Shown: one piece after another, positions 1-64,000 of the stretch
Numbering within the stretch: the first letter of the stretch is position 1
How the letters are laid out: the number at the start of each line of letters is the position of its first letter
Notes under the pieces: generated by a model
Database searches by the model: none
The model's input: only the letters and a program-made list of their open reading frames with translations
Told to the model about the DNA's origin: nothing
Origin: an uncultured Actinomycetes bacterium
GTDB lineage: Bacteria > Actinomycetota > Thermoleophilia > Gaiellales > Gaiellaceae
DNA: 64,000 nucleotides
Assembly: GCA_963760815.1 (NCBI GenBank)
Contig: CAVXEJ010000004.1
Coordinates: forward strand, 1,549,402-1,613,401
Reading direction: 5' to 3'
Translations under genes and position numbers: made by a program

Positions 1-174
1 CGCCTTGATCGTGATGCCGCGCTCGCGCTCGAGATCCATGGAGTCGAGCACCTGCTCGCGCATCTCGCGCTTCGAGAGCGTCAGGGTCAGCTCGAGGATG
101 CGGTCGGCGAGCGTCGACTTGCCGTGGTCGATGTGCGCCACGATGGAGAAGTTGCGGATGCGATCGAGACTCAT
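1..174 (-). CDS. lepA: Elongation factor 4 (LepA), N-terminal part only; gene runs off the window start
   Basis: Minus-strand translation [30 protein letters not shown]... carries the GTPase G1 motif typical of LepA. ATG at 172-174 overlaps the murJ stop (ATGA). Confidence 0.9.
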
Positions 175-1783
175 GAGGTTCGGGAGCGCCTGACGAGGGC
201 CAGAAGGGTGTCGAGCTCCCTGATCCGAAGGATACGGGCCGCCCCGAGGAACGCCGCGGTGGCAGCGAGCACGGCGATCCCGACCGACGCGATCTGGGCC
301 CAGCCCGAGCGTCCGAGCGCCTCGTCGAGCGCGTACCAGACGCCGTACGCGACCGCGCCCGTGACGATCGAGGCGACGAGCGTGCGCCCGTAGGTGTCCA
401 GGATCCGGCGCCCGTCGATCGAGCCGATCCGGCGGCGGAACAGGAGGATGAGCGCGCCGGTTCCCGCCACGTTCACGAGCGACGTGGCGAGCGGGATCCC
501 CCATACGCCGAGCCGGAAGAACGCGATGTCGAGGACGATCTGGAAGCCGAGGTTCGCGAGCGCGACCCAGGTCGGGATCCACGGCGACTGCAGCGAGAAG
601 AACGCGCGGTTCAGCATCAGCATCGTCCCGTTGAACGTGAGGCCGAGCGCGAACGCGATCAGCGCGTAGGCGACCACGTCGGTCTGGTCGGGGCCGAACG
701 CCCCGCGCTGGTAGAGGAGCCGCGTGACCGGGACGGCGAGCACGGCGCCGATCGCGCTCGCCGGCAGCAGCGTGAACCCGACCTGCCGCAGCCCGAGGGA
801 GACGGTCGAGCGCAGTCCGTCGAAGTCCTGGCGGGCGGCGAGTCGCGACATGGACGGGAAGAGCACGGTCGCGATCGCAACCGAGAAGATCCCCTGCGGG
901 AGCATGTAGATCCGGAACGCCGCCTCGATCGACGCCGGCGCCAGCTCGGGATCGATGAAGCGGGCGGCGAAGAACGTGTTGATGACCTGGTTGAAGTTGA
1001 TGAGCCCGAGCCCGAGCGTGACCGGGAGCATCAGCACGAAGATCCGCCTGACGGCCGGGTCGCGCCAGTCGATGATCGCCCGCAGCCGGTCGTCGCGGCC
1101 GCGCAGCCACGGCAAAGGGAGCAGGAACTGGACGACGGTCGCAACGAGCACCGCGCCGGCGTAGACGTAGAGCGCGCTCGACTCCGATCGGCGCGCGGCA
1201 CGCCGATCGCGACGCCGAAGATGATCACGAGGTTCCACGCCACCGGCGCAAGAGCGGGCACGGTGAAGTGGTCGTAGCTGTTCAGGATCCCGACGACGAT
1301 CCCCGAGAGCCCGAGCAGGACGACCGTCGGGAAGAGGATCCGCGACAGCGTGACGACGAGCTCGGCCTGCTCGCCCTCGTAGCCGAACGGCTTCATGAGC
1401 CACGGCGCGAGCAGGATGAACAGGGCGGTCAGGCCGCCCAGGCCGAGCAGCACGAGCCAGAAGAGCGTCGACGCGACCCGCCAGGCGCGCATCGCCTTCC
1501 CCTTCTCCAGCAGCTCGCTGAAGACGGGGACGAACGCGGCCGAGAGGGCGGCGTCGGCGACGAGCGAGCGGAGCAGGTTCGGCAGCTGGAACGCGACCGT
1601 GAACGTGTTGATCGAGCCCTCGACGCCGAAGTAGCGGCGCACGACGATCTCGCGGACGAGGCCGAGGATCCGCGAGAGGCCGGTGGCGATCGAGAAGATC
1701 GCGGTCGAGCGGGCCAGGCGGTTGTGCGTGCGCTGGGGAGGCGGAACGTCCGGTCCGGGCGGCTCGTCGACGGGCGTTCCCAT
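171..1783 (-). CDS. murJ: Lipid II flippase MurJ/MviN; apparent 1-nt frameshift near 1185-1200
   Basis: N-terminal part lies in the ORF 1031..1873 frame ([31 protein letters not shown]...[10 protein letters not shown]). C-terminal part lies in the ORF 171..1910 frame ([24 protein letters not shown]...). The two halves are collinear MurJ. Confidence 0.85.
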
Positions 1784-1896
1784 GCGCGGATCGTAGGAGA
1801 GAGGCCGCCCGGAGCCGCACGGGAACTGCGCTGCGAGCTTGGAACGGCTGGTACGATGCGCGTCGCGCGGCATCGAGTCCGCGCACTTTTACGCCT

Positions 1897-2163
1897 ATGC
1901 CGAATATCAAGCAACAGGAGCGCCGAGTTCGAAGCGCCGCCCGCGAGCGGATGCAGAACCTGCGCTGGCGCTCGACCGCAAAGACGCTCTACAAGCGGCT
2001 CGAGAACGCCGTGGCGGACGGCGACTCCGACACGATCGGCTCCGCCCACCGCGATCTGGTCAAGTGGCTCGACCGAGCCGCTGCCCGCGGGGCGATCCAC
2101 CCGTCGAAGACCGCGCGCAAGAAGTCGCAGGCCGCGCGCCTCGTCGCCGGGCCCAAGAGCTAG
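1897..2163 (+). CDS. rpsT: 30S ribosomal protein S20
   Basis: 88 aa, MPNIKQQERRVRSAARERMQNLRWRS...IHPSKTARKKSQ, a typical S20. Confidence 0.95.
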   Translation: MPNIKQQERRVRSAARERMQNLRWRSTAKTLYKRLENAVADGDSDTIGSAHRDLVKWLDRAAARGAIHPSKTARKKSQAARLVAGPKS

Positions 2164-3324
2164 CGGGTCACCCTCCAGGAGTAGGACGCGGGCGAGCGGT
2201 CCGCTTTGCCGACGGGATCGATCGAGCGGACGCGGAAGATGTGCCGGCCGGGCTTCACGGTCGGGCGAAAGGGCGACGAGCAGCTACGGAACGGCTTGCG
2301 GTCGAGGCGGCACTCGAACGCCGAGCCCTTGAACGACGATGCGAAGCGGAACTCCGCCTTGCGCTTCTCCGTCAGTCTTCCCCGGCTTCTTCGTGATGGT
2401 CGTGTTCGGCGGCGGGCACGTCGTCTGCGTCGCGCCCTCGAACTCGCCCTCGGGGTCGCTCGACGCGAGCGGCGTCAGGTCGCCGGTCTTCAGGCTGAAC
2501 GTGCCGTACTGGTTCTCGTCGTCGCCCTGGTACGTCCAGGCGTAGAGCGTGCCGGTCGTGTTGTCGAAGTCCATCCCCTGGGCGAAGTTGGAGTTCACGC
2601 CGGTCGCGCCGACGAACGTCGTGGCGCCGGTCTTCGTGTTGACCCGGAAGATGCTGTCGCGGCTGATGTCGTGCGCGTACATGGCGCCGTCGCAGTTGAC
2701 CGAGGCCGCGGCGATCAGGGTCGCCTCGTCGATCAGGTCGACGAGCGTGGCGGTTCCGGTCTTGAGGTTCAGCGTGTAGAGCGCGGGCGCCGTTGCGCCC
2801 TGGCTCGTGGCGTACGCCTTGCCCGTCCTCGGGTGGATCGTGAGCGACGACCAGTAGTGGCCGGCGAGCGGAGCCGAGGGACCGACGACAGTGAACGCGC
2901 CGCTCGTGAGCGTCATCGTGCCGAGCTGGTTGCTCGTCTGGTCGAGGGCGTAGAGCGTCTTGGCGCCCGGGTCGAAATCGAGGCCGAAGATGAGCCTCGT
3001 GTTCGGCCCGAGGACAACCTGCCCGGGAAAGTCGTTCAGCCGGTGGCGGACGACGTTGTTCGTGAGCGGCCCGATGTCGTGCGCGAAGGCGAAGCTCGTC
3101 GCCGCGAAGACGTGTCGGCCGCCGGGGTGCGCATCGGCCGGCCGGGGCTCCGCTTCCGCGGACGGGCACGCGTCCGCGTAGCCGGCGGGCTCGGCGAGCC
3201 CGGAGTCCGCGCCGCAGTCGATCGCGGCCCCGCGGGCGCCTGCGGCGAATGCGAGCGTCAGGGCGGCGAGCAGCGCAAGCGGGAGCAGCAGCCACAGATG
3301 TCGCTCGTCGCGCGCGCTCGTCAT
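2160..3324 (-). CDS. Secreted beta-propeller-like repeat protein with a C-terminal two-Cys Ig-like basic module; apparent frameshift near 2369
   Basis: Signal peptide HLWLLLPLALLAALTLAFAAGARG. Repeated LY.LD/TG..T.VG motifs. After PPNTTITKKPGKTD, a 1-nt shift gives EKRKAEFRFASSFKGSAFECRLDRKPFRSCSSPFRPTVKPGRHIFRVRSIDPVGKADRSPASYSWRVTR, stop at 2160-2162. Confidence 0.7.
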
Positions 3325-3441
3325 CGCCCCCTCCTCCGCAGCCGTCGCAACGACGGTAGCCCCGGGTCGAAAGGGGTGTCAACCGGGAGCCGCTGTCCGC
3401 GGACTCGGTACCGGTTACGCGGACGCGGGCCGCGCGGGCGC

Positions 3442-3499
3442 GCTTCGGTTCACGCGGATGCGTGCAGACGGCTTCGGTTCACGCGGATGCGTGGACGCG
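3442..3499. repeat. Tandem direct duplication, 2 x 29 bp (gcttcggttcacgcggatgcgtg...)
   Basis: Copy 1 is 3442-3470 and copy 2 is 3471-3499, with the first 23 nt identical. The duplication spans the holA stop codon. Confidence 0.8.
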
Positions 3500-4456
3500 C
3501 GGCGCCGTGATCTCCACGAGCGCCCGCTCGAGCTCGAGCTCCGCCGGCAGCCGGCTGGCGCCCTTGAGCGCCGCGTCCAGCTCCGCGAGCCGGACGATCG
3601 CAGCGTCGAGCTCGTCGCGCGTGTAGTTCCGCGCGAACGAGAGGAGCTTCCTCGCCGGGTACTCCTTGATCTTGAGCCGCTTGGCGACCTCGGCCGATCC
3701 CAGGCCTTCCTCGGAGAACGCCTGCGCGGCGCGGACGCGGCTCACGTACCCCGCGAGCGCCGCGGCGATCCCGAACGGCTCGCGGTCGCGCTGCTCCAGG
3801 ATCGTCTCGCACTCCTCGAGGAGGCCCGGCAGGTCGCGCGCTCCCCATGCGTCGGTCAGGGTCCAGGGCACGAAGTCCCGCGACGTGACCGCCAGGAGCT
3901 CGACCTCGCGCCGGCCCACGGGCTCTCCCGCGGCCCAGGTGGCGAGCTTGTCGATTTCGGTTTCGAGCTCGAGCACGTCGTCCCCGACGATCTCGACGAG
4001 CGCGCGGGACGCGTCCGCATCGGCGCGGACGCCCAGCCGCTCGAATTCGGAGCGAACCCAGCCGGACGCGTCCTTCGACTTCGGCACGTCATAGGAGAGC
4101 ACCTGGCCCGCCTTCTCGCACGCGGCCACCAGCGCCGCCTGTTTCAGCGCGCCTTCGGCGACCAGCGCGAGAACGCTGTCGGGCGAAGGGTCGGCGAGGT
4201 AGGACACAACCGCGTCCACATCGTCGGCCTTCCACCGCTCGATTCCCTCGACGACGACGAGAGTCGCGCCGCCGGCTCCGAAGAGCCCGAGGGAGTTGCA
4301 GGCGGCGACCGCGTCCGCGCCCGTGGCCGTGTCCGCCGAGAGCAGCTCGATCGCCTCGTCGGGGAAGCGCCCCCGGAGGCGGACGATCGCGCGGTGGATC
4401 TTGGGCCGGTCGCTCCCGACCATGAGGTAGACGCGATGCAGGTCGTCGGTCGACAT
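3479..4456 (-). CDS. holA: DNA polymerase III delta subunit
   Basis: 325 aa. Reads as delta subunit (VYLMVGSDRPKIHRAIVRLR...LSADTATGADAVAACNSLGLFG...IDKLATWAAG). Lies in conserved comEC-holA-rpsT synteny. Confidence 0.8.
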   Translation of the reverse strand: MSTDDLHRVYLMVGSDRPKIHRAIVRLRGRFPDEAIELLSADTATGADAVAACNSLGLFGAGGATLVVVEGIERWKADDVDAVVSYLADPSPDSVLALVAEGALKQAALVAACEKAGQVLSYDVPKSKDASGWVRSEFERLGVRADADASRALVEIVGDDVLELETEIDKLATWAAGEPVGRREVELLAVTSRDFVPWTLTDAWGARDLPGLLEECETILEQRDREPFGIAAALAGYVSRVRAAQAFSEEGLGSAEVAKRLKIKEYPARKLLSFARNYTRDELDAAIVRLAELDAALKGASRLPAELELERALVEITAPRVHASA

Positions 4457-4469
4457 GGTGCGAGCATAT

Positions 4470-6764
4470 TCACCGCCCCCGCTCGCTGCGGACGGTCAGG
4501 CGCCGCCCGTCGGACTCGATCACGACCCGGCCGTCCTCGTCGGTGCGGAAGACCGTGAGCCCCGGCGCGACGGCGAGCGCGGCCAGCGTCTCCGGCGTCG
4601 GATGGCCGTACGTGTTCTCGTCACCGACTGAGATGACGGCGATGCTCGGAGTTGTCCTGCGCAGGAGCTCCGGCAGGGCCGGGTCGGCGGAGCCGTGGTG
4701 GGCGACCTTGAGGATCTCCACGTCAGGCAGGCCGAGCGGGACGGTCACGTTTGACTCGGCGTCGGCAGTGAGCAGCAGGTCGGTGCTGCCGTAGGTCGCG
4801 AGGAGGACGATCGCGTGGTCGTTCGGATTCCCGCCCTCGGGGCCCGGCCCGTCCGGCCAGAGCACGTGGAGCTCGAGCTCGCCGAGGCGATAGGTCTGGC
4901 CCCCGCGCGCGATCACGACCCGCACGCCGCGGTCGCGGGCGGCGCGCAACGCGGCGGCCTCCTCGGGGCTCTCGTTGGGGATGCCCGGATCGAGGACGAG
5001 ATCGACGCCGAGCCGTTCGAGAACCGCCTCGGCCCCGCCGACGTGGTCGCGCTCGGGGTGGGTGAGGACGAGCGCGGCCAGACGGTGGACGCCGAGCCGC
5101 TCGACCTGCTCGGCCACGTCGGCCTCGGGCGGGCCCTCGTCGACGAGGATCGCTCCCTCGGGAACCTGGAGCAGCGTCCCGTCGCCCTGGCCGACGTCGA
5201 GGAACGTCACGCGCAGGCCCGCCGGAGGTGCGGCAGCGGCGCCCTCGCCGGCGATCCACACGCGCCAGCCGGCGACGAGCGCGACGACCATCAGCGCGAG
5301 CGCGACGACCCTCGGGCCCCGCGGAGCCCGCAGCCGGGCGGCGAGGATCGCCCCCGCGCCGACGAGCAGGGCGACGGCAAGCGACCCGCGTGAGGTCAGG
5401 CGAGCGTGCGGAAGATCCGCGACGAACTCGGCGCACCACGCGAGGTACGCGGCCAGCCATCCGTTCACCCACGCGAGGGCGAAGGCCGCGGACGGCAGGA
5501 GCGGATCGAGGACGGCGCAGACGAGCGCGAATCCGAGCAGGAGCGGGACGACCGGTGCGGCGAGCGCGTTCGCAAGCACGGTGTAGACCGGAATCGCCCC
5601 GAAATGGAGCCACAGCACCGGCGCGGTGACGAGGCCGCAGCCGATCGAGAGCGCGACGCCCTGGGCGACCTTCGGCCGCAGCGGATAGCCCTCGAGCCGG
5701 CGCTCGATTCTCGGGACGAGGACGAAGATCGCGGCGACCGCGACGAACGAGAGCTGGAACCCCGGCTCGAGGAGCGCGTACGGATTGACCGCGAGGAGCA
5801 CGGCCGCGCCGACGAGCAGGAAGTACCACCGGTCGGACGGGCGCGAGGCGAGCCACGCGAGGGACACGAGCGTTCCGGCGACTCCGGCGCGGACGACCGA
5901 CGGCTGCCACCCGACCGCGCCCGTGTAGGCGACGACGCCCGCCACCGCAGCGAGGTGCCCGATCCGCCGCGGGACGCCCGCGACCCAGGCGGCGAGCAGG
6001 ATCCCGATCACGACGTACGCGACGTTCTGGCCCGACACGGCGAGCAGGTGGTAGAGCCCGGACGCCTTGAAGTCGTCCCGGAGCGGCTCGCTGAGCTGCT
6101 CGTCCTCGCCGAGGACGATCCCGCCGATGACCGCGCGCCGCTCTCCGGTGAGGCCGGGGGCCATCGACGCCGCCAGCCAGCGGCGCAGACTGTCCACCGC
6201 TCCGCGGACGCCCCCGCGTTCTCCGACCTGCCGGTAGGAGCCGGCGCGCAGGATCACGTGGACGCCCTGGCGTCCCAGGTACTCGGCCTCGTCGAACTCG
6301 CCGTCGGATTCGGCGCGTTGCGGCGCGTCGAGCTTCGCGACGATCTGCAGGATCGCGCCCTGCGGCGGCGAGCGGCCGAGCGGGAGCTCCAGGCGCGCGG
6401 GTTCGTTGAACTCCAGGCGATCGAACCGCCGGACACGCACCGGCACGCGGACGGCGAACCTCCCGACGCGCGCGGGACCGGTCACCTCGACGTTCGCGAG
6501 CCCCGCCTCGCCGATGTGCGGGGCGAGCGCGCTTCGGTCGAGTGCGTCCAGGCGCGCGGATCCCCACCAGACGCCGAGCAGCGCCAGCGCCAGAGCGAGC
6601 GCACCCAGCCTGCGCGGGCCCGTCGCGAACGGCGCGCAGATCACCAGGAGGGCCGCGACGGCCGCGGCCACCGCGCCCATGCGAAGCACGAGCGCCACGC
6701 CGAGCCCGACGCAGAGCGAGCCCGCGAGGACATGAGGCGCGCGAACAGGCGGCGCGCGCATCAC
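4470..6764 (-). CDS. comEC: DNA internalization competence protein ComEC/Rec2 with C-terminal metallo-beta-lactamase domain
   Basis: 764 aa polytopic membrane protein. Motifs ASGLYHLLAVSGQNV, FLDVGQGDGTLLQ, THPERDHVGG, KVAHHGSAD. Confidence 0.9.
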   Translation of the reverse strand: MMRAPPVRAPHVLAGSLCVGLGVALVLRMGAVAAAVAALLVICAPFATGPRRLGALALALALLGVWWGSARLDALDRSALAPHIGEAGLANVEVTGPARVGRFAVRVPVRVRRFDRLEFNEPARLELPLGRSPPQGAILQIVAKLDAPQRAESDGEFDEAEYLGRQGVHVILRAGSYRQVGERGGVRGAVDSLRRWLAASMAPGLTGERRAVIGGIVLGEDEQLSEPLRDDFKASGLYHLLAVSGQNVAYVVIGILLAAWVAGVPRRIGHLAAVAGVVAYTGAVGWQPSVVRAGVAGTLVSLAWLASRPSDRWYFLLVGAAVLLAVNPYALLEPGFQLSFVAVAAIFVLVPRIERRLEGYPLRPKVAQGVALSIGCGLVTAPVLWLHFGAIPVYTVLANALAAPVVPLLLGFALVCAVLDPLLPSAAFALAWVNGWLAAYLAWCAEFVADLPHARLTSRGSLAVALLVGAGAILAARLRAPRGPRVVALALMVVALVAGWRVWIAGEGAAAAPPAGLRVTFLDVGQGDGTLLQVPEGAILVDEGPPEADVAEQVERLGVHRLAALVLTHPERDHVGGAEAVLERLGVDLVLDPGIPNESPEEAAALRAARDRGVRVVIARGGQTYRLGELELHVLWPDGPGPEGGNPNDHAIVLLATYGSTDLLLTADAESNVTVPLGLPDVEILKVAHHGSADPALPELLRRTTPSIAVISVGDENTYGHPTPETLAALAVAPGLTVFRTDEDGRVVIESDGRRLTVRSERGR

Positions 6765-7351
6765 AGGTCGACCAGCTCCTTCAGGCGCTCGAGCCGCGCC
6801 GGCCCGATCCCCGGAACGGCGTCGAGCTCCTCCACGGATTGGAACGCGCCGTGCTCGGTGCGGTAGTCGAGGATCCCCTGCGCCGTGACCGGCCCGACGC
6901 CGGGCAGCGAGTCGAGCTGCTCGAGCGTCGCCGAGTTCAGGTGAACCCGCTGGCCCGCCGCGGCCGGCGCGCCCGAACCCGAGCCGCCCGCCGCCGCCTC
7001 GCCCTTCTTCGGCACGAGCACCTGCTGGCCGTCTGCAACGGGAGACGCGAGATTGACGAGGTCGAGCGCGGCCTTGGGCGTCGCGCCTCCGGCCTTGCGG
7101 ATGGCGTCGTCGACCCTGCTGCCCTCGTCGAGCCGGTACAGCCCGGGGCTCGCGACCGCGCCGACGACGTGCACGACCACCTTCCGGGCGACGGGCTCCT
7201 CGGTTTCGATCGCGACGGCGTTCGACCCGCCCGCAGGCGCCGCCTCTCCGCGCTCAAGGAACCGCGCCCCGACGACGAGGACGAGCAGCGCTACGGTCGC
7301 GTAGGCGAGCGCGCGGGCCCGGGAGATCGAAGGCATGTCCATCGACTCCAC
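6761..7351 (-). CDS. comEA: ComEA-family helix-hairpin-helix DNA-binding protein
   Basis: N-terminal TM helix. C-terminal LNSATLEQLDSLPGVGPVTAQGILDYRTEHGAFQSVEELDAVPGIGPARLERL. Stop overlaps the comEC start. Confidence 0.9.
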   Translation of the reverse strand: MESMDMPSISRARALAYATVALLVLVVGARFLERGEAAPAGGSNAVAIETEEPVARKVVVHVVGAVASPGLYRLDEGSRVDDAIRKAGGATPKAALDLVNLASPVADGQQVLVPKKGEAAAGGSGSGAPAAAGQRVHLNSATLEQLDSLPGVGPVTAQGILDYRTEHGAFQSVEELDAVPGIGPARLERLKELVDL

Positions 7352-7355
7352 TGTG

Positions 7356-7430
7356 GCGCGAGAAAACGCGCAGAACTGTCACGAATGTGCCGACTTCGCA
7401 ACGAAGGTGTGACGAAACTCAGCAGGCGGC
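7356..7430 (+). repeat. Weak, partial copy of the ~100-nt intergenic repeat family (copy D)
   Basis: Shares ctgtggcgcgagaaa and gaatgtgccgacttcg with copies at 11421 and 14396. Fills the comEA/marP-like gap. Confidence 0.3.
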
Positions 7431-7433
7431 CGG

Positions 7434-8567
7434 TCAGCCCGCGCAGGGGCCCGGATCGACCGGCGTGAGGCGCCCGTCGATCGCGTCGAGCACGGTCCCC
7501 ACCGGAACCGCGAAGCCGTCGTTTCCACTCCGCGATCCACCGAAGATCATCGCCACGACCCGGCCTTTTGCGTCCACGGCCGGCCCGCCGCTCTCGCCCC
7601 GCCGCACCTTGCCGCGCAGCGGCGTGACCCGGCGCAGCCCGACGCCGCCGCCGTCCGCGCTCGGGACGAGCATCCGGCGCGGCTCCCCCGCGGTTGCGGG
7701 CACGGCCACGAGCGCACCGTCCCCCGGGTAGCCGAGCAGGACGACCGGTAGCGGGTAGTCCGCCGACTCCAGCACCGGGAGCGGTTCCGTGGTCAGCCCG
7801 TTCACGCGCAGGATCGCAACGTCGTCGCCGGGGTCGCGGTAGACGATTGCCGCGTTGAGCCGTTCGCCGTCGGGCGTCAGCACCTGGGTGTCGCGCTCGC
7901 CCGAGATCACGTGCGCGTTCGTCGCCACCAGGTTCCCGCGCACGACCCAGCCCGAGCCCTGGATCCCGAGCCCGCACGACGTCCCCTCGATCTTCACCAC
8001 GCTCGCCGCCGCCGCCCGCGCGCCGGGACTGCGCAGGACGCTTCGGTCCGGCGGCGGCAGGTCGCGTGGGACGAGCTGCGGCAGGATCGGCAGCGGGTCG
8101 ATCCCCTCGAGCGTGCTGAGGACCGAGTCGGGCGGAAGGACGTCGACGAGCGCCGGCAGGACGACCGAGCGTTGCACCGCCTTGCGCAGGCCGAGCGACG
8201 GCTGCTGCAGCAGGAGCACGGCCAGCGCCCAGGCGAATGCGAGCGCCAGAAGACCGCCCACGAGCGCGCCGCCGATTCGGTCGAGGATCCCCAGCCCGGG
8301 AACGCGGAGGATGGTCATCTGCGCCCCGGCGGCGAGCCGGCCGGCTCCGAACCCGAAGGCCATCGCGCCCGCGGCCGCCCCGACGAGGGTCGCCAGCGGA
8401 AGCCAGTCGGCGTTCGCCTCGGGGAGCAGGTGCGGCGCGAGCCACGCGCCGACGACGAGGCCGGCGGCGACGCCGAGGAGCGAGATCACCTGCGCCGTGA
8501 ACCCGCGCATGTAGCCGGCGACCGCGAAGAGCGCGACGGCGGCGAGGACGAGGAGGTCGAAGCTCAC
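7434..8567 (-). CDS. MarP-like membrane serine protease (CvpA-type 4-TM N-terminus + trypsin-like S1 domain)
   Basis: MSFDLLVLAAVALFAVAGYMRGF... TM region, then VATNAHVISG (His), DVAILRV (Asp), GESGGPAVD (Ser). Confidence 0.8.
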   Translation of the reverse strand: MSFDLLVLAAVALFAVAGYMRGFTAQVISLLGVAAGLVVGAWLAPHLLPEANADWLPLATLVGAAAGAMAFGFGAGRLAAGAQMTILRVPGLGILDRIGGALVGGLLALAFAWALAVLLLQQPSLGLRKAVQRSVVLPALVDVLPPDSVLSTLEGIDPLPILPQLVPRDLPPPDRSVLRSPGARAAAASVVKIEGTSCGLGIQGSGWVVRGNLVATNAHVISGERDTQVLTPDGERLNAAIVYRDPGDDVAILRVNGLTTEPLPVLESADYPLPVVLLGYPGDGALVAVPATAGEPRRMLVPSADGGGVGLRRVTPLRGKVRRGESGGPAVDAKGRVVAMIFGGSRSGNDGFAVPVGTVLDAIDGRLTPVDPGPCAG

Positions 8568-8651
8568 CCGGCGCGGCCTCTCCGAATCAGACGGCCGTTG
8601 GGCATGAACTCATGGTACGGACGCTGCGGCGAGATTCCTGGTCGCGCGCAC

Positions 8652-8752
8652 GCGCGTGTCTGGCGGGGCGGGTCCCCCCAATTTCAGCGTAGCCGCGAGA
8701 TGCGCACGACTTGCGCGCGGAATCGGGTCGACTTCGTGCCGGTTTCTCCACA
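8652..8752 (+). repeat. Diverged copy of the ~100-nt intergenic repeat family (copy C)
   Basis: cagcgtagccgcgagatgcgcac...gcgcgcggaatc...gtgccggtttctcc aligns with gagcgtaactcggaaatgcgcgc...gcgcgggaat gtgccggatctgtgcc of copy B. Confidence 0.5.
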
Positions 8753-8812
8753 ACGGGGCGCGGCCCGGCGGAACGCCGGTTCCGAACCCTCGAGCCCCAC
8801 CGGGACCGGCCC

Positions 8813-11269
8813 TCAGACGACGAGGTTCACGAGCTTGCCGGGCACGACGATCGCCTTGCGGAGCTCCTTGCCGTTCATGAGCTCCTGCACCCGAGGCAGA
8901 CCGCGCGCGGCCTCCACCAGCTCATCCTGCGAGAGCCCGGCGCCGACCTCGACGCGGCCGCGCACCTTGCCGTTCACCTGGACGACGAGCACGAACGTGT
9001 CGTGCTCGAGGAACGCCGGATCGGACTCCGGCCACGGCTCCTCCCACAGGCGCTCGTGCCCCAGCTCGACCCACAGCTCCTCGGCGATATGCGACGCGTA
9101 CGGCTGGATCAGCGACACCGCAGTCTCGGCCGCGAAGCGCGCCGCCGGATCGTCCGGCTTCTTCGTGATCTCGTTCACGAGCTCCATCACCGCGGCGATC
9201 GGCGTGTTCAGCGCGAAGCGCCGGCCGATGTCGTCGGTCACCTTGGCGATCGTCTCGTGCGCCTTCCGCGCGAGCGCCGTGTCCGGGACCGGCCCGTCGA
9301 GCGCGGGCTTCGCGCACTGCTCCATGACGGCGCGCCAGAGCCGGTGCAGGAAGCGGACGATCCCCTCGAAGCCCGAGTCCTGCCACTCGGCGTCCTGCTC
9401 GACCGGCCCGATGAACAGCAGGTACATGCGCACCGCGTCGGCGCCGTAGCGGTCGACGTACTCGTCCGGGACGATCACGTTGCCCTTCGACTTGGACATC
9501 TTCGCGCCGTGCCGGTGCAGCATCCCCTGGGTGAAGAGCCGCGCGAACGGCTCGCGGAAGCCGACCAGTCCGAGCTCCTGCATCACCTTCGTGAAGAAGC
9601 GCGCGTACATGAGATGCAAGATCGCGTGCTCGATCCCGCCGATGTACTGGTTGACCGGGAGCCAGAAATCGGCGATCGCGCGGTCGAACGGCGCGTTCGC
9701 GTTCTGCGAGTCCGCGTAGCGGATGAAGTACCAGGACGAGTCGACGAACGTGTCCATCGTGTCGGTCTCGCGCTTGGCCGGCCCGCTGCAGCTCGGGCAG
9801 GTCGTGTTCACCCAATCCTCCGCGGCGGCGAGCGGCGAGCGGCCCTTCGGCAGGTACTCGTCGACCTCGGGGAGCACGACCGGAAGCTGGTCGTCCGGCA
9901 CCGCGACGATTCCGCACTCGGGACAGTGGACGACCGGGATCGGGCAGCCCCAGTAGCGCTGCCGCGACAGCAGCCAGTCGCGCAGCCGGTAGCCGATCTT
10001 CGCCTGGCCGCGGCCCTGCGACTCGAGCCAGCGCACGATCTGCTCCTTGGCCTCCACGGCTGACAGGCCGGTGAAGTCGCCCGAGTTGACGAGGATCTCG
10101 TTCTCGGAGTGCTCGCTGAACGCGCCCTCCTGGGCGACTGGGCCCTCGGCGCCGTCGGCGGGCGCGACGACCGTGCGTACAGGCAGGTCGTAGCGCTCCG
10201 CGAACGCGAAGTCGCGCTCGTCGTGCGCGGGGACGCCCATGATCGCGCCGGTGCCGTACTCCATGAGCACGTAGTCGGCGACCCAGACCGGCATCCGCTC
10301 GCCGGTCGCCGGGTTCTCGACGTAGCGGCCCGTGAAGACGCCGTCCTTCTCTTTCTCCTCGCGCTCGACCGCCGTGCGAGCGGCCGCGTGGCGCGCATAG
10401 TCGAGCACCTCCCGCTCGTGCTCGGTGCCCGCGACGAGCGCGGCGACCAGCGGGTGCTCGGGCGCGATGACGAAGAACGTCGCGCCGAAGATCGTGTCCG
10501 GGCGCGTCGTGAAGACGGGGATGTCCTCGTCGACGTCCTCGGAGTGGAAGAGCAGCTCGGCACCCTCGGAGCGGCCGATCCAGTTGCGCTGCATCGTGAG
10601 CACGCGCTCGGGCCAGGACTCGAGCAGCGACATCTCGTCGAGCAGGACGTCCGCGTAGTCGGTGATCCGGAAGAACCACTGCTCCAGGTTCTTCGCCTCG
10701 ACCTCGTGCCCGCAGCGCTCGCAGCGGCCGTCGATCACCTGCTCGTTGGCGAGGACGGTCTGGTCGTTCGGGCACCACTTGACCGGCGCCTCCTTGCGGT
10801 AGGCGAGGCCGCGCTCGAAGAAGCGGAGGAAGAGCCACTGCGTCCAGCGGTAGTACTCGGGCTCGTGGGTGGAGAGGACGCGGTCCCAGTCGATCGCCCA
10901 GCCCATCCGCTCCATCTGCGCGCGGATCGAGGCGATGTTGCGCTCGGTCACGTCGCGCGGGTGGCCGCCTTCCTTGATCGCAGCGTTCTCGGCCGGCAGG
11001 CCGAACGCGTCGAAGCCCATCGGGCGCAGCACCGCGGCCCCGTTGCGGCGGCGGAACTGCGCGACGATCTCGCCGAGCATGTAGTTGCGCACGTGCCCCA
11101 TGTGCAGCTCGCCCGAGGGGTACGGGAGCATCTCGAGCACGTAGGTCTTGGCGCTCATGTCGGGCGCGCCGGGCTCGCCGGGGTTGGGGACGTGGAAGGC
11201 GCGCTCGCGCTTCCAGGTCTCCTGCCACTTGGGCTCGATCGTCTTCGGGTCGTAGCGCTTCATGTCCAT
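8813..11269 (-). CDS. leuS: Leucyl-tRNA synthetase
   Basis: 818 aa. PYPSGELHMGHVRNY (HIGH-type) and KMSKSKGN (KMSKS) motifs. The second ATG (11263) has better SD spacing (GGAGATGGAC ATG). Confidence 0.97.
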   Translation of the reverse strand: MDMKRYDPKTIEPKWQETWKRERAFHVPNPGEPGAPDMSAKTYVLEMLPYPSGELHMGHVRNYMLGEIVAQFRRRNGAAVLRPMGFDAFGLPAENAAIKEGGHPRDVTERNIASIRAQMERMGWAIDWDRVLSTHEPEYYRWTQWLFLRFFERGLAYRKEAPVKWCPNDQTVLANEQVIDGRCERCGHEVEAKNLEQWFFRITDYADVLLDEMSLLESWPERVLTMQRNWIGRSEGAELLFHSEDVDEDIPVFTTRPDTIFGATFFVIAPEHPLVAALVAGTEHEREVLDYARHAAARTAVEREEKEKDGVFTGRYVENPATGERMPVWVADYVLMEYGTGAIMGVPAHDERDFAFAERYDLPVRTVVAPADGAEGPVAQEGAFSEHSENEILVNSGDFTGLSAVEAKEQIVRWLESQGRGQAKIGYRLRDWLLSRQRYWGCPIPVVHCPECGIVAVPDDQLPVVLPEVDEYLPKGRSPLAAAEDWVNTTCPSCSGPAKRETDTMDTFVDSSWYFIRYADSQNANAPFDRAIADFWLPVNQYIGGIEHAILHLMYARFFTKVMQELGLVGFREPFARLFTQGMLHRHGAKMSKSKGNVIVPDEYVDRYGADAVRMYLLFIGPVEQDAEWQDSGFEGIVRFLHRLWRAVMEQCAKPALDGPVPDTALARKAHETIAKVTDDIGRRFALNTPIAAVMELVNEITKKPDDPAARFAAETAVSLIQPYASHIAEELWVELGHERLWEEPWPESDPAFLEHDTFVLVVQVNGKVRGRVEVGAGLSQDELVEAARGLPRVQELMNGKELRKAIVVPGKLVNLVV

Positions 11270-11420
11270 CTCCGTATTCGTCTCCAGATACGAAAAAGCC
11301 TCTCGTGCGAGAGGCTCAGGGATGACTGGGCGACCGGCTGCTGCCGCTCGCTAGGTTCCCCTGAAGCATGTAAGGGCGAGGCTCGTCATCTGGTTCGAGT
11401 GTAGCGAAGGGCGATTTCGT
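11270..11420 (-). promoter_or_regulatory. leuS leader region containing a terminator hairpin (possible attenuator)
   Basis: There is no room for a promoter between the hairpin (11292-11317) and the leuS start. A long-range GAUGAC...GUCAUC pairing lies upstream of the terminator. Confidence 0.45.
11292..11317 (-). terminator. Intrinsic terminator-like hairpin + U-tract about 25 nt upstream of the leuS start
   Basis: Minus strand reads AGCCUCUCG-CAC-GAGAGGCU followed by UUUUU. Confidence 0.7.
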
Positions 11421-11522
11421 TGTCCCCCGGGGGACCCCGGCTAGGGCACCCCTCGCGCTCAAGCGTAACGCGGAAATCCGCGCGTGTGGTGCGCGAAATC
11501 GTGCCGGATGTGTTCCAGGTTG
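11421..11522 (+). repeat. ~100-nt intergenic repeat family, copy A
   Basis: gtcccccgggggacccc...aagcgtaacgcggaaatccgcgcgtgtggtgcgcgaaatcgtgccggatgtgttccag. Closely matches 14396-14498. Confidence 0.8.
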
Positions 11523-11530
11523 TCCCGGCT

Positions 11531-12704
11531 CTACGGTGACGCAGGCGGCGACGTTCGAGGCGACTGGGCCGGGCCCGACTGAGCTAGCAGTCGCTCGTCG
11601 ATCCGCCGGCGGCGGAAGCGCAGGAGGAACCAGGCCACGACGCCGACCACGATCAGCGGCGACGCGACGATAAGGACGAGCAGCGCGACCACGCCGGCCG
11701 TGGCGAGAAGATCAATGCCGGTTCGAACCGCGCCCATCGCGCCGCCCTCGTCGTCGTCGGATGCCGCCGCGGCGCCCTCGCGCGTGTGGATCGTCAGCGC
11801 CACGTCGGCCATCGAGGCCCGCTCGAGGACGGCCGCGCGGTCGCGCCGCGCATCCCGCAGCCGGTCGCGCGTGCGGGCGAGGCGCAGCTCGACGGCGAGC
11901 TCCTCCTCGGCCGTGAGCGTGCCGCTCTCGAGCCGCAGCCGGTCGGCCCTGATCGTGCGCTGCAGCGACTCGATCCGCGTCGTGAACAGATCCACGTCCC
12001 CCTGGAGATCGACGGTCGCCATCTGCTGCTTCGTGATCGTCCCGAGCGCCGAGAGCCCGACGACCGCATCCTCGAGCCGCTCGACCGGAATCCGCAGCTG
12101 GAGCTCGGCCGTGCCCTCCTTGCCCTGCGTGGTCACGTTGGACGAGCGCACGAAGCCGCCCAGATCCTTGGTCAGCGCCAGCGCGTCGTTCGTCGCCTGC
12201 GAGAGCGCGTCCGCGTCGGCGGTGCGGATCGCCATCGTCAGGTCGATGTCCTGGGCCCGCGAGCTGTCGAGCGCGCCGGCCGCAGCGCCGTGGATGGGTG
12301 CTGCCTCGAAGGCGCTCCGCTGCGTGTCGAACGCCTCCCATGGCTCCGGCGCGGCTGTCGCCGACTCGGACTCGGACTTGAGAGCCACGTCGTCGCCCGA
12401 CGCCCCCACCGCGCTGGTGTCTTCGCCGCCGAACTCGACCGTGGACGCGTAGATCCCACCGACCATCGCGACGAGCGCCGCGACAGAGCACGACGGCCAG
12501 CCGCCGCCGCGTCACCATCGGCCGCCGCGGCGCGGAAGGCTCGACGATCATCCGCACGCGCTCCCGGAGCACGAGCGGCGCCTCGGCCATGCCGCTGCGC
12601 AGCTCGCGGACGAGCCCCTGGAGGATCGCCTCCTGCGCCGTCTCGGGCGCGAAGCCGGCGAGCAGACGCTCGAGCCGTGCGGGTTCGATCTCAGGCGAGC
12701 GCAT
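11531..12704 (-). CDS. Anti-sigma-like membrane protein with DUF4349-type extracytoplasmic domain; apparent frameshift near 12480
   Basis: N-terminus MRSPEIEPARLERLLAGF... lies in the ORF 11712..12803 frame. TM helix + DUF4349-like coiled region and C-terminal TM lie in ORF 11531..12466. The start overlaps the stop of the ECF sigma gene. Confidence 0.65.
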
Positions 12705-13221
12705 GGGATTCCATCCTTTCTCCGAGCTTGCCGAGCGCCCGCGAAAGGCGCATCGAGCAGGCTGTACGTCCGATTCCGAGCACGCGCGCAGCGGTGTCCG
12801 CATCCATCTCGAGGACGATCCGCAGGACGATCACCTCGCGCTCGCCGGCGCTCAGCGTCGCGAGCGCGGCAGCCAACTCGGGTGAGAACCCGACAGGCTC
12901 CAGGTCCTCGACCTGCGCCTCCTCGACCGCGTAGCGCTGCTCACGCCCGCGCCGCCGCGATTCCGAGCGGAAGTGGTCGAGCGCCACCCGCCGCGCAATC
13001 GCGCAGAGCCAGGGCAACTCGGGCCCGCGCCGGGGGTCGTAACGCTTCCACCGGCGCAGCGCGCGTTCGAACGTCTCGGCCGTGAGGTCGTCCGCGAGCG
13101 CGACGTCGCCGGTGAAGAAGACGAGGAACCGCCGCACGTCGTCGAGGCAGTCCTCGGCGACTTCGGCGAACGGCCTGCGAGTCGATCGCGTCCCCGTCCA
13201 GGACGTTGCGAACGCGTTCAT
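12691..13221 (-). CDS. ECF-type RNA polymerase sigma-70 family factor
   Basis: 176 aa. Region 2 (DDLTAETFERALRRWKRYDP...WLCAIARRVALDHFR) and region 4 HTH (LSAGEREVIVLRIVLEMDADTAARVLGIGRTACSMRLSRA). Confidence 0.85.
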   Translation of the reverse strand: MNAFATSWTGTRSTRRPFAEVAEDCLDDVRRFLVFFTGDVALADDLTAETFERALRRWKRYDPRRGPELPWLCAIARRVALDHFRSESRRRGREQRYAVEEAQVEDLEPVGFSPELAAALATLSAGEREVIVLRIVLEMDADTAARVLGIGRTACSMRLSRALGKLGERMESHALA

Positions 13222-13302
13222 ACCTGTACTACGCCACAGATCGTGTCCGGCGTCACGCTCATGCCCGCTTCGACCGGCCGAGCCGCCTCGATGTTCCTGC
13301 GA

Positions 13303-13375
13303 TGGAGCCAGCGGGATTCGAACCCGCGACCTTCTGGCTGCCAGCCAGACGCTCTCCCAGCTGAGCTATGGCCCC
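13303..13375 (-). tRNA. tRNA-Ala (anticodon GGC)
   Basis: GGGGCCATAGCTCAGCTGGGAGAGCGTCTGGCTGGCAGCCAGAAGGTCGCGGGTTCGAATCCCGCTGGCTCCA folds as a cloverleaf. G3:U70 is present. Confidence 0.9.
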
Positions 13376-13387
13376 GCGGGTGAAAGG

Positions 13388-13663
13388 TTAGCGCGCGGCC
13401 GCGATCTCGACCGAGGGGACGTCGCCCCAGAGTTCCTCGAGCCGATAGAAGTCGCGCGCCTCCTGCGTGAACACGTGCAGAACGACATCGAGGTAGTCGG
13501 CGAGGATCCATGAGCCCGGCGTGACGCCCGCGACGTTGCGCGGGATCAGGTTCGCGTCCGCCTTCAGGCGGAAGTGCACCTCGTCGTAGATCGACTTCGT
13601 CTGGCGCGCGTTCGCGCCCGTGCAGATGACGAAGAAGTCCGTGTACGAGCACACGGGCCGCAT
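13388..13663 (-). CDS. rsfS: Ribosomal silencing factor RsfS (iojap-like); homology continues upstream of the first ATG
   Basis: TDFFVICTGANARQTKSIYDEV...DYLDVVLHVFTQEARDFYRLEELW. The in-frame upstream LLTPLDYAQRIAGIAQEKLATDTTILD also looks RsfS-like but has no ATG/GTG/TTG. Confidence 0.8.
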   Translation of the reverse strand: MRPVCSYTDFFVICTGANARQTKSIYDEVHFRLKADANLIPRNVAGVTPGSWILADYLDVVLHVFTQEARDFYRLEELWGDVPSVEIAAAR

Positions 13664-13771
13664 ATCGAGGATCGTCGTATCGGTCGCCAGCTTCTCCTGG
13701 GCGATCCCGGCGATCCGCTGGGCGTAGTCGAGCGGCGTCAGAAGGCCGCTGGCTTCGAAGTGAACATCTGC

Positions 13772-14377
13772 CTAGAGAGTAGCTCGATAGAGGCCGAGCT
13801 CGTCAATGAGCTGCTCAACGGCGTCGGGGACGAGCTCGTCGATCCGCTCGCCGCGGCCGACGCGATCGCGCACGTCGCGGGATGCGATCGGCAGCGGGTC
13901 GAGCTCGAACTCGACGATCCGGTCGGGGCGGGCAAGGCGGGTTTCCGCGGCGTCGACGCACGCGCGGTCCGTGCCCGGCCTGGTCGCGACCGCCAGGCGC
14001 ACCGCATCGAGGATCGTCTGTGGCTCGCGCCAGCCGGGGAAGTCGGCGAACTCGTCCGCGCCGACGACGAAGAGGACGTCGCCGTAGCGCTCGGCCGCCC
14101 AGCGCGCGGTGTCGACCGTGTAGGACGGGCCGTCGCCGTCGAGCTCGTGGCGCGAAAGTTCGACGCCGGGGATGCCCGCGAACGCGGCCTCGGCCAGGCG
14201 GAACCGCGTCTCCGCGTCCGTGTCGACCGGCTTGTGCGGTGCCTCGCCGACGACCACCACGATCAGGCGCTCCAGGCCGAGCGCCTCGATCGCGCGCCGC
14301 GCCAGCGCGACGTGCCCGTTGTGCGGCGGGTCGAACGTCCCGCCGAGGAGCCCTACAGCCATGGCCGTTCCGGACAT
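13772..14377 (-). CDS. nadD: Nicotinate-nucleotide adenylyltransferase
   Basis: GLLGGTFDPPHNGHVALA (HxGH nucleotidyltransferase motif), 201 aa. Alternative start at 14362. Confidence 0.9.
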   Translation of the reverse strand: MSGTAMAVGLLGGTFDPPHNGHVALARRAIEALGLERLIVVVVGEAPHKPVDTDAETRFRLAEAAFAGIPGVELSRHELDGDGPSYTVDTARWAAERYGDVLFVVGADEFADFPGWREPQTILDAVRLAVATRPGTDRACVDAAETRLARPDRIVEFELDPLPIASRDVRDRVGRGERIDELVPDAVEQLIDELGLYRATL

Positions 14378-14395
14378 GTCCGCCGGGCCCTAATC

Positions 14396-14498
14396 GGTGC
14401 TCCCCCGGGGGACCCCCCTGTGCAGCACCCCCAGGTTCGAGCGTAACTCGGAAATGCGCGCGTGTGGTGCGCGGGAATGTGCCGGATCTGTGCCAGAG
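14396..14498 (+). repeat. ~100-nt intergenic repeat family, copy B
   Basis: ctcccccgggggacccccc...gagcgtaactcggaaatgcgcgcgtgtggtgcgcgggaatgtgccggatctgtgccag, between obg and nadD. Confidence 0.8.
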
Positions 14499-14504
14499 CG
14501 CCCA

Positions 14505-15974
<1,470 letters not shown>

Positions 15975-15975
<1 letters not shown>

Positions 15976-16478
15976 TACTCGCCTTTCTCTTCCGTCGTCT
16001 TCTTCGCAGCGGGCTTGCGGGCCGGCGCCTTCGGCTTCGCCGGGGCCTTCGGCTTCGCTGCGGCCTTCGGCTTGGCCGGGGCCTTCGGCTTCGCGGCCGC
16101 CCTCGGCTTCGCTGCGGCCTTCGGCTTCTCCTCCGCGGTCTCGGCCTTCTTCGCCGGTGCGCGCTTGGGCGCTGCCGCGCCGATCGACGTGATCTCGATC
16201 TTGGAGAGCCGGCTGCGATGTCCGTTGCGGCGCCGGTAGCCGGTGCGCTGGCGGTGCTTGCCGACGATGACCTTCTTGCCGAGCAGGTGCTCGACCACGA
16301 TCGCCTGCACCGCGACCTTCGCGTCGGCGCCGAGCTTCACGTCGCCGTCGCCTCCGATCAGGAGGACGTCGGGCGAGAACGTCGCGCCCTCGTCGTGCGG
16401 AACCCGGTCCACGAGCAGCCATTCGCCCTCGCGGACGCGATGCTGCTTGCCTGAGAGTGCGATCACTGCGTAGGTCAT
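15975..16478 (-). CDS. rplU: 50S ribosomal protein L21 with ~65-aa Lys/Ala/Pro-rich C-terminal extension
   Basis: [25 protein letters not shown]...[27 protein letters not shown], then [25 protein letters not shown]... tail. Confidence 0.9.
16027..16134. repeat. 18-nt tandem coding repeat (about 6 units, gccttcggcttcgcNgNg) inside the rplU tail
   Basis: Direct reading of 16027-16134. Each unit encodes A-K-P-K-A-[AP] on the minus strand. Confidence 0.8.
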
Positions 16479-16495
16479 GGTCTGCTCCGTAGAAC

Positions 16496-16515
16496 GAGCG
16501 GGCTTTCGCCCGCTC
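16496..16515 (-). promoter_or_regulatory. Stem-loop between the rne stop and the rplU start
   Basis: gagcgggc-tttc-gcccgctc, an 8-bp GC stem. On the minus strand it is followed by GUUCUACGGAGCAGACC-AUG (SD GGAG), so it could be a processing or attenuation site. Confidence 0.4.
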
Positions 16516-16527
16516 AAGCGAAAAAGT

Positions 16528-19141
16528 CTAGCCGGGCTCCTCATCGAGGGCAACAGGAGCGAGCGGCTCGGCCGCCGGAGGCTCGACGGGCGTGTCGCCG
16601 TCGACCGCAACTGCCGGCTTCTTCTTGCGGTTGCGCCCTCCGCGGGAGCCTCGGCGCGTCTTCTTGCGCGGCTTCGCCTCGGGATCGACACCGTTCGTCT
16701 CGGCGGCCGGAGCCGTCTCGGCGACCGGTTCCGCGGGAGCGGCCTCGGCCACGGGCTCGGCGCCGTTCGTCGACTCGGCGGTGACCGCTGCGGGCTTCTT
16801 CTTGCGGTTGCGCCCGCCGCGCGATCCGCGCCGCGTCTTCTTCTTCGGCTTGGGCGTCTCGTCGGAGGACTCGCCCTCGACCTTGGTCTCCTCGGCCGGC
16901 TTGGGCTCCTTCGGCTTGGCGGTGCGGCGTCTGCTTCGGCTTGGACTTTGCGGGCTCGGCGGTCTCCTTCTGCTTCTCCTTCGCCTCGCCCTCGGTCGCA
17001 GCGCGGCTTCTTGCCGCGCCCCCTGCCGCCGCGCGAGCCGCGGCTTCGCTTCGGCGTCATCGGCCAGCCCGGCGTCCTCGCGGTCGAGCTCGGTGCCCGC
17101 CTCGATCGGCGCCTCGCCGGCCGCGTCGACGCCCGCGAGCGTGGCGTAGGCGACCGTGCGCGTGGCGCGCTCGATCTTCACCTTGACCGTCTTGCCGATC
17201 TTGTCCTTCGCACCGGCGACGGCGATCACGTAGCCGTTCACGCGGGCGATCGCATCGCCCGGCGAAGCGAGATGCACGTCCTCGAGCTTCACGTCGAGCT
17301 CCTGGCCCTTCGTCACCGGAAGCGCCTTGCCCTCGAGCCGCGAAACCGGGCCGCGGTCGACCACGGCGAAGTGGGACGTGGGCAGGTCGTCGCGGCGTCT
17401 CGAAGAAGAGGCGGCGGCCGGTCTCGCTCTCGAGCTCGGCGAGGCGCGAGGCGCCCGGGCCGATCAGGATCCCCGCGACGCGCGAGGGAAGCTCGATCGT
17501 GAACGCCTGGTGGCGCGACTCCTGGACGAGGTGCCGGATGCGCCGTTCGGCCTCGACCGCGTAGGTCTCCTCCGAGACGACGATCCCGTCGCCCGTGCAG
17601 ACCGGGCACTTGTGCGTGAGGATCTCGCGCGGGCCGTCGGTGACGTTCTGGCGCGTCATCTCGACGAGGCCGAGCGGCGAGATCTCGACGACGTAGGTCT
17701 TGGTGCGGTCCTTCTCGAGCTCGTTCTTCAGCGCATCCTCGACCTGGGCGCGGTTCTTCGGGTTCGCCATGTCGATGAAGTCGATGACGATGATCCCGCC
17801 GATGTCGCGCAGCCGCAGCTGGCGCACGACCTCGGAGACCGCCTCGAGGTTGTTCTTCGTGATCGTGTCCTCGAGGCGGGCGCCGCTCGACTTGCCGCGG
17901 GCGCCGACGAAGCGGCCGGTGTTGACGTCCACGACCGTGAACGCCTCCGCGTAGTCGAAGATCAGGTAGCCGCCGGAGGGAAGGTCGACGCGGCGGCGCA
18001 GCGTGGACTTCACGGCCTCGTCGACGCCGCACTTCTCGAGCAGGCGCTCCTTGCCGTCGTAGAGCTCGACGCGGTCGGCGAGGTCGGTCGACGTGCGCTT
18101 CAGGTAGCCGACGATGCGCCGGTAGGTGCGCTCGTGGTCGACGACGACGCGCTCGAAATCGCGGATGAAGAGGTCGCGCACGATCCGCAGGGGCAGCTCG
18201 GCCTCCTGGTAGACGAGCGCGGGCGCCTCGGTGCGGGCGGCGCGGCTCTTCAGCGTCGACCAGAGCTTCACGAGCAGCGCGAGGTCGCCCTCGAGCTCCT
18301 CCTTCGTCGCGCCCTCGGCGGCGGTGCGGATGATGATCCCGCCCTCGGGCAGGTCGAGCTGCTTCGAGATCGCCTTCAGGCGCTCGCGCTCGGCGTCCTC
18401 GAGGCGGCGGGAGATCCCGATCCCCTCGCCGAACGGCGTGTAGACGAGGAAGCGTCCGGGCAGCGAGATCTCGGTCGTGAGCCTGGCGCCCTTCGTCCCC
18501 ATCGGGTCCTTGACCGCCTGGACGAGCACCTCCTGGCCGCGCTGGACGAGCTCCTGGATGCGCCGGCCGTGGCGCTTGCCCTCGAGCTCCGGGACGACGA
18601 TCTCGTCCACGTAGAGGAACCCGTTGCGCCCGATGCCGATGTCGACGAACGAGGCTTCCATGCCGGGAAGCACGTTGTCGACGACGCCCTTGTAGACGTT
18701 GCCGGCGATCGACCGGCGGCCCGGCCGCTCGAGGTAGACCTCGGCGGGAACCCCGTCCTCGACGACGGCGACGGTCTGCTCCATCACCTCGACGGAGACG
18801 TAGATCTCCTTCTTGACGTCGGCCAACGCCGCCCGCGAGCCGGTCGACGACGTGCGCCGTGTCTGGCTGCGGCGGCGCTGCGGCTTCTTCTCCTCGGCCT
18901 TGCCGCGAGATGCGGGCTTGGTGGTCTTCTCGGCGACCGCTACGGTCGCAGACGAGGAGTCGGCTGGACGCTTGCGCCCGCGACCGCCTCGGTTGCCGCG
19001 ACGGCGCTTGGGGCGCCCGTCGGGGCCTTTCGTTGCCGGGTCAGTCGGACCGGCGGATTGTTCTGGTCGCGATACGGGAGGTGCTGCCTGCGAGGGCGCC
19101 CCGTCCGCGGACTGCGGCTTCTTGCGAAACCACTGAAGCAC
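16528..19141 (-). CDS. rne: Ribonuclease E/G family (Rne/Rng) with basic N-terminal region, TRAM-like segment and Arg/Lys-rich tail; apparent frameshift near 17393
   Basis: S1 domain GNVYKGVVDNVLPGMEASFVDIG and catalytic core in ORF 17057..19141. After ...GRRLFFET the frame switches to RRDDLPTSHFAVVDRGPVSRLEGKALPV... (ORF 16528..17364). Confidence 0.85.
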
Positions 19142-19309
19142 GGTGTTCTCCTTTCAGGCGCACGCGTGTCGCCGCACCTGTCGAGCAGGCGCGCATCACG
19201 GTGTCAGCCTCAAACTTCATTGATGTCTAGTGAACGTCGGGATTCCCGCTCGCCCGATCCGGGCTCGGTGCTCCCCGTGACGTTCTTTCCACAGGGTAGC
19301 AGCGCCGAT

Positions 19310-19513
19310 CTACGCGGCCGCCGGGCGCAGCCTGCCGCGCTCGACGTCCACGATCCGCAGCCGCTGCGACAGCCTGGCCCAGGCCCACGGCTCGACCTCG
19401 TCGTAGCGTTCGTTCGCCGAGTGGGAACGGACCGCCTCGAGGTATTCGAACCAGGCGTCGGCCTCTTCGATCGCAAGCGCCTCGTCGGCTTCCATGATGT
19501 TCTCGAACGCCAT
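19310..19513 (-). CDS. Small acidic hypothetical protein (67 aa)
   Basis: MAFENIMEADEALAIEEADAWFEYLEAVRSHSANERYDEVEPWAWARLSQRL... sits between rodA and rne. No family recognised. Confidence 0.4.
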   Translation of the reverse strand: MAFENIMEADEALAIEEADAWFEYLEAVRSHSANERYDEVEPWAWARLSQRLRIVDVERGRLRPAAA

Positions 19514-19558
19514 GGGCCGGAACGCTAGGACCTGGACCGGACGGACCGGTCCGCGCAA

Positions 19559-20734
19559 CTACGGTCGGCCGTCGAGTTTTCCGCGCACGTGGACCGCCTG
19601 GAGCAGGCCCATCATCGCGAGCGTGGCGATCATCGAGCTCCCGCCGTAGCTCACGAACGGGAGCGGGATGCCGGTGATCGGCGCGATCCCGATCGTCATG
19701 CCGACGTTCACGAACACCTGCATCGTGAACGCGAGCACGATCCCTCCGGCCACGACGGCGGTGAAGAGGCTCGGCGCGATCGAGATCGTCCGCAGGCCGC
19801 GCCAGACGATCAGTCCGTAGAGAAGGAGCAGGAACGCTCCGCCGACGAAGCCGCGCTGCTCGGCGAGCGACGAGAAGATGAAGTCGGTCGAGTGCTCGGG
19901 CAGGTAGTTCAGGTTCGTCTGGGTCGCGTTCGCGACGCCCCGCCCGGTCACGCCGCCGGCGCCGACCGCGGTCTCGGACTGGACGATGTTGTAGGTGGCG
20001 CTGTCCGGCGCGCTGTCGGGATTGAGGAAGCCGGTGAGGCGCTCCACCTGGTACGGCTGGAGCACGTCGACGCCGACCGCCGGCAAAAACCAGGCGATCG
20101 AGGCGAGCGTGAGCACGCCGACCGTGGCCAGGACGGCGAGCTGTGACCAGCGCGTCCCGGCGATGAAGAGCGCCGCGGCGAGGATGGCGCCGTAGACGAG
20201 CGCCGTCCCGAAGTCCGGCTCCATGAAGACGAGCACGGCCGGGACGGCGGTGAGCGCGACCGCGCCGAACGTCGTGCGCCACTCCGCGATCTGCCGCGAC
20301 CGCTCGGCGAGGAATCCGGCGATGACGAGGATCATGAGCACCTTGCCGAGCTCGGACGGCTGGAACTGGAAGAAGCCGATGTCGATCCAGCGGCGCGTTC
20401 CCCGCGTCGTGTCGGCCACGACGAGCACGGCGACGAGCGTGACGAGCAGGAACCCGTAGAACGGCCGGCGCAGCGCCTTGAACCGCTCCGGGTTCATGAA
20501 GGCGAGCACGATGAGCGCGATCACGCCGAGGGCGACGTTCACGTACTGGCGCACGACGTAGTAGTCGGGATCGCCGGGCACGTCGTTGCGCGACACCGAG
20601 CCGAGCACCGAAAGTCCGTAGACGATCAGGCCGGCGACCGCGGCGAGCAGGACGAAGTCGAGGTGCCGGATCATGCCCGCGACCTCGGCCGTCCACGGGG
20701 CGCCGCTTCGCCGCTGTTCGACCCTGACCGCCAT
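19559..20734 (-). CDS. rodA: SEDS-family peptidoglycan polymerase RodA
   Basis: Polytopic; FQPSELGKVLMILVIAGFL, LPEHSTDFIFSSLAEQRGFVGG, GIPLPFVSYGGSSM. The start overlaps the mrdA stop. Confidence 0.9.
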   Translation of the reverse strand: MAVRVEQRRSGAPWTAEVAGMIRHLDFVLLAAVAGLIVYGLSVLGSVSRNDVPGDPDYYVVRQYVNVALGVIALIVLAFMNPERFKALRRPFYGFLLVTLVAVLVVADTTRGTRRWIDIGFFQFQPSELGKVLMILVIAGFLAERSRQIAEWRTTFGAVALTAVPAVLVFMEPDFGTALVYGAILAAALFIAGTRWSQLAVLATVGVLTLASIAWFLPAVGVDVLQPYQVERLTGFLNPDSAPDSATYNIVQSETAVGAGGVTGRGVANATQTNLNYLPEHSTDFIFSSLAEQRGFVGGAFLLLLYGLIVWRGLRTISIAPSLFTAVVAGGIVLAFTMQVFVNVGMTIGIAPITGIPLPFVSYGGSSMIATLAMMGLLQAVHVRGKLDGRP

Positions 20735-22704
20735 CAATCGGACTCCACGACGCCGGTCTCGTAAGACCCGGCGGGGACGTTGAAGTAGTGCTCGAACAGC
20801 TTGAGGGCCGCGGGCGCCGCGGCCGTGCCGCCGTGGCCGCCGTTCTCGATCAGCGCGCAGACGACGAGCTCGGCCTTCACGGACGGACCCCAGCCGCACC
20901 ACCACGACTGGTCGCGCAGCCCCTGGAACCCGGGCAGCTGCACGTACTTCTCCGCGGTGCCGGTCTTGCCGGAGATCGGAACCGGGAAGTCGGCGAACAC
21001 GTTCGTGGACGTTCCGTACGAGGCGTGCGTGGCGTCGTAGAGCCCCTCCTGGACGACCTGGATCGCGGCGGGGTCGATGCCGAGGTCGAGCGGCTTCGGA
21101 GCGGTGAACGGCCGCAGCACGAGCGGCGCGGAGCCTTCCGTGTTGTTCTGCTCGATCGCCTTGACGACGCGCGGCTCGACGAGCTTGCCGCCGTTCGCGA
21201 GCATCGCGTACAGCCGCGTCATCTGGAGCGGCGTGACGAGCAGGTCGCCCTGGCCGATGCCGAGCTGCACCGAGTCGCCGTTCGTCCAGACCTTCTCGCG
21301 CGGATCCTTGAAGTGGCGCTTGCGCCACGCGGGCGTCGGCACGAGGCCGTCCGACTCGGGGCCGACGTCGATCCCGGTCGAGACGCCGAAGCCCATCGTG
21401 CGCGCCCACTTCTGGATCGGCGAGTCGGGCCGTTCGTACGCCCGCAGCGCCACCTCGTAGAAGTACGTGTCGCACGAGTTCGCGAGCGCGGTCGTCAGCG
21501 TCATCGGCTCGTTCTTCGTCGGATCCCAGTTCTTGAAGATCTGCTTGTCGCGGCCGACCTCGATCTGCCCGGTGCACTGGATCGGGCTGGACGGGTTGAG
21601 CAGCCCCTCCTGGATCCCGGCGAGCGCGGTGACCGGCTTGAACGTGGAGCCGGGCGGATAGAGGCCGGAGACGGCGCGGTTCAGCGTCGGGTAGTTCGCG
21701 GTCGGGTCGGCGAGCCTCTTGAGATCCTTCGGCTCGACGCGGCCGACGTAGACCGACGGGTCGAACGTCGGGTTCGACGCGAGCGCCAGCACCTCGCCGT
21801 TCCTCGGATCCATGGCCACGATGGCGCCGCCGTTCGCGGCCCACTCCCCGTCGTTGTGGGCGAGACGCACGCCGTACGCGAGCGCATCTTCGGCGGCCCG
21901 CTGGAGATCCGAGTCGATCGTCAGCTTCACGGAGTAGCCCGCCTCCGGCGCGCGACTGAACTGACGGTCGCTCGTCACCTGGCCGAGCGCGTCCACTCGC
22001 ACCTCGCTGATCCCGGGCGTCCCGCGCAGGTTCTGGTCGTAGGCGGACTCAACGCCGGTCTGGCCGATGCGGTCGCCGGCCGCGTAGCCGTCCTTCTCGC
22101 GCTGCTTCAGCTGCTCGGGTGAGATCTCCGAGACGTAGCCGAGGAGCTGCGCGGCGAGGTCGCCCTCGTCGTAGCGGCGAACTTCCGTCTGGGCGAGCTC
22201 GACGCCGGGGAAGTCCGCCTGGTGCTCGAGCAGGTAGAGCACCTTCGCGTTTCGCACGGCGGTCTTGATCGTGACCGGCGTCAGCGGGTCGTTGCGGTGT
22301 TTGCGCAACGCGGTCTGGATCTCGCCCACCTTGAGGTCGAGCAGCGGCGCGAGCTCCTGGAACATCGCCAGGCGCTTGTCCATGGGTATCTCGCGGATCG
22401 CGGCCGGCCACAGCTGCACCGCCGTCGCCGCCCGGTTCGAGACGAGCACGTTCCCGTTGCGGTCGACGATCGTCCCCCGCCGCGCCTCGACCCTCGCGCT
22501 GCGCACCTGGTTGTTCTGCGCCTCGGCGAGGTAGCGCTCGCCGGAGATGACCTGGAGCGACCACAGGCGCAGGAAGAGCGCCGCGAAGAGCGCGATCGCG
22601 ACCGCCCCGAGGATCGCGATGCGAAGCGCGGTCTGCGGCGTCAGGCGGTAGGGCTCCTCGACGCGGGGGTCGCGCGGGAGGAAGCCGGGGAGTTGGCTAG
22701 ACAG
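20734..22704 (-). CDS. mrdA: Penicillin-binding protein 2 (transpeptidase); N-terminal TM anchor lies upstream of the first canonical start, so a CTG start is possible
   Basis: PPGSTFKP (SxxK) and SGKTGTAE (KTG) in ORF 20734..22506. In-frame upstream PRDPRVEEPYRLTPQTALRIAILGAVAIALFAALFLRLWSLQVISG has no ATG/GTG/TTG. AAGGGAG lies 7 nt before CTG at 22702-22704. Confidence 0.85.
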   Translation of the reverse strand: MSSQLPGFLPRDPRVEEPYRLTPQTALRIAILGAVAIALFAALFLRLWSLQVISGERYLAEAQNNQVRSARVEARRGTIVDRNGNVLVSNRAATAVQLWPAAIREIPMDKRLAMFQELAPLLDLKVGEIQTALRKHRNDPLTPVTIKTAVRNAKVLYLLEHQADFPGVELAQTEVRRYDEGDLAAQLLGYVSEISPEQLKQREKDGYAAGDRIGQTGVESAYDQNLRGTPGISEVRVDALGQVTSDRQFSRAPEAGYSVKLTIDSDLQRAAEDALAYGVRLAHNDGEWAANGGAIVAMDPRNGEVLALASNPTFDPSVYVGRVEPKDLKRLADPTANYPTLNRAVSGLYPPGSTFKPVTALAGIQEGLLNPSSPIQCTGQIEVGRDKQIFKNWDPTKNEPMTLTTALANSCDTYFYEVALRAYERPDSPIQKWARTMGFGVSTGIDVGPESDGLVPTPAWRKRHFKDPREKVWTNGDSVQLGIGQGDLLVTPLQMTRLYAMLANGGKLVEPRVVKAIEQNNTEGSAPLVLRPFTAPKPLDLGIDPAAIQVVQEGLYDATHASYGTSTNVFADFPVPISGKTGTAEKYVQLPGFQGLRDQSWWCGWGPSVKAELVVCALIENGGHGGTAAAPAALKLFEHYFNVPAGSYETGVVESD

Positions 22705-23216
22705 TTGCGGGCTCCCTTCGGTCGCGCGGGTCCGACTTGAAGATGCGCCCGACGAGCTTGTAGACCGGGTAGGCGATGAGCACGTTCAGCGCGAGCGTCG
22801 GCAGCAGCACGTGCCCGAAGAGCTCCCCGGCCGGGACGCTCTGGCCGAGCATGAAGTTGAAGATCGCCGAGCCGACCGCGACCCAGACGGTCGCGAGGGC
22901 GAGCGGCGATGAGCGGCGGGTGCGGCGAGTTGCGCGTCGTCGCCTCGCCGAACCGGCCCGTCCAGTAGCCGGCCAGGGTGAGGACGAGCGAGCTCAGGCC
23001 GAGGGGCTGCATCGTCCCGATGTCGAGCACGAACCCGGCCCAGAACCCGGCGACGGCGCCCAGCATGGGACCGCGCAGAAGCGAGAGCGACACGAGCGTG
23101 ACGAGCACCAGGTCGGCATGACCTCCCGCGATCGAGACCGGCGTCACGAAGCTGATCTGGATGAGCACCGCGACGAGCATCACGCCCGCGGTCTTGAGGA
23201 CGTCCGCGACGCTCAT
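22697..23216 (-). CDS. mreD: Rod shape-determining protein MreD; apparent frameshift near 22905-22925
   Basis: MSVADVLKTAGVMLVAVLIQISFV... lies in the ORF 22641..23282 frame. The shifted frame gives LALATVWVAVGSAIFNFMLGQSVPAGELFGHVLLPTLALNVLIAYPVYKLVGRIF, stop at 22697-22699. Confidence 0.75.
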
Positions 23217-24139
23217 TTGCGGCCCTTCGGGACGAGCACGATCACCTCGTGCAGCGACGAGAAGTCGACGAGCGGCGTGCACTGGATGCTCTTGAACGTG
23301 TCGATGTCGCGCTGGCTCGCGCTCGTGACCCGGCAGATCGGGATGTCGCGCGGGTAGAGCGACTCGAACCGCCCGATGTTCGACCCGGCCGTGACGACGA
23401 TGTCGCCGACGTTGACCTCCTCGTCCTTCGAGACGCGGTCGAGGATGAGCGCGTCGGAGCTCATGCCGCGCAGCACGACGCCGGCCGCACCGGTCTCGAG
23501 CACGTACGCGGAGGCGGCGCTGCGCTGGTCGGTGAGCAGGCGCACCTTCGACTCGCTGGGCGCGACCTCGGTCACGGTGCCGACGAGGCCCTGCGGAAGG
23601 ACAACCGGGTCGTCGACCCGGATGCCGTCGTCCGAGCCGGCGGCGATGAGCACGTCCTGGCGGAAGACCGTCTGCGGCTCGACGAACACGCGCGTCGCGA
23701 CGCCGCGGTAGTCCTGCGGAAACCGCGGCCCGTCGCGGAACTTGAGCAGCGCGCGGAAGTTCTCGTTCTCCTCGGCCGCGGTCGCGTTGATGATCACCTG
23801 CTGGCGCAGCTCGCGCACCTCTTTCTCGAGCTTCTCGTTCTCGTCCTTCGCAGAGAGCACGTCGCGGGTCCAGCCGTACGCGTCCTGGAACGGCTGCGCC
23901 ACGCGCTCGCCGGCGATCTCGAACGGCGCGAGGACGCTGATCCCGATCCGCTGCGCTCCGTGGAGCGCGCCGTCCGACGACTCGCGGAAATAGACCGTCA
24001 CGAGCGCCAGCGAGACGAGCACGAGCGCGAACGCGACGAGGCGCGCGCGGTTCGGCTTCCGCTCACGGCTACGCGCCCGCTCGGTGCGAGAAGCGGACGA
24101 ACGAACCAGAGGAATCCGTGCGGTACGAGGCCGTGGCAC
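23213..24139 (-). CDS. mreC: Rod shape-determining protein MreC
   Basis: 308 aa. TM helix, coiled coil (ENEKLEKEVRELRQQ), then GLVGTVTEV...VVTAGSN beta domains. Confidence 0.9.
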   Translation of the reverse strand: MPRPRTARIPLVRSSASRTERARSRERKPNRARLVAFALVLVSLALVTVYFRESSDGALHGAQRIGISVLAPFEIAGERVAQPFQDAYGWTRDVLSAKDENEKLEKEVRELRQQVIINATAAEENENFRALLKFRDGPRFPQDYRGVATRVFVEPQTVFRQDVLIAAGSDDGIRVDDPVVLPQGLVGTVTEVAPSESKVRLLTDQRSAASAYVLETGAAGVVLRGMSSDALILDRVSKDEEVNVGDIVVTAGSNIGRFESLYPRDIPICRVTSASQRDIDTFKSIQCTPLVDFSSLHEVIVLVPKGRK

Positions 24140-24191
24140 GGGAACTACATCCTAGCCGCGTGTGCGGAAAGGCAGACGGTCGACAAGCGCG

Positions 24192-25256
<1,065 letters not shown>

Positions 25257-25294
25257 CTAGCTGTTGCAGGGCTTTCGCTCTACGTTGGAGCGGA

Positions 25295-25354
25295 CGTGTC
25301 CCTTCGGGCCGTGTCCGGGGTCAGACCCCGGACATGGCCGTTTCGGCCGTGCCC
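25295..25354 (+). repeat. REP-like palindromic element, copy 1 (left flank of RAYT gene)
   Basis: cgtgtcccttcgggccGTGTCCGGGGTCAGACCCCGGACATggccgtttcggcc; the core hairpin is CCGGGGTC-A-GACCCCGG. Confidence 0.85.
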
Positions 25355-25413
25355 TTTGTGCCAAAACTGTGCCGTTTTCGGAGGAGCGGAAGGCTGGACC
25401 CTACGCTGAATTC

Positions 25414-25880
25414 GTGCCCCGTCCTCCCCGCATCCAAGTCGCCGGCGGCATCTACCACGTGACCGCTCGAGGGAACCGGCAGCAGGAGATATTTCGTTCC
25501 CCGACGGACTACGAGCTCTACACCGCGATGTTCCGCAGAATCGCGCACAGACTGGGCTGGCGGATCCTCGAGTACTGCCTCATGCCCAACCACGTGCACC
25601 TCGTCTTCGAGACGCCACTGCCGAACTTGTCGCGCGGAATGCAGTGGCTGAGCGGGACGTACGCCGCCTGTTTCAACGCTCGTTACGGACTGTCGGGCCA
25701 CCTGTTCCAGGGCCGGTTCCATTCCGTGCTGATCGAGGACGACGAACACCTCGCAGAACTGTCTCATTACGTTCCGAATAACCCCGTCCGAGCGGGGCTC
25801 TGCGCGCATGCGAACGAGTGGCCGTGGAGCAGCGCCGCCGCGCGCGAGACACGTCGCGAGGGGCCACGGCCGGGGTCTGA
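25414..25880 (+). mobile_element. REP-associated tyrosine transposase (RAYT; IS200/IS605-like Y1 HUH transposase); 3' end uncertain
   Basis: GGIYHVTARGNRQQEIF, LEYCLMPNHVHLVFE (HUH), GHLFQGRFHSVLIEDDEHLAELSHYVPNNPVRAGL (catalytic Tyr region), WPWSS. The frame has no stop until 26454 and reads through REP copy 2. Confidence 0.8.
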
Positions 25881-25904
25881 CCCCGGACACGGCTCGAATG
25901 GACG
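25862..25904 (-). repeat. REP-like palindromic element, copy 2 (right flank of RAYT, inverted relative to copy 1)
   Basis: ggccacggCCGGGGTCTGACCCCGGacacggctcgaatggac. Its reverse complement matches copy 1, including the flank gtcc.ttcg.gcc. Confidence 0.85.
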
Positions 25905-25905
25905 G

Positions 25906-26458
25906 TTAGCCGAGCCCCGGCGCGCCGGCGGGGAAGCGCCGCTCGAGGGCCGCGAGGAGCGCGGCCGCCGGGAGCCCGACCACGTTCAGGTAGTCGCCTT
26001 CGATCCGCTCGACGAGCGCGGCGCCGCGCCCCTGGATCGCGTACGCGCCGGCCCGGCCGTCCCACTCGCCGCTCGCGACGTACGCATCGAGGCCGGCGGC
26101 ACCGACAGGACGGAACGTCACCAGCGTCGTCGCCTCCACCGCCTCCTCCCACCCGGAGCCAACGAGGCAAAGCCCCGAGACCACCGCATGCGTCCGCCCC
26201 GCAAGCCGCCCGAGCATCGCCCGCGCCTCGCGCGGCATCACCCGGCTTCCCGAGCGTGTCGCCGTCGAGCACGACCGTCGTGTCCACGCCGAGCACCAGC
26301 TCGCCCGCCACCGACCGCGCCTTCCCCCGCGCGTGCTCGAGCGGAGACGCGTCGGGCCACACGCCCTCGTCGTACGCCGGCGCCACGACCTCGAACGGAA
26401 TCCCGAGCTGCTCCAGGATCGCGCGCCGCTGCGGAGACGTCGACGCGAGCGTGATCAC
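25906..26458 (-). CDS. maf: Maf-like nucleoside triphosphate pyrophosphatase; apparent frameshift near 26235
   Basis: GTG start gives [25 protein letters not shown]...GVDTTVVLDGDTLGKP, then the shifted frame gives REARAMLGRLAGRTHAVVSGL...GAYAIQGRGAALVERIEGDYLNVVGLP. Confidence 0.85.
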
Positions 26459-27228
26459 GCGGTCTTGCGCGCCTTCCAGATCTCCTCCGACGGCCACTTC
26501 CGGGCCCACTCGAGCGTGACGAAATCCCACTGCCCGGAGTTCCCGCCCTCGGGCGCCTGAAGCTCCAGAAGCTCCTCGACCGCGAAGCCGCTCTCACCGA
26601 GCAGCCGGATCATCTCGCCGTGCGAGACGACGTATTCGACGCTGCCGTCCTCGTCGGGCCATTCGATCCGCCCCAGCCGGCCGAAGTGCGGCGCCTGCAG
26701 CTCGGCCGTCGCCGGCACGGTTCCGTCCACCGGCGAGCACAGGACGAGCAGCGGCGAGGTCCGCAGGAACACGAGCCGCCCGCCCGGGCGCAGAAGCCGC
26801 GCGGCCTCGGGAATCCAGAGAGCCGGGTCGGCCCAGATGCTCGCGCCGTACTCCGACAAGGCGAGGTCGAACGACGCGTCGGGCAGAGGCACCGCCTCGG
26901 CCCCGGCTTGCACGACCGGGAACGAGACCCCGAACTCCTCCTGGAACCGCCGGCAGGTCGCAAGCTGCTCGGTGGACGGATCGACGCCGACGGGACGACC
27001 GCCGCGCCGCGCCACCCACGACGACACGTAACCCGTGCCGCAGCCCAGCTCGACCACATCCGCACCGTCCACGCCAGCGAGGAAATCGATCCCGGCGTCG
27101 GGGATGCCCCAGATCCCCCAGTTCGGCTCGTTCGACTCCCAGTTGCGCCGGCCGGCCTCCACGTACTGGCCGGCCCAGCCGTCCCAGGCCGCGGCATTTC
27201 GCGCGACCGAGTCCGGAACGTCAGTCAA
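26455..27228 (-). CDS. Class I SAM-dependent methyltransferase
   Basis: [26 protein letters not shown] (motif I), LRPGGRLVF. Proposed TTG start overlaps the ndk stop; its own stop overlaps the maf GTG (GTGA). Confidence 0.7.
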
Positions 27229-27628
27229 GGTCGGGGAACCACAACGCGATCTCCCGCGCGGCCGACTCGGGCGAATCCGACCCGTGGACGAGGTTGTTCG
27301 GCATCGCGAGCGCGAGGTCGCCGCGGATCGTGCCGGGTGCCGCGTCGACGGGGTTCGTGCCGCCCATCGTCGTTCGCACGACGGGAATGGCCGACTCGCC
27401 TTCAAGCACGAGCGCCAGCGTCGGCGCCGAGGTGATGAACTCGACGAGCTCGCCGAAGAACGGCTTCTCGGAGTGCTCCGCGTAGTGCGTCTCGGCGAGG
27501 GCGCGGTCGACCGTCAGGAGCTTGGCCGCGCGGATCGTGAGGCCGCGGTCCTCCATGCGGCCGAGAATCTCGCCGGTGAGCTTGCGCTCCACGGCGTCGG
27601 GCTTGATCAGGAAGAGGGTGCGTTCCAT
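27221..27628 (-). CDS. ndk: Nucleoside diphosphate kinase
   Basis: [15 protein letters not shown]...[20 protein letters not shown], 135 aa. Confidence 0.97.
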
Positions 27629-27786
27629 CGATTCGCGGCCTCCAACCGCGCAGTGTCTTCGCGCTTCTTCGCGCGCCAGAAGATCCAGCAGACGACCCCG
27701 AGCGTGATCCAGCCGAGCGCCAGCACGATCGCGAACACGATCGAAAGAGCCGCGCTCTGCTCGGCAGCTACGAGGGCAAGGGACAT
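27607..27786 (-). CDS. Possible 59-aa single-TM micro-protein (below the ORF-track length cutoff)
   Basis: My own translation: [59 protein letters not shown]. The stop overlaps the first codons of ndk. No clear SD. Confidence 0.35.
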
Positions 27787-27796
27787 GCGCGCCAGG

Positions 27797-28306
27797 CTAG
27801 AGCGTTTCGACGACGCGCGGCGACTCGACCGGCGTCTCGCAGTACGGGCAGATCTGCCAGAGCGGCTCGAGCGGCGCCGAGCAGCGGCGGCACGCCTGCT
27901 TCAGCTTCGTCGTGCAGACGGGACAGACGAGGAAGGTCGAGTCGATGTCCGCGCGGCAGACCGGGCAGCGATCGCCGTCGAGGCCGCCCTCCATCGCCTT
28001 GATCTCGAGCTCGCGCTCGCGCACGTCCTCGATGTACTCGGGCGGACGGAAGAGCATGTAGATGAGCGGCCCCACGAACGGCGGGAAGAGCCCGAGCGCG
28101 ACGGCCATCGCGAGCAGCCACGGATCTTCGATGCGGCGCTTGGCGTCCTTGTAGACCCAGAAGGCCGTGGCGAGCCAGAAGACGACGACGAAGAAGAGCG
28201 TGACGTTGCGGACGAGCAGCCAGACCTCGGAGTCGAGGAAGTCGCTGATAGGCCCGAACGCGTCGTCGTCGGTGGTCGTCTGGAGGAAGAGAAAATACGC
28301 GCTCAC
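27797..28306 (-). CDS. Membrane protein with C-terminal double zinc-ribbon
   Basis: GTG start gives VSAYFLFLQ... Two TM helices, then DRCPVCRADIDSTFLVCPVCTTKLKQACRRCSAPLEPLWQICPYCETPV (4 CxxC pairs). Confidence 0.65.
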   Translation of the reverse strand: MSAYFLFLQTTTDDDAFGPISDFLDSEVWLLVRNVTLFFVVVFWLATAFWVYKDAKRRIEDPWLLAMAVALGLFPPFVGPLIYMLFRPPEYIEDVRERELEIKAMEGGLDGDRCPVCRADIDSTFLVCPVCTTKLKQACRRCSAPLEPLWQICPYCETPVESPRVVETL

Positions 28307-28416
28307 AGGATCATCTTTCCGACGAGCCAGCCTGCGCCGAACGCGAGCGCCACGACCGCGGTGAGCACGATCGCCGCGAGCACGAAGACGCTGACTCGCT
28401 CCCCTACGTGACCCAT
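28303..28416 (-). CDS. Possible 37-aa single-TM micro-protein, translationally coupled (GTGA) to the zinc-ribbon gene
   Basis: MGHVGERVSVFVLAAIVLTAVVALAFGAGWLVGKMIL (tail of ORF 28303..29475). Confidence 0.4.
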   Translation of the reverse strand: MGHVGERVSVFVLAAIVLTAVVALAFGAGWLVGKMIL

Positions 28417-29492
28417 CGTACGTACGCCGGTCGGACAGCGGCAAGACGAGCGATCAGGGTCAGCGAGCCCGTGACGAGCACCGCGCCCGCGGGCCCCGCG
28501 AGCGTGCGCGCCCGCGCGAGCGCCTCGACCGGATCGCCGACGGTCTCGACCTCGGAGAAGTGCCTCGCGGCGATGCGGGCGAGATCGTCGGCCGCAATCG
28601 CGCGCGCGTGACCCGACGAGGTGACGACGGCGCGGCGGCCGACCCGGCCGAGCGCGGAGAGCATCGAGTCGGCGTCCTTGTCGGAGAGGATCGAGACCAC
28701 GAGTGTCCAGTCGTCGGCTTCCGGGAGACGGGCGAGAACGTAGCCGACGCCCGCGACGTTGTGCGCGCCGTCCCAGAGCTCGAGCGGCGCGTCGCCGACC
28801 TGCTCGAGCCGGCCGGGCACCGCGACCTCGCGCGCCGCGGCCGGGTCGACCGGGCGACCGAGCAGCGCCGACGCGGCCAGCACCGCGAGCTCCTCGTTCG
28901 ACTCGCCGTGGAGGCCCTCGCCCCATTCCAGCTCGCCGAGGACGAGCGTCGCACCGGGCCTGACGACCGCCAGCTTTTCGGCCGCGATCTCCTCGCGCGT
29001 GGTCCCGAGATGCTCGGTGTGCTCGAGCGCCACGTTCGTTAGGACGACCACCGGCGCATCGAGGACGTTGGTCGCGTCGAGCCGTCCGCCCAGGCCGGCC
29101 TCGACCACGGCGACGTCGACCTCGCGCGCGGCGAACTCCGCGAACGCGGCCGCGGCGAGCACCTCGAACTGCGTCGCGGCGAGCTCCTCGGCGCCTGGAC
29201 GCACCCGGGCCAGCGCGCGGTCGAGATCGGCCTCCTCGCCGTCCACGCGGATGCGTTCGTCCCAGGTCGTCACGTGCGGCGAGATGAACGCGCCCACCGA
29301 CAGCCCCTCGCCGAGGAGGAGCGCCTCGGTCATCCGCGTCACGCTCGTCTTGCCGTTCGTGCCGACCACGTGGACGGAGCGGAACGCGCGCTGCGGGTCG
29401 CCGAGCCGCGCGAGCACCGCCCGCATGCGGTCGAGCCCTAGCTGCATGCCGAAGAGCTCGAGGCTCTCCAGCCACTCACGATCGGAGCGCAT
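28404..29492 (-). CDS. folC: Folylpolyglutamate synthase / dihydrofolate synthase
   Basis: From MRSDREWLESLELFGMQLGLDRM...HVVGTNGKTSV (P-loop)...VVEAGLGGRLDATNV. The start overlaps the valS 3' end by 17 nt. Confidence 0.85.
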   Translation of the reverse strand: MRSDREWLESLELFGMQLGLDRMRAVLARLGDPQRAFRSVHVVGTNGKTSVTRMTEALLLGEGLSVGAFISPHVTTWDERIRVDGEEADLDRALARVRPGAEELAATQFEVLAAAAFAEFAAREVDVAVVEAGLGGRLDATNVLDAPVVVLTNVALEHTEHLGTTREEIAAEKLAVVRPGATLVLGELEWGEGLHGESNEELAVLAASALLGRPVDPAAAREVAVPGRLEQVGDAPLELWDGAHNVAGVGYVLARLPEADDWTLVVSILSDKDADSMLSALGRVGRRAVVTSSGHARAIAADDLARIAARHFSEVETVGDPVEALARARTLAGPAGAVLVTGSLTLIARLAAVRPAYVRWVT

Positions 29493-31890
29493 CGAGCTCG
29501 CGGCGGTAGCGGTCGAGCTTCTCCCGCTCGGCCTCGACCACCTCCGGGTCGGCGTTGGCCACGAACCGGTCGTTGGCGAGCATCTTCTCGCCGCGCCCGA
29601 CCTCAACCTCGAGGCGGGAGATCTCGGCGGCCGCGTTGCCGTCGGTCTCGGCGGGTGCGCGCCGCTCGACCGCCTCGAAGATCCGGCGCTCGTCGTCGGA
29701 GAGCGCCACGCGCACGCCGCTGCGGCGAACGATCGCGACGGCATCCTGAACCCGCTGGAGCGCGTTCGCGTCGGCGTCGTAGTCGCCGCTCGGCTCGGGC
29801 CACGGCGCGACGATCAGCCGGGTCTGCCGCGCGGGCAGGTTCGTCCAGATCTCCTCGGTGACGTGCGGCATGATCGGGTGGAGGAGGGCGAGCAAACGTT
29901 CGAGCGCGACCAGCGCGGTCGCCCCGGCGGCCGTGTCCTTCTCGTAGAGCCGCGGCTTGATCGCCTCCGCGTACCAGTCGCAGAAGTCGTCGAATGTGAG
30001 CCGGTAGACCGCGTTCACCGCGCGGGTGAACTCGAACGACTCGACCGCGTCCCCGACCTCGCGCGCCGTGGCGTCGATGCGCGCCAGGATCCAGCGCTCC
30101 TCGACCTCGCGCGGATCGAGCGCGGGCGCGACGCCCTCGGCGTTCCCGAGGATGAGCCGGCTCACGTTCCAGAGCTTGTTCGCGAGCTTGCGCCCCTCCT
30201 CGACCGCGCCGTAGGAGAAGCGCACGTCCTGCGTCGAGGACATCTTCAGGAGCCCGTAGCGAACCGCGTCGGTGCCGTGGTCGGCGATCACGTCGAGCGG
30301 GTCGATGCCGGTGCCGAGGCTCTTCGACATGCGCCGCCCGTCGGGGGCGAGCACGGTCGAATGGATGATCACGTCCTCGAACGGGATCTCGCCCATGAGC
30401 TCGAGGCCCATGAACAGCATGCGGTTCTCCCAGAGGCGGATGATCTCGCGCGCGGTCGTCTGCAGATGCCCGGGGTAGAACGCCTGGAGGTCGGGCGTCG
30501 AGTCGGGCCAGCCGAGCGTCGCGAACGGCCACAGCGCCGAGGAGAACCAGGTGTCGAGCACGTCGTCGGAGCGCTTGAGCTCGGTCGAGCCGCACTCGCC
30601 GCACGCATCCGGGTCGGTGTCACGCACGGTCAGATGGCCGCTCGGGCACTCCCAGATCGGGAGCCGGTGGCCCCACCACAGCTGGCGCGAGATGCACCAG
30701 TCGGGCGCGTTCTCCAGCGAGTCGTAGGCGTAGCGGTGCTGCGACTCGGGGTGGAAGCGGACGGTGCGGGTCTCGAGCGCGAGCATGGCCGGCTTCTTCA
30801 GCTCGTCCATCGCGCACCACCACTGGAGCGAGATGAGCGGCTCGATGCGGCTCTCACACCGCTCGCACAGGGCCACGGTGTGGCGGTACGCCTCGCGCTT
30901 CTCCAGCAGGTCGCGCTCCTTGCACCACGCGATGATCTTCTCGGCCGCCTCGTCCTGGGTGAGGCCCGCGAGCTCGGGGACGTGGTCGTTCATGCGGCCG
31001 TCGGGACCGATGCACATCGGCTCGGGGAGCGCGTGGGCGCGGCCGATCTCGAAGTCCTTCTGGTCGTGGCCGGGCGTCACCTTGAGCGCGCCCGTGCCGA
31101 ACTCGGGGTCGACGCGCTCGTCGGCGATCACGAGCACGGGGCGCTCGGTGAACGGGACGACGACCTCCTTGCCGATCGCGTCGGTGTAGCGCGGGTCGTC
31201 CGGATGCACCGCGACGGCGACGTCGGCCGGGATGGTCGCGGGCCGCGCGGTCGCGATCGCGACGTAGCCCGAGCCGTCCACGAAGGGGTAGCGGATCGTC
31301 GTCAGCGCGTCATCGCGCTCGGCGTGGATCAGCTCGAGGTCGGAGAGCGAGGTCTGGTGGAACGGGCACCAGTTGATGATCCGGTTCGCCCGGTAGATCC
31401 AGCCCTTGTCGTAGAGATGGACGAACGCGTGCATGACCGCGCGGACGTAGCCGTCGTCCATCGTGAACCGCTCGCGGCGGTAGTCGAGCGAGGCGCCCAT
31501 GCGGCGGAACTGGGTCATGATCTTGCCGCCGTACTCGCGCAGCCACTCCCAGACGCGGGCCTCGAACGCCTCGCGGCCGAGATCCTGGCGCGTCTTCCCC
31601 TCGGTGCGCAGGTGCTTCTCGACCGCGTTCTGGGTCGAGATGCCGGCGTGGTCGTAGCCGGGCTGGAAGAGGACGTTGTAGCCCTGCATCCGCTTCAGCC
31701 GGCAGAGCGCGTCGCCGAGCGCCAGCTGGAGCGCGTGGCCCATGTGCAGCTCGCCCGTCACGTTGGGCGGCGGATGGGCGTCGACGAACGTCGGGCGGGA
31801 CGGGTCGGGGTCGGCGTTGTAGAGGCCTTCCTCCTCCCACGTCCGCTGCCAGCGCTCCTCGACTCCTTCTGGGCGGTACAGCGTGTCCAC
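29476..31890 (-). CDS. valS: Valyl-tRNA synthetase
   Basis: 804 aa. PPPNVTGELHMGHAL (HIGH-type), RMSKSLGTG (KMSKS), C-terminal coiled coil. Confidence 0.97.
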   Translation of the reverse strand: MDTLYRPEGVEERWQRTWEEEGLYNADPDPSRPTFVDAHPPPNVTGELHMGHALQLALGDALCRLKRMQGYNVLFQPGYDHAGISTQNAVEKHLRTEGKTRQDLGREAFEARVWEWLREYGGKIMTQFRRMGASLDYRRERFTMDDGYVRAVMHAFVHLYDKGWIYRANRIINWCPFHQTSLSDLELIHAERDDALTTIRYPFVDGSGYVAIATARPATIPADVAVAVHPDDPRYTDAIGKEVVVPFTERPVLVIADERVDPEFGTGALKVTPGHDQKDFEIGRAHALPEPMCIGPDGRMNDHVPELAGLTQDEAAEKIIAWCKERDLLEKREAYRHTVALCERCESRIEPLISLQWWCAMDELKKPAMLALETRTVRFHPESQHRYAYDSLENAPDWCISRQLWWGHRLPIWECPSGHLTVRDTDPDACGECGSTELKRSDDVLDTWFSSALWPFATLGWPDSTPDLQAFYPGHLQTTAREIIRLWENRMLFMGLELMGEIPFEDVIIHSTVLAPDGRRMSKSLGTGIDPLDVIADHGTDAVRYGLLKMSSTQDVRFSYGAVEEGRKLANKLWNVSRLILGNAEGVAPALDPREVEERWILARIDATAREVGDAVESFEFTRAVNAVYRLTFDDFCDWYAEAIKPRLYEKDTAAGATALVALERLLALLHPIMPHVTEEIWTNLPARQTRLIVAPWPEPSGDYDADANALQRVQDAVAIVRRSGVRVALSDDERRIFEAVERRAPAETDGNAAAEISRLEVEVGRGEKMLANDRFVANADPEVVEAEREKLDRYRRELDALRS

Positions 31891-31927
31891 GCATGGATTC
31901 TACGGACGTACACTTTCTGCGAGCTCC

Positions 31928-33853
31928 ATGAGCCAAGTCGCCGACGATCCCCTGACCGCAGGCCGCGAGGCCGCCGCCCGCGGCGCGTGGCGCGAGGCGT
32001 ACGACACGCTCAAGCCCGCCCAGTCCGAGCTGAACGGGGACGACCTCGAGATGCTCGCCGAGGCCGCCTGGTGGCTCGGCAACCTGGACGAGGCGATCGG
32101 CCTGCGCGAGCGAGCGCATGCCCGGTTCCTGAAGGACGGAGACAAGCCGCGCGCGGCACAGATCGCACTCGTGCTCTCGGGCGACTTCTTCGGCAAGGCC
32201 GACCTCGCGGTCTCGCAGGGCTGGTTCTCGAAGGCCGAGCGGCTTCTCGAAGGCGAGCCGGAGTCGCTCGAGCACGGATACCTCGCGCTGTTCCAGGGGC
32301 TGAACGCGCTCGCGACCGATCTTGCCTTCGCGATTGCGAAGGCGGAGGCGGCGCACGAGATCGCGACCCGGTTCGAGAGCCCCGACCTCCAGGCGCTCGC
32401 GCTCGTGACCAAGGGCCGGGCGCTCGTCCTTCGAGGCGAGGCCACCGAGGGGCTCGCCCTCCTCGACGAGGCGACCGCATCCGCCGTGAGCGGCGAGCTG
32501 CGGCCGCTCTCGACCGGGTGGGTCTATTGCGTGACCATCACCTCGTGCAACGGCGTCGGCGACTACCGCCGCGCGTCCGAGTGGACGACGGCGGCGAAGC
32601 GCTGGTGTGACGGCATGGACGTCAAGGGCTTCCCCGGCGCCTGCCGCGTTCACCACGCGACCGTCAAGCGCCTCCAGGGAGACTGGGCGGGCGCCGAGGA
32701 GCAGGCGCTGCAGGCCTGCGAGGAGCTCCAGGGCTTCGACGCCTGGACGACCGCGGCCGGCTTCTACGAGATCGGCGAGATCCGACGGCGCCGCGGCGAC
32801 TTCGCGGCCGCCGAGGAGTCCTACCGCCAGGCGAAGGAATGGGGACGCAGCCCGCAGCCGGGACTCGCGCTCCTGCGGCTCGCCCAGGGGAAGGTCGACG
32901 CAGCCGTGTCCGCGATCACACGCGCCATGGAGGCGGGCGGCGACCCGATCAGCGTCATCCGGCGGCTGCCGGCGCAGATCGAGATCTCGCTCGCGGCCGG
33001 CGATCTGAAAACGGCCCGCGAGGCGGCGGCCGAACTCGAGAAGCTCACCGAGATGTTCCGGGTCGGCGAGGAGCGGACTCCTGCGTTCCAGGCAAGCGTG
33101 TGCTTCGCGTGGGGCCAGATCCGCCTCGCCGAAGGAGATGCCGCGGCGGCCGTGAAGCAGCTCGAGCGCGCCGTCGAGATCTGGGGCGACGTCGGGATCC
33201 CGTACGAGACGGCCGAGGCGCAGATGCATCTCGGGCTCGCGCTTCGCAAGGTCGGCGACGAGGACGCGGCCGTCGAGGAGCTGACTGCGGCCCGCTCGAC
33301 GTTCCAGCGTCTCGGCGCGGTGCTCGACGCCCAGCGCGTGTCCGAGCTCCTCGGCGAGGTTCCGGTCACCCGGACGTTCATGTTCACGGACATCGTCGAC
33401 TCGACGAAGCTGGCCGAGGCGCTCGGCGAGGCGAAGTGGGCGAAGCTCCTCGCCTGGCACGACCGGACGCTCCGCGAGCTCCTCCAGGCCGAGGGCGGCG
33501 ACGTGATCAAGCAGACGGGTGACGGGTTCTTCGCGGCGTTCGACTCCCCAGCGGCGGCGGTCGAGGCTGCGGTCTCCGTGCAGCGGGCTTTGGATGGGTA
33601 CGAAGGGGTCGCTCCCGACGTTCGGGTCGGGTTGCACGCCGGCGGCGCGTTCGCGAAGGACGAGGGCGACTACGGCGGACAGGGCGTCCACGCGGCGGCG
33701 CGGATCGGCGCGCTCGGGGGGGCGGGTGAGATCCTCGCGAGCTCGGAAACGCTCGCCGACACGGCGATCCGCTACCCGGTCAAGAACACCCGCTCGGTCG
33801 AGCTCAAAGGCATCGCCGAGCCGGTCGAGATCACCGAGATCGCCTGGCGCTGA
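31928..33853 (+). CDS. Class III adenylate/guanylate cyclase with ~470-aa TPR-like helical N-terminal region
   Basis: C-terminus VTRTFMFTDIVDSTKLAEALGE...GDVIKQTGDGFFAAF...VRVGLHAGGA...GQGVHAAARI. Start ambiguous (31883 or 31928). Confidence 0.8.
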   Translation: MSQVADDPLTAGREAAARGAWREAYDTLKPAQSELNGDDLEMLAEAAWWLGNLDEAIGLRERAHARFLKDGDKPRAAQIALVLSGDFFGKADLAVSQGWFSKAERLLEGEPESLEHGYLALFQGLNALATDLAFAIAKAEAAHEIATRFESPDLQALALVTKGRALVLRGEATEGLALLDEATASAVSGELRPLSTGWVYCVTITSCNGVGDYRRASEWTTAAKRWCDGMDVKGFPGACRVHHATVKRLQGDWAGAEEQALQACEELQGFDAWTTAAGFYEIGEIRRRRGDFAAAEESYRQAKEWGRSPQPGLALLRLAQGKVDAAVSAITRAMEAGGDPISVIRRLPAQIEISLAAGDLKTAREAAAELEKLTEMFRVGEERTPAFQASVCFAWGQIRLAEGDAAAAVKQLERAVEIWGDVGIPYETAEAQMHLGLALRKVGDEDAAVEELTAARSTFQRLGAVLDAQRVSELLGEVPVTRTFMFTDIVDSTKLAEALGEAKWAKLLAWHDRTLRELLQAEGGDVIKQTGDGFFAAFDSPAAAVEAAVSVQRALDGYEGVAPDVRVGLHAGGAFAKDEGDYGGQGVHAAARIGALGGAGEILASSETLADTAIRYPVKNTRSVELKGIAEPVEITEIAWR

Positions 33854-33878
33854 CGCGGCCGCGCGCCGCGCCTCCCAC

Positions 33879-33938
33879 GCACGTCCCTTTCAGCCACGAC
33901 CGGGGTCAGACCCCGGGCATGGCCCGAAGGGACACGCC
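33879..33938 (+). repeat. REP-like palindromic element, copy 3 (full-length ~58-nt hairpin between convergent cyclase and clpX)
   Basis: cacgtccctttcagccacgaCCGGGGTCAGACCCCGGgcatggcccgaagggacacgccc. Confidence 0.85.
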
Positions 33939-33962
33939 CGCCGCGGAAGCGCGGAGCCGCGG

Positions 33963-35237
<1,275 letters not shown>

Positions 35238-35282
35238 GTCTGCTTAACCTTGTAGCGCGTCTTTCCGGTTACGCCTAGGGGA

Positions 35283-35891
35283 TCAGGCTGCCGCGGCGAC
35301 TCCGGCGCCGCGCTGGGTCTGGACGGTGTCGATGATTCCGTAGTCCTTCGCCTCCTGCGCCGTCATGAAGTAGTCGCGCTCCATGTCGGTCGAGACCTTC
35401 TCGATCGTCTGCTCGGTGTGCTCGGCGAGGATCTCCTCCAGCCGGCGCTTGATGTTGATGACCTCGCGCGCCTGGATCTCGATGTCGGTCGCCTGGCCCT
35501 GGAAGCCGCTCGAGACCTGGTGGATCAGGATCTTCGAGTTGGGCAGCGCCATGCGCTTGCCCTTGGCGCCGCCGGCCAGCAGGACCGCTCCCATCGACAT
35601 CGCCATGCCGACGCACACGGTCTGAACCTGGGGCTTGATGTACTGCATCGTGTCGTACACGGCGAGACCGGCGTACACCGATCCGCCCGGCGAGTTGATG
35701 TAGATCGAGATGTCCTTGTCGGGATCCTCCGATTCGAGATGGATCAGCTGCGCGATGATGAGATTCGCGATCTGATCGTCGATCGGGGTCCCGAGGAAGA
35801 TGATGCGCTCGTTCAGTAGGCGCGAGTAGATGTCGAACGCGCGCTCGCCGCGCGATGTCTGCTCCACCACCATCGGGATCAGGGGACTCAT
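35283..35891 (-). CDS. clpP: ATP-dependent Clp protease proteolytic subunit ClpP
   Basis: [26 protein letters not shown]...GMAMSMGA (Ser)...ILIHQ (His). ATG overlaps the tig stop (ATGA). Confidence 0.95.
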
Positions 35892-37255
35892 GTCGTACGT
35901 TCCTCCTCGCTGCCTGGGGTCCAAATGTTCATCCCGGAGGTGCTCTTCTCCTTCTCCGGGGTCCAGAGTTTGTCGCGGGCCTGGGCGAGCTCCACCGGAA
36001 TCGGCTTCACGCCGGCCGCGATCTCGTCGAGTGCTTTTCTCATTCTCAGGTCGGTGCGCAGGGCCTCGAGGGCGCCGCGCTCACGAAGATTTTCGAGCGT
36101 CGTGTCGGGGTCGTCGCCGACCGCTTCGGACTGCTCGCGGACGAACGCCTCGAGCTCCTCGTCCGTGATCTGAAGCTCGAGCTTGTCCGCGACCGCGTCG
36201 AGGACGAGCTCGCGGCGGATCGCCCGCTCGGCCTGCGCGCGCAGGCGCATGGCCACGTCCTCCTGCGACTGGTTCGTCGTCGCCAGGTAGGTCTCGACGC
36301 TGATGCCGCGCTGCGCGAGCGAGCGCGCGAGGCCGTTGAAGAGCTCCGATGCGCGCCGGTCGACGAGCGCGCCGGGAACGTCGAACGGGGTCGCGTCGAC
36401 GAGCGCGTCGACGGCCGACTCGCGGAAGGCGGCCTCGACCTCGTCGGCGATCGCCTCGTGCAGGCGGCCCTCGATGTCGGCGCGCAGGTCGGCGAGCGTG
36501 TCGAACTCGCTCGCGGACTTCGCCAGCTCGTCGTCCAGCTCGGGGAGGACGGGCTCCTTGATCTCCTTCAGGGTCATGAGGACGTCGGTGGTCTCCTCGT
36601 CGGGCAGCGCGAGCACGACGGTCTTCGCCTCGCCGGCGGCCATGCCCGGGAGCGCGTCGTCGAGCTCGTCGATCAGCCGGCCGCTTCCCACCTCGGTCAC
36701 GTAGTCGCGCTGCGTGCCGACCTGCTCGCCCTCGAGGTCGACGACAACCGTGTCGCCCTCCTGCGCGGGCCGCTCGACCGGAACGAGCTCGGCCACGGTT
36801 CGGCGCAGCTCCTCCAGCTCGGCGTCGACGATCTCGGCGGGAACCTCGGGCTCGGCCTTCGGCACCTCGAGCTCCGACCACTCGCCGACTTCCGGCTTGG
36901 TCAGGACGGCGACGGTGGCGGTGAACTGGAACGGCTCGCCCTCGCCGGGCATCTCGCCCAGCTCGACCTCGGGCGCGCTGACCGCCTGGATGCCCGCCTC
37001 GTCGGCGGCGTTCCAAAACCAGCCGTCGAGGTGGCCGCGAACGGCCTCGTCCCACACGGCGTCGCGCCCGATCCGCGCCGTGACCACGGCCAGCGGCGCG
37101 TGGCCCGGCCGGAACCCCGGGATCCGCGTGTTCGCGGCGAGGTCGGTGGCGGCGTGCTCGAACGCGTGCGCGACGTCGTGCTCGGAGACTTCGACCGCGA
37201 GGCGAACGCGGTTTTCGGAGAGCTCTTCGACGGTCGTCTTCACGGCCCGGCCCAT
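35888..37255 (-). CDS. tig: Trigger factor
   Basis: [19 protein letters not shown]...[10 protein letters not shown]... Start is ATG 37255 or GTG 37243. The longer ORF N-terminus is a translated tRNA. Confidence 0.9.
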
Positions 37256-37291
37256 TCTGCCAGCGTTGCGCCGCGCCGCGGGGAGTACCGA

Positions 37292-37375
37292 TGCGGGCGA
37301 GAGGACTCGAACCTCCAAGAGCTTTCGCTCAACGGGTCCTAAACCCGTCGCGTCTACCAGTTCCGCCACACCCGC
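37292..37375 (-). tRNA. tRNA-Leu (anticodon TAG)
   Basis: GCGGGTGTGGCGGAACTGGTAGACGCGACGGGTTTAGGACCCGTTGAGCGAAAGCTCTTGGAGGTTCGAGTCCTCTCGCCCGCA, with a long variable arm. Confidence 0.9.
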
Positions 37376-37411
37376 GTTCTCCCGGAAGGGTATGCGCTAG
37401 CTTCCGTCGCA

Positions 37412-38254
37412 ATGCGAGGGCTCATGGAACGGAAGTGGCCCGCGATCCTCGCCCGTGCCGCACGCGGCGCCCTCGCCGACGGAGCGACCGACGTCGCCGC
37501 GGCGCTCGCCTACTACGCGTTCCTGGCCGTGCCGGCCGTCGGGCTCGTCACGCTCGGGCTCTTCACCGTCCTCGCGGGCGAGGACACCGTGGACGGCCTG
37601 GTCGACCGGCTCGACGGCGTCGTCCCTGACGAGGCGACCGCGCTCGTCCAGGACTCCCTCACGCGCGCGCTCGACAACCACACCGGCGGGATCGCGCTGA
37701 TCGTCGTCGGCGTCGTGCTCGCGGTCTGGACGGCGACCAGCGCGATGGGCGCCCTCATGCGCGGGCTGAACCGGATCCATGGGCTGGCCGAGAGCCGCTC
37801 GTACGTGCGCCGGCGGCTGCTCGCGCTCCTCATGCTCGGCTGGGTGCTGCTCGCGCTCGCGCTCCTGCTGGCGCTGCTCGTGCTCGGGCCGGTCATGTCC
37901 GAGTGGGTCGGCGACGCGCTCGACGCCGAGAGCGCCGTCAGCTGGATCTGGTGGATCGCCCAGTGGCCGATCCTGCTCGGCGTGCTGTTCGCGACCTTCG
38001 GCGCGGTGCTCTACCTCGGCCCGAACACGGAGCCGCGGCGGCTTCGCCTCGTGACTCCCGGGGCGGTAGTCGCGATCACGATCTGGCTCGTTGCGTCGGG
38101 CGGGTTCGCGATCTACGTCGACCGCTTCGGCTCCTACAACAAGGCGTGGGGCTCGCTCGCGGGCGTGATCATCGTCCTCACCTGGCTGTGGCTCTCCGCG
38201 CTCGCGCTCGTCCTCGGCGCCGAGGTGAACAAGGAGGCCGAGCGCGCGCGCTGA
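37412..38254 (+). CDS. YihY/BrkB-family membrane protein
   Basis: 280 aa polytopic; DVAAALAYYAFLAVPAVGL...WGSLAGVIIVLTWLWLSALALVLGAEVN. Confidence 0.8.
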   Translation: MRGLMERKWPAILARAARGALADGATDVAAALAYYAFLAVPAVGLVTLGLFTVLAGEDTVDGLVDRLDGVVPDEATALVQDSLTRALDNHTGGIALIVVGVVLAVWTATSAMGALMRGLNRIHGLAESRSYVRRRLLALLMLGWVLLALALLLALLVLGPVMSEWVGDALDAESAVSWIWWIAQWPILLGVLFATFGAVLYLGPNTEPRRLRLVTPGAVVAITIWLVASGGFAIYVDRFGSYNKAWGSLAGVIIVLTWLWLSALALVLGAEVNKEAERAR

Positions 38255-38306
38255 GCGAAAGGCCATGTCCGGGGTCAGACCCCGGCCGTGGCCGAAACGG
38301 ACGGTG
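38255..38306 (+). repeat. REP-like palindromic element, copy 4
   Basis: aaaggccatgtCCGGGGTCAGACCCCGGccgtggccgaaacggacgg. Confidence 0.85.
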
Positions 38307-38407
38307 GCGCGGCGCGCTCGAGGTCGCAAACGCTCTGGGCACGCGCCACCGGCAGTTTGGCTCTGCGCGAATCTCCATCGTTCAGGTGGACAAGGCGGCC
38401 TCGCCCC

Positions 38408-38455
38408 GGCGGCCATGTCCGGGGTCAGACCCCGGCCGTGGCCGAAAGGGACGGG
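38408..38455 (+). repeat. REP-like palindromic element, copy 5
   Basis: ggcggccatgtCCGGGGTCAGACCCCGGccgtggccgaaagggacggg. Confidence 0.85.
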
Positions 38456-38484
38456 TGAAGCCCGGGACTAGACTGGCTCTGCCC

Positions 38485-38556
38485 GGCCCCGTAGCTCAGT
38501 GGATAGAGCGGCAGGCTTCGAACCTGCGCGCGGAGGTTCGATTCCTCCCGGGGCCA
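38485..38556 (+). tRNA. tRNA-Arg (anticodon TCG)
   Basis: GGCCCCGTAGCTCAGTGGATAGAGCGGCAGGCTTCGAACCTGCGCGCGGAGGTTCGATTCCTCCCGGGGCCA folds as a cloverleaf with a 4-nt variable loop. Confidence 0.85.
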
Positions 38557-38557
38557 C

Positions 38558-38746
38558 TCAGCCGGTGTGGCGCGCCAGGTCGGCCTTGACCGCCTCGGCG
38601 ATCTGCCAGCGCAGGCGCTCCGCACGGCTGTCCTTCTCTACGACGAGGCGGCGCAGCTCGTCGAGCAGCCGCTCGACGTCCGCCTGCCCCCTCCGCCGGA
38701 CTGTGACGGAGGGGGCATTCGACGAGGAGAGGAGAGCGGTGCTCAT
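38558..38746 (-). CDS. Hypothetical 62-aa helical protein (weak call)
   Basis: ORF only; ERLLDELRRLVVEKDSRAERLRWQIAEAV. No SD and no recognised family. Confidence 0.25.
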   Translation of the reverse strand: MSTALLSSSNAPSVTVRRRGQADVERLLDELRRLVVEKDSRAERLRWQIAEAVKADLARHTG

Positions 38747-38836
38747 GCGATGAGGAAAGGAGACCAGGTGGGCGTGAGAGACCGATGAGATTGAGCTAAA
38801 CGGTTCCTAAGACTCTTTCGGGCACACTTCCCCGCG

Positions 38837-39895
38837 ATGGCGACCTACGACTTGCTGCGCGACCTACCCGTCGAGATCGACTCGTACACGCTCGAAGGGC
38901 TCGTCCTCGACGTGTCGAGCGGGTTCACGCGGCACACGACCGTGATCCGTCTGGCCGGCGCCGGCGAGGAGGGTCTCGGCGAGGACGTCACCTACGACGG
39001 CGACGACCAGCTCCGGCTCCAGGAGGCGGGCGCGTCCCTGCCGCTCGCCGGGTCGCACACGATCGACTCGTTCTCCGAACTCGTCGGCGGGCTCGACACC
39101 TTTCCGCAGGCGCCCGAGCGCGACGTGTACCGCATCTACCGCCGCTGGGCCTTCGAGAGCGCAGCGCTGGATCTGGCGCTCCGCCAGGCCGGGATTCCGC
39201 TGACCGAGGCGCTCGGACGCGAAGCCAGGCCGCTGAATTTCGTCGTATCCATGCGGCTCGGCGAGGAGCCGACGAGTGCGCCCGTGCGCGGGATCCTCGA
39301 GAACTACCCGGGCATGAAGTTCAAGCTCGACGCGACGGGCGAGTGGACGGACGACCTCATCGAGGAGCTTCGCGAGCTCGGCGCCGTCGACTCGATCGAC
39401 CTGAAAGGCCAGTACAAGGGCACGGTCGTCGACCAGGCGCCGGACGTCGATCTCTACCGGCGCGTGATCGAGGCGTTCCCGGACGCGTGGATCGAGGATC
39501 CGGACGTGACGCCCGAGACGAAGCCCGTGTTGGAACGAGTCCGAGATCGGGTCACCTGGGACGCGATCATCCACTCGGTCGCCGACATCGAGGCGCTCGA
39601 GTGGCCGCCGAAGACCGTGAATGTGAAGCCGTCGCGGTTCGGCAGCCTGAGCGCGCTCTGCGACGCGTACGACTACTGCGAGAAGCACTGGATCGGCGCG
39701 TACGGCGGCGGCCAGTTCGAGCTCGGGCCGGGCCGCGGGCAGATCCAGTACCTCGCGTCGGTCTTCCATCCGGACACGCCGAACGACGTCGCACCCGGCG
39801 GCTTCAATCTCACGAACCCCGGACCGGGGCTGCCGTCGAGCCCGATGGCGCCGGAGCTCGAGGCGACCGGGTTCCGCTGGCGGAACGACGGGTAG
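38837..39895 (+). CDS. Enolase-superfamily-like (MR/MLE-type) protein, function unknown
   Basis: WAFESAALDLALRQAGIPLTEALG, KFKLDATGEW, IEDPD, NVKPSRFGSL resemble MR/MLE landmarks. This is motif-level resemblance only. Confidence 0.5.
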   Translation: MATYDLLRDLPVEIDSYTLEGLVLDVSSGFTRHTTVIRLAGAGEEGLGEDVTYDGDDQLRLQEAGASLPLAGSHTIDSFSELVGGLDTFPQAPERDVYRIYRRWAFESAALDLALRQAGIPLTEALGREARPLNFVVSMRLGEEPTSAPVRGILENYPGMKFKLDATGEWTDDLIEELRELGAVDSIDLKGQYKGTVVDQAPDVDLYRRVIEAFPDAWIEDPDVTPETKPVLERVRDRVTWDAIIHSVADIEALEWPPKTVNVKPSRFGSLSALCDAYDYCEKHWIGAYGGGQFELGPGRGQIQYLASVFHPDTPNDVAPGGFNLTNPGPGLPSSPMAPELEATGFRWRNDG

Positions 39896-39905
39896 GAGGG
39901 CAGGC

Positions 39906-40103
39906 GTGATCAAGCTCTATTTCCTTCTCACGCGCGGGTGGAAGCTCATCCCGAGGCGGCACCGGCGGCAGGCGATGATCACCGCCGCGATGCTGGCGAA
40001 GACGCACGGCCCCAAGGCCGCGCGCCTGGCGCGGGAGCACGGGCCGAAGATCGCCGATGCGGCCAACCGCGCCCGCGCCGCCGTGCGCAAGCCGCCCCGC
40101 TAG
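39906..40103 (+). CDS. Small basic hypothetical protein (65 aa)
   Basis: GTG start 6 nt after GGAGG. MIKLYFLLTRGWKLIPRRHRRQ... Confidence 0.4.
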   Translation: MIKLYFLLTRGWKLIPRRHRRQAMITAAMLAKTHGPKAARLAREHGPKIADAANRARAAVRKPPR

Positions 40104-40105
40104 CT

Positions 40106-40151
40106 CGTCCTCTCGAGCCACGGCCGGGGTCTGACCCCTGACCTGTCCACG
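40106..40151 (-). repeat. REP-like palindromic element, copy 6 (inverted orientation, slightly degenerate)
   Basis: gagccacggCCGGGGTCTGACCCCTGacctgtccacg. Confidence 0.75.
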
Positions 40152-40208
40152 ATTTCGCTCGCCCGCGGTTCGATTTGGCTCACGACGGGCGGTCGGCTGC
40201 GAAAGGAC

Positions 40209-40255
40209 GCGTCCGTTTCGGGCATGCCAGGGGTCAGACCCCGGCCATGTCCCGC
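40209..40255 (+). repeat. REP-like palindromic element, copy 7
   Basis: gcgtccgtttcgggcatgCCAGGGGTCAGACCCCGGccatgtcccgc. Confidence 0.8.
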
Positions 40256-40258
40256 TCG

Positions 40259-42190
40259 CTAGCCCGGCTCGCGAGGCATCTCGGCGGCGAGATCGCGCGC
40301 GAACCCGGCGACCACCTCCTCGAGCTCCGCGTGCCGCTCCGGCTCCCAGCCGTCGAGGAGCTCGGCGATCCGCTTCTCCCGCGCGGCCACGAGGCGGTCG
40401 TGCGCCTGAACGCCGGCATCCGTCAGCCGGGAGCCGGACACCACGAACCCCCGGCCGCGCAGCTCGAGCAGCGGCCCGGCCAGCCGTTCCGGCGCGACGA
40501 CCGGCGTGTCGCCGTCGCCCATCCGGATGAGCAGCCAGGCCGCCGCGGGTGTGACCTCCACCCCGGCCCGGTCGGCCAGCCCCGCGTACGCGCGCCAGCG
40601 GTTCTCCCGCTCGGTGAGCACCGACAGCGAACGCACGAGCTCCTCGAACGAGTCAGTCGAGCGCGGCGACGCGAAGCTTTCGCCGATCCCCTCGGCCTCG
40701 ACCGTGCGGCGCAGCGGAAGCTCCTCGAGGAACCAGGTGAGCACGAAGGCGACGGCCGCGATGAACGCCGCGGCGAGGAACACGGGCCGGATCGAGGTCG
40801 CGAACGCTTCCACGTAGGCGGCGTGCACGGCCTCCGGAAGCGCGGCGATCGTGGCCGGATCGGTCGCGTCGGGAACCGCCGCGCCGGGAGGGATCCGCGA
40901 CGCGAGGTTCGTCGCGAGCTGGTTCGCGAAGATAGCGCCGAAGAGCGAGACCCCGATCGAGCCGCCGATCGACCGGAAGAGCGTCGCTCCCGATGTAGCG
41001 ACGCCCAGGAACGTGTAGTCGACCGCGTTCTGCACCGCGAGGACGAGCACCTGCATCACGAACCCGAGCCCCAGCCCGAGCAGGAGCATGTAGGCGTCGA
41101 CCTGGAGCAGGCTCGTGTCCTCCGTGATCCGCGACAGCAGCGCGAGGGCCACGGTCATGAGCGCGGTTCCGACGATCGGGAAGACGCGGTAGCGCCCGAT
41201 CCGTGAGATCAGCTGGCCGCTGCCGATCGACGTCACGAGCAGGCCGGCCATGAGCGGCAGGAGCTGCAGCCCCGAGGCCGCCGGGCTCTGGCCCTTGGCG
41301 ATCTGGAGGTAGAGCGGCAGGTAGGTGACCGACCCGAAGAGCGCGAGCCCGACGATGAAGCCGATCGCGCTCGCGACCGAGAAGACACGGTTTTGGAACA
41401 GGACGAGCGGGAGGATCGGTTCGGCCGCGCGACGCTCCACGGCGAGGAATCCCGCCACCCCGCCCGCGCCGAGGATGGCCAGCAGGACGATCGTCGGCGA
41501 GCTCCAGCCGAGCGTCGTGCCGCCGAGGCTCGTGAAGAGGACGATCGAGGTGAGCGCGAGCGCGAGGAGCGCTGCTCCCAGGTAGTCGATCGTGTGCTGG
41601 CGGCGCTCGGACGGCGCCTGCAGAACGATCGCGACGACGGCGAACGCGGCCGCGCCGATCGGGATGTTCACGTAGAAGATCCAGCGCCACGAGAGGTGCT
41701 CGACGATGAATCCGCCGGCGAGCGGCCCGATGATCGTCGCGAGGCCGAAGACGGCGCCGAACATCCCCTGGTAGCGGCCGCGGTCGCGCGGCGGGACGAT
41801 GTCGCCCACGCTGGCGATCGCCGTCACCATGAGCCCGCCGCCGCCGATTCCCTGGATGGCGCGGAACGCGATCAGCTGCGGCATGTCCTGGGCGAGCCCG
41901 CACAGCGCCGAGCCGAGCAGGAAGATCAGGATGGCCGACTGCAGCATCAGCTTGCGGCCGTACAGGTCGCCGAGCTTTCCGTAGAGCGGCGTCACGATGG
42001 TCGCGCCAAGGAGGTAGGCGGTCACCACCCAGGACAGGTGCTCGACGCCGCCGAGCTCGCCGACGATCGTCGGCAGTGCGGTCGAGACGATCGTCTGGTC
42101 GAGAGCGGCGAGGAGGACTACGAGGAGCAGGGCGCCGAAGACGACCCGCACACGCGGCTGCGCGGCGGTCGGCTCGGCGGCGGCGCTCAT
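40259..42190 (-). CDS. DHA2-type MFS efflux transporter with C-terminal MarR-like cytoplasmic extension
   Basis: From MSAAAEPTAAQPRVRVVFGALLLVVLLAALDQTIVSTALPTIV...GKLGDLYGRK; about 14 TM helices, then a ~140-aa soluble tail (WLLIRMGDGD...LELRGRGFVVSGSRLTDAG). Confidence 0.8.
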   Translation of the reverse strand: MSAAAEPTAAQPRVRVVFGALLLVVLLAALDQTIVSTALPTIVGELGGVEHLSWVVTAYLLGATIVTPLYGKLGDLYGRKLMLQSAILIFLLGSALCGLAQDMPQLIAFRAIQGIGGGGLMVTAIASVGDIVPPRDRGRYQGMFGAVFGLATIIGPLAGGFIVEHLSWRWIFYVNIPIGAAAFAVVAIVLQAPSERRQHTIDYLGAALLALALTSIVLFTSLGGTTLGWSSPTIVLLAILGAGGVAGFLAVERRAAEPILPLVLFQNRVFSVASAIGFIVGLALFGSVTYLPLYLQIAKGQSPAASGLQLLPLMAGLLVTSIGSGQLISRIGRYRVFPIVGTALMTVALALLSRITEDTSLLQVDAYMLLLGLGLGFVMQVLVLAVQNAVDYTFLGVATSGATLFRSIGGSIGVSLFGAIFANQLATNLASRIPPGAAVPDATDPATIAALPEAVHAAYVEAFATSIRPVFLAAAFIAAVAFVLTWFLEELPLRRTVEAEGIGESFASPRSTDSFEELVRSLSVLTERENRWRAYAGLADRAGVEVTPAAAWLLIRMGDGDTPVVAPERLAGPLLELRGRGFVVSGSRLTDAGVQAHDRLVAAREKRIAELLDGWEPERHAELEEVVAGFARDLAAEMPREPG

Positions 42191-42495
42191 TCGGCGTCGA
42201 GCTCGCGCTCGGCGGAGCGCAACCGTGCGAGGGCGAGGTCGAACGAGCGGGCGAGGTGCGCCTCGATCCGGCCGAGCCGCTCGCGGGCGACGCGGACGCT
42301 TTCGAGGGCGGCGTCGAGCTCGTCGAGCGCCTCGCTCATGAGCTCGAACCGCTCGACGGCCGGGAGCACGTCGCCCCAGCGGGCGCGAAGGTCCTCGAGG
42401 TGCCCCTGGGCAGCCACGAGCAGATCCGGAAGCGGCGGGTCGAGACGGAGCTCCTCCCCGAAGACGACGATCCGCTCGGTCAGTTCCTCGGCCAT
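42187..42495 (-). CDS. Hypothetical 102-aa all-helical protein, ATGA-coupled to the MFS gene
   Basis: ORF with stop/start overlap at 42187-42190. No family recognised. Confidence 0.45.
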   Translation of the reverse strand: MAEELTERIVVFGEELRLDPPLPDLLVAAQGHLEDLRARWGDVLPAVERFELMSEALDELDAALESVRVARERLGRIEAHLARSFDLALARLRSAERELDAE

Positions 42496-42550
42496 GTCCG
42501 AAAACTACCGGCGCGGCGCGGGCGCAAAACGGCGGCGGCACCTCCGGCGG

Positions 42551-42611
42551 ACACGCCCGTTCGAGCCATGCCCGGGGTCAGACCCCGGGCATGGCCAGGA
42601 AGGACACGTCC
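42551..42611 (+). repeat. REP-like palindromic element, copy 8
   Basis: acacgcccgttcgagccatgcCCGGGGTCAGACCCCGGgcatggccaggaaggacacgtcc. Confidence 0.85.
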
Positions 42612-42690
42612 GAGGGTTCGCGCAGGCGCATGCGTCCATCGGATCTTCCGCGGCGCCGGGACATGGCCAGGGACAGGGCCCGGACAATGA

Positions 42691-42744
42691 CGGTTTGGGC
42701 CATGGCCGGGGTCAGACCCCGGGCGTGGCCTGAAGGGACACGTC
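42691..42744 (+). repeat. REP-like palindromic element, copy 9 (preceded by a degenerate fragment at 42653-42690)
   Basis: cggtttgggccatggCCGGGGTCAGACCCCGGgcgtggcctgaagggacacgtc. Confidence 0.85.
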
Positions 42745-43754
42745 TAGGCGAACGCGCCGGCGTAGCCGTTCAGGGCCGGCTGACCGCCGAGATGGGCGTA
42801 CAGGACGCGTGAGCCGGGCGCGATGCGCCCGTCGCGGACGAGGTCGATGAGCGCCGCCATGGACTTGCCTTCGTAGACCGGGTCGGTGATGACGCCCTCG
42901 AGCCGCGCGCACAGGCGGATCGCCTCGATCGTCTTCTCGTCCGGAATCCCGTAGATCCCGGCGTGCCACTCGTCCAGCAGCACGATCTCCTCGTCGGCGA
43001 GCTCGCGGCCCAGGCCGATCGCCTCCGCCGTGAACCGCGCGATGCGCGCGATCTGCTCCCACGTCTGCTCCACCGTCGCCGAGCCGTCGATTCCGAGCAC
43101 CGAACGCTCCGCCTCCTGGAGCGCGAACCCGGCGACCATCCCCGCGTGCGTCGAGCCGGTCACGGCGCAGACGACGATCGTGTCGAAGAAGACGCCGAGC
43201 TCCGCCTCCTGCTCGGCGACCTCGCCCGCCCAGCGCGCGAACCCGAGCCCGCCGAGCGGATGATCCGATGCACCCGCCGGAATCGGATACGGCTTGCCGC
43301 CGCGCTCGAGGACCGAGTCGAGCGCCTCCTGCCAGCTCGGCCTGATCCCGATGTCGAACCCGGCCGCATCGAGCCGCACGTCGGCGCCCATGATCCGCGA
43401 CAGGAGGATGTTGCCGACCCGGTCGTACACGGGATCGTCCCAGTCCACCCAGTGCTCCTGGACGAGCACGCAGCCGAGCCCGAGGTGCGCGGCGACCGCG
43501 GCGACCTGGCGCGTGTGGTTCGACTGGACGCCGCCGATCGAGACGAGCGTGTCGCAGCCCTGCGCGAGCGCCTCGGCGGCCAGGTACTCGAGCTTGCGCA
43601 CCTTGTTCCCGCCGTAGGCGAGCCCCGAGCTCACGTCCTCGCGCTTGGCCCAGATCTCGACCTCGCCGCCGAGGTGCTCGCTCAGCCGCTCGAGCCGATG
43701 CACCGGCGACGGCCCGAACGTGAGCGGAACGCGATCGAAGTCGGCGAGAGCCAT
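42744..43754 (-). CDS. acdS: 1-aminocyclopropane-1-carboxylate deaminase
   Basis: [21 protein letters not shown]...[11 protein letters not shown] (PLP Lys)...[21 protein letters not shown]...DPVYEGKSM...[10 protein letters not shown]. The YE and L signatures fit a true ACC deaminase rather than a D-Cys desulfhydrase. Confidence 0.85.
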
Positions 43755-43783
43755 GCGCGGATTCTCTCAGTAGTCTGCGCCGC

Positions 43784-45049
43784 ATGAGCGACGACGGCTT
43801 CCGTTCCGACCTCGCCCGCGAGACCGCACCCGGCGCGCTCGAGCGGTTCCTGCGCTACGCGCGCATCGACACGCAGGCCGACCCGACCTCGGACACCGTT
43901 CCCTCGACCGCCAAGCAGCTCGACCTCTCCCGACTGCTCGTGGAGGAGTTGCACGAGCTCGGGCTCGAAGACGCCTTCCTCGACGACCAGGGCTACGTCC
44001 TAGCGACCGTGCCTGCCACCGTCGACCGGCAGATCCCGACGATCGCCCTCCTCGCCCACGTCGACGTCGCCTCGGACGCGCCTGCGGACAACGTGCAGCC
44101 CCAGGTGATCCGCTACGACGGAAGCCGTGTGCCTTTGCCCGGCGATCCCGCGATCGCCCTCGATCCCGAGGTGAGCCCGAAGCTCCTCGACCACGTCGGA
44201 CACGAGCTGGTGACGAGCGACGGGACGACGCTCCTCGGCGCCGACAACAAGGCCGGGGTCGCGGCGATCATGGCGGCCGCCGAGTACCTGCTCGCCCACC
44301 CGGAGCTCGAGCACGGGCCGCTTCGGATCTGCTTCACGCGCGACGAGGAGATCGGGACCGGCACGAACGGGCTCGCGCTGGAGAGCCTCGGCGCCGAGGC
44401 CGCCTACACGATCGACGGCTCGACCGCCGGCGAGATCGAGAACGAGACCTGGACCGCGCGCGAGGCGACGATCACGTTCACCGGCGTCGCCGTCCACCCG
44501 GGCTCGGCCAAGGACCGGCTCGTGAACGCGCTCAAGGCCGCCGCCCACTTCGTCGCCGCGCTGCCGCCCGACTCGCTCTCGCCGGAGACGACCGAGGGCC
44601 GTGACGGCTTCGTCCACCCCTGGCGGGCATCCGGGAACAGCGAGGTCTTCACGCTGGTGATGATCCTGCGCGCCTTCGACGACGACTCGCTCGCCGAGAA
44701 GGAGCAGCTCGTGCGCCGGCTCGCCGACGAGGCCGTCGCCGCCTACCCCGGCTCCGCGGTCAAGATCGCGGTGATCGAGCAGTACCGCAACATGAAGGAG
44801 TACCTCGACGGCCATCCGCAGGTACTCGACAAGGCGATGGAAGCCGTGCGGCGCACCGGGATCGAGCCGACGCTGCACGAGATCCGCGGCGGCACCGACG
44901 GCTCGAAGCTCTCCGAGCGCGGCCTCCCCACGCCGAACCTCCCCACCGGCGGACACGACTTCCACGCCCGCAACGAATGGCTCTGCGTCGCCGACCTCGG
45001 CGCTGCCGTCGCGACGATGGTGCACCTGGCCCAGATCTGGGCCGAATGA
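43784..45049 (+). CDS. pepT: Peptidase T (M20B tripeptidase)
   Basis: LERFLRYARIDTQADP...LLAHVDV...GADNKAGVAAIM...TRDEEIG...GGTDGS. 421 aa. Confidence 0.85.
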   Translation: MSDDGFRSDLARETAPGALERFLRYARIDTQADPTSDTVPSTAKQLDLSRLLVEELHELGLEDAFLDDQGYVLATVPATVDRQIPTIALLAHVDVASDAPADNVQPQVIRYDGSRVPLPGDPAIALDPEVSPKLLDHVGHELVTSDGTTLLGADNKAGVAAIMAAAEYLLAHPELEHGPLRICFTRDEEIGTGTNGLALESLGAEAAYTIDGSTAGEIENETWTAREATITFTGVAVHPGSAKDRLVNALKAAAHFVAALPPDSLSPETTEGRDGFVHPWRASGNSEVFTLVMILRAFDDDSLAEKEQLVRRLADEAVAAYPGSAVKIAVIEQYRNMKEYLDGHPQVLDKAMEAVRRTGIEPTLHEIRGGTDGSKLSERGLPTPNLPTGGHDFHARNEWLCVADLGAAVATMVHLAQIWAE

Positions 45050-45050
45050 G

Positions 45051-45124
45051 GGTGGCGGATGGGACTCGAACCCACGACAACCGGGACCACAACCCGGGGC
45101 TCTACCAACTGAGCTACCGCCACC
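45051..45124 (-). tRNA. tRNA-His (anticodon GTG, encoded G-1)
   Basis: G-GTGGCGGTAGCTCAGTTGGTAGAGCCCCGGGTTGTGGTCCCGGTTGTCGTGGGTTCGAGTCCCATCCGCCACC. Confidence 0.9.
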
Positions 45125-45170
45125 TCGCTGCATTCATCCTAGCGTCGGCACTTGCTACGGTCGCCCGCGG

Positions 45171-45243
45171 GCGCCTGTAGCTCAGTGGACAGAGCGGCGG
45201 ACTTCTAATCCGCGGGTCGGAGGTTCGAATCCTCCCAGGCGCA
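45171..45243 (+). tRNA. tRNA-Arg (anticodon TCT)
   Basis: GCGCCTGTAGCTCAGTGGACAGAGCGGCGGACTTCTAATCCGCGGGTCGGAGGTTCGAATCCTCCCAGGCGCA. Confidence 0.9.
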
Positions 45244-45247
45244 TAGG

Positions 45248-45274
45248 CACGGGGGAAACCGGGTTTCCCCCGTG
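45248..45274 (+). terminator. Perfect 12-bp hairpin immediately after tRNA-Arg (no U-tract)
   Basis: cacgggggaaac-cgg-gtttcccccgtg. Confidence 0.45.
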
Positions 45275-45443
45275 GGCCCCCTCCTAACCGCGGGATCCGA
45301 GAGCCGTTGGGAGCCGCGCCCGCCATGTCGGTCGCGGCGGCGGCTGGGCCAATGGGGGACGCAGATCGAGGGATGGCCAAGAACGGCTCTCCATGCCGAT
45401 TTCTCCCTTGCACAACTGATTGCGGCGCACGAAGGGAATCGTC

Positions 45444-45854
45444 ATGCGACTTCGCGTCCTGCTCTCAGGGTTCGGCTTCTTTCTCACAGCACTCGTGATC
45501 GCCTGGGGGCCGGTCGCCGCCAGCGCGCACGGAGCCGTGGCGTGCACGATCAAGGGGACGAACGGTCCCGACCAGCTGCTCGGGACCTCGCGCAAGGACG
45601 TGATCTGCGGGTACGGCGGAAACGACATCATCGCCGGCCTCTCCGGGAACGACATCCTCAAGGGCGGCGCGGGCAACGACCGCATCCAGGGCGACGCGGG
45701 CAACGACCGCCTCTTCGGCGGGCCCGGCCGCGACACGCTCTACGGCTACGACGGCGCCCGCGACTGGCTCGACGGCGGAACCGGCTACGACCAGGGCTAC
45801 CGCGACCGCACGGTCGACTCGATCAAGAACGTCGAGCGCTACCCAGGGCTCTAG
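45444..45854 (+). CDS. Small secreted protein with hemolysin-type (RTX, GGxGxD) calcium-binding repeats
   Basis: Signal peptide [28 protein letters not shown], then [50 protein letters not shown] lies 7 nt before the ATG. Confidence 0.75.
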
Positions 45855-46927
45855 GCCGAAGACGCGGCCCGGCGTTCGCGCTGGTACGCGAGCACCTCGC
45901 GGAGGATCGCCAGGATCGACCCGGCCGTCGGGATCGCGACGAGCGCCCCGAGGATCCCCGCCAGCTCGGCGCCGATCAGCACCGAGATCAGCACGAGGAG
46001 CGGCGAGAGCTGCACCGTCCGGCCGTAGACGAGCGGCTGGAGCACGTGGTTTTCGAGCTGCTGGTAGCAGATGAAGAACACCGCGACGATGACCGCCTGG
46101 ACCCAGCCGAGCTCCACCGTCACGACCGCCGTCACAATGATCGCGGCCAGGGTGGCGCCGGCAAGCGGGATCAGGTCGAGGACGGCCACGACCACGCCGA
46201 GCGCGACCGCGTACTTCGAGTCCACGAGCAGCAGGACGATCGTGGCGGCGATCCCCGCGATGAGGCTGATGGCCAGGTTCCCGGTCACGTAGCCGCCGAT
46301 CGTCTTGTAGATCTCGCCGCCGACGCGCTCCCACCGGGCGGCCATCGACTTCGGGAGCAGGCCGAGGAACCGCTCGATCACGGTCGGGCCCTCGAGGAGC
46401 ATGAAGAAGGTGAGGAACGCGATCGTGACCGCGCCGACGACGGCGGTGACGACGCTCTTCGCAACGGCGACCGCGGGCTCGGTCACGCCGAGGACGCCGC
46501 CGAGGCCGTGCTTCTCGATCGCCTCGCGCACGCGTTCGACGATCTGGTAGTCGCGCTCCAGGAATCCGAGCGGCCCGCGGCCCTTCGTCAGGTCGTCGAT
46601 CAGGTCGGGGACGGCCTCGATGAAGTCGCGGATCTGGGTGACGAGCGGCGGGATGACGAGGAAGCCGAGCCCGGCGAGCGCGAGCAGCGCCGCGACGAAC
46701 ACGATCCCCGCCGCCATTCCCCTGCGGATCCCGCGCCGGATCAGGAATTCCACGGCCGGATTGAGCGCCGCCGCGAGGAAGAGCGCGATCAGGATCCACG
46801 TGATGACATGCCAGGCCAGGTAGACGAGCGCAATGCCGAAGAAGACGAGCAGCACGATCCCCAGGATCTGGAGCACGGTCCGGGGCCTGACGACCACCAC
46901 GCGAGTCGCTTCTTCGGGCATGAACAC
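45851..46927 (-). CDS. AI-2E family (PerM/UPF0118) transporter
   Basis: 358 aa polytopic; [23 protein letters not shown]...[16 protein letters not shown]...[12 protein letters not shown]. Confidence 0.85.
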
Positions 46928-46998
46928 AAGTGTCCCAGCGAGGTCAGACAGCCTCTAAAGGGGGTTCAGACGACCCGCCCGAAGTGCGACATTCATTG

Positions 46999-49900
46999 GT
47001 GGTGCCCAAACACGCGCTGCGGCTTGGCCTGAGTCTCTCCGGGGTCCTTCTTCTCGCCATTGGTGCGGGAGGCTCCAGCGCGGCCGAAACGCATCTTGCG
47101 AAGCGCGTTGCAGCGCCGACGAGCGTCGGCCGGGCCGACATCGAGGGAACGCTTGCGAACGACCAGGTGATCGTCCGCTTCAAGGCCGGCACGACCGCGG
47201 CCGAGCGCAGCGACGCCCTCGACGAGGTCGACGCGACCGTCGACCGGACGCTGCTCCCGCGGATGCAGGTCGTGGACCTGCCCGACGACGTCGCGGTCGG
47301 CGAGGCGGTCGGCACGCTCGAGGCGAACCCCGACGTCGCCTACGCGGAGCCGAACTTCGAGCGCAAGGCGGCCGCGATCCCGAACGATCCCGAGTACCCG
47401 GAGCTCTGGGCGCTGCCGAAGATGGGCATGCCTGCGGCCTGGGACCTCGCGACCGGCAGCACGAGCGTGATCGTCGCCGTGATCGACACGGGCGTCGCCT
47501 ACGACCATCCCGACCTCGCGCCGAACATCTGGACGAACGACGATCCGGCGGGCGGCGGCGACTCCGACGGCAACGGCTTCGTCGACGACACACACGGGTG
47601 GGACTTCGTCCAGGAGGACGCCGTGCCGCTCGACTTCCACTACCACGGCACGCACGTGGCCGGGACGATCGGCGCCAAGGGCAACAACAACCTCGGCCTC
47701 CCCGGCGTCAACTGGGACGTCTCGCTGATGCCCGTCCGCGCCGGCGACTTCTACGGCTCGTTCGACTCCTCGGACACGATCGCCGCCTACACCTACGCCT
47801 GCCAGAACGGCGCGCGCGTGGTGAACGGCAGCTTCGGCGGGCCCGGGTTCTCCCAGGCCGAGCTCGACGCGATCAACTCGCCCGCGTGCGCGAACACGCT
47901 CTTCGTCTTCGCCGCAGGGAACGACGGCTACAACATGGACACCGTCGGGCCGCTCGAGTACCCGTGCGCCTACAACACGGCGCGGATCATCTGCGTCGCG
48001 GCGAGCAACGAGACCGACGGGCGCGCATCGTTTTCGAACTACGGCGCGACGAGCGTCGACATCGCGGCGCCCGGCACCGACATCTTCAGCGCCAGCCCCG
48101 TCTGGGACTTCGTCGGCCAGCTCGAGAGCTTCGAGGACCCCGGGTTCGGCGCCCGCTGGGCCCTCCCGACGGCCACGAACGGCGGGCCGCTTTGGGGACG
48201 CACCGCCGAGTTCAAGTCGGCGGCGACATTCAGCCTCGCCGACTCGCCGTCGGTCGTCACGGGCACGCCGATCCCCTACGCGAACAACACGATCAACCAG
48301 GTCGTGAACGATCTGGAGCTGGCGGATCTGACCGGCAAGCGCGGGTGCTTCCTCCAGTACGACCTGCGCCACGACATCGACGTGGGCGACTTCCTTCGGA
48401 TCTACGGCGGTACGACCAACGTGCCTGCGGCGATCACCACCGAGATCGTCTCGCTCTGGAGCATCTCGCCGAGCACGGAGTTCGTGCTCGTCCAGGACGA
48501 CCTCTCGATGTTCGACGGCGCACCCGCCGTTTACCTGAAGGTCCAGCTCGAATCGAACAACGACGGGAACGTCGGCGACGGCGCCTTCCTCGACGCGGTC
48601 GGCGCGGTGTGCCTCGACCCCGGCGTCGAGAACTACCAGCGCCTCGACGGAACCTCGATGGCCGCGCCGCAGGTTTCCGGCGTCGCCGCGCTCATGATTG
48701 CGCGCAACCCCGATCTGACCGTCACGCAGACGCGGAACATCATCCTGGCGACGGCCAACACGGTCCCCGGCTTCTCCGTCCCGGTTCCGCTCGTCGCCAC
48801 CGGCGCACGGCTCGACGCGCTCGACGCCGTCGAGCACGCAGTCCTGCCGCCCGCACCCACGATCGGGCTGGGCCCCTCCGGCTCGGTTTCTTCGACCGCG
48901 GCCACATTTGCCTTCACCGGCGAGGTCGGCGCGGTCGAGTGCCGCCTCGACGCCGCGCCGTTCGCGCAGTGCGTCTCGCCGGTCGACTACACGGGCCTCG
49001 CACAGGGCGAGCACACCTTCCGCGTCCGCGCGACGAGCCCCGCCGGGCCGTCGGACACGACCACGCGCGTCTGGACCGTGGACACGATCGCCCCGGCCGC
49101 GCCCACGATCGACTCGGGCCCGACCGGCGCCGTCTCGTCCACCACCGCGACCTTCACGATCTCGAACGTCGAGGGCGGGCTGACCTTCGAGTGCAGCCTC
49201 GACGGCGGCGCGTTCGCCGTCTGCTCCTCGCCGGCGGTCTTCAACGGCCTGAGCGAGGCCCCGCACACGCTCGACGTCCGCGCGAAGGACGCCGCCGGGA
49301 ACACCTCGGGGACGACCTCGCGCAACTGGATCGTCTCGCTCGTGGACACGCCGACGATCGACTCCGGCCCCTCAGGCGCGGTCTCCTCCACGGCGGCGTC
49401 GTTCGCGTTCACCGACGTCGAGGGTGGAACGACGCTCGAGTGCAGCCTCGACGCGGCGCCGTTCGCCGTCTGCACCTCACCGAGGAACTACTCGAGCCTG
49501 GCCCAGGGCTCGCACACGTTCCAGGTGCATGCCGTGAACGGGCTCGGAAGCGTCTCCGACCCCGCGAGCCGCACCTGGACCGTGGACACGGTCGACCCGG
49601 TCGCGCCGACGATCGACACCGGGCCCACAGGGCTCGTCGCCTCGACCGCCGCCTCCTTCACCTTCTCGAACGTCGAGGGCGGGCTCGTCTTCGAGTGCAA
49701 GCTCGACAGCGACCCGTTCGCCGCGTGCACCTCGCCGGTCGACCTGACGAGCCTCGGGCAGGGCTCGCACACCTTCCAGATCCGGGCCAAGGACGCCGCG
49801 GGGAACACCTCGCCGGCCGCCTCGCGCACCTGGACGGTCGACACGGTCGCGCCCCCCACGCCGACGATCGACACCGGCCCGACCGGAACCGTCGCCTCGA

Positions 49901-52884
49901 CGAGCGCGTCGTTCGGGTTCACCGCCACGGAGATCATCGAGTGCCGGATCGACTCCGACCCGTTCGCGGCCTGCAGCTCGCCCGCCGGCTACTCGAGCCT
50001 CGCGCAGGGCGCCCACACCTTCGAGGTCCGCGCCTCCGACCTCGCCGGGAACATGTCCGGCGTCGCCTCGCGCACGTGGACCGTGGACACCGTCGCGCCG
50101 CCGGCGCCGACGATCGATTCCGGCCCGACCGGGTTCGTCTCCTCCACGGCGGCGAGCTTCACCTTCTCCGACACCGAGGCCGGCGCCGTCCTCGAGTGCC
50201 GGCTCGACTCGGACCCGTTCGCCGTCTGCACCTCGCCCGCGAACTACACCGGCCTGAGCCAGGGCGCGCACACCTTCGACGTGCGCGCCAAGGACGCCGT
50301 GTCGAACACGTCGGCCACGACCTCGCGGACGTGGACGGCCGACACGGTCGCCCCGCCGGTTCCGACGATCGACTCCGGGCCCACCGGCACGGTCGCCTCG
50401 ACCGCTGCGAGCCTCGCCTTCTCCGACACCGAGGGCGGCGTCACGCTCGAGTGCCGCCTCGACGGCGCGGCGTTCGGCGCCTGCACCTCCCCGGCGGACT
50501 ACACGAGCCTCGCCCAGGGCGCCCACACCTTCGACGTGCGCGCCTCCGACGCCGCCGGCAACACGTCGTCCGCCGCCTCGCGCACGTGGACCGTGGACAC
50601 CGTCGCCCCGCCCGATCCGACGATCGACTCCGGGCCCACCGGCGCAGTCTCGTCCACCTCGGCGAGCTTCGCCTTCTCCGACACCGAGGCCGGCGCCGTC
50701 CTGGAATGCCGCCTCGACTCGGATCCGTTCGCCGTCTGCACCTCGCCCGCCGACTACACCGGCCTGGCGCAGGGCTCACACACCTTCGACGTTCGCGCCA
50801 AGGACGCCGTCTCGAACACCTCCGGGACGACCTCGCGCACGTGGACGGTCGACACGATCGCGCCCGCCGATCCCACGATCGACACCGGCCCGAGCGGCAC
50901 CGTCGCCTCGACCTCGGCCGCCTTCGAGTTCAGCGGCACGGAGACGCTCGAGTGCCGGATCGACGGCGGGTCGTACGCAACCTGCTCGTCGCCGAAGAGC
51001 TACACGAGCCTCGGCCAGGGATCCCACACGTTCGACCTGCGCGCGACGGACGCCGCGGGGAACGCCTCGGGCACGGCCTCGCGCACCTGGACGGTCGACA
51101 CGGTCGCCCCGCCGGTCCCGACGATCGACTCCGGGCCCACGGGTACCGTCGCCTCGACCGACGCGAGCTTCACCTTCTCCGACACCGAGGGCGGCGCCGT
51201 CCTCGAGTGCCGCGTCGACTCGGATCCGTTCGCCGTCTGCACCTCGCCGACCGACTACACGAGCCTCGCCCAGGGCGCCCACACCTTCGACGTCCGCGCC
51301 AAGGACTCGGTCGGGAACACGTCCGCCGCAGCCTCGCGCACCTGGACGGCCGACACGGTCGCCCCGCCCGCCCCGACGATCAACTCGGGCCCGGCGAACG
51401 GCTCGTTCGTCTCGTCCACGTCGCCGTCGTTCGGGTTCTCCGACACCGAGGCCGGCGTGGTCTTCGAGTGCAGCCTCGACTCGGGCTCCTTCGACGTCTG
51501 CACCTCGCCGGCCGGATACACCGTCGGCCAGGGCGCGCACACCTTCGACGTCCGCGCCAAGGACTCCGTCGGGAACACCTCCGGCGCGACCTCGCGCGCC
51601 TGGACGGTCGACACGGTCGCACCGCCGATCCCGACGATCGATTCGGGCCCGAACGGCACCGTCGCCTCGACGAGCGCGGCGTTCACGTTCTCCGACACCG
51701 AGGGCGGCGTCACGCTCGAGTGCAAGCTCGACACGGCGGCGTTCGCCCCGTGCACGTCGCCGGCCGACCTCACCCTCCTCGCCCAGGGCGCGCACACGTT
51801 CGAGGTGCAGGCGAAGGACGCGGCCGGGAACACGGCCTCCACGTCGCGCGCCTGGTCGGTCGACACCGTCGCCCCGCCCGTCCCGACGATCAACTCGGGC
51901 CCGTCCGGCTCCGTGAACACGGGCAGCGCGACGTTCACGTTCTCCGACACCGAGGCCGGGGTGGTCTTCGAGTGCCGGCGGAACGCCGATCCGTTCGCGG
52001 TCTGCACGTCGCCGGTGGGCTACGGCGCGCTCGCCGAGGGCGCGCACTCCTTCGACCTCCGTGCGAAGGACGCCCTGGGTAACACCTCGACGACCGTCAC
52101 GCGCAACTGGACGGTCGACACGGTCGCCCCCGCCGATCCCACGATCGACACCGGCCCGACCGGCACCGTCGCGACGACGGCCGCGACCTTCACCTTCAGC
52201 GGCGAGGCCGGCGCGACCTTCGAGTGCGCCCTCGACGCCGGCGCCTTCGCGGCCTGCACCACTCCGCGCGTGCTCCTCGGGCTCGCCCAGGGCGCCCACT
52301 CGTTCCAGGTGCAGGCGAAGGACGCGGCCGGGAACGTCTCCGCCGGCGCCGCCTCGCGGGCCTGGAGCGTCGACACCGTGGCCCCGCCCGCTCCGACCTT
52401 CTCCTCCGGCCCGACCGGATCGGTCAAGTCCACGGCGGCCAGCTTCGCGTTCGCGGACACCGAGCCCGGCGTCTCCTTCGAGTGCCGCCTCGACGGCGCC
52501 GCGTACGCGCCGTGCACCTCGCCGGTCGCGTTCACCGCGCTCACGCAGGGCCTGCACACCTTCAACGTCAGGGTCACGGACGGCGCAGGCAACATCTCGA
52601 CCGCCGCAGCCCGCACCTGGACGGTCGACACCGTCGCGCCGAACACGACCATCACCGCCGGCCCGAAGACCGGGACGGCGACCACGGCGACGTTCAAGTT
52701 CACGTCCAACGAGGCCGGCGCGACGTTCAAGTGCAAGCTCGACAAGGGCGCCTGGGCGATCTGCAAGACCGGGAAGGTCTACAAGAAGCTGAAGAAGGGC
52801 TCGCACACGTTCCAGGTCGCGGCGACGGACAAGGCCGGAAATCTCGACAAGACGCCCGCCAAGAAGACCTGGAAGATCGTTTAG
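46999..52884 (+). CDS. Giant secreted S8 subtilase (~1960 aa): signal peptide, I9-like propeptide, S8 domain with ~180-aa insert, 16 two-Cys Ig-like modules
   Basis: VAVIDTGV (Asp), HGTHVAGTIGA (His), AAGNDG (Asn), GTSMAAPQVSG (Ser). 16 x ...EC[RSK][LIV]D...F..C.SP...G.HTF.V.A.D..GN... Start ambiguous (GTG 46930/46984/46999). Confidence 0.9.
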   Translation: MVPKHALRLGLSLSGVLLLAIGAGGSSAAETHLAKRVAAPTSVGRADIEGTLANDQVIVRFKAGTTAAERSDALDEVDATVDRTLLPRMQVVDLPDDVAVGEAVGTLEANPDVAYAEPNFERKAAAIPNDPEYPELWALPKMGMPAAWDLATGSTSVIVAVIDTGVAYDHPDLAPNIWTNDDPAGGGDSDGNGFVDDTHGWDFVQEDAVPLDFHYHGTHVAGTIGAKGNNNLGLPGVNWDVSLMPVRAGDFYGSFDSSDTIAAYTYACQNGARVVNGSFGGPGFSQAELDAINSPACANTLFVFAAGNDGYNMDTVGPLEYPCAYNTARIICVAASNETDGRASFSNYGATSVDIAAPGTDIFSASPVWDFVGQLESFEDPGFGARWALPTATNGGPLWGRTAEFKSAATFSLADSPSVVTGTPIPYANNTINQVVNDLELADLTGKRGCFLQYDLRHDIDVGDFLRIYGGTTNVPAAITTEIVSLWSISPSTEFVLVQDDLSMFDGAPAVYLKVQLESNNDGNVGDGAFLDAVGAVCLDPGVENYQRLDGTSMAAPQVSGVAALMIARNPDLTVTQTRNIILATANTVPGFSVPVPLVATGARLDALDAVEHAVLPPAPTIGLGPSGSVSSTAATFAFTGEVGAVECRLDAAPFAQCVSPVDYTGLAQGEHTFRVRATSPAGPSDTTTRVWTVDTIAPAAPTIDSGPTGAVSSTTATFTISNVEGGLTFECSLDGGAFAVCSSPAVFNGLSEAPHTLDVRAKDAAGNTSGTTSRNWIVSLVDTPTIDSGPSGAVSSTAASFAFTDVEGGTTLECSLDAAPFAVCTSPRNYSSLAQGSHTFQVHAVNGLGSVSDPASRTWTVDTVDPVAPTIDTGPTGLVASTAASFTFSNVEGGLVFECKLDSDPFAACTSPVDLTSLGQGSHTFQIRAKDAAGNTSPAASRTWTVDTVAPPTPTIDTGPTGTVASTSASFGFTATEIIECRIDSDPFAACSSPAGYSSLAQGAHTFEVRASDLAGNMSGVASRTWTVDTVAPPAPTIDSGPTGFVSSTAASFTFSDTEAGAVLECRLDSDPFAVCTSPANYTGLSQGAHTFDVRAKDAVSNTSATTSRTWTADTVAPPVPTIDSGPTGTVASTAASLAFSDTEGGVTLECRLDGAAFGACTSPADYTSLAQGAHTFDVRASDAAGNTSSAASRTWTVDTVAPPDPTIDSGPTGAVSSTSASFAFSDTEAGAVLECRLDSDPFAVCTSPADYTGLAQGSHTFDVRAKDAVSNTSGTTSRTWTVDTIAPADPTIDTGPSGTVASTSAAFEFSGTETLECRIDGGSYATCSSPKSYTSLGQGSHTFDLRATDAAGNASGTASRTWTVDTVAPPVPTIDSGPTGTVASTDASFTFSDTEGGAVLECRVDSDPFAVCTSPTDYTSLAQGAHTFDVRAKDSVGNTSAAASRTWTADTVAPPAPTINSGPANGSFVSSTSPSFGFSDTEAGVVFECSLDSGSFDVCTSPAGYTVGQGAHTFDVRAKDSVGNTSGATSRAWTVDTVAPPIPTIDSGPNGTVASTSAAFTFSDTEGGVTLECKLDTAAFAPCTSPADLTLLAQGAHTFEVQAKDAAGNTASTSRAWSVDTVAPPVPTINSGPSGSVNTGSATFTFSDTEAGVVFECRRNADPFAVCTSPVGYGALAEGAHSFDLRAKDALGNTSTTVTRNWTVDTVAPADPTIDTGPTGTVATTAATFTFSGEAGATFECALDAGAFAACTTPRVLLGLAQGAHSFQVQAKDAAGNVSAGAASRAWSVDTVAPPAPTFSSGPTGSVKSTAASFAFADTEPGVSFECRLDGAAYAPCTSPVAFTALTQGLHTFNVRVTDGAGNISTAAARTWTVDTVAPNTTITAGPKTGTATTATFKFTSNEAGATFKCKLDKGAWAICKTGKVYKKLKKGSHTFQVAATDKAGNLDKTPAKKTWKIV
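48841..52881 (+). repeat. Array of 16 tandem ~250-260-nt coding repeats (Ig-like module), last unit Lys-rich
   Basis: Counted from the translation (16 paired-Cys motifs). Units starting about 50083, 50593 and 51093 are mutually most similar. Confidence 0.9.
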
Positions 52885-52921
52885 CTAGTAACGAGCGGCG
52901 CGAGTTGGGACACTTTGCGGC

Positions 52922-55900
52922 ATGTCCAGAGCCGCCTGGCGGCTTGCCGCCCTGCTCACGCTGATCGCAGCGTCGGTGCTCGTTCCCGCCTCGGCCGGCA
53001 GCAGCGGCCGGACTTTGGTGCAGGGTGCGACGTTCCACGGCGCCGAGATCGTCCCGAACCAGCTGATCGTCCGGTTCGAGCCCGGGACGACCCTCGGCGA
53101 GCGCCGCGGGGCCGTGCGCGACCAGGGAGCGACCGTTGCGCAGTCGCTCGCGCTGCCCCGGACTGAGCTGGTCGAGCTCCCCGAGGACACCTCCGTCGAG
53201 GAGGCGATCGCCGCGTTCGAGGCCGACCCCGACGTGGCCTACGCCGAGCCGAACTACGTCTACGAGATCTCGGCCGTCCCGAACGACACGAACTTCGGGC
53301 TCCTGTGGGGTCTCAACCAGGTGAGCGACAAGGACATCGACGCGCCCGAGGCCTGGGACCTCACGACGGGCAGCTCGAGCATCCTCGTCGGCGTGATCGA
53401 TACCGGGGTCGCGTACGACCATCCCGACCTCGCGGCGAACATCTGGACGAACGACGACCCGGCCGGCGGCGGCGACAACGACGGGAACGGGTTCGTCGAC
53501 GACACGCACGGCTGGGACTTCGTCTCGAACGACAACGTGCCGCTCGACGCGAACGAGCACGGCTCGCACGTCGCCGGGACGATCGGCGCGCGCGGCAACA
53601 ACGCGCTCGGCATCACGGGGGTGAACTGGCAGGTGTCGATCATGCCGCTGCGCGCGGGCAACGCCGGCGGCGGCCTGACCGACAGCGCGATCGTCGGCGC
53701 GATCACCTACGCCTGCGCGAACGGCGCGCGGGTCGTGAACGGAAGCTTCGGCGGCGTCGGGTCGTCGCAGGCGACCTTCGACGCGATCACCTCTTCTGCG
53801 TGCGCCAACACGCTGTTCGTCTTCGCGGCCGGGAACGGCGGCATCGACGGGATCGGCGACGACAACGACACGATGCCGCAGTACCCGTGCAACTACGCGA
53901 CGACGAGGATCGTCTGCGTCGCCGCGACCGACCAGAACGACGCGCGTGCGACCTTCTCGAACTTCGGCGCGACGAGCGTCGACCTCGCGGCGCCCGGGGT
54001 GGCGGTCTACAGCACGATCCCGACGTTCGCGAACGTCGCCACCGACGGCTTCGAGGACACGCCGACGCTCTTCAGCACGCGCTGGGGCTCCCAGTTCGCG
54101 CCGGCCGGCCATCCGCTCTGGGGCCAGCAGAGCCCCGGCGCCTCCGGGTCACGTTCGCGCTGAGCGACTCGCCGTCGGGCAACTACTCGGCGAGCACCGA
54201 CTCGCAGATCCGCTCGATCACGGGAACGAATCTCACCGGCCGAGCCGGCTGCTCGCTCGGCTATCTCATGCATCTGGAGACGCAGGGACCTGGCGACGTC
54301 TTCAGCATCTACGCCGCGAGCGCGTTCGGCGGCCCGTACTTCAACCAGGCGGGCTGGACAGGAACGACCGAGCCCGGGTTCTGGCTCTTCTACACGGAGC
54401 TCGGAACCTTCGACGGACAGCCGAACGTCTTCCTGCTCTTCCGGCTCCAGAGCGACGCCGCGGGACAGGCCGATGGCGCCCTCATCGACGACATCAGGTT
54501 CAGGTGCGCGACCACACCGCCGCCGGCCGGCGACTACCGCAACCTGAACGGAACGTCGATGGCGGCCCCGCACGTGGCCGGCGCCGCGGCGCTCGTCTTC
54601 GCCCGCAACCCGGCGCTGACGCCGGCCCAGGTCCGGACGATCCTGCTGGCCACGGTCGATCCGGTCGCAGGCCTCGGCGTGGCGAGCGGCGGCCGGCTGA
54701 ACCTCCGCAGCGCCGTGGCCTCCGTCGACGTGACGTCTCCGGACACGACGATCGACACCGGCCCGTCCGGCCTGGTCAACGACTCGACGCCGACGTTCAC
54801 GTTCTCGAGCAGCGAGGCCGGGACGTTCCAGTGCCGGGTCGACACCGCCTCGTTCGCTGCGTGCACCTCGCCGCACACGACGGCCGCACTGGCCGAGGGC
54901 GCCCACACGTTCGAGGTGCGCGCGGTCGACCAGTTCGGCAACACCGATCCGACTCCGGCGAGCCGCTCGCTCACGGTCGACACCACCGCGCCGCAGACAG
55001 CGATCGATTCGGGCCCGTCCGGGGCGATTAACGACACGACGCCGACGTTCGGATTCTCCAGCGAAGCGGGCGCGACTCTCCAGTGCCGCATCGACACCGC
55101 TGCGTTCGCGGGGTGCAGCTCGCCGCTCACCACGGCCGCGCTGGCCGACGGCGCTCACACCTTCGAGGTGCGCGCAACCGACGAAGCCGGCAACACCGAT
55201 CCGACGCCGGCGAGCCGGTCGTTCACGGTCGACACGAGCGCGCCGCAGACGACGATCGACTCCGGCCCGTCGGGCGCGACCAACGACACCACGCCGACCT
55301 TCGCGTTTTCGAGCGAAGCCGGCGCGAGCCTCCAGTGCCGCGTCGACACGGCGGCGTTCGCGGCGTGCAGCTCGCCGCTCACCACGGCTGCGCTGGCCGA
55401 GGGCGCTCACACCTTCGAGGTGCGTGCGACGGACGAAGCCGGCAACACGGATCCGACCCCTGCGAGCCGCTCGTTCGCGGTCGACACGACGGCGCCGCAG
55501 ACGACGATCGATTCGGGTCCGTCGGGGCCGACGAACGACACGACGCCGACGTTCACCTTCTCGAGCGAAGCGGGCGCTGCCCTCCAGTGCCGCATCGACG
55601 CCGCCTCGTTCGCCGCCTGCAACTCCCCGTTCACCCCGGCGGCGCTGACGGACGGAGCCCACACCTTCGAGGTGCGCGCAACCGACGAGGCCGGCAACAC
55701 GGACGTGAGCCCCGCGAGCCAGGCCTTCACCGTTGACACGACTCCGCCGACGCTCCCCGCGATCGACTCCGGACCCGCCGGCACGATCAAGCTCACGGGC
55801 GCCACGTTCGCGTTCTCGAGCGAGCCGGACGCGAGCTTCGCGTGCAGCCTCGATGGCGCGGCATTCGCCGCCTGCACGTCGCCGGCCGTCTTCGCCGGGC

Positions 55901-56247
55901 TCGGCCAGGGCGCGCACACGTTCCAGGTGCAGGCGACCGACCTCGCCGGCAACACCTCGGGCGCGACGTCGCGCGCCTGGATGGTCGACACGAAGGCGCC
56001 GAATGCGACGATCGGCAGGGGCCCGGCGAAGTCGACGAAGACGCGAACGGCGACCTTCAGGTTCTCCTCCACCGAGGCCGGAGCGACCTTCAAGTGCAAG
56101 CTCGACCAGGGCGCGTGGCGAATCTGCAAGTCCCCCAAGACCTACCGAAACCTGAAGAAGGGCTCACACACGTTCCAGGTCACCGCGACCGACAAGGCAG
56201 GGAATGCCGACAAGACACCGGCGAAGAGGAGGTGGAAGGTCACGTAG
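52922..56247 (+). CDS. Secreted S8 subtilase paralogue 2 with 6 Ig-like modules; apparent 1-nt deletion at GGG 54146-54148
   Basis: VGVIDTGV, HGSHVAGTIGA, AAGNGG in ORF 52922..54163. It continues in the ORF 53305..56247 frame (VTFALSDSPSGNYSASTD...GTSMAAPHVAG + 6 modules), collinear with paralogue 3. Confidence 0.85.
54724..56244 (+). repeat. Array of 6 tandem Ig-like coding repeats, last unit Lys-rich
   Basis: FQCRVDTASFAAC, LQCRIDTAAFAGC, LQCRVDTAAFAAC, LQCRIDAASFAAC, FACSLDGAAFAAC, FKCKLDQGAWRIC. Confidence 0.9.
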
Positions 56248-56293
56248 ACCCTTTGGGGGGTAGTCGGGCGCACCACTCGCGGTGAAACTCTGA

Positions 56294-59200
56294 GTGTCGA
56301 GAATGGCCCGCCGCCGCACCGCACTTCTCACACTCGTAACGACCTCCGCGCTTATTGTCGCCGTGGCCGGCTCGAGCGCGCGGGCGCTGGCGAGCGCATC
56401 AGCGGCTCCCGCCCTAAGCAGTAGCGCACCGGCTCTCGTTCACGGCGCCTTGTTCAACGGCGCCGAGATCGTCCCGAACCAGGTGATCGTCCGCTTCGCG
56501 GCCGGAACTTCCTCGGCCGGCCGGCGTGCGGCCGTGCGAGCCGAAGGAGCCGCGATCGCAGAACCGCTGAGCCTTCCACGTACCGAGCTCGTCGAGCTCG
56601 CGGACGGCACGTCCGTCGAGGACGCGATCGCCGCGTTCGAGGAGAACCCCGACGTTACGTACGCGGAGCCGAACTACGTCTCCCAGCTGAGCGCGATTCC
56701 GAACGACACGAACTTCGCGCAGCTCTGGGGCCTGAATCAGGTGAGCGACAAGGACATCGACGCGCCCGAGGCCTGGGATCTCACCACGGGCAACTCGAGC
56801 ATCATCGTCGCGGTGATCGACTCGGGCGTCGCGTACGACCACCCCGACCTCGCGGCCAACATCTGGACGAACGACGACCCGGCGGGCGGCGGTGACCAGG
56901 ACGGAAACGGCTTCGTCGATGACACAAACGGCTGGGACTTCGTCGCCAACGACAACGCGCCCCTCGACGCCAACGAGCACGGCACGCACGTCGCGGGGAC
57001 GATCGGCGCGCGCGGCAACAACGCGCTCGGCGTCACGGGAGTCAACTGGCAGGCGTCGATCATGCCGCTCCGCGCAGGCAACGCCTCCGGGAGCCTGACG
57101 GACGCCGCCATCATCGACGCGATCGTGTACGCGTGCGCGAACGGCGCTCGCGTGGTGAACGGGAGCTTCGGCGGCGGCGGGTTTTCCCAGGCAACGCTCA
57201 ACGCGATCGACTCGGTGGCCTGCGCGAACACGCTGTTCGTATTCGCCGCGGGGAACGGCGGCAGCGACGGCATCGGCGACAACAACGACACAACACCGGA
57301 GTACCCCTGCAACTACAACACGACCAGGATTGTCTGCGTCGCCGCGACGGATCAGAACGACGCGAGGGCGTTCTTCTCGAACTTCGGCGCGACGAACGTC
57401 GATCTCGCGGCCCCGGGCGTCGGGATCTTCAGCTCGATGCCAACGTTCGTGAACGTCCTGAGCGACGGCTTCGAGGACACGCCGACGCTCTTCAACACGC
57501 GCTGGGGCGGCCAGGCCGCGCCCACTGGCCATCCGCTTTGGGGGCCGCAGAACTTCGTCTACGCCGGCGGTGGCGCGTTCAGCCTGAGCGACTCGCCGGC
57601 GGGCAACTATTCGGCGAACACGGACACGCACATCCGCTCGCTCACCGGAAGCAACCTCTCCGGCCGGGCCGGCTGCTCGCTCGGCTACAACATGCACCTC
57701 GCCACCGAGCCGCTCCTCGATGGGGTCACGATCGAGGCCTCGACCGCGTTCGCGGGCACCTACACCGACGTGAGCCAGGGCGGCTGGAGTGGTACGACCG
57801 GACCCTTCTTCTTCGGGTTCCAGGAGGACCTCGGGGCCTTCGACGGGCAGGCGAGCGTCTTCCTGCGCTTCCGGCTGAGAAGCAACGGCACCAATCAGTT
57901 CGACGGAGCGCACATCGACGACATCTCCCTCAACTGCGTGACCACGCCGTCGGCCCCCGGCAACTACCAGAACCTGACCGGCACGTCGATGGCCGCGCCG
58001 CACGTGGCGGGCGCCGCGGCACTCGTCCTCGCCCGCAACCCGGCTCTAACCACTGCTCAGGTGAGAACAATCCTGCTGAGCACGGTCGACCCGATCGCCG
58101 GCCTCAGCGTGGCCAGCGGCGGCCGGTTGAACGTCGGCAGCGCGGTGGCAGCCGTGGACGTCGTTGCTCCGCAGACCACGATCGACACCGGCCCGTCAGG
58201 CCCGACGAACGACTCCACGCCGACGTTCACCTTCTCCAGCAGCGAGCCCGGAACCTTCCAGTGCCGCGTCGACGCCAGCGCTTTCGCGGCCTGTACGTCG
58301 CCGCACACGACCGCGGTGCTGGCCGACGGCGCCCACACCTTCGAGGTGCGCGCGACCGACCTGGCCGCGAACACCGACCCGACCCCCGCGAGCAGGACGT
58401 TCACGGTGGACACCGCCGTCCAGACGCAGATCGACTCCGGCCCCTCCGGCCTGACCAACGACTCGACGCCGACCTTCGCGTTCTCGAGCGAGCCCGGAGC
58501 GACCTTCGAGTGCCGCGTGGATACCGGAAGCTTCGCCGCCTGCACCTCGCCGCACACCACCTCGGAACTGGTGGACGGTCCGCACACCTTCGACGTCCGC
58601 GCAACCGACCTGGACGGCAACACCGACCCGACCCCTGCGACCCGGTCGTTCACGGTCGACACGACGCCCGCGCAAACGCAGATCGACTCGGGCCCCTCCG
58701 GCCCCACCAACGACTCCACGCCGACCTTCACGTTCTCGAGCGAGGCCGGAGCGACCTTCCAATGCCGCAGCGACGGCGAGCCCTTCGCCGCCTGCACCTC
58801 ACCGCACACCACCTCGATCCTGGGCGAAGGAGCCCACACCTTCGACGTCCGCGCGACCGACCAGGCCGCCAACACCGACCCGACCCCCGCGAACCGGTCT
58901 TTCACGGTCGACACCGTCGTCCAAACGCAGATCGACTCGGGCCCCTCGGGCCTGACCAACGACTCCACGCCGACCTTCACCTTCTCCAGCGAGGCCGGGG
59001 CGACCTTCCAATGCCGCACCGACGCCGACCCCTTCGCCGCCTGCAGCTCGCCACACACCACCTCGATCCTGGCCGAAGGAGCCCGCACCTTCGAGGTGCG
59101 CGCGACCGACCCGGCCGGCAACACCGACCCCACCCCGGCGAGCCGGTCGGTCACGGTGGACACGACGCCGCCCCCGATCCCAGCGATCGTCGGCCCAGGC

Positions 59201-59668
59201 GGCACGGTCGCCACGACGGACGCCACCTTCGCGTTCTCCAGCGAAGCAGGCGCGTCCTTCGAGTGCCGCCTCGACGGGACGGCCTTCGCCGCGTGCGCGT
59301 CCCCGGACGGCTTCACGGGGCTCGCCCAGGGCGCGCACTCGTTCCAGGTGCGGGCTACGGATACGGCCGGCAACACCTCGGCCGCCGCCTCCCGCGCGTG
59401 GAGCGTGGACACGACGGCGCCGAACACGACGATCACGGGTGGACCGCCGGCAAGGACGACGAACAAGACCGCGACGGTCAAGTTCAAGTCCACTGAGGCC
59501 AACTCGACCTTCAAATGCAAGCTCGACAAGGGCGCCTGGACGGCCTGCAAATCGCCGAAGACCTACCGCAACCTGAAGAAGGGCTCGCACACGTTCCAGG
59601 TCGCCGCGACCGACAAGGCCGGCAACGCCGACAAGACGCCGGCCAAGAGGACCTGGACGATTACTTAG
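56294..59668 (+). CDS. Secreted S8 subtilase paralogue 3 (1124 aa) with 6 Ig-like modules
   Basis: VAVIDSGV, HGTHVAGTIGA, AAGNGG, GTSMAAPHVAG. Signal peptide MSRMARRRTALLTLVTTSALIVAVAG. Intact frame. Confidence 0.9.
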   Translation: MSRMARRRTALLTLVTTSALIVAVAGSSARALASASAAPALSSSAPALVHGALFNGAEIVPNQVIVRFAAGTSSAGRRAAVRAEGAAIAEPLSLPRTELVELADGTSVEDAIAAFEENPDVTYAEPNYVSQLSAIPNDTNFAQLWGLNQVSDKDIDAPEAWDLTTGNSSIIVAVIDSGVAYDHPDLAANIWTNDDPAGGGDQDGNGFVDDTNGWDFVANDNAPLDANEHGTHVAGTIGARGNNALGVTGVNWQASIMPLRAGNASGSLTDAAIIDAIVYACANGARVVNGSFGGGGFSQATLNAIDSVACANTLFVFAAGNGGSDGIGDNNDTTPEYPCNYNTTRIVCVAATDQNDARAFFSNFGATNVDLAAPGVGIFSSMPTFVNVLSDGFEDTPTLFNTRWGGQAAPTGHPLWGPQNFVYAGGGAFSLSDSPAGNYSANTDTHIRSLTGSNLSGRAGCSLGYNMHLATEPLLDGVTIEASTAFAGTYTDVSQGGWSGTTGPFFFGFQEDLGAFDGQASVFLRFRLRSNGTNQFDGAHIDDISLNCVTTPSAPGNYQNLTGTSMAAPHVAGAAALVLARNPALTTAQVRTILLSTVDPIAGLSVASGGRLNVGSAVAAVDVVAPQTTIDTGPSGPTNDSTPTFTFSSSEPGTFQCRVDASAFAACTSPHTTAVLADGAHTFEVRATDLAANTDPTPASRTFTVDTAVQTQIDSGPSGLTNDSTPTFAFSSEPGATFECRVDTGSFAACTSPHTTSELVDGPHTFDVRATDLDGNTDPTPATRSFTVDTTPAQTQIDSGPSGPTNDSTPTFTFSSEAGATFQCRSDGEPFAACTSPHTTSILGEGAHTFDVRATDQAANTDPTPANRSFTVDTVVQTQIDSGPSGLTNDSTPTFTFSSEAGATFQCRTDADPFAACSSPHTTSILAEGARTFEVRATDPAGNTDPTPASRSVTVDTTPPPIPAIVGPGGTVATTDATFAFSSEAGASFECRLDGTAFAACASPDGFTGLAQGAHSFQVRATDTAGNTSAAASRAWSVDTTAPNTTITGGPPARTTNKTATVKFKSTEANSTFKCKLDKGAWTACKSPKTYRNLKKGSHTFQVAATDKAGNADKTPAKRTWTIT
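58154..59665 (+). repeat. Array of 6 tandem Ig-like coding repeats, last unit Lys-rich
   Basis: FQCRVDASAFAAC, FECRVDTGSFAAC, FQCRSDGEPFAAC, FQCRTDADPFAAC, FECRLDGTAFAAC, FKCKLDKGAWTAC. Confidence 0.9.
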
Positions 59669-61313
59669 CCGAACGTGAAGGCGTAGGCCTCGACGCCGGG
59701 CGAGAAGCGCAGCTCGAGCAGATGCTCGCCGGCCTCGGGGAGATCGGTCAGGCGGTACAGGTCGTCCTCCTTCACGGTGACCGTCTTCACCGGCTTGCCG
59801 TCGAGGAGCACCTGCACCGTGCCGGGCTTGCCGTCGGTGCCGAGCACGAGGTTCGCGTTCGCCGCCCAGTAGCGCAGCCGCAGCTTCGCGCCCTCGCCCG
59901 CGACGATGCGCTCGCCCTCGACCGTCCACGCGCCTGCGTACGAGACGCCGTTCTCCGGGATCGTCTCGGCGAACTGGTAGTCGGTCAGGCGGTTGGCCGT
60001 GATGGGACTGCCGTAGTAGCCCTGGAGCCGCTCGGCGCCGAGGTAGGTCTCGGGCGTCTGCACGTCGCCCGGCGCCTCGGCATCCACGTCGTTGGAGACG
60101 AGCGCCGGCAGATCGTCCTCGGCGAGCAGCGTGCGGATCGCCTCCTCCGTCTTTGCGTACTCGCCCTCGCCGAAGTGCGCGAAGCGGATGCGCCCGGAAC
60201 GGTCGACCAGGTACTTCGCGGGCCAGTACCGGTTCTGCCACGCCTCCCACGTCCCGAAGTCGGGATCGAGCGCGACCGGGTAGGCGAGGCCGAGCCGCCG
60301 CACGGCGCTCTCGACGTTCGACTTCTCCCGCTCGAAGGCGAACTCGGGCGTGTGCACGCCGACGATCACGAGCCCCTTGTCGCGGTACGTCTCGTCCCAC
60401 TTCTTGATGTACGGCAGCGTGCGCAGGCAGTTGATGCACGAGTACGTCCAGAAGTCGATGAGGACGACCTTGCCCTTGAGCTCCTTCATGGTCAGCGGGT
60501 CGCTGTTCAGCCACGCCTCGATCCCCGCGAACTCGGGCGCGGGTCCGCCGTCGCCGAGCTCGTCGCCCTCCGCGGCCACCTCGGCGCGGCCCGGGAACGA
60601 TGCTGTCGAGCCGGTCCTGCACGTCGTCCGAGTTCTCGAGCTTCTGGAGCGCGCGCGTGTACTCCGGGCAGGTTCGTCTGCAGGCGCGTGTCCACGTTGA
60701 AGGCCATGAGGATCGCGACGACGAGCACGGCCCCGCCGAGCGCGCGGCGGATCATCGGGCGCGGCGGTCTTGAACCGCGGCATCGCGAGCCCTCGGCGGC
60801 CGGCGATCGCGAACCCGAGCAGGACGAGACCCGGCGCCGAGCGCGTACGCCAGCGTGATCAGCACCGCGTCGAGGGAGAGATCCTGCGTCGCGGCCACGG
60901 TCGCGACCGCGCCGATGACGGGCCCCGCGCACGGGGTGAAGACGAGTCCCGAGGCAGACGCCGAGCAGAAAGCCACCGCCGGCCCGGCGCGAGTCGAGCC
61001 GGGAGAAGCGCGCGAACGGCCGCTCGAACGCCTGGCCGAGCCGCGGCCAGAGCAGCGAGAGCCCGACGAGCGCGACCACGACGATCGCGATGTTCCGCAG
61101 CAGGTCGTCCGGCAGGTGGAGCGCCGAGAGCAGCGCGGTCGCGGTCAGCGTGAAGATCGTGAAGCTGACGACGAGCCCGGCGACGATCGCGTACGGCTGC
61201 CGCTCGTTCCCGGTCGTGCCGCCCGCGAGGATCACCGGAAGCACCGGCAGCACGCACGGCGAGAGCGCCGTGACGATCCCGGCGACAAACGCGACTGCGA
61301 GGAGAAGTAGCAT
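59665..61313 (-). pseudogene. dipZ: DipZ-type protein (CcdA membrane domain + thioredoxin-like domain + C-terminal beta domain) interrupted by about 5 frameshifts between 60590 and 60960
   Basis: CcdA part: LSPCVLPVLPVILAG / GLVFTPCAGPVIGAV. Trx part: VVLIDFWTYSCINCLRTLP. The parts are spread over frames of ORFs 60507..61313, 60752..60976, 59665..60783 and 58799..60622. May be an assembly artefact. Confidence 0.75.
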
Positions 61314-61388
61314 CGGCCCGCTCCAAGCGTAGTGCCCTCGATCGAGGGTCTCGCAAATCAGCCGTTGCCGCAGCCGGATCGTGGAGCG

Positions 61389-63146
61389 TCAGCGCTTCAG
61401 CCTGACCGTCACGGTCCTGTTCACCCGCCGTGCGATCCCGACCGGATCCTTTGCATTGAGCGTCAGACGGAGCGAAAGCTTCCCCTGACGCCCGAGGAGG
61501 CTGCGCGCCCCCTTCGGGAGGCTCAGCTTCACGGTGAGTCCGGCGTGGGCCTTGACGCGGACCGCCCCGGTCTTCAGGACGACGCGGCGGCCGAGCACGC
61601 GGCCCGAGAGCTTCCCCGTCACGACGAACTCGTTCCGGTTCGTGATCTGGACCCTGAGCGGCCCCCGGCCGGGCACGCGCTTGGCGGCGAGCACGAGCCT
61701 GATCTGCGTCTTCGGGCCGAAATGCGTCCCGAGCCGGTGACCGTAGATCTCCACCTCTCCACCGAGCGGCTTCGCGGTCAGACCGTCGGCCGCCCAGGCG
61801 ACGAAGAGCTGGTTCCCCTTCGAGCCGGCGGCCATGCTCGGCGTCGCCGTCTGGGCCAGCGAGCTGTTCTCCGGCCCCATGTGGGAGATGCGGAAGTCGT
61901 CCTGGCCGACCGCCATGCCCGCCGCGCTCAGGCGCTGGCCGAAGATCTCGAACTCGGCGCTCGAGGCCAGAGTCTTCTCGTCGCTGCCGTTCCAGACGAC
62001 CACGTACTCGCCCGTGGGGCTCGCGGCGACACTCGGGGTGAAGCCCTGTCGGTGCACGGAGTCGAACGTGGTGTCCATCTCGGAAATCTGAAAGTCGTCC
62101 GCGCCGGTCTGCGCGCCGGCGGCAGTCAGCCGCTGCCCGTGGATCTCGAGCTGCTGCTCGGGGTTTTGGTCGTGGTCCCAGGCCCACACCACGAGGTAGT
62201 CCCCCGTCTTCGGATTGGCGGCGACGGACGGAGTGAAGGACGAGACGAGCAGCGTGTATCCGAGCTCCGAGATCTGGAAGTCGTTCCCGCCCACCTCGGC
62301 GCCCTGCGCCGACAACCGCTGGGCCCAGATCTCGAACACGTCGCTCGTGCCGATCTCTCCCTCCCATGCGACCAGGAACTCGTTCGTGACCGGGTTGTAC
62401 GCGACGCTCGGCTCGAAGGCGTCCGAGTCGGGATTCCCGTCCGCGCCCTGCTCGGAGACGCGGAAGTCGTTCGCGCCCGTCGGCGCACCGGCGGCGTCGA
62501 GCCGCTGACCCATGATCTCGAACTCGTTGTCCACGCCCAGGTCGTCGGCCTCCCAGACGACCAGGTACTCGCCGGTCGTCGCGTCGGCGGCGATGCTCGG
62601 GTGGAACGCGTCGTAGCTGTTGCTGTCCGCGAGGCCTGTGTCGGAGATCTGGATGTCGTCGCTTCCGCCGAGCTTCTCGCCTGCGACCGAGATCCGCCGG
62701 CCCCAGATCTCGACCTTCTCGCCGAACGGGTCGGTCGTGGCGATCCGGCCCTGCCACACGACGAGGTACTCGTCCGCGACGGGGTTGTAGGCGACGGCCG
62801 GTTCACTCGCGCGCCAGCCCGGACTCCCGTCCGGGCCCTGCGCGGACACCCGGACGCGGCCGCCGAGCGGCGCTCCGGTTCCCGAGAGCCGCTGGGCGAA
62901 GATCTCGAGCTCCTCGTCCACGAGGGGCGGTGTGTCGTCGTCGCCGACCCAGACGACGAGGTACTCGTTCGCGTGCGGGTTGTAGGCGACGCGCGGCCGG
63001 TGGGCGTCATACGTCGTGGCGCCGTCGGGCCCCATGTGCGTGAGCCGCTGGTCTCGGCCGACGGGGCCGAACGCGGCCTGCGCCCCGGGAGCCCCGAGCG
63101 CCGCTCCGACCGTCGCGAGCACGAGGATGGCGATGGCCCGCCTCAC
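61389..63146 (-). CDS. Secreted protein with seven ~55-aa repeats (propeller-like) and a basic C-terminal beta domain
   Basis: GTG start gives VRRAIAILVLATVGAALGAPGAQA (signal peptide). 7 x [P.VA.NP...EYLVVW....(6-15)..EI.GQRL...G...G.DF.IS]. Tail RVQITNRNEFVVTGKLSG...VTVRLKR. Confidence 0.7.
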   Translation of the reverse strand: MRRAIAILVLATVGAALGAPGAQAAFGPVGRDQRLTHMGPDGATTYDAHRPRVAYNPHANEYLVVWVGDDDTPPLVDEELEIFAQRLSGTGAPLGGRVRVSAQGPDGSPGWRASEPAVAYNPVADEYLVVWQGRIATTDPFGEKVEIWGRRISVAGEKLGGSDDIQISDTGLADSNSYDAFHPSIAADATTGEYLVVWEADDLGVDNEFEIMGQRLDAAGAPTGANDFRVSEQGADGNPDSDAFEPSVAYNPVTNEFLVAWEGEIGTSDVFEIWAQRLSAQGAEVGGNDFQISELGYTLLVSSFTPSVAANPKTGDYLVVWAWDHDQNPEQQLEIHGQRLTAAGAQTGADDFQISEMDTTFDSVHRQGFTPSVAASPTGEYVVVWNGSDEKTLASSAEFEIFGQRLSAAGMAVGQDDFRISHMGPENSSLAQTATPSMAAGSKGNQLFVAWAADGLTAKPLGGEVEIYGHRLGTHFGPKTQIRLVLAAKRVPGRGPLRVQITNRNEFVVTGKLSGRVLGRRVVLKTGAVRVKAHAGLTVKLSLPKGARSLLGRQGKLSLRLTLNAKDPVGIARRVNRTVTVRLKR

Positions 63147-63352
63147 GTCTCGTGCCTCTCGGACACGATCGCCTCGACGACGCGGATCGGCTCGAGGCCG
63201 GCCTGCTCCGCCGCGAGCCTGGCGTCGCCGCACGAATGCGCATCGAAGACGAAGAAGCAGAGCTCATCCTCGGGGACGTGGATCGAGGGCGATGCGGCGC
63301 TGGACGGCGCCTGGCCGTGCGCGAGGTAGGTCTCGACGAGGTAGCTGGGCAT
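63143..63352 (-). CDS. Small 69-aa protein, possibly DUF4242-like; GTGA-coupled to the repeat protein
   Basis: MPSYLVETYLAHG...EDELCFFVFDAHSCGDARLAAEQAGLEPIRVVEAI is reminiscent of DUF4242 (MPxYxVER...CxYEAPSxEA...AGLPxDxIxEV). Weak. Confidence 0.4.
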   Translation of the reverse strand: MPSYLVETYLAHGQAPSSAASPSIHVPEDELCFFVFDAHSCGDARLAAEQAGLEPIRVVEAIVSERHET

Positions 63353-63410
63353 GCGTTCGACGGTAGGCCTGCCCGGAGGCCTTGGAAACGTCAGAACGTC
63401 TGAACCTTGC

Positions 63411-64000
63411 TACCGGTCGTTCAGCTTGCGCGCGAGCTCGGTGCGCGAACGCACGCCGAGCTTGGCGTAGATGCGCGTGAGGTGGCTCGCCACCGTCCGC
63501 TCGCCGAGGAAGAGCGCGGAGGCTACCTCCCGGTTCGTCCGGCCCTCGGCGACGAGCTTCGCGACCCGGCGCTCGGCGTCGGTCAGCCCCTCCTCTCGGG
63601 TGCGTCCGCCGATCCGTCCGAGCTCCGCGCGCGCCTGCGCAGCCCAGTACGTCGGCTCCGATCGCCTCGAAATCCTGAAGGGCCGCCTCGATCGCCTCGC
63701 GCGCCGGCCGTTTCTGACGGGCGCGGCGTCGGACGATTCCCACCGCGAGCAGGGCCCGGGCGCGGCCGAACGGGTCTCCAGCCGCCTCGTGCGCTGCGGC
63801 CGCTCCTTCGACGAGCGTCAGGGCGTCGCCGATGTCGCCGCGTGCGGCGGCCACGAGTCCACGGCACCGCGCAACGTGGGCAAGCACCCAGTTTCGACCG
63901 AGCCGGCTCGCGTCCACTTCCCAGGCGTCGAGAACAACGACCGCGTCGTCGATCCGGTCGAGCTGGAGCAACACCTCGACGAAGTCGGCGGTCCACCACC
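63411..64000 (-). CDS. LuxR-family (large ATP-binding/TPR, MalT-like) transcriptional regulator, C-terminal part; runs off the window end; apparent frameshift near 63655
   Basis: TPR-like helices in the ORF 63264..63974 frame. The shifted frame gives LTDAERRVAKLVAEGRTNREVASALFLGERTVASHLTRIYAKLGVRSRTELARKLNDR, stop at 63411. Confidence 0.75.

Follow-up and report, generated by a model that had tools for sequence, protein, structure and literature searches.

Work on REP sequences and RAYT transposases has been carried out almost wholly in Proteobacteria, with some in Cyanobacteria. RAYT genes show vertical inheritance and remain in one and the same extragenic space from species to species (Bertels and Rainey 2011, 2017, 2022). 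TIRYT genes have been described with GGGGWSAS TIRs, some of them self-complementary, which are moderately abundant and often form paired families (PMC3733652). In the survey of Quentin 2018, all TIRYTs of subclass 2.1 have a C-terminal HTH-like domain (of the Bac_DnaA_C/HTH_23/HTH_28 type) and are among the longest members of the family, no REP-like sequences were found beside the genes of this subclass, and only IS200-type genes were reported in Actinobacteridae (PMC6006769). No mention of Actinobacteria was found in the RAYT literature searched.

In the current study, we have analyzed a 64-kb stretch of DNA (hereafter, the window) from an uncultured member of the Gaiellaceae in the Actinomycetota, and we consider it highly probable that a gene lying between mreB and maf, together with the palindromes around it, makes up a REP/RAYT locus of the 'TIRtron' type, i.e., a domesticated Y1 HUH single-strand DNA transposase associated with a dispersed family of palindromes. 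The locus consists of the following features, the palindromes being given without a strand:

25289–25355, no strand: upstream flanking palindrome, with apex CCGGGGTCAGACCCCGG at 25315–25331; nhmmer 52.8 bits in + orientation, fold z −3.45
25356–25413, + strand: spacer from the upstream palindrome to the RAYT start, with GTGCC repeats (the TGTGCCRAG motif of relatives) and TACGCT (TAnnnT)
25414–25842, + strand: RAYT catalytic core (aa 1–143), with HUH at 25591–25599, Tyr119 at 25768–25770 in Y---NP, and WPWSS at its end
25843–26454, + strand: continuation of the open frame, without homology to RAYT relatives, crossing the right repeat and then running antisense to maf
25846–25910, no strand: downstream flanking palindrome, with apex CCGGGGTCTGACCCCGG at 25870–25886; nhmmer 48.8 bits in − orientation, fold z −0.96

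The ORF starting with GTG 25414 is a Y1 HUH transposase of the RAYT type (TnpAY1 class 2). The original prediction had named an HUH motif and a tyrosine region as IS200/RAYT hallmarks of this frame, and both are present, the former as H60-V61-H62 and the latter as the catalytic Tyr119 in Y119-VPN-NP, which corresponds to the class-2 signature; both columns are invariant in the alignment of RAYT relatives. The translation given earlier was also reproduced, including PNHVHLVF, SHYVPNNPVRAGL and PRPGSDPGHG across the right repeat, and the frame with GTG 25414 stays open to 26454. Profile searches matched the protein to Pfam Y1_Tnp (E 5e-14), and it passed, narrowly, the RAYT model of NCBIfam (REP_Tyr_transpos, NF047646; 82.7 bits vs a cutoff of 80) while failing the IS200 model NF033573 (21.7 bits vs a cutoff of 55). 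The top match among solved structures was the E. coli TnpAREP 4ER8, aligned over aa 7–140, thus the whole catalytic domain, with HUH and the tyrosines (Tyr115 in E. coli, Tyr119 in the window) in register. We retrieved 3800 homologues, and among the best 120 of these many are named RayT by JGI.

The claim that the gene is bracketed by inverted copies of one palindrome was borne out. The flank segments 25298–25339 and 25862–25903 (42 nt) are 90% complementary and only 76% alike as direct repeats, and the nhmmer envelopes of both flanks prefer opposite strands, this inverted orientation resting on few asymmetric positions because the element itself is a near-perfect palindrome. Only an asymmetric core gives a clear orientation, as in a related locus with a variant core (L131). 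The central base of the palindrome (A or T) was dropped as an orientation mark because its orientation relative to the RAYT strand is inconsistent across related loci. The upstream palindrome sits between the starts of mreB and RAYT, and the downstream one, with degenerate outer arms, abuts the maf stop codon (25906–25908). Among the nine copies in the window, the right-hand one shows the strongest degeneration; its apex hairpin is intact, and as a whole element it folds no better than shuffles. From the end of the palindrome core to the start codon, the window has 82 nt, and six of the 11 related loci have 82–85 nt. In the spacer, the GTGCC repeats and TACGCT, the latter located 6 nt ahead of the GTG start, were seen in the alignment with relatives, and this segment may act as a regulatory or leaderless-promoter region. 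Scans for the sigma-70 promoter and terminator consensus around the RAYT gene gave no site and no T-run.

The same palindrome is dispersed over the window. Its apex can be written as CCGGGGTC-W-GACCCCGG and contains GGGGWSAS. At ≤2 mismatches, the 64 kb contain the core CCGGGGTCWGACCCCGG 9 times, against 0.05 expected (0/100 shuffles), and a profile search of the window (nhmmer) revealed no copies beyond these nine, seven of which have the perfect 17-nt core. Besides the two flanks of the RAYT gene, the copies are:

33879–33940, no strand: dispersed copy between a convergent cyclase-like gene and clpX, supported by core, nhmmer and fold
38252–38305, no strand: first copy of a doublet, beginning at the stop codon of a BrkB-like gene
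38401–38459, no strand: second copy of this doublet, just ahead of a tRNA gene (38485–38556)
40099–40155, no strand: first copy of a doublet between convergent genes, core with 1 mismatch
40202–40260, no strand: second copy of this doublet, core with 1 mismatch, in orientation opposite to 40099–40155
42547–42613, no strand: first copy of a doublet between MFS transporter and PALP-enzyme genes, fold z −4.96
42682–42746, no strand: second copy of this doublet, supported by core and nhmmer

Each copy lies >90% outside high-GC3 ORFs, which fill 88% of the window, and most copies are located at the 3′ ends of convergent genes. The copies at 38252–38305 and 38401–38459 are identical over their central ~45 nt. 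Each unit is one continuous palindrome of 50–65 nt with a 3-nt loop, in which the sequence is conserved at the apex, whereas the outer arms keep no more than the ability to pair as a hairpin. The arm covariation score, calculated on a taxon-based set of copies (a strict palindrome filter had lost most true copies through arm indels), was 0.225 compared to 0.119 in shuffles (0/500) and ≤0.124 when slid, and DNA folding gave z values of −3.5 to −5.0 in three of the four copies folded. An Rfam search over the repeat found no covering family, with tRNAs as the sole matches. The ends GACGTG...CACGTC recall the CGTC tag of Di Nocera, but this is a mere resemblance, the elements carrying that tag having 8–9 bp stems, AT-rich first positions and no RAYT link.

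The palindrome had been expected to be a repeated element, which it is, both as the seven further extragenic copies in the window and as many copies in related Gaiellaceae/Thermoleophilia MAGs, where it is found on many contigs (at least 119 stretches in the contig scan). A hyperactive truncated enzyme would be predicted to enrich its genome in repeats; the syntenic stretch from mreB to clpX holds 3 copies in the window vs 2–3 in the relatives, and the other six window copies fall outside the DNA compared in relatives. No empty-site/filled-site pair was found for the palindrome.

In sequence comparisons, the nearest relatives of the protein are those of the TIRYT branch of Di Nocera 2013, which corresponds roughly to subclass 2.1 (Quentin 2018), and not those of the E. 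coli GTAG-REP branch. In blastp against the sequences of Additional file 5 of Di Nocera 2013, with RAYT/TIRYT labels assigned from the text of that paper, identity was 33–43% (E 1e-24 to 1e-39) to the TIRYT set, i.e., Desulforudis dau_2153, Geobacter gbm_2474, Rhodopirellula rba_2408, Koribacter aba_2776 and Stenotrophomonas sml_1152, vs 21–29% (E 1e-7 to 1e-14) to GTAG-type RAYTs. The locus also shares with TIRYTs the motifs MPRxxR...YHV..RGN, CLMxNHxHL, GHLxQxRF, YxxxNPVRAGL and W.WSS and, with TIRtrons, the inverted GGGGWSAS flanks; in the window, GGGGWSAS appears in the apex as GGGGTCAG, with a core mismatch in a minority of the copies, and this form is also found in most related copies. 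On the other hand, the Gaiellales-type proteins are short (183–190 or 150–154 aa) and without the HTH-like domain described for subclass 2.1, the window gene being tail-less, its relatives 150–210 aa long, and the best 120 of the 3800 homologues carrying PF01797 only. Further differences from subclass 2.1 are that the flanks belong here to a dispersed extragenic family, whereas Quentin found no REP-like partner, and that the host belongs to the Actinomycetota, a phylum from which class 2 was not reported in Quentin 2018.

The reading of the locus as a REPtron was supported, with a refinement: it is a RAYT gene with REP-type flanks, and its TIRYT-like protein and its GGGGWSAS repeat without GTAG set it apart from the classical E. 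coli/Pseudomonas branch. Like the E. coli REPtron (Nunvar 2010; Ton-Hoang 2012; Messing 2012, 4ER8; subclass 2.2/RAYT Group 2), the system comprises an immobile Y1 gene, single in the window and inherited vertically, and on either side of it a dispersed extragenic palindrome whose copies lie at the 3′ ends of genes and in doublets, and the catalytic domain aligns end to end with that of TnpAREP. However, identity to the E. coli enzyme is 21%, no homology links the C-terminal tail of the Gaiellales-type proteins to the autoinhibitory tail of the E. coli enzyme, and the repeat is a long near-perfect palindrome without a 5′ GTAG, while the E. coli REP is short and imperfect. An unpaired 5′ GT[AG]G tag at the hairpin foot, as conserved in canonical REPs (subclasses 2.2, 2.4, 2.5, 2.7 and 2.8), was absent in the aligned copies, GTGG occurring only inside the paired arm C(C/A)(G/A)TGGCC, and because of this the rules by which E. 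coli TnpAREP recognizes and cleaves its substrate are not simply transferable. With the REPIN-RAYT systems of Pseudomonas (Bertels and Rainey) the locus shares non-autonomous hairpin repeats and one vertically inherited RAYT, but REPINs consist of two inverted REP units around a spacer instead of one continuous palindrome, and the RAYT group differs.

The association of gene and repeat extends to the relatives. The palindrome, or a close core variant, was detected on both sides of the RAYT gene in 11 of 11 related loci from Gaiellaceae/Thermoleophilia-type assemblies; the exact 17-mer served as the query for collecting these loci, and part of the constancy of the core between genomes is therefore built into the set. 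A short-form RAYT (L131) carries the variant core GGTGTCAGACGCC on both flanks, clearly inverted, with the GGGGWSAS variant GGTGTCAG/GGCGTCTG. The position between mreB and maf is common to the window and 8 of the 11 loci (L066 and the loci of P0010, P0100, P0013, P0001, P0106, P0042 and P0104), while the three other flanked RAYT genes (L117, L118 and L128) are not syntenic. The neighboring convergent gene is maf, as originally assigned (Pfam Maf E 5e-50 after a one-base correction). Identity to the window was 61–65% for RAYT, 60–65% for Maf, 84–93% for MreB and 40–53% for MreC. The divergence of RAYT is therefore similar to that of the neighboring Maf, which, together with the shared mreB–maf position, points to a long vertical inheritance of the RAYT gene at this site.

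By analogy with E. coli TnpAREP and the TnpA of IS200/IS605, we infer that the RAYT binds, cleaves and mobilizes the palindrome. In the proposed scheme, the gene itself does not move and has kept its place between mreB and maf, lying on the strand opposite to theirs, ever since the ancestor shared by a Gaiellales-like group of Actinomycetota. The enzyme would bind the folded apex hairpin on single-stranded DNA, and would cut and rejoin near this hairpin through Tyr119 and the HUH-bound metal. New copies of the palindrome would thereby arise in other intergenic places, for the most part at the 3′ ends of genes and either singly or as local doublets.

Other explanations for the association of transposase and hairpins have to be weighed. 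The IS200/IS605 elements (TnpA, subclass 1.1) have the same Y1 HUH fold and chemistry and also recognize hairpins on single strands, so that a Y1_Tnp domain with a hairpin on either side might be read as an ordinary insertion sequence with its own left and right ends. This reading has been largely refuted, and we give it next to no weight: the IS200 equivalog model scored well under its cutoff, no IS-specific ends were seen, the repeat forming the flanks also occurs dispersed, with no transposase gene beside it, the 64 kb contain one RAYT copy and no tnpB, and the position of the gene is fixed across lineages in which even Maf is only 60–65% identical. We also regard it as very unlikely that the palindromes serve the host as regulatory hairpins (terminators or mRNA stabilizers), unrelated to the transposase and adjacent to it by coincidence. 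Their frequent location at the 3′ ends of convergent genes and the covariation of their arms, as in a selected hairpin, would fit such a function, but the repeat flanks the RAYT gene of the window and all those of the related loci, three of them at unrelated places, with near-fixed upstream spacing; the variant RAYT of L131 has the variant core on both sides; and no T-run or terminator-like site is present. A host role of the hairpins is, moreover, compatible with a RAYT-driven spread and not an alternative to it.

As to the state of the window copy, the original prediction had left its 3′ end open; the frame runs on as described, and this is explained in part by a missing tail and a missing stop codon, possibly with an assembly indel in addition. 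The relatives of 183–210 aa end in a tail of ~45 residues and a stop codon, neither of which is present in the window gene; homology to these relatives stops at ~aa 143–152, at the beginning of the repeat, and a search in all frames and downstream detected nothing left of the C-terminal tail. It might be that the gene is a decaying pseudogene, in which a deletion or a recombination between repeats removed the last ~45 codons and the stop, the repeats being relics or kept by the host as mRNA 3′ hairpins. We give this a real chance, though a somewhat less than even one, and it bears on the activity of the window copy, not on the identity of the system. The copy may indeed be inactive, because it has neither tail nor stop, because in L066 the ortholog at the syntenic position carries at least two breaks, being divided between two frames and having additional sequence around the HUH region, and because its GC3 (0.82) is below that of mreB and ndk (0.93–0.94); the degenerate right repeat would also fit decay. 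However, the catalytic core is complete, with HUH, Tyr, NP and WPWSS intact, most window copies of the repeat keep a perfect core, and natural tail-less forms of 150–154 aa are maintained at the mreB–maf locus in other lineages (P0104, 42 member sequences). C-terminal truncation, furthermore, raises cleavage activity in E. coli (PMC3479197). It is also possible, with a slightly lower probability in our view, that the open 3′ end reflects an assembly or sequencing indel and that the true gene is a short form of ~155–164 aa stopping in or just past the right repeat. One base added before 25878 would bring TGA 25878–25880, in the repeat apex, into frame, and one base removed there would give a 162-aa product ending near 25906, so that either indel ahead of the apex results in 155–164 aa, close to the short forms found at this locus. 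Assembly indels are plausible because mreD (near 22903) and maf (near 26241), both within 4 kb, each show a single frameshift compared to intact relatives, but these two sites lie outside long homopolymers and could be real mutations; the error would have to fall inside a stretch of ~45 nt, and the residues following WPWSS are unlike the short-form ending FYGATDLVFDR in every frame.

Overall, a known kind of system is present in an actinobacterial lineage in which it has apparently not been described before. The taxonomic novelty suggested by the original prediction fits the literature, given that only IS200-type genes were reported in Actinobacteridae (Quentin 2018), but automated annotation already uses the name RayT. 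Only tentatively would we go as far as to regard it as the first documented REP-RAYT system of the Actinomycetota, in which a TIRYT/subclass-2.1-like branch drives or drove dispersed palindromes, with a possible host role and with tail-less short forms, the window copy included, that could be de-repressed enzymes in analogy to E. coli TnpAREP delta152. The RAYT gene has been fixed antisense within the maf–mreBCD cell-shape cluster since a family- or order-level ancestor, and a host role is therefore a possibility: the locus, its hairpins or an embedded promoter might have come to separate maf and mreB expression. The finding changes no principle, and the lineage provides a clean counter-example to a survey with IS200-type genes only in Actinobacteridae and no REP-like partner for the TIRYT-like subclass. 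It could be used to study the co-evolution of RAYT specificity and repeats, tail regulation outside E. coli and the persistence time of repeats: the gene keeps one chromosomal address across many diverged genomes, the apex is invariant or, as in L131, varies together with the flanked RAYT, and the enzyme exists in natural long, short and broken versions.

The original prediction of a REPtron, a gene for a tyrosine transposase of the REP-associated kind (RAYT) bracketed by inverted copies of a REP palindrome, is confirmed as an observation and supported as an interpretation, and our refinement concerns a more precise family placement. As predicted, the frame from GTG 25414 is open as far as 26454 and reads MPRPPRIQVAGGIYHVTARGN...CLMPNHVHLVF...SHYVPNNPVRAGL...WPWSS, followed by AAARETRREGPRPGSDPGHG through the right-hand repeat. 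In line with the predicted HUH transposase, its product matches Pfam Y1_Tnp (E 5e-14); the proposed HMM check assigned it to the RAYTs and not to IS200, as it narrowly passed the NCBIfam equivalog model for REP-associated tyrosine transposases (82.7 bits, cutoff 80) and failed the IS200 model (21.7, cutoff 55). The top solved-structure match by sequence was E. coli TnpAREP (4ER8); the alignment covers aa 7-140 and places both the HUH histidines and the catalytic tyrosine in register (Y119 in the window protein, Y115 in TnpAREP). The Y1 HUH catalytic core of the window protein is complete and is of the RAYT type; automated annotation already recognises genes of this type.

The flanking repeats were located by profile search:
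25289-25355, upstream flanking repeat
25846-25910, downstream flanking repeat

The 42-nt arms of these two elements are 90% complementary, compared to 76% when read as direct repeats, which fits the predicted inverted orientation. With ≤2 mismatches allowed, the window holds nine instances of the apex CCGGGGTCWGACCCCGG versus 0.05 expected, and a profile built from these copies found no others in the window. The palindrome also recurs in other genomes: a scan of genome contigs with the 17-mer returned at least 119 stretches, and at least 57 of the matches listed belong to MAGs labelled Gaiellaceae, Gaiellales, Thermoleophilia, or uncultured Actinomycetes/Actinomycetota, most showing the same extended palindrome. 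A RAYT homologue lies directly beside the repeat in three of the matches listed (loci L066, L117 and L118).

Each copy has the architecture of a single long hairpin, with a 7-bp apex stem (CCGGGGT/ACCCCGG) and a 3-nt loop. A single mismatch typically follows beneath it, and next come a 7-bp stem (GGCCATG/CATGGCC), a variable internal loop (TTC/GAA region) and an outermost stem GTCCC/GGGAC, lengthened in some copies to GACGTG/CACGTC. Folded as single-stranded DNA, three of four copies exceeded shuffles in stability by a wide margin (z -3.5 to -5.0), and the right-flanking copy, retaining the apex alone, scored z -0.96. In a set of 97 distinct copies, drawn from actinobacterial loci as well as the window, the outer arms covary (0.225 vs 0.119 in shuffles, 0/500 reaching it; ≤0.124 with the partner slid), as exemplified by GGCCATG/CATGGCC, GGACGTG/CACGTCC and GGACAGG/CCTGTCC. 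The apex does not vary in this set, but retrieval of the loci by the exact 17-mer accounts for part of that invariance. The repeat is hairpin-forming, with a conserved apex and covarying arms, and no Rfam family matched it. By analogy with E. coli TnpAREP and with the TnpA of IS200/IS605, this enzyme would bind the folded apex on single-stranded DNA, cut nearby by means of Tyr119 and the HUH-bound metal, and rejoin the strands; the repeat would thereby be spread while the RAYT gene itself stays put. The host may also use the repeats as 3' hairpins, which is compatible with RAYT-driven spread.

RAYTs with GTAG-tagged REP flanks have been set apart from the 'TIRYTs', whose flanks are longer inverted repeats, many with GGGGWSAS and some self-complementary and moderately repeated (Di Nocera 2013, PMC3733652). 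In blastp against the Di Nocera alignment, the window protein was 33-43% identical to the main TIRYT group (E 1e-24 to 1e-39) but just 21-29% identical to GTAG-type RAYTs, including that of E. coli. Moreover, the apex sequence GGGGTCAG fits GGGGWSAS exactly, and unlike GTAG-type REPs, the repeat carries no GT[AG]G tag. TIRYTs were later equated with subclass 2.1, in which all TIRYT members have a C-terminal HTH-like domain, REP-like sequences were not found beside the genes, and the sampled Actinobacteridae had IS200-type genes only (Quentin 2018, PMC6006769). The proteins described here differ in lacking the HTH-like domain and in being accompanied by a dispersed repeat family; the most fitting description of the locus is therefore a RAYT that is short and TIRYT-like, accompanied by what appears to be a genuine REP family, in a phylum for which class-2 genes had gone un-noted. 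The RAYT literature searched does not mention Actinobacteria, and it appears to contain no description of this family of repeats, of its association with a TIRYT-like enzyme, of an actinobacterial host or of how deeply the mreB-maf position is conserved.

A protein search retrieved 3800 homologues, mostly 183-190 aa long and often labelled RayT by JGI, the closest only ~60% identical; the best 120 of them carry PF01797 alone. The gene loci of eight homologues were looked up:
P0010, P0100, P0013, P0001, P0106, P0042 and P0104, between mreB and maf, opposite strand (7/8; same in the window and L066)
P0063, between a DUF192 gene and glmS

The exclusively extragenic repeat lies on both sides of the gene at 11/11 related RAYT loci and does so in the window too, and the gene keeps a fixed chromosomal address in the syntenic loci; the upstream apex lies 82-85 nt from the start codon in the window and six of these 11. 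Amino acid identities to the window at syntenic loci were 84-93% for MreB, 87-90% for ClpX, 72-82% for Ndk, 60-65% for Maf, 61-65% for RAYT and 40-53% for MreC. The transposase gene has thus diverged in step with its neighbours, a pattern predicted by vertical inheritance from a common ancestor and likewise reported for RAYTs in Proteobacteria. At the mreB-maf locus L131, the short-form RAYT (154 aa) has a variant core on either side, as CCGGTGTCAGACGCCGG and as the reverse complement of that sequence (3910-3926 and 4488-4504), making the inverted arrangement plainly visible and hinting, as a candidate case, that enzyme and repeat change together.

In the spacer between upstream repeat and gene (25356-25413) there is a TGTGCCRAG-like motif about 30-45 nt past the repeat apex, with equivalents in L066, L121, L124, L128, L129 and L130. 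A TAnnnT hexamer 6-8 nt 5' of the RAYT start codon is conserved in the same set, where no Shine-Dalgarno sequence precedes the start. These features suggest a possible leaderless transcript, and the two motifs may represent a candidate operator plus leaderless promoter.

Relatives of 183-210 aa share a tail past WPWSS (YRA..G..RP..FL.....L..FG..P..AR..F..FV.D) and have their stop codon a few bases ahead of the downstream repeat, except for P0010, whose ORF enters the repeat. Homology of the window RAYT stops at about aa 143-152, at the repeat start and before the maf stop codon (25906), and no trace of the tail was detected in any frame searched; the gene therefore lacks some 40-45 codons together with its stop. 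Assembly indels are a realistic cause of this open 3' end, since single frameshifts relative to intact relatives occur in two housekeeping genes nearby. In maf (minus strand, 25906-26530), split over two frames, there is apparently one extra base at 26235-26250, near 26241 (GKPGDAA|c|EARAML), without which the product matches Pfam Maf over the full length of the model (E 5e-50); this break reflects a sequencing indel or else a genuine frameshift. The second, <4 kb from the RAYT, is in mreD (minus strand, 22712-23204), where an intact relative is matched in two frames (aa 5-105 and 105-168) with a break near 22903. This suggests that the assembly carries indel errors.

It is also possible that the window RAYT is not an intact gene. 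Its GC3 is lower than that of its neighbours (0.82 vs 0.93), the right repeat is degenerate, and the syntenic ortholog in L066 (7212-7947, MAG CAVRBT01) is broken, with the N-terminal part (7278-7439) and the remainder (7603-7947) in differing frames and the HUH region longer by about 115 bases, although errors in this long-read MAG contig may lie behind the break. However, other lineages maintain natural short forms (150-154 aa) at mreB-maf, whose ends lie about 12 residues past WPWSS (42 member sequences for P0104), and a gain or loss of one base before 25878 would close the window frame at the apex TGA, for a product of about 155 aa, or near 25906, for a simulated product of 162 aa. Removal of the autoinhibitory C-terminal tail of E. 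coli TnpAREP raises cleavage (PMC3479197), although that tail is not homologous to those considered here.

All nine window copies lie >90% outside ORFs of coding-type GC3, which make up 88% of the window. They are distributed over six intergenic sites, the majority of which lie past stop codons or separate convergent genes. Three sites hold doublets spaced 104-150 nt; the pair at 38269 and 38419 has an identical central ~45 nt, asymmetric mismatches included, which points to local duplication. Many copies in related MAGs also form doublets 83-135 nt apart (L004 2638/2773, L052 5625/5708, L053 2118/2247, L118 5323/5429), near-identical down to flanks and asymmetric mismatches, indicating recent local (tandem-like) duplication and not independent insertion. 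The window has five tRNA genes (38485-38556, 37292-37375, 45051-45243, 13303-13375), one beginning 26 nt past the second copy of the 38.3-38.5 kb doublet. An arm-like fragment without apex, GGGACATGGCCAGGGACAGGGCC, lies at 42655-42690 between the 42.5-42.7 kb doublet, and a weak partial profile match, also arm-like and apex-less, at 14357-14382; such fragments may be remnants of rearranged copies. A copy just 3' of clpX (33879-33940) recurs in two diverged relatives (L126 18207, L123 17316) and is absent in L121/L122 and L124; this copy is either an old one that has been kept or the mark of a hot spot.

The 17-mer apex also centres longer, different palindromes or tandem GGGGTCAG arrays in unrelated phyla (L009, L016, L032, L035, L044, L054, L062, L082, L095, L104; Acidobacteriota, Massilia and relatives, Fictibacillus, Clostridia, Gemmatimonadaceae), with no RAYT gene inside the 8-kb blocks. 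These occurrences are consistent with GGGGWSAS being a motif that TIRYT repeats share across phyla.

Follow-up and report, generated by a model that had tools for sequence, protein, structure and literature searches.

Three paralogous subtilase genes stand in tandem in the window (the whole analysed stretch of DNA, 64,000 nucleotides), and their products share one architecture: an S8 protease head, interrupted by an inserted jelly-roll domain, is followed by a rod of acidic, two-cysteine modules of the Big_13 type, and the last module of each protein is strongly basic. As judged from sequence and analogy, there is an even chance that these proteins are stalked subtilases held non-covalently at the cell surface, and the conserved basic terminal module, the anchor candidate, probably does the holding. 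An earlier reading of the same DNA, made from the sequence only (the sequence-only reading), had also proposed a stalked surface protease. The domain order and the display idea in that proposal fit the present results, while surface retention is still put forward because of charge, position, and analogy.

All three genes lie on the plus strand (46930/46984–52884, 52922–56247, and 56294–59668), and the spacers between them are 37 nt (genes 1 and 2) and 46 nt (genes 2 and 3), exactly as had been read before. These spacers suggest that the three genes are co-transcribed. In the promoter and terminator scans of the cluster, nothing exceeded the shuffled expectation. The features of genes 1 and 3 and the flanking genes are as follows.

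45851 to 46927, minus strand: gene for an AI-2E family transporter, divergent from the S8 cluster (PF01594, 196 bits; context only)
46984 to 52884, plus strand: gene 1, a long-stalk subtilase of 1966 aa as read (ORF and translation; Pfam Peptidase_S8 184 bits, Big_13 183 bits, PF22148 43 bits)
47140 to 47355, plus strand: propeptide of gene 1, Fervidolysin_NPro-like (PF22148 over residues 53–124, E 6.5e-11)
47464 to 48822, plus strand: S8 catalytic domain of gene 1, with D168, H221, N313, and S558 (two Pfam S8 stretches, motif positions, and local HMMs)
about 48100 to 48630, plus strand: jelly-roll insert of gene 1, divergent (the break between the two Pfam S8 stretches)
48838 to 52629, plus strand: stalk of gene 1, 15 acidic Big_13-type modules, each of net charge −2 to −7 (Tandem Repeats Finder, period 255, 14.6 copies)
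52630 to 52881, plus strand: terminal basic module of gene 1, net +12, pI 10.1, 19% Lys, reaching the stop codon
56294 to 59668, plus strand: gene 3, an intact short-stalk subtilase (1124 aa from the GTG at 56294; 1121 aa from the ATG at 56303)
57446 to 57952, plus strand: MAM/CBM-like jelly-roll insert of gene 3, between Asn321 and Ser565 (AF2 model, pLDDT 92.4)
58160 to 59413, plus strand: stalk of gene 3, 5 acidic modules (4 of subtype B and 1 of subtype A)
59414 to 59665, plus strand: terminal basic module of gene 3, net +12, pI 10.3 (AF2 model, pLDDT 94.8, seven strands)
59665 to 61313, minus strand: dipZ-like gene (DsbD_TM plus thioredoxin-like), convergent and split by a frameshift (context only)

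The start of gene 1 is ambiguous (46984 or 47002), and its orthologue P0079 is called from the position equivalent to 47002; for gene 3, the public protein P0001 is called from the ATG. Gene 1 encodes, in order, a signal peptide, the propeptide, the S8 head with its insert, 15 acidic modules, and 1 basic module. The triplet had been regarded as a possible conserved unit, but the relatives hold 3–5 tandem paralogues with 1–16 modules. The synteny of dipZ with the S8 cluster is kept in relatives. No functional tie to the proteases is seen for either dipZ or the AI-2E gene.

In the heads, PF00082 (Peptidase S8) was matched at 184 bits in gene 1 and 179 bits in gene 3 (cut-off 21.8). The paralogue heads differ, gene 1 being 51% identical to genes 2 and 3. 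The Asp-His-Ser triad and the oxyanion Asn occur in order on one polypeptide in gene 1 (at the positions listed above) and in gene 3 (D176, H229, N321, and S565), and do not share a single frame in gene 2 as sequenced. The propeptide, formerly called I9-like, matched PF22148 (Fervidolysin_NPro-like) instead, at 43–51 bits (cut-off 21), and Inhibitor_I9 was absent from the Pfam matches at E ≤ 1. Assignment to the T7SS mycosins (TIGR03921) was rejected, the scores being 101–113 bits against an equivalog cut-off of 278.75.

It was also found that the S8 head is interrupted by a MAM/CBM-like jelly-roll domain of about 170 aa, which the sequence-only reading had missed. The Cys pair of this insert, C82 and C169, is invariant across the family. 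A Foldseek search with the gene 3 insert model retrieved the MAM domains of InhA2, meprin, and neuropilin, as well as CBM27 and gingipain adhesin domains; the gene 1 insert had no Pfam match. In the closest solved head, that of deseasin MCP-01 (E 5.5e-67), the insert is missing, query residues 384–553 forming a gap between MCP-01 residues 259 and 258. Because of the thermitase/deseasin-like S8 head with an internal MAM/CBM-like domain, the enzymes may be of some biotechnological interest.

MCP-01 is a released collagenolytic S8 protease whose PKD domain binds substrate, and this likeness, together with the resemblance of the inserted jelly roll to carbohydrate-binding modules and MAM domains, is what one would expect of freely released soil proteases. 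On that explanation, which we consider somewhat unlikely, the array and the basic end would bind substrate or particles (examples being clay, eDNA, the walls of foreign bacteria, anionic polysaccharide, and protein in insoluble form) instead of serving as a stalk and an anchor on the cell's own surface. The lack of a covalent anchor motif is in keeping with it as well: neither LPXTG nor a C-terminal TM helix was found, confirming what had been read before, and the sole hydrophobic stretch is N-terminal. The points against release come from the charge and position of the modules and are given below.

Gene 2 is broken into two frames: frame A runs into a stop at 54163, and from about 54151 the remainder lies in another frame. 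Its parts are as follows.

52922 to 54150, plus strand: 5′ part of gene 2, with signal peptide, propeptide, Asp160, His213, Asn305, and the start of the insert (413-aa product)
54147 to 54150, plus strand: frameshift, 2 extra nt (TC/CA) relative to the orthologues (blastn, 2-nt gap against L003, L004, L005, and L006)
54151 to 56247, plus strand: 3′ part of gene 2, with the rest of the insert, the catalytic Ser, and the modules, in a frame differing from that of the 5′ part
54556 to 54558, plus strand: catalytic Ser of gene 2, downstream of the frameshift
54730 to 55992, plus strand: stalk of gene 2, 5 acidic modules
55993 to 56244, plus strand: basic terminal module of gene 2, net +16, pI 10.9

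The shift separates the oxyanion Asn, which lies upstream with Asp and His, from the catalytic Ser. The earlier claim of three full genes, each with a complete D/H/N/S set, holds for genes 1 and 3 but not for gene 2, in which the Ser lies past the frameshift. The 413-aa product is identical to the public protein P0012. Three other genes (murJ, dipZ, and the DUF4394 gene) are split as well, and the genomes of the relatives are Nanopore MAGs; the frameshift is therefore probably a Nanopore-assembly error, and the organism itself probably has an intact gene 2. A true pseudogene is also conceivable, since a 2-nt insertion is not a classic homopolymer error.

The three genes carry 16, 6, and 6 modules, respectively, each of about 84 aa (82–87 aa). 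These counts confirm the sequence-only reading, and the periods given independently by Tandem Repeats Finder (255, 252, and 249 nt) agree with them. Every module has exactly two Cys, as had been stated, at a spacing of exactly 10 (C-x9-C) and not about 12 residues. The two Cys are placed on consecutive strands (E32–37 and E43–45) of the model, from which we infer a disulfide. Three module subtypes, overlooked before, can be distinguished, and the module borders bear conserved acidic residues ('VDT..AP..PTIDSGP').

The sequence-only reading had not placed the module in a named family; the profile scans did. Pfam Big_13 (PF19077, cut-off 27 bits) was matched at 182.8 bits over 12 stretches in gene 1 and at 126.7 bits over 6 stretches in gene 3, and single modules reached 44.0 and 27.4 bits. 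The NCBIfam OmpL47-type domain NF047446 (cut-off 40) gave 290, 128, and 114 bits, and Ca_tandemer (NF033510, a Ca2+-stabilised adhesin repeat; cut-off 50) gave 139.5, 84.2, and 55.8 bits for gene 1, the 3′ part of gene 2, and gene 3, respectively. Big_13 is listed among the rod-forming stalk folds (PMC9704523). The nearest solved folds of the module model include the BIg domains of SiiE (TM 0.64–0.70) and the PKD domains of ColG, ColH, and PrtV; the latter three are secreted proteases, a likeness that again favours release. Arrays of the module are common: an exhaustive profile search with the terminal-module alignment yielded 34,829 cluster representatives, in which a single protein can hold as many as 45 copies; dominated by giant multi-copy proteins, this figure measures the abundance of the module and not its basic terminal placement. 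When the terminal module was used in a word-indexed search, the yield was just 10 short pieces of frameshifted genes.

The stalk length differs between orthologues by whole modules: 16 versus 15 and 6 versus 8 modules were found at 79–82% identity, via clean indels of 83–86 aa, the compared orthologues being those of species-level relatives and not of strains. Such differences, and a Big_13 rod with a functional head at its N-terminus, which fits the architecture of the Periscope proteins (PMC9704523), recall a strict Periscope system, in which near-identical repeats recombine often and the stalk length varies within a population. That class is defined by very high repeat identity at the DNA level (PMC9704523), whereas the adjacent repeats here are only 54–87% identical (mean 71.5%), with a longest exact shared word of 41 nt, and the length differences lie between species-level relatives. 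Strict membership was rejected on the repeat identity, and a system of this kind seems quite improbable here. The same identities and longest word imply that the arrays are not collapsed or duplicated artefacts. The assembly does hold indel errors, with four split genes in 64 kb, but that the arrays or the triplet were produced by the assembly is scarcely credible: the module copies have diverged, and five independent related MAGs have syntenic clusters of the same architecture, two of them with long arrays fully in frame.

The modules are polarised in charge. All 25 non-terminal modules of the three genes are acidic (net −2 to −10), while all three terminal modules are strongly basic (net +12, +16, and +12; pI 10.1–10.9) and reach the stop codon. 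This polarity is conserved. In the two clean related clusters (L004 and L005), all 7 genes close with a module of net +13 to +17, 0–1 residue from the stop, and every other module has a net charge of 0 or below. Among the closest family members, 58 of 120 have a basic final module, averaging net +9.5, and any module before it carries −4 to −8. Across 75 loci fetched by an FKCKLD-type pattern, a choice biased towards matched modules with Lys, the terminal modules (n = 26) average +11.8 and the internal ones (n = 553) −5.2, 1% of the latter reaching +5. Beyond the close clade, only 4 of the 9 terminal modules attain +5. We considered whether the 'FKCKLD' module type always stands at the C-terminus and dismissed this, as it is internal in most of the 75 loci from other phyla. 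The sequence-only reading had not remarked on the charge polarity.

Two further observations concern the terminal position. One is that sister members of the family carry PASTA, a peptidoglycan-binding domain, at the same place (residues 632–694 of 697, 655–715 of 720, and 730–789 of 793). Another is that the basic end module is common to several kinds of exoproteins, namely subtilases, beta-helix proteins (L050 and L053), DUF4394/DUF6923 proteins, and small proteins (L055), and a DUF4394/DUF6923 protein with this end is encoded in the window itself.

2166 to 3324, minus strand: exoprotein unrelated to the S8 genes (signal peptide plus DUF4394/DUF6923) with a basic end module of the same family, split by a frameshift near 2372

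These results argue against free release: a series of 15 copies, all acidic, that closes with a single basic one, invariably in last place, looks like a spacer and a foot and not like a multivalent binder, PASTA occupies the same terminal position in the sister members, and the same foot occurs on unrelated exoproteins. They also bear on the possibility that the basic module serves mainly as a C-terminal tag for sorting or secretion, read and perhaps removed by dedicated machinery as is the T9SS C-terminal domain, and not a passive electrostatic anchor. A folded beta-sandwich of about 84 aa at the extreme C-terminus of diverse exoproteins would suit such a tag, as would the conservation of specific positions beyond mere composition (F32, C34, L36, D37, C44, K48, Y50, G56, H58, and F60 are invariant in the terminal module). 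Nevertheless, we regard the tag as improbable: no candidate machinery was identified within the window, the Pfam and NCBIfam scans gave no T9SS-CTD or other sorting-signal family, the N-terminal signal peptides are ordinary, and many proteins of other phyla hold homologues of the module at internal positions.

Returning to non-covalent surface retention, the analysis shows the architecture, the family placements, the charge polarity with its conservation, and the whole-module length differences between orthologues. The three genes encode paralogous Sec-exported subtilases, each made with a Fervidolysin-type propeptide. The head is a deseasin/thermitase-like S8 domain in which the jelly roll follows the oxyanion Asn and precedes the catalytic Ser, and behind it come the rod of acidic, putatively disulfide-containing Big_13 modules (15, 5, and 5) and then the single basic module. 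In the proposed mechanism, the latter may bind anionic cell-envelope polymers non-covalently, the acidic rod may be repelled from the surface, and Ca2+ could stiffen the rod. With an Ig-like domain length of about 3.3–4 nm, the head would be kept at a set distance of roughly 20 nm for 6 modules and 50–60 nm for 16. Paralogues of unequal reach and head might then digest extracellular protein in separate shells around the cell. With equal plausibility, the basic module may bind soil particles or anionic substrates.

More broadly, and quite tentatively, the basic C-terminal Big_13-type module could be an unrecognised portable surface-retention (or sorting) domain of Thermoleophilia, forming with the acidic spacers a charge-polarised 'ruler' by which tandem paralogues of 1 to 16 modules would set different protease heads at graded distances. 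A limited literature search found no account of this architecture in Thermoleophilia. Thermoleophilia abound in soil and have seldom been cultured, and little is known about the biology of their cell surface. Should the module prove to be a general non-covalent anchor, their surface proteome could be predicted by a simple sequence rule (a Big_13-type module that ends the protein and has a net charge of about +10 or more), and the module would be a compact surface-display tag. With its graded stalk lengths, one cluster would then show in a natural setting how the harvesting of extracellular protein depends on distance from the cell.

Among known systems, the S8 proteases PrtB, PrtH, and PrtL of Lactobacillus are similar: their secreted S8 head also bears an inserted domain after the oxyanion Asn and ahead of the catalytic Ser, their non-catalytic spacer is long, they lack LPXTG, and their C-terminal domain is rich in Lys and has a pI above 10 (PMC10535647). 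The attachment of PrtL to the wall is reported to depend mainly on electrostatic forces (PMC10535647). In contrast to these enzymes, PA, Fn-type A/B, and SlpA domains were undetected here in the Pfam and NCBIfam scans, the insert is a MAM/CBM-like jelly roll, the spacer is a Big_13 array, the basic anchor candidate, too, has the Big_13-type Ig-like fold, and the host is a Thermoleophilia soil bacterium. The Pfam scan gave no match to PF00746 (LPXTG-type) or PF03217 (SlpA-type), and the basic terminal domain has another fold. Assignment to the PA-domain cell-envelope proteinases (PrtP family) was rejected, there being no PF02225 match and the insert being the jelly roll. Lactocepin PrtP and the streptococcal C5a peptidase ScpA are likewise subtilases held at the surface by the C-terminus behind beta-sandwich domains, but they are LPXTG-anchored, whereas the present proteins lack LPXTG and a hydrophobic tail and differ in the inserted and stalk domains.

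Deseasin MCP-01 (PDB 3vv3, a Pseudoalteromonas S8A collagenolytic protease), besides providing the nearest catalytic domain of known structure, has two features in common with the present proteins, an Asp-rich 'DxDGNG..DD' loop ahead of the His and a C-terminal domain of the Ig-like type (PKD); it lacks the insert of about 170 aa and has one PKD domain as against 6–16 Big_13 modules. The best structural matches of the insert, Bacillus InhA2 M6 (PDB 4yu6) and meprin (PDB 4gwm) (E 5e-6 to 2e-5, TM 0.5–0.6), also use a MAM-type domain as an accessory beta-sandwich of a protease, but they are metalloproteases with this domain after the catalytic domain, not inside an S8 fold, and the identity is 16–17%. 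Salmonella SiiE (PDB 2yn3), whose BIg domains rank high among the structural matches of the module, and the Periscope proteins have tandem arrays of the same Pfam family projecting an N-terminal functional part; unlike them, the present proteins show much lower repeat DNA identity, a conserved C-x9-C, a protease cargo, and a Sec signal peptide in place of T1SS. Leptospira OmpL47, the source of NF047446, is a surface-exposed protein (PMC2698987) and shares the module (290 bits against the domain cut-off of 40), but it has no protease domain, and the present protein scores 112 bits against the 250 of the full-length equivalog. The system is a variation on known cell-envelope proteases and not a new kind of system.

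The three tandem S8 subtilase genes (g1, g2, and g3) and the other genes of the window dealt with here are as follows. The coordinates of g1 to g3 were obtained by ORF search, and the G + C content is approximately 70% across the entire window.

171-1910 and 1031-1873, minus strand: murJ (lipid II flippase), split in two frames, with Pfam MurJ profile positions 3-153 and 154-432 in separate ORFs
2166-3324, minus strand: DUF4394/DUF6923 signal-peptide protein, frameshifted near 2372, the shift adjoining a GGGG run
40259-42541, minus strand: MFS transporter, just upstream of the protease cluster
43784-45049, plus strand: M20-family peptidase, likewise just upstream; 'tripeptide aminopeptidase' is the name given by a JGI source to a member of its 90%-identity cluster
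46930/46984-52884, plus strand: g1 ORF
52922-54163 and 53305-56247, plus strand: g2 region, two overlapping ORFs in different frames
56294-59668, plus strand: g3 ORF
59665-61313, minus strand: dipZ-like gene (DsbD_TM + Redoxin/Thioredoxin_10), frameshifted into two ORFs, which correspond to residues 12-225 and 239-547 of the 547-aa protein that is intact in L005, a related protease cluster

The spacers between the three genes are 37 and 46 nt, as had been claimed in the sequence-only reading, and the claimed 16, 6, and 6 modules in g1, g2, and g3 were borne out by translation and motif counting, the modules being 82-87 aa long. Each module carries exactly two Cys residues, which agrees with that reading, but they are located 10 residues apart (C-x9-C), not about 12. 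The arrays were found independently by Tandem Repeats Finder, with periods of 255, 252, and 249 nt. The protein identity between module copies is 34-89%; adjacent copies have a DNA identity of 54-87%, and the longest exact word in common is 41 nt. Furthermore, five independent related MAGs have syntenic clusters of the same architecture. An assembly artefact as the source of the arrays is therefore excluded, and the architecture is real and well conserved.

The module had not been placed in a named family. It was found, however, to reach the cut-offs of three curated models: Pfam Big_13 (cut-off 27 bits; g1 scores 183 bits and single modules 27-44 bits), NCBIfam NF047446 (OmpL47-type domain; cut-off 40 bits, score 290 bits), and NCBIfam NF033510 (Ca_tandemer; cut-off 50 bits, score 139.5 bits). 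The one-module model (pLDDT 94.8) has seven strands and resembles the PKD domains of ColG, ColH, and PrtV, the BIg domains of SiiE, and the Y_Y_Y domain of BT4663. The E-values of these matches are all weak, which, as far as the model goes, is in keeping with a generic fold of the Ig-like kind. When 1.84 billion cluster representatives were searched with a profile, 34,829 proteins were obtained at an E-value of ≤ 0.001, some with up to 45 module copies (the public proteins P0131-P0141), and thus a 16-copy array is in itself not unusual. 'F[KE]CKLD'-type modules, mostly internal and acidic, were also seen at loci of other genomes (L008-L077) in Rokubacteria, Chloroflexi, Nitrospirota, Acidobacteria, Deltaproteobacteria, and one archaeal MAG, with fusion to polysaccharide deacetylase in some cases (L042).

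According to the translations, the N-terminus of each protein consists of a basic stretch, a hydrophobic stretch, which is the sole one in the protein, and an Ala-rich cleavage-type site. For the propeptide, the Pfam match is PF22148 (Fervidolysin_NPro-like), not the I9 family to which it had been likened. The catalytic domain is S8; among solved structures, deseasin MCP-01 (3vv3, E 5.5e-67) is the nearest to it and thermitase the next. The Pfam S8 match is divided into two pieces, and a jelly-roll insert of approximately 170 residues (384-553 in g3) is placed exactly between MCP-01 residues 259 and 258, at a position between the oxyanion Asn and the catalytic Ser. The insert matched no Pfam family and no PDB sequence. 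Its model, built from a 118-sequence family alignment (pLDDT 92.4), is a beta-sandwich. The structures most similar to it (TM 0.5-0.6) are MAM-type domains (those of Bacillus InhA2, meprin, and neuropilin), several carbohydrate-binding modules, and the gingipain adhesin domains. A Cys pair of the insert is invariant across the family. In PrtP/ScpA-type subtilases, the same segment contains a PA domain (PMC10535647), whereas the insert found here has a different fold.

An Asp-rich loop, 'NDDPAGGGDxDGNGFVDDTxGWDF', is located ahead of the catalytic His in all three heads (47560-47640 in g1, 53470-53555 in g2, and 56890-56975 in g3). The loop aligned with it in MCP-01 is 'GDGIDNDGNGYIDDVHG'; judging from the sequence, the loop of the three heads looks like a putative Ca2+-binding loop. 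Close relatives of the long-stalk head are few: a search of 5.8 billion proteins gave only three matches above approximately 51% identity to the g1 head.

The modules sort into three subtypes. Subtype A comprises modules 1-15 of g1 and the penultimate module of g2 and g3, subtype B comprises modules 1-4 of g2 and g3, and subtype C is the last module of each gene (71-74% identity among themselves and about 40% to the rest). All 25 non-terminal modules in the window are acidic (net charge − 2 to − 10; pI 4.1-5.0), while the three terminal modules, each extending to the stop codon, are strongly basic (net + 12, + 16, and + 12; pI 10.1-10.9; 15-19% Lys). The former and latter are, respectively, referred to as the stalk and the foot hereafter. 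Neither the subtypes nor this polarity had been noticed in the sequence-only reading. In L004 and L005, two cleanly assembled related clusters, the terminal module has a charge of + 13 to + 17 in all seven genes, and every other module has a net charge of ≤ 0. Among the 120 closest members of the family having S8 plus the insert, 58 have a module of mean net + 9.5 no more than 5 residues before their end, any preceding module being − 4 to − 8; other family members terminate in PASTA, Calx-beta, or RTX repeats, with the PASTA domain at the extreme C-terminus. In 75 loci from many phyla, terminal modules (n = 26) have a mean of + 11.8 and internal modules (n = 553) a mean of − 5.2, with possible ascertainment bias because the loci were fetched by an FKCKLD-type pattern. 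A basic terminal module also ends the DUF4394/DUF6923 exoprotein of the window ('...AFECRLDRKPFRSCSSPFRPTVKPGRHIFRVRSID...WRVTR*'), and is found on right-handed beta-helix proteins of two Solirubrobacterales MAGs and on a small 226-aa protein. Of all the leads, this basic-foot/acidic-stalk rule is the most interesting, and it lends itself to direct testing.

In the relatives (labeled uncultured Thermoleophilia or Actinomycetes), each cluster has 3-5 paralogues in tandem, with module numbers from 1 to 16; a single long-stalk gene always comes first, and the synteny with dipZ downstream is kept. Comparison with the L005 orthologues gave 16 versus 15 modules for g1 (79% identity) and 6 versus 8 for g2 (82% identity), and such differences in stalk length are clean indels of whole modules. 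With 3-5 paralogues and whole-module indels in the relatives, the idea of a fixed triplet as the conserved unit has therefore to be replaced by that of a dynamic cluster of stalked paralogues. Additional short paralogues that the window lacks (1, 2, or 3 modules) were seen in L003 (CAVRUF010000007), L004 (OY970285), L005 (OY970312), L006, and L007 (OY970117). The g3 product is 74% identical to that of g2 and 56% identical to P0009, the product of the 2-module L005 gene in the same dipZ-adjoining position; by sequence, g3 looks like a recent duplicate of the g2 type. The adjoining dipZ is possibly relevant in view of the approximately 70 Cys residues in the three proteases. The M20-family peptidase and the MFS transporter could have a role in peptide use.

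A complete D/H/N/S set had been ascribed to each of the three genes. In g2, the motifs are all present, but only across two frames: one frame contains the signal peptide, the propeptide, and the Asp160, His213, and Asn305 motifs and stops at 54163, and the remainder, including the catalytic Ser (54556-54558), is read in another frame from about 54151. At about 54147-54150, g2 contains two nucleotides that are lacking from its orthologues in L003, L004, L005, and L006. In the public collection, the truncated product of 413 aa appears as P0012, encoded on a contig of 1.82 Mb. Three further genes in the same 64 kb, murJ, dipZ, and the DUF4394/DUF6923 exoprotein gene, are likewise split. The MAGs of the relatives come from Microflora Danica, in which soils and sediments were sequenced deeply by Nanopore (PMC12313526); in several of these MAGs, the same genes are riddled with frameshifts. 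The frameshift in the essential murJ points to indel errors in the assembly, and because such a gene is also split, the g2 shift is more likely an assembly error than the mark of a pseudogene.

To the observed domain order, family placements, and conserved charge polarity, a mechanism may be added. The proteins would be exported by Sec, fold with the aid of the propeptide, and then be cleaved, with a mature N-terminus predicted near 'IPND' by alignment to mature MCP-01. The basic foot would bind non-covalently to anionic envelope polymers, and the acidic modules would make up an extended rod, perhaps with stiffening by Ca2+, keeping the head off the wall. In SiiE-type rods, each Ig-like domain spans approximately 3.3-4 nm. 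On this scale, the reach is predicted to be roughly 20 nm with six modules and 50-60 nm with sixteen. A rival explanation of the terminal module is that it is a C-terminal sorting tag. It is also plausible that the enzymes are released and that their modules bind substrates or particles, a reading favored by the MCP-01-like head and the PKD-like module fold.

For attachment through a basic foot, the nearest functional precedent is provided by the Lactobacillus cell-envelope proteinases PrtB, PrtH, and PrtL, which have Lys-rich C-terminal domains with pI > 10; electrostatic forces are reported to contribute most to PrtL attachment (PMC10535647). As for the stalk, Big_13 is listed among the rod-forming stalk folds of 'Periscope proteins' (PMC9704523). 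A strict Periscope system, another rival, was rejected, since adjacent copies at 54-87% DNA identity lack the high repeat identity defining that class. The three proteins would be surface-displayed subtilases in a new version, assembled from known parts.
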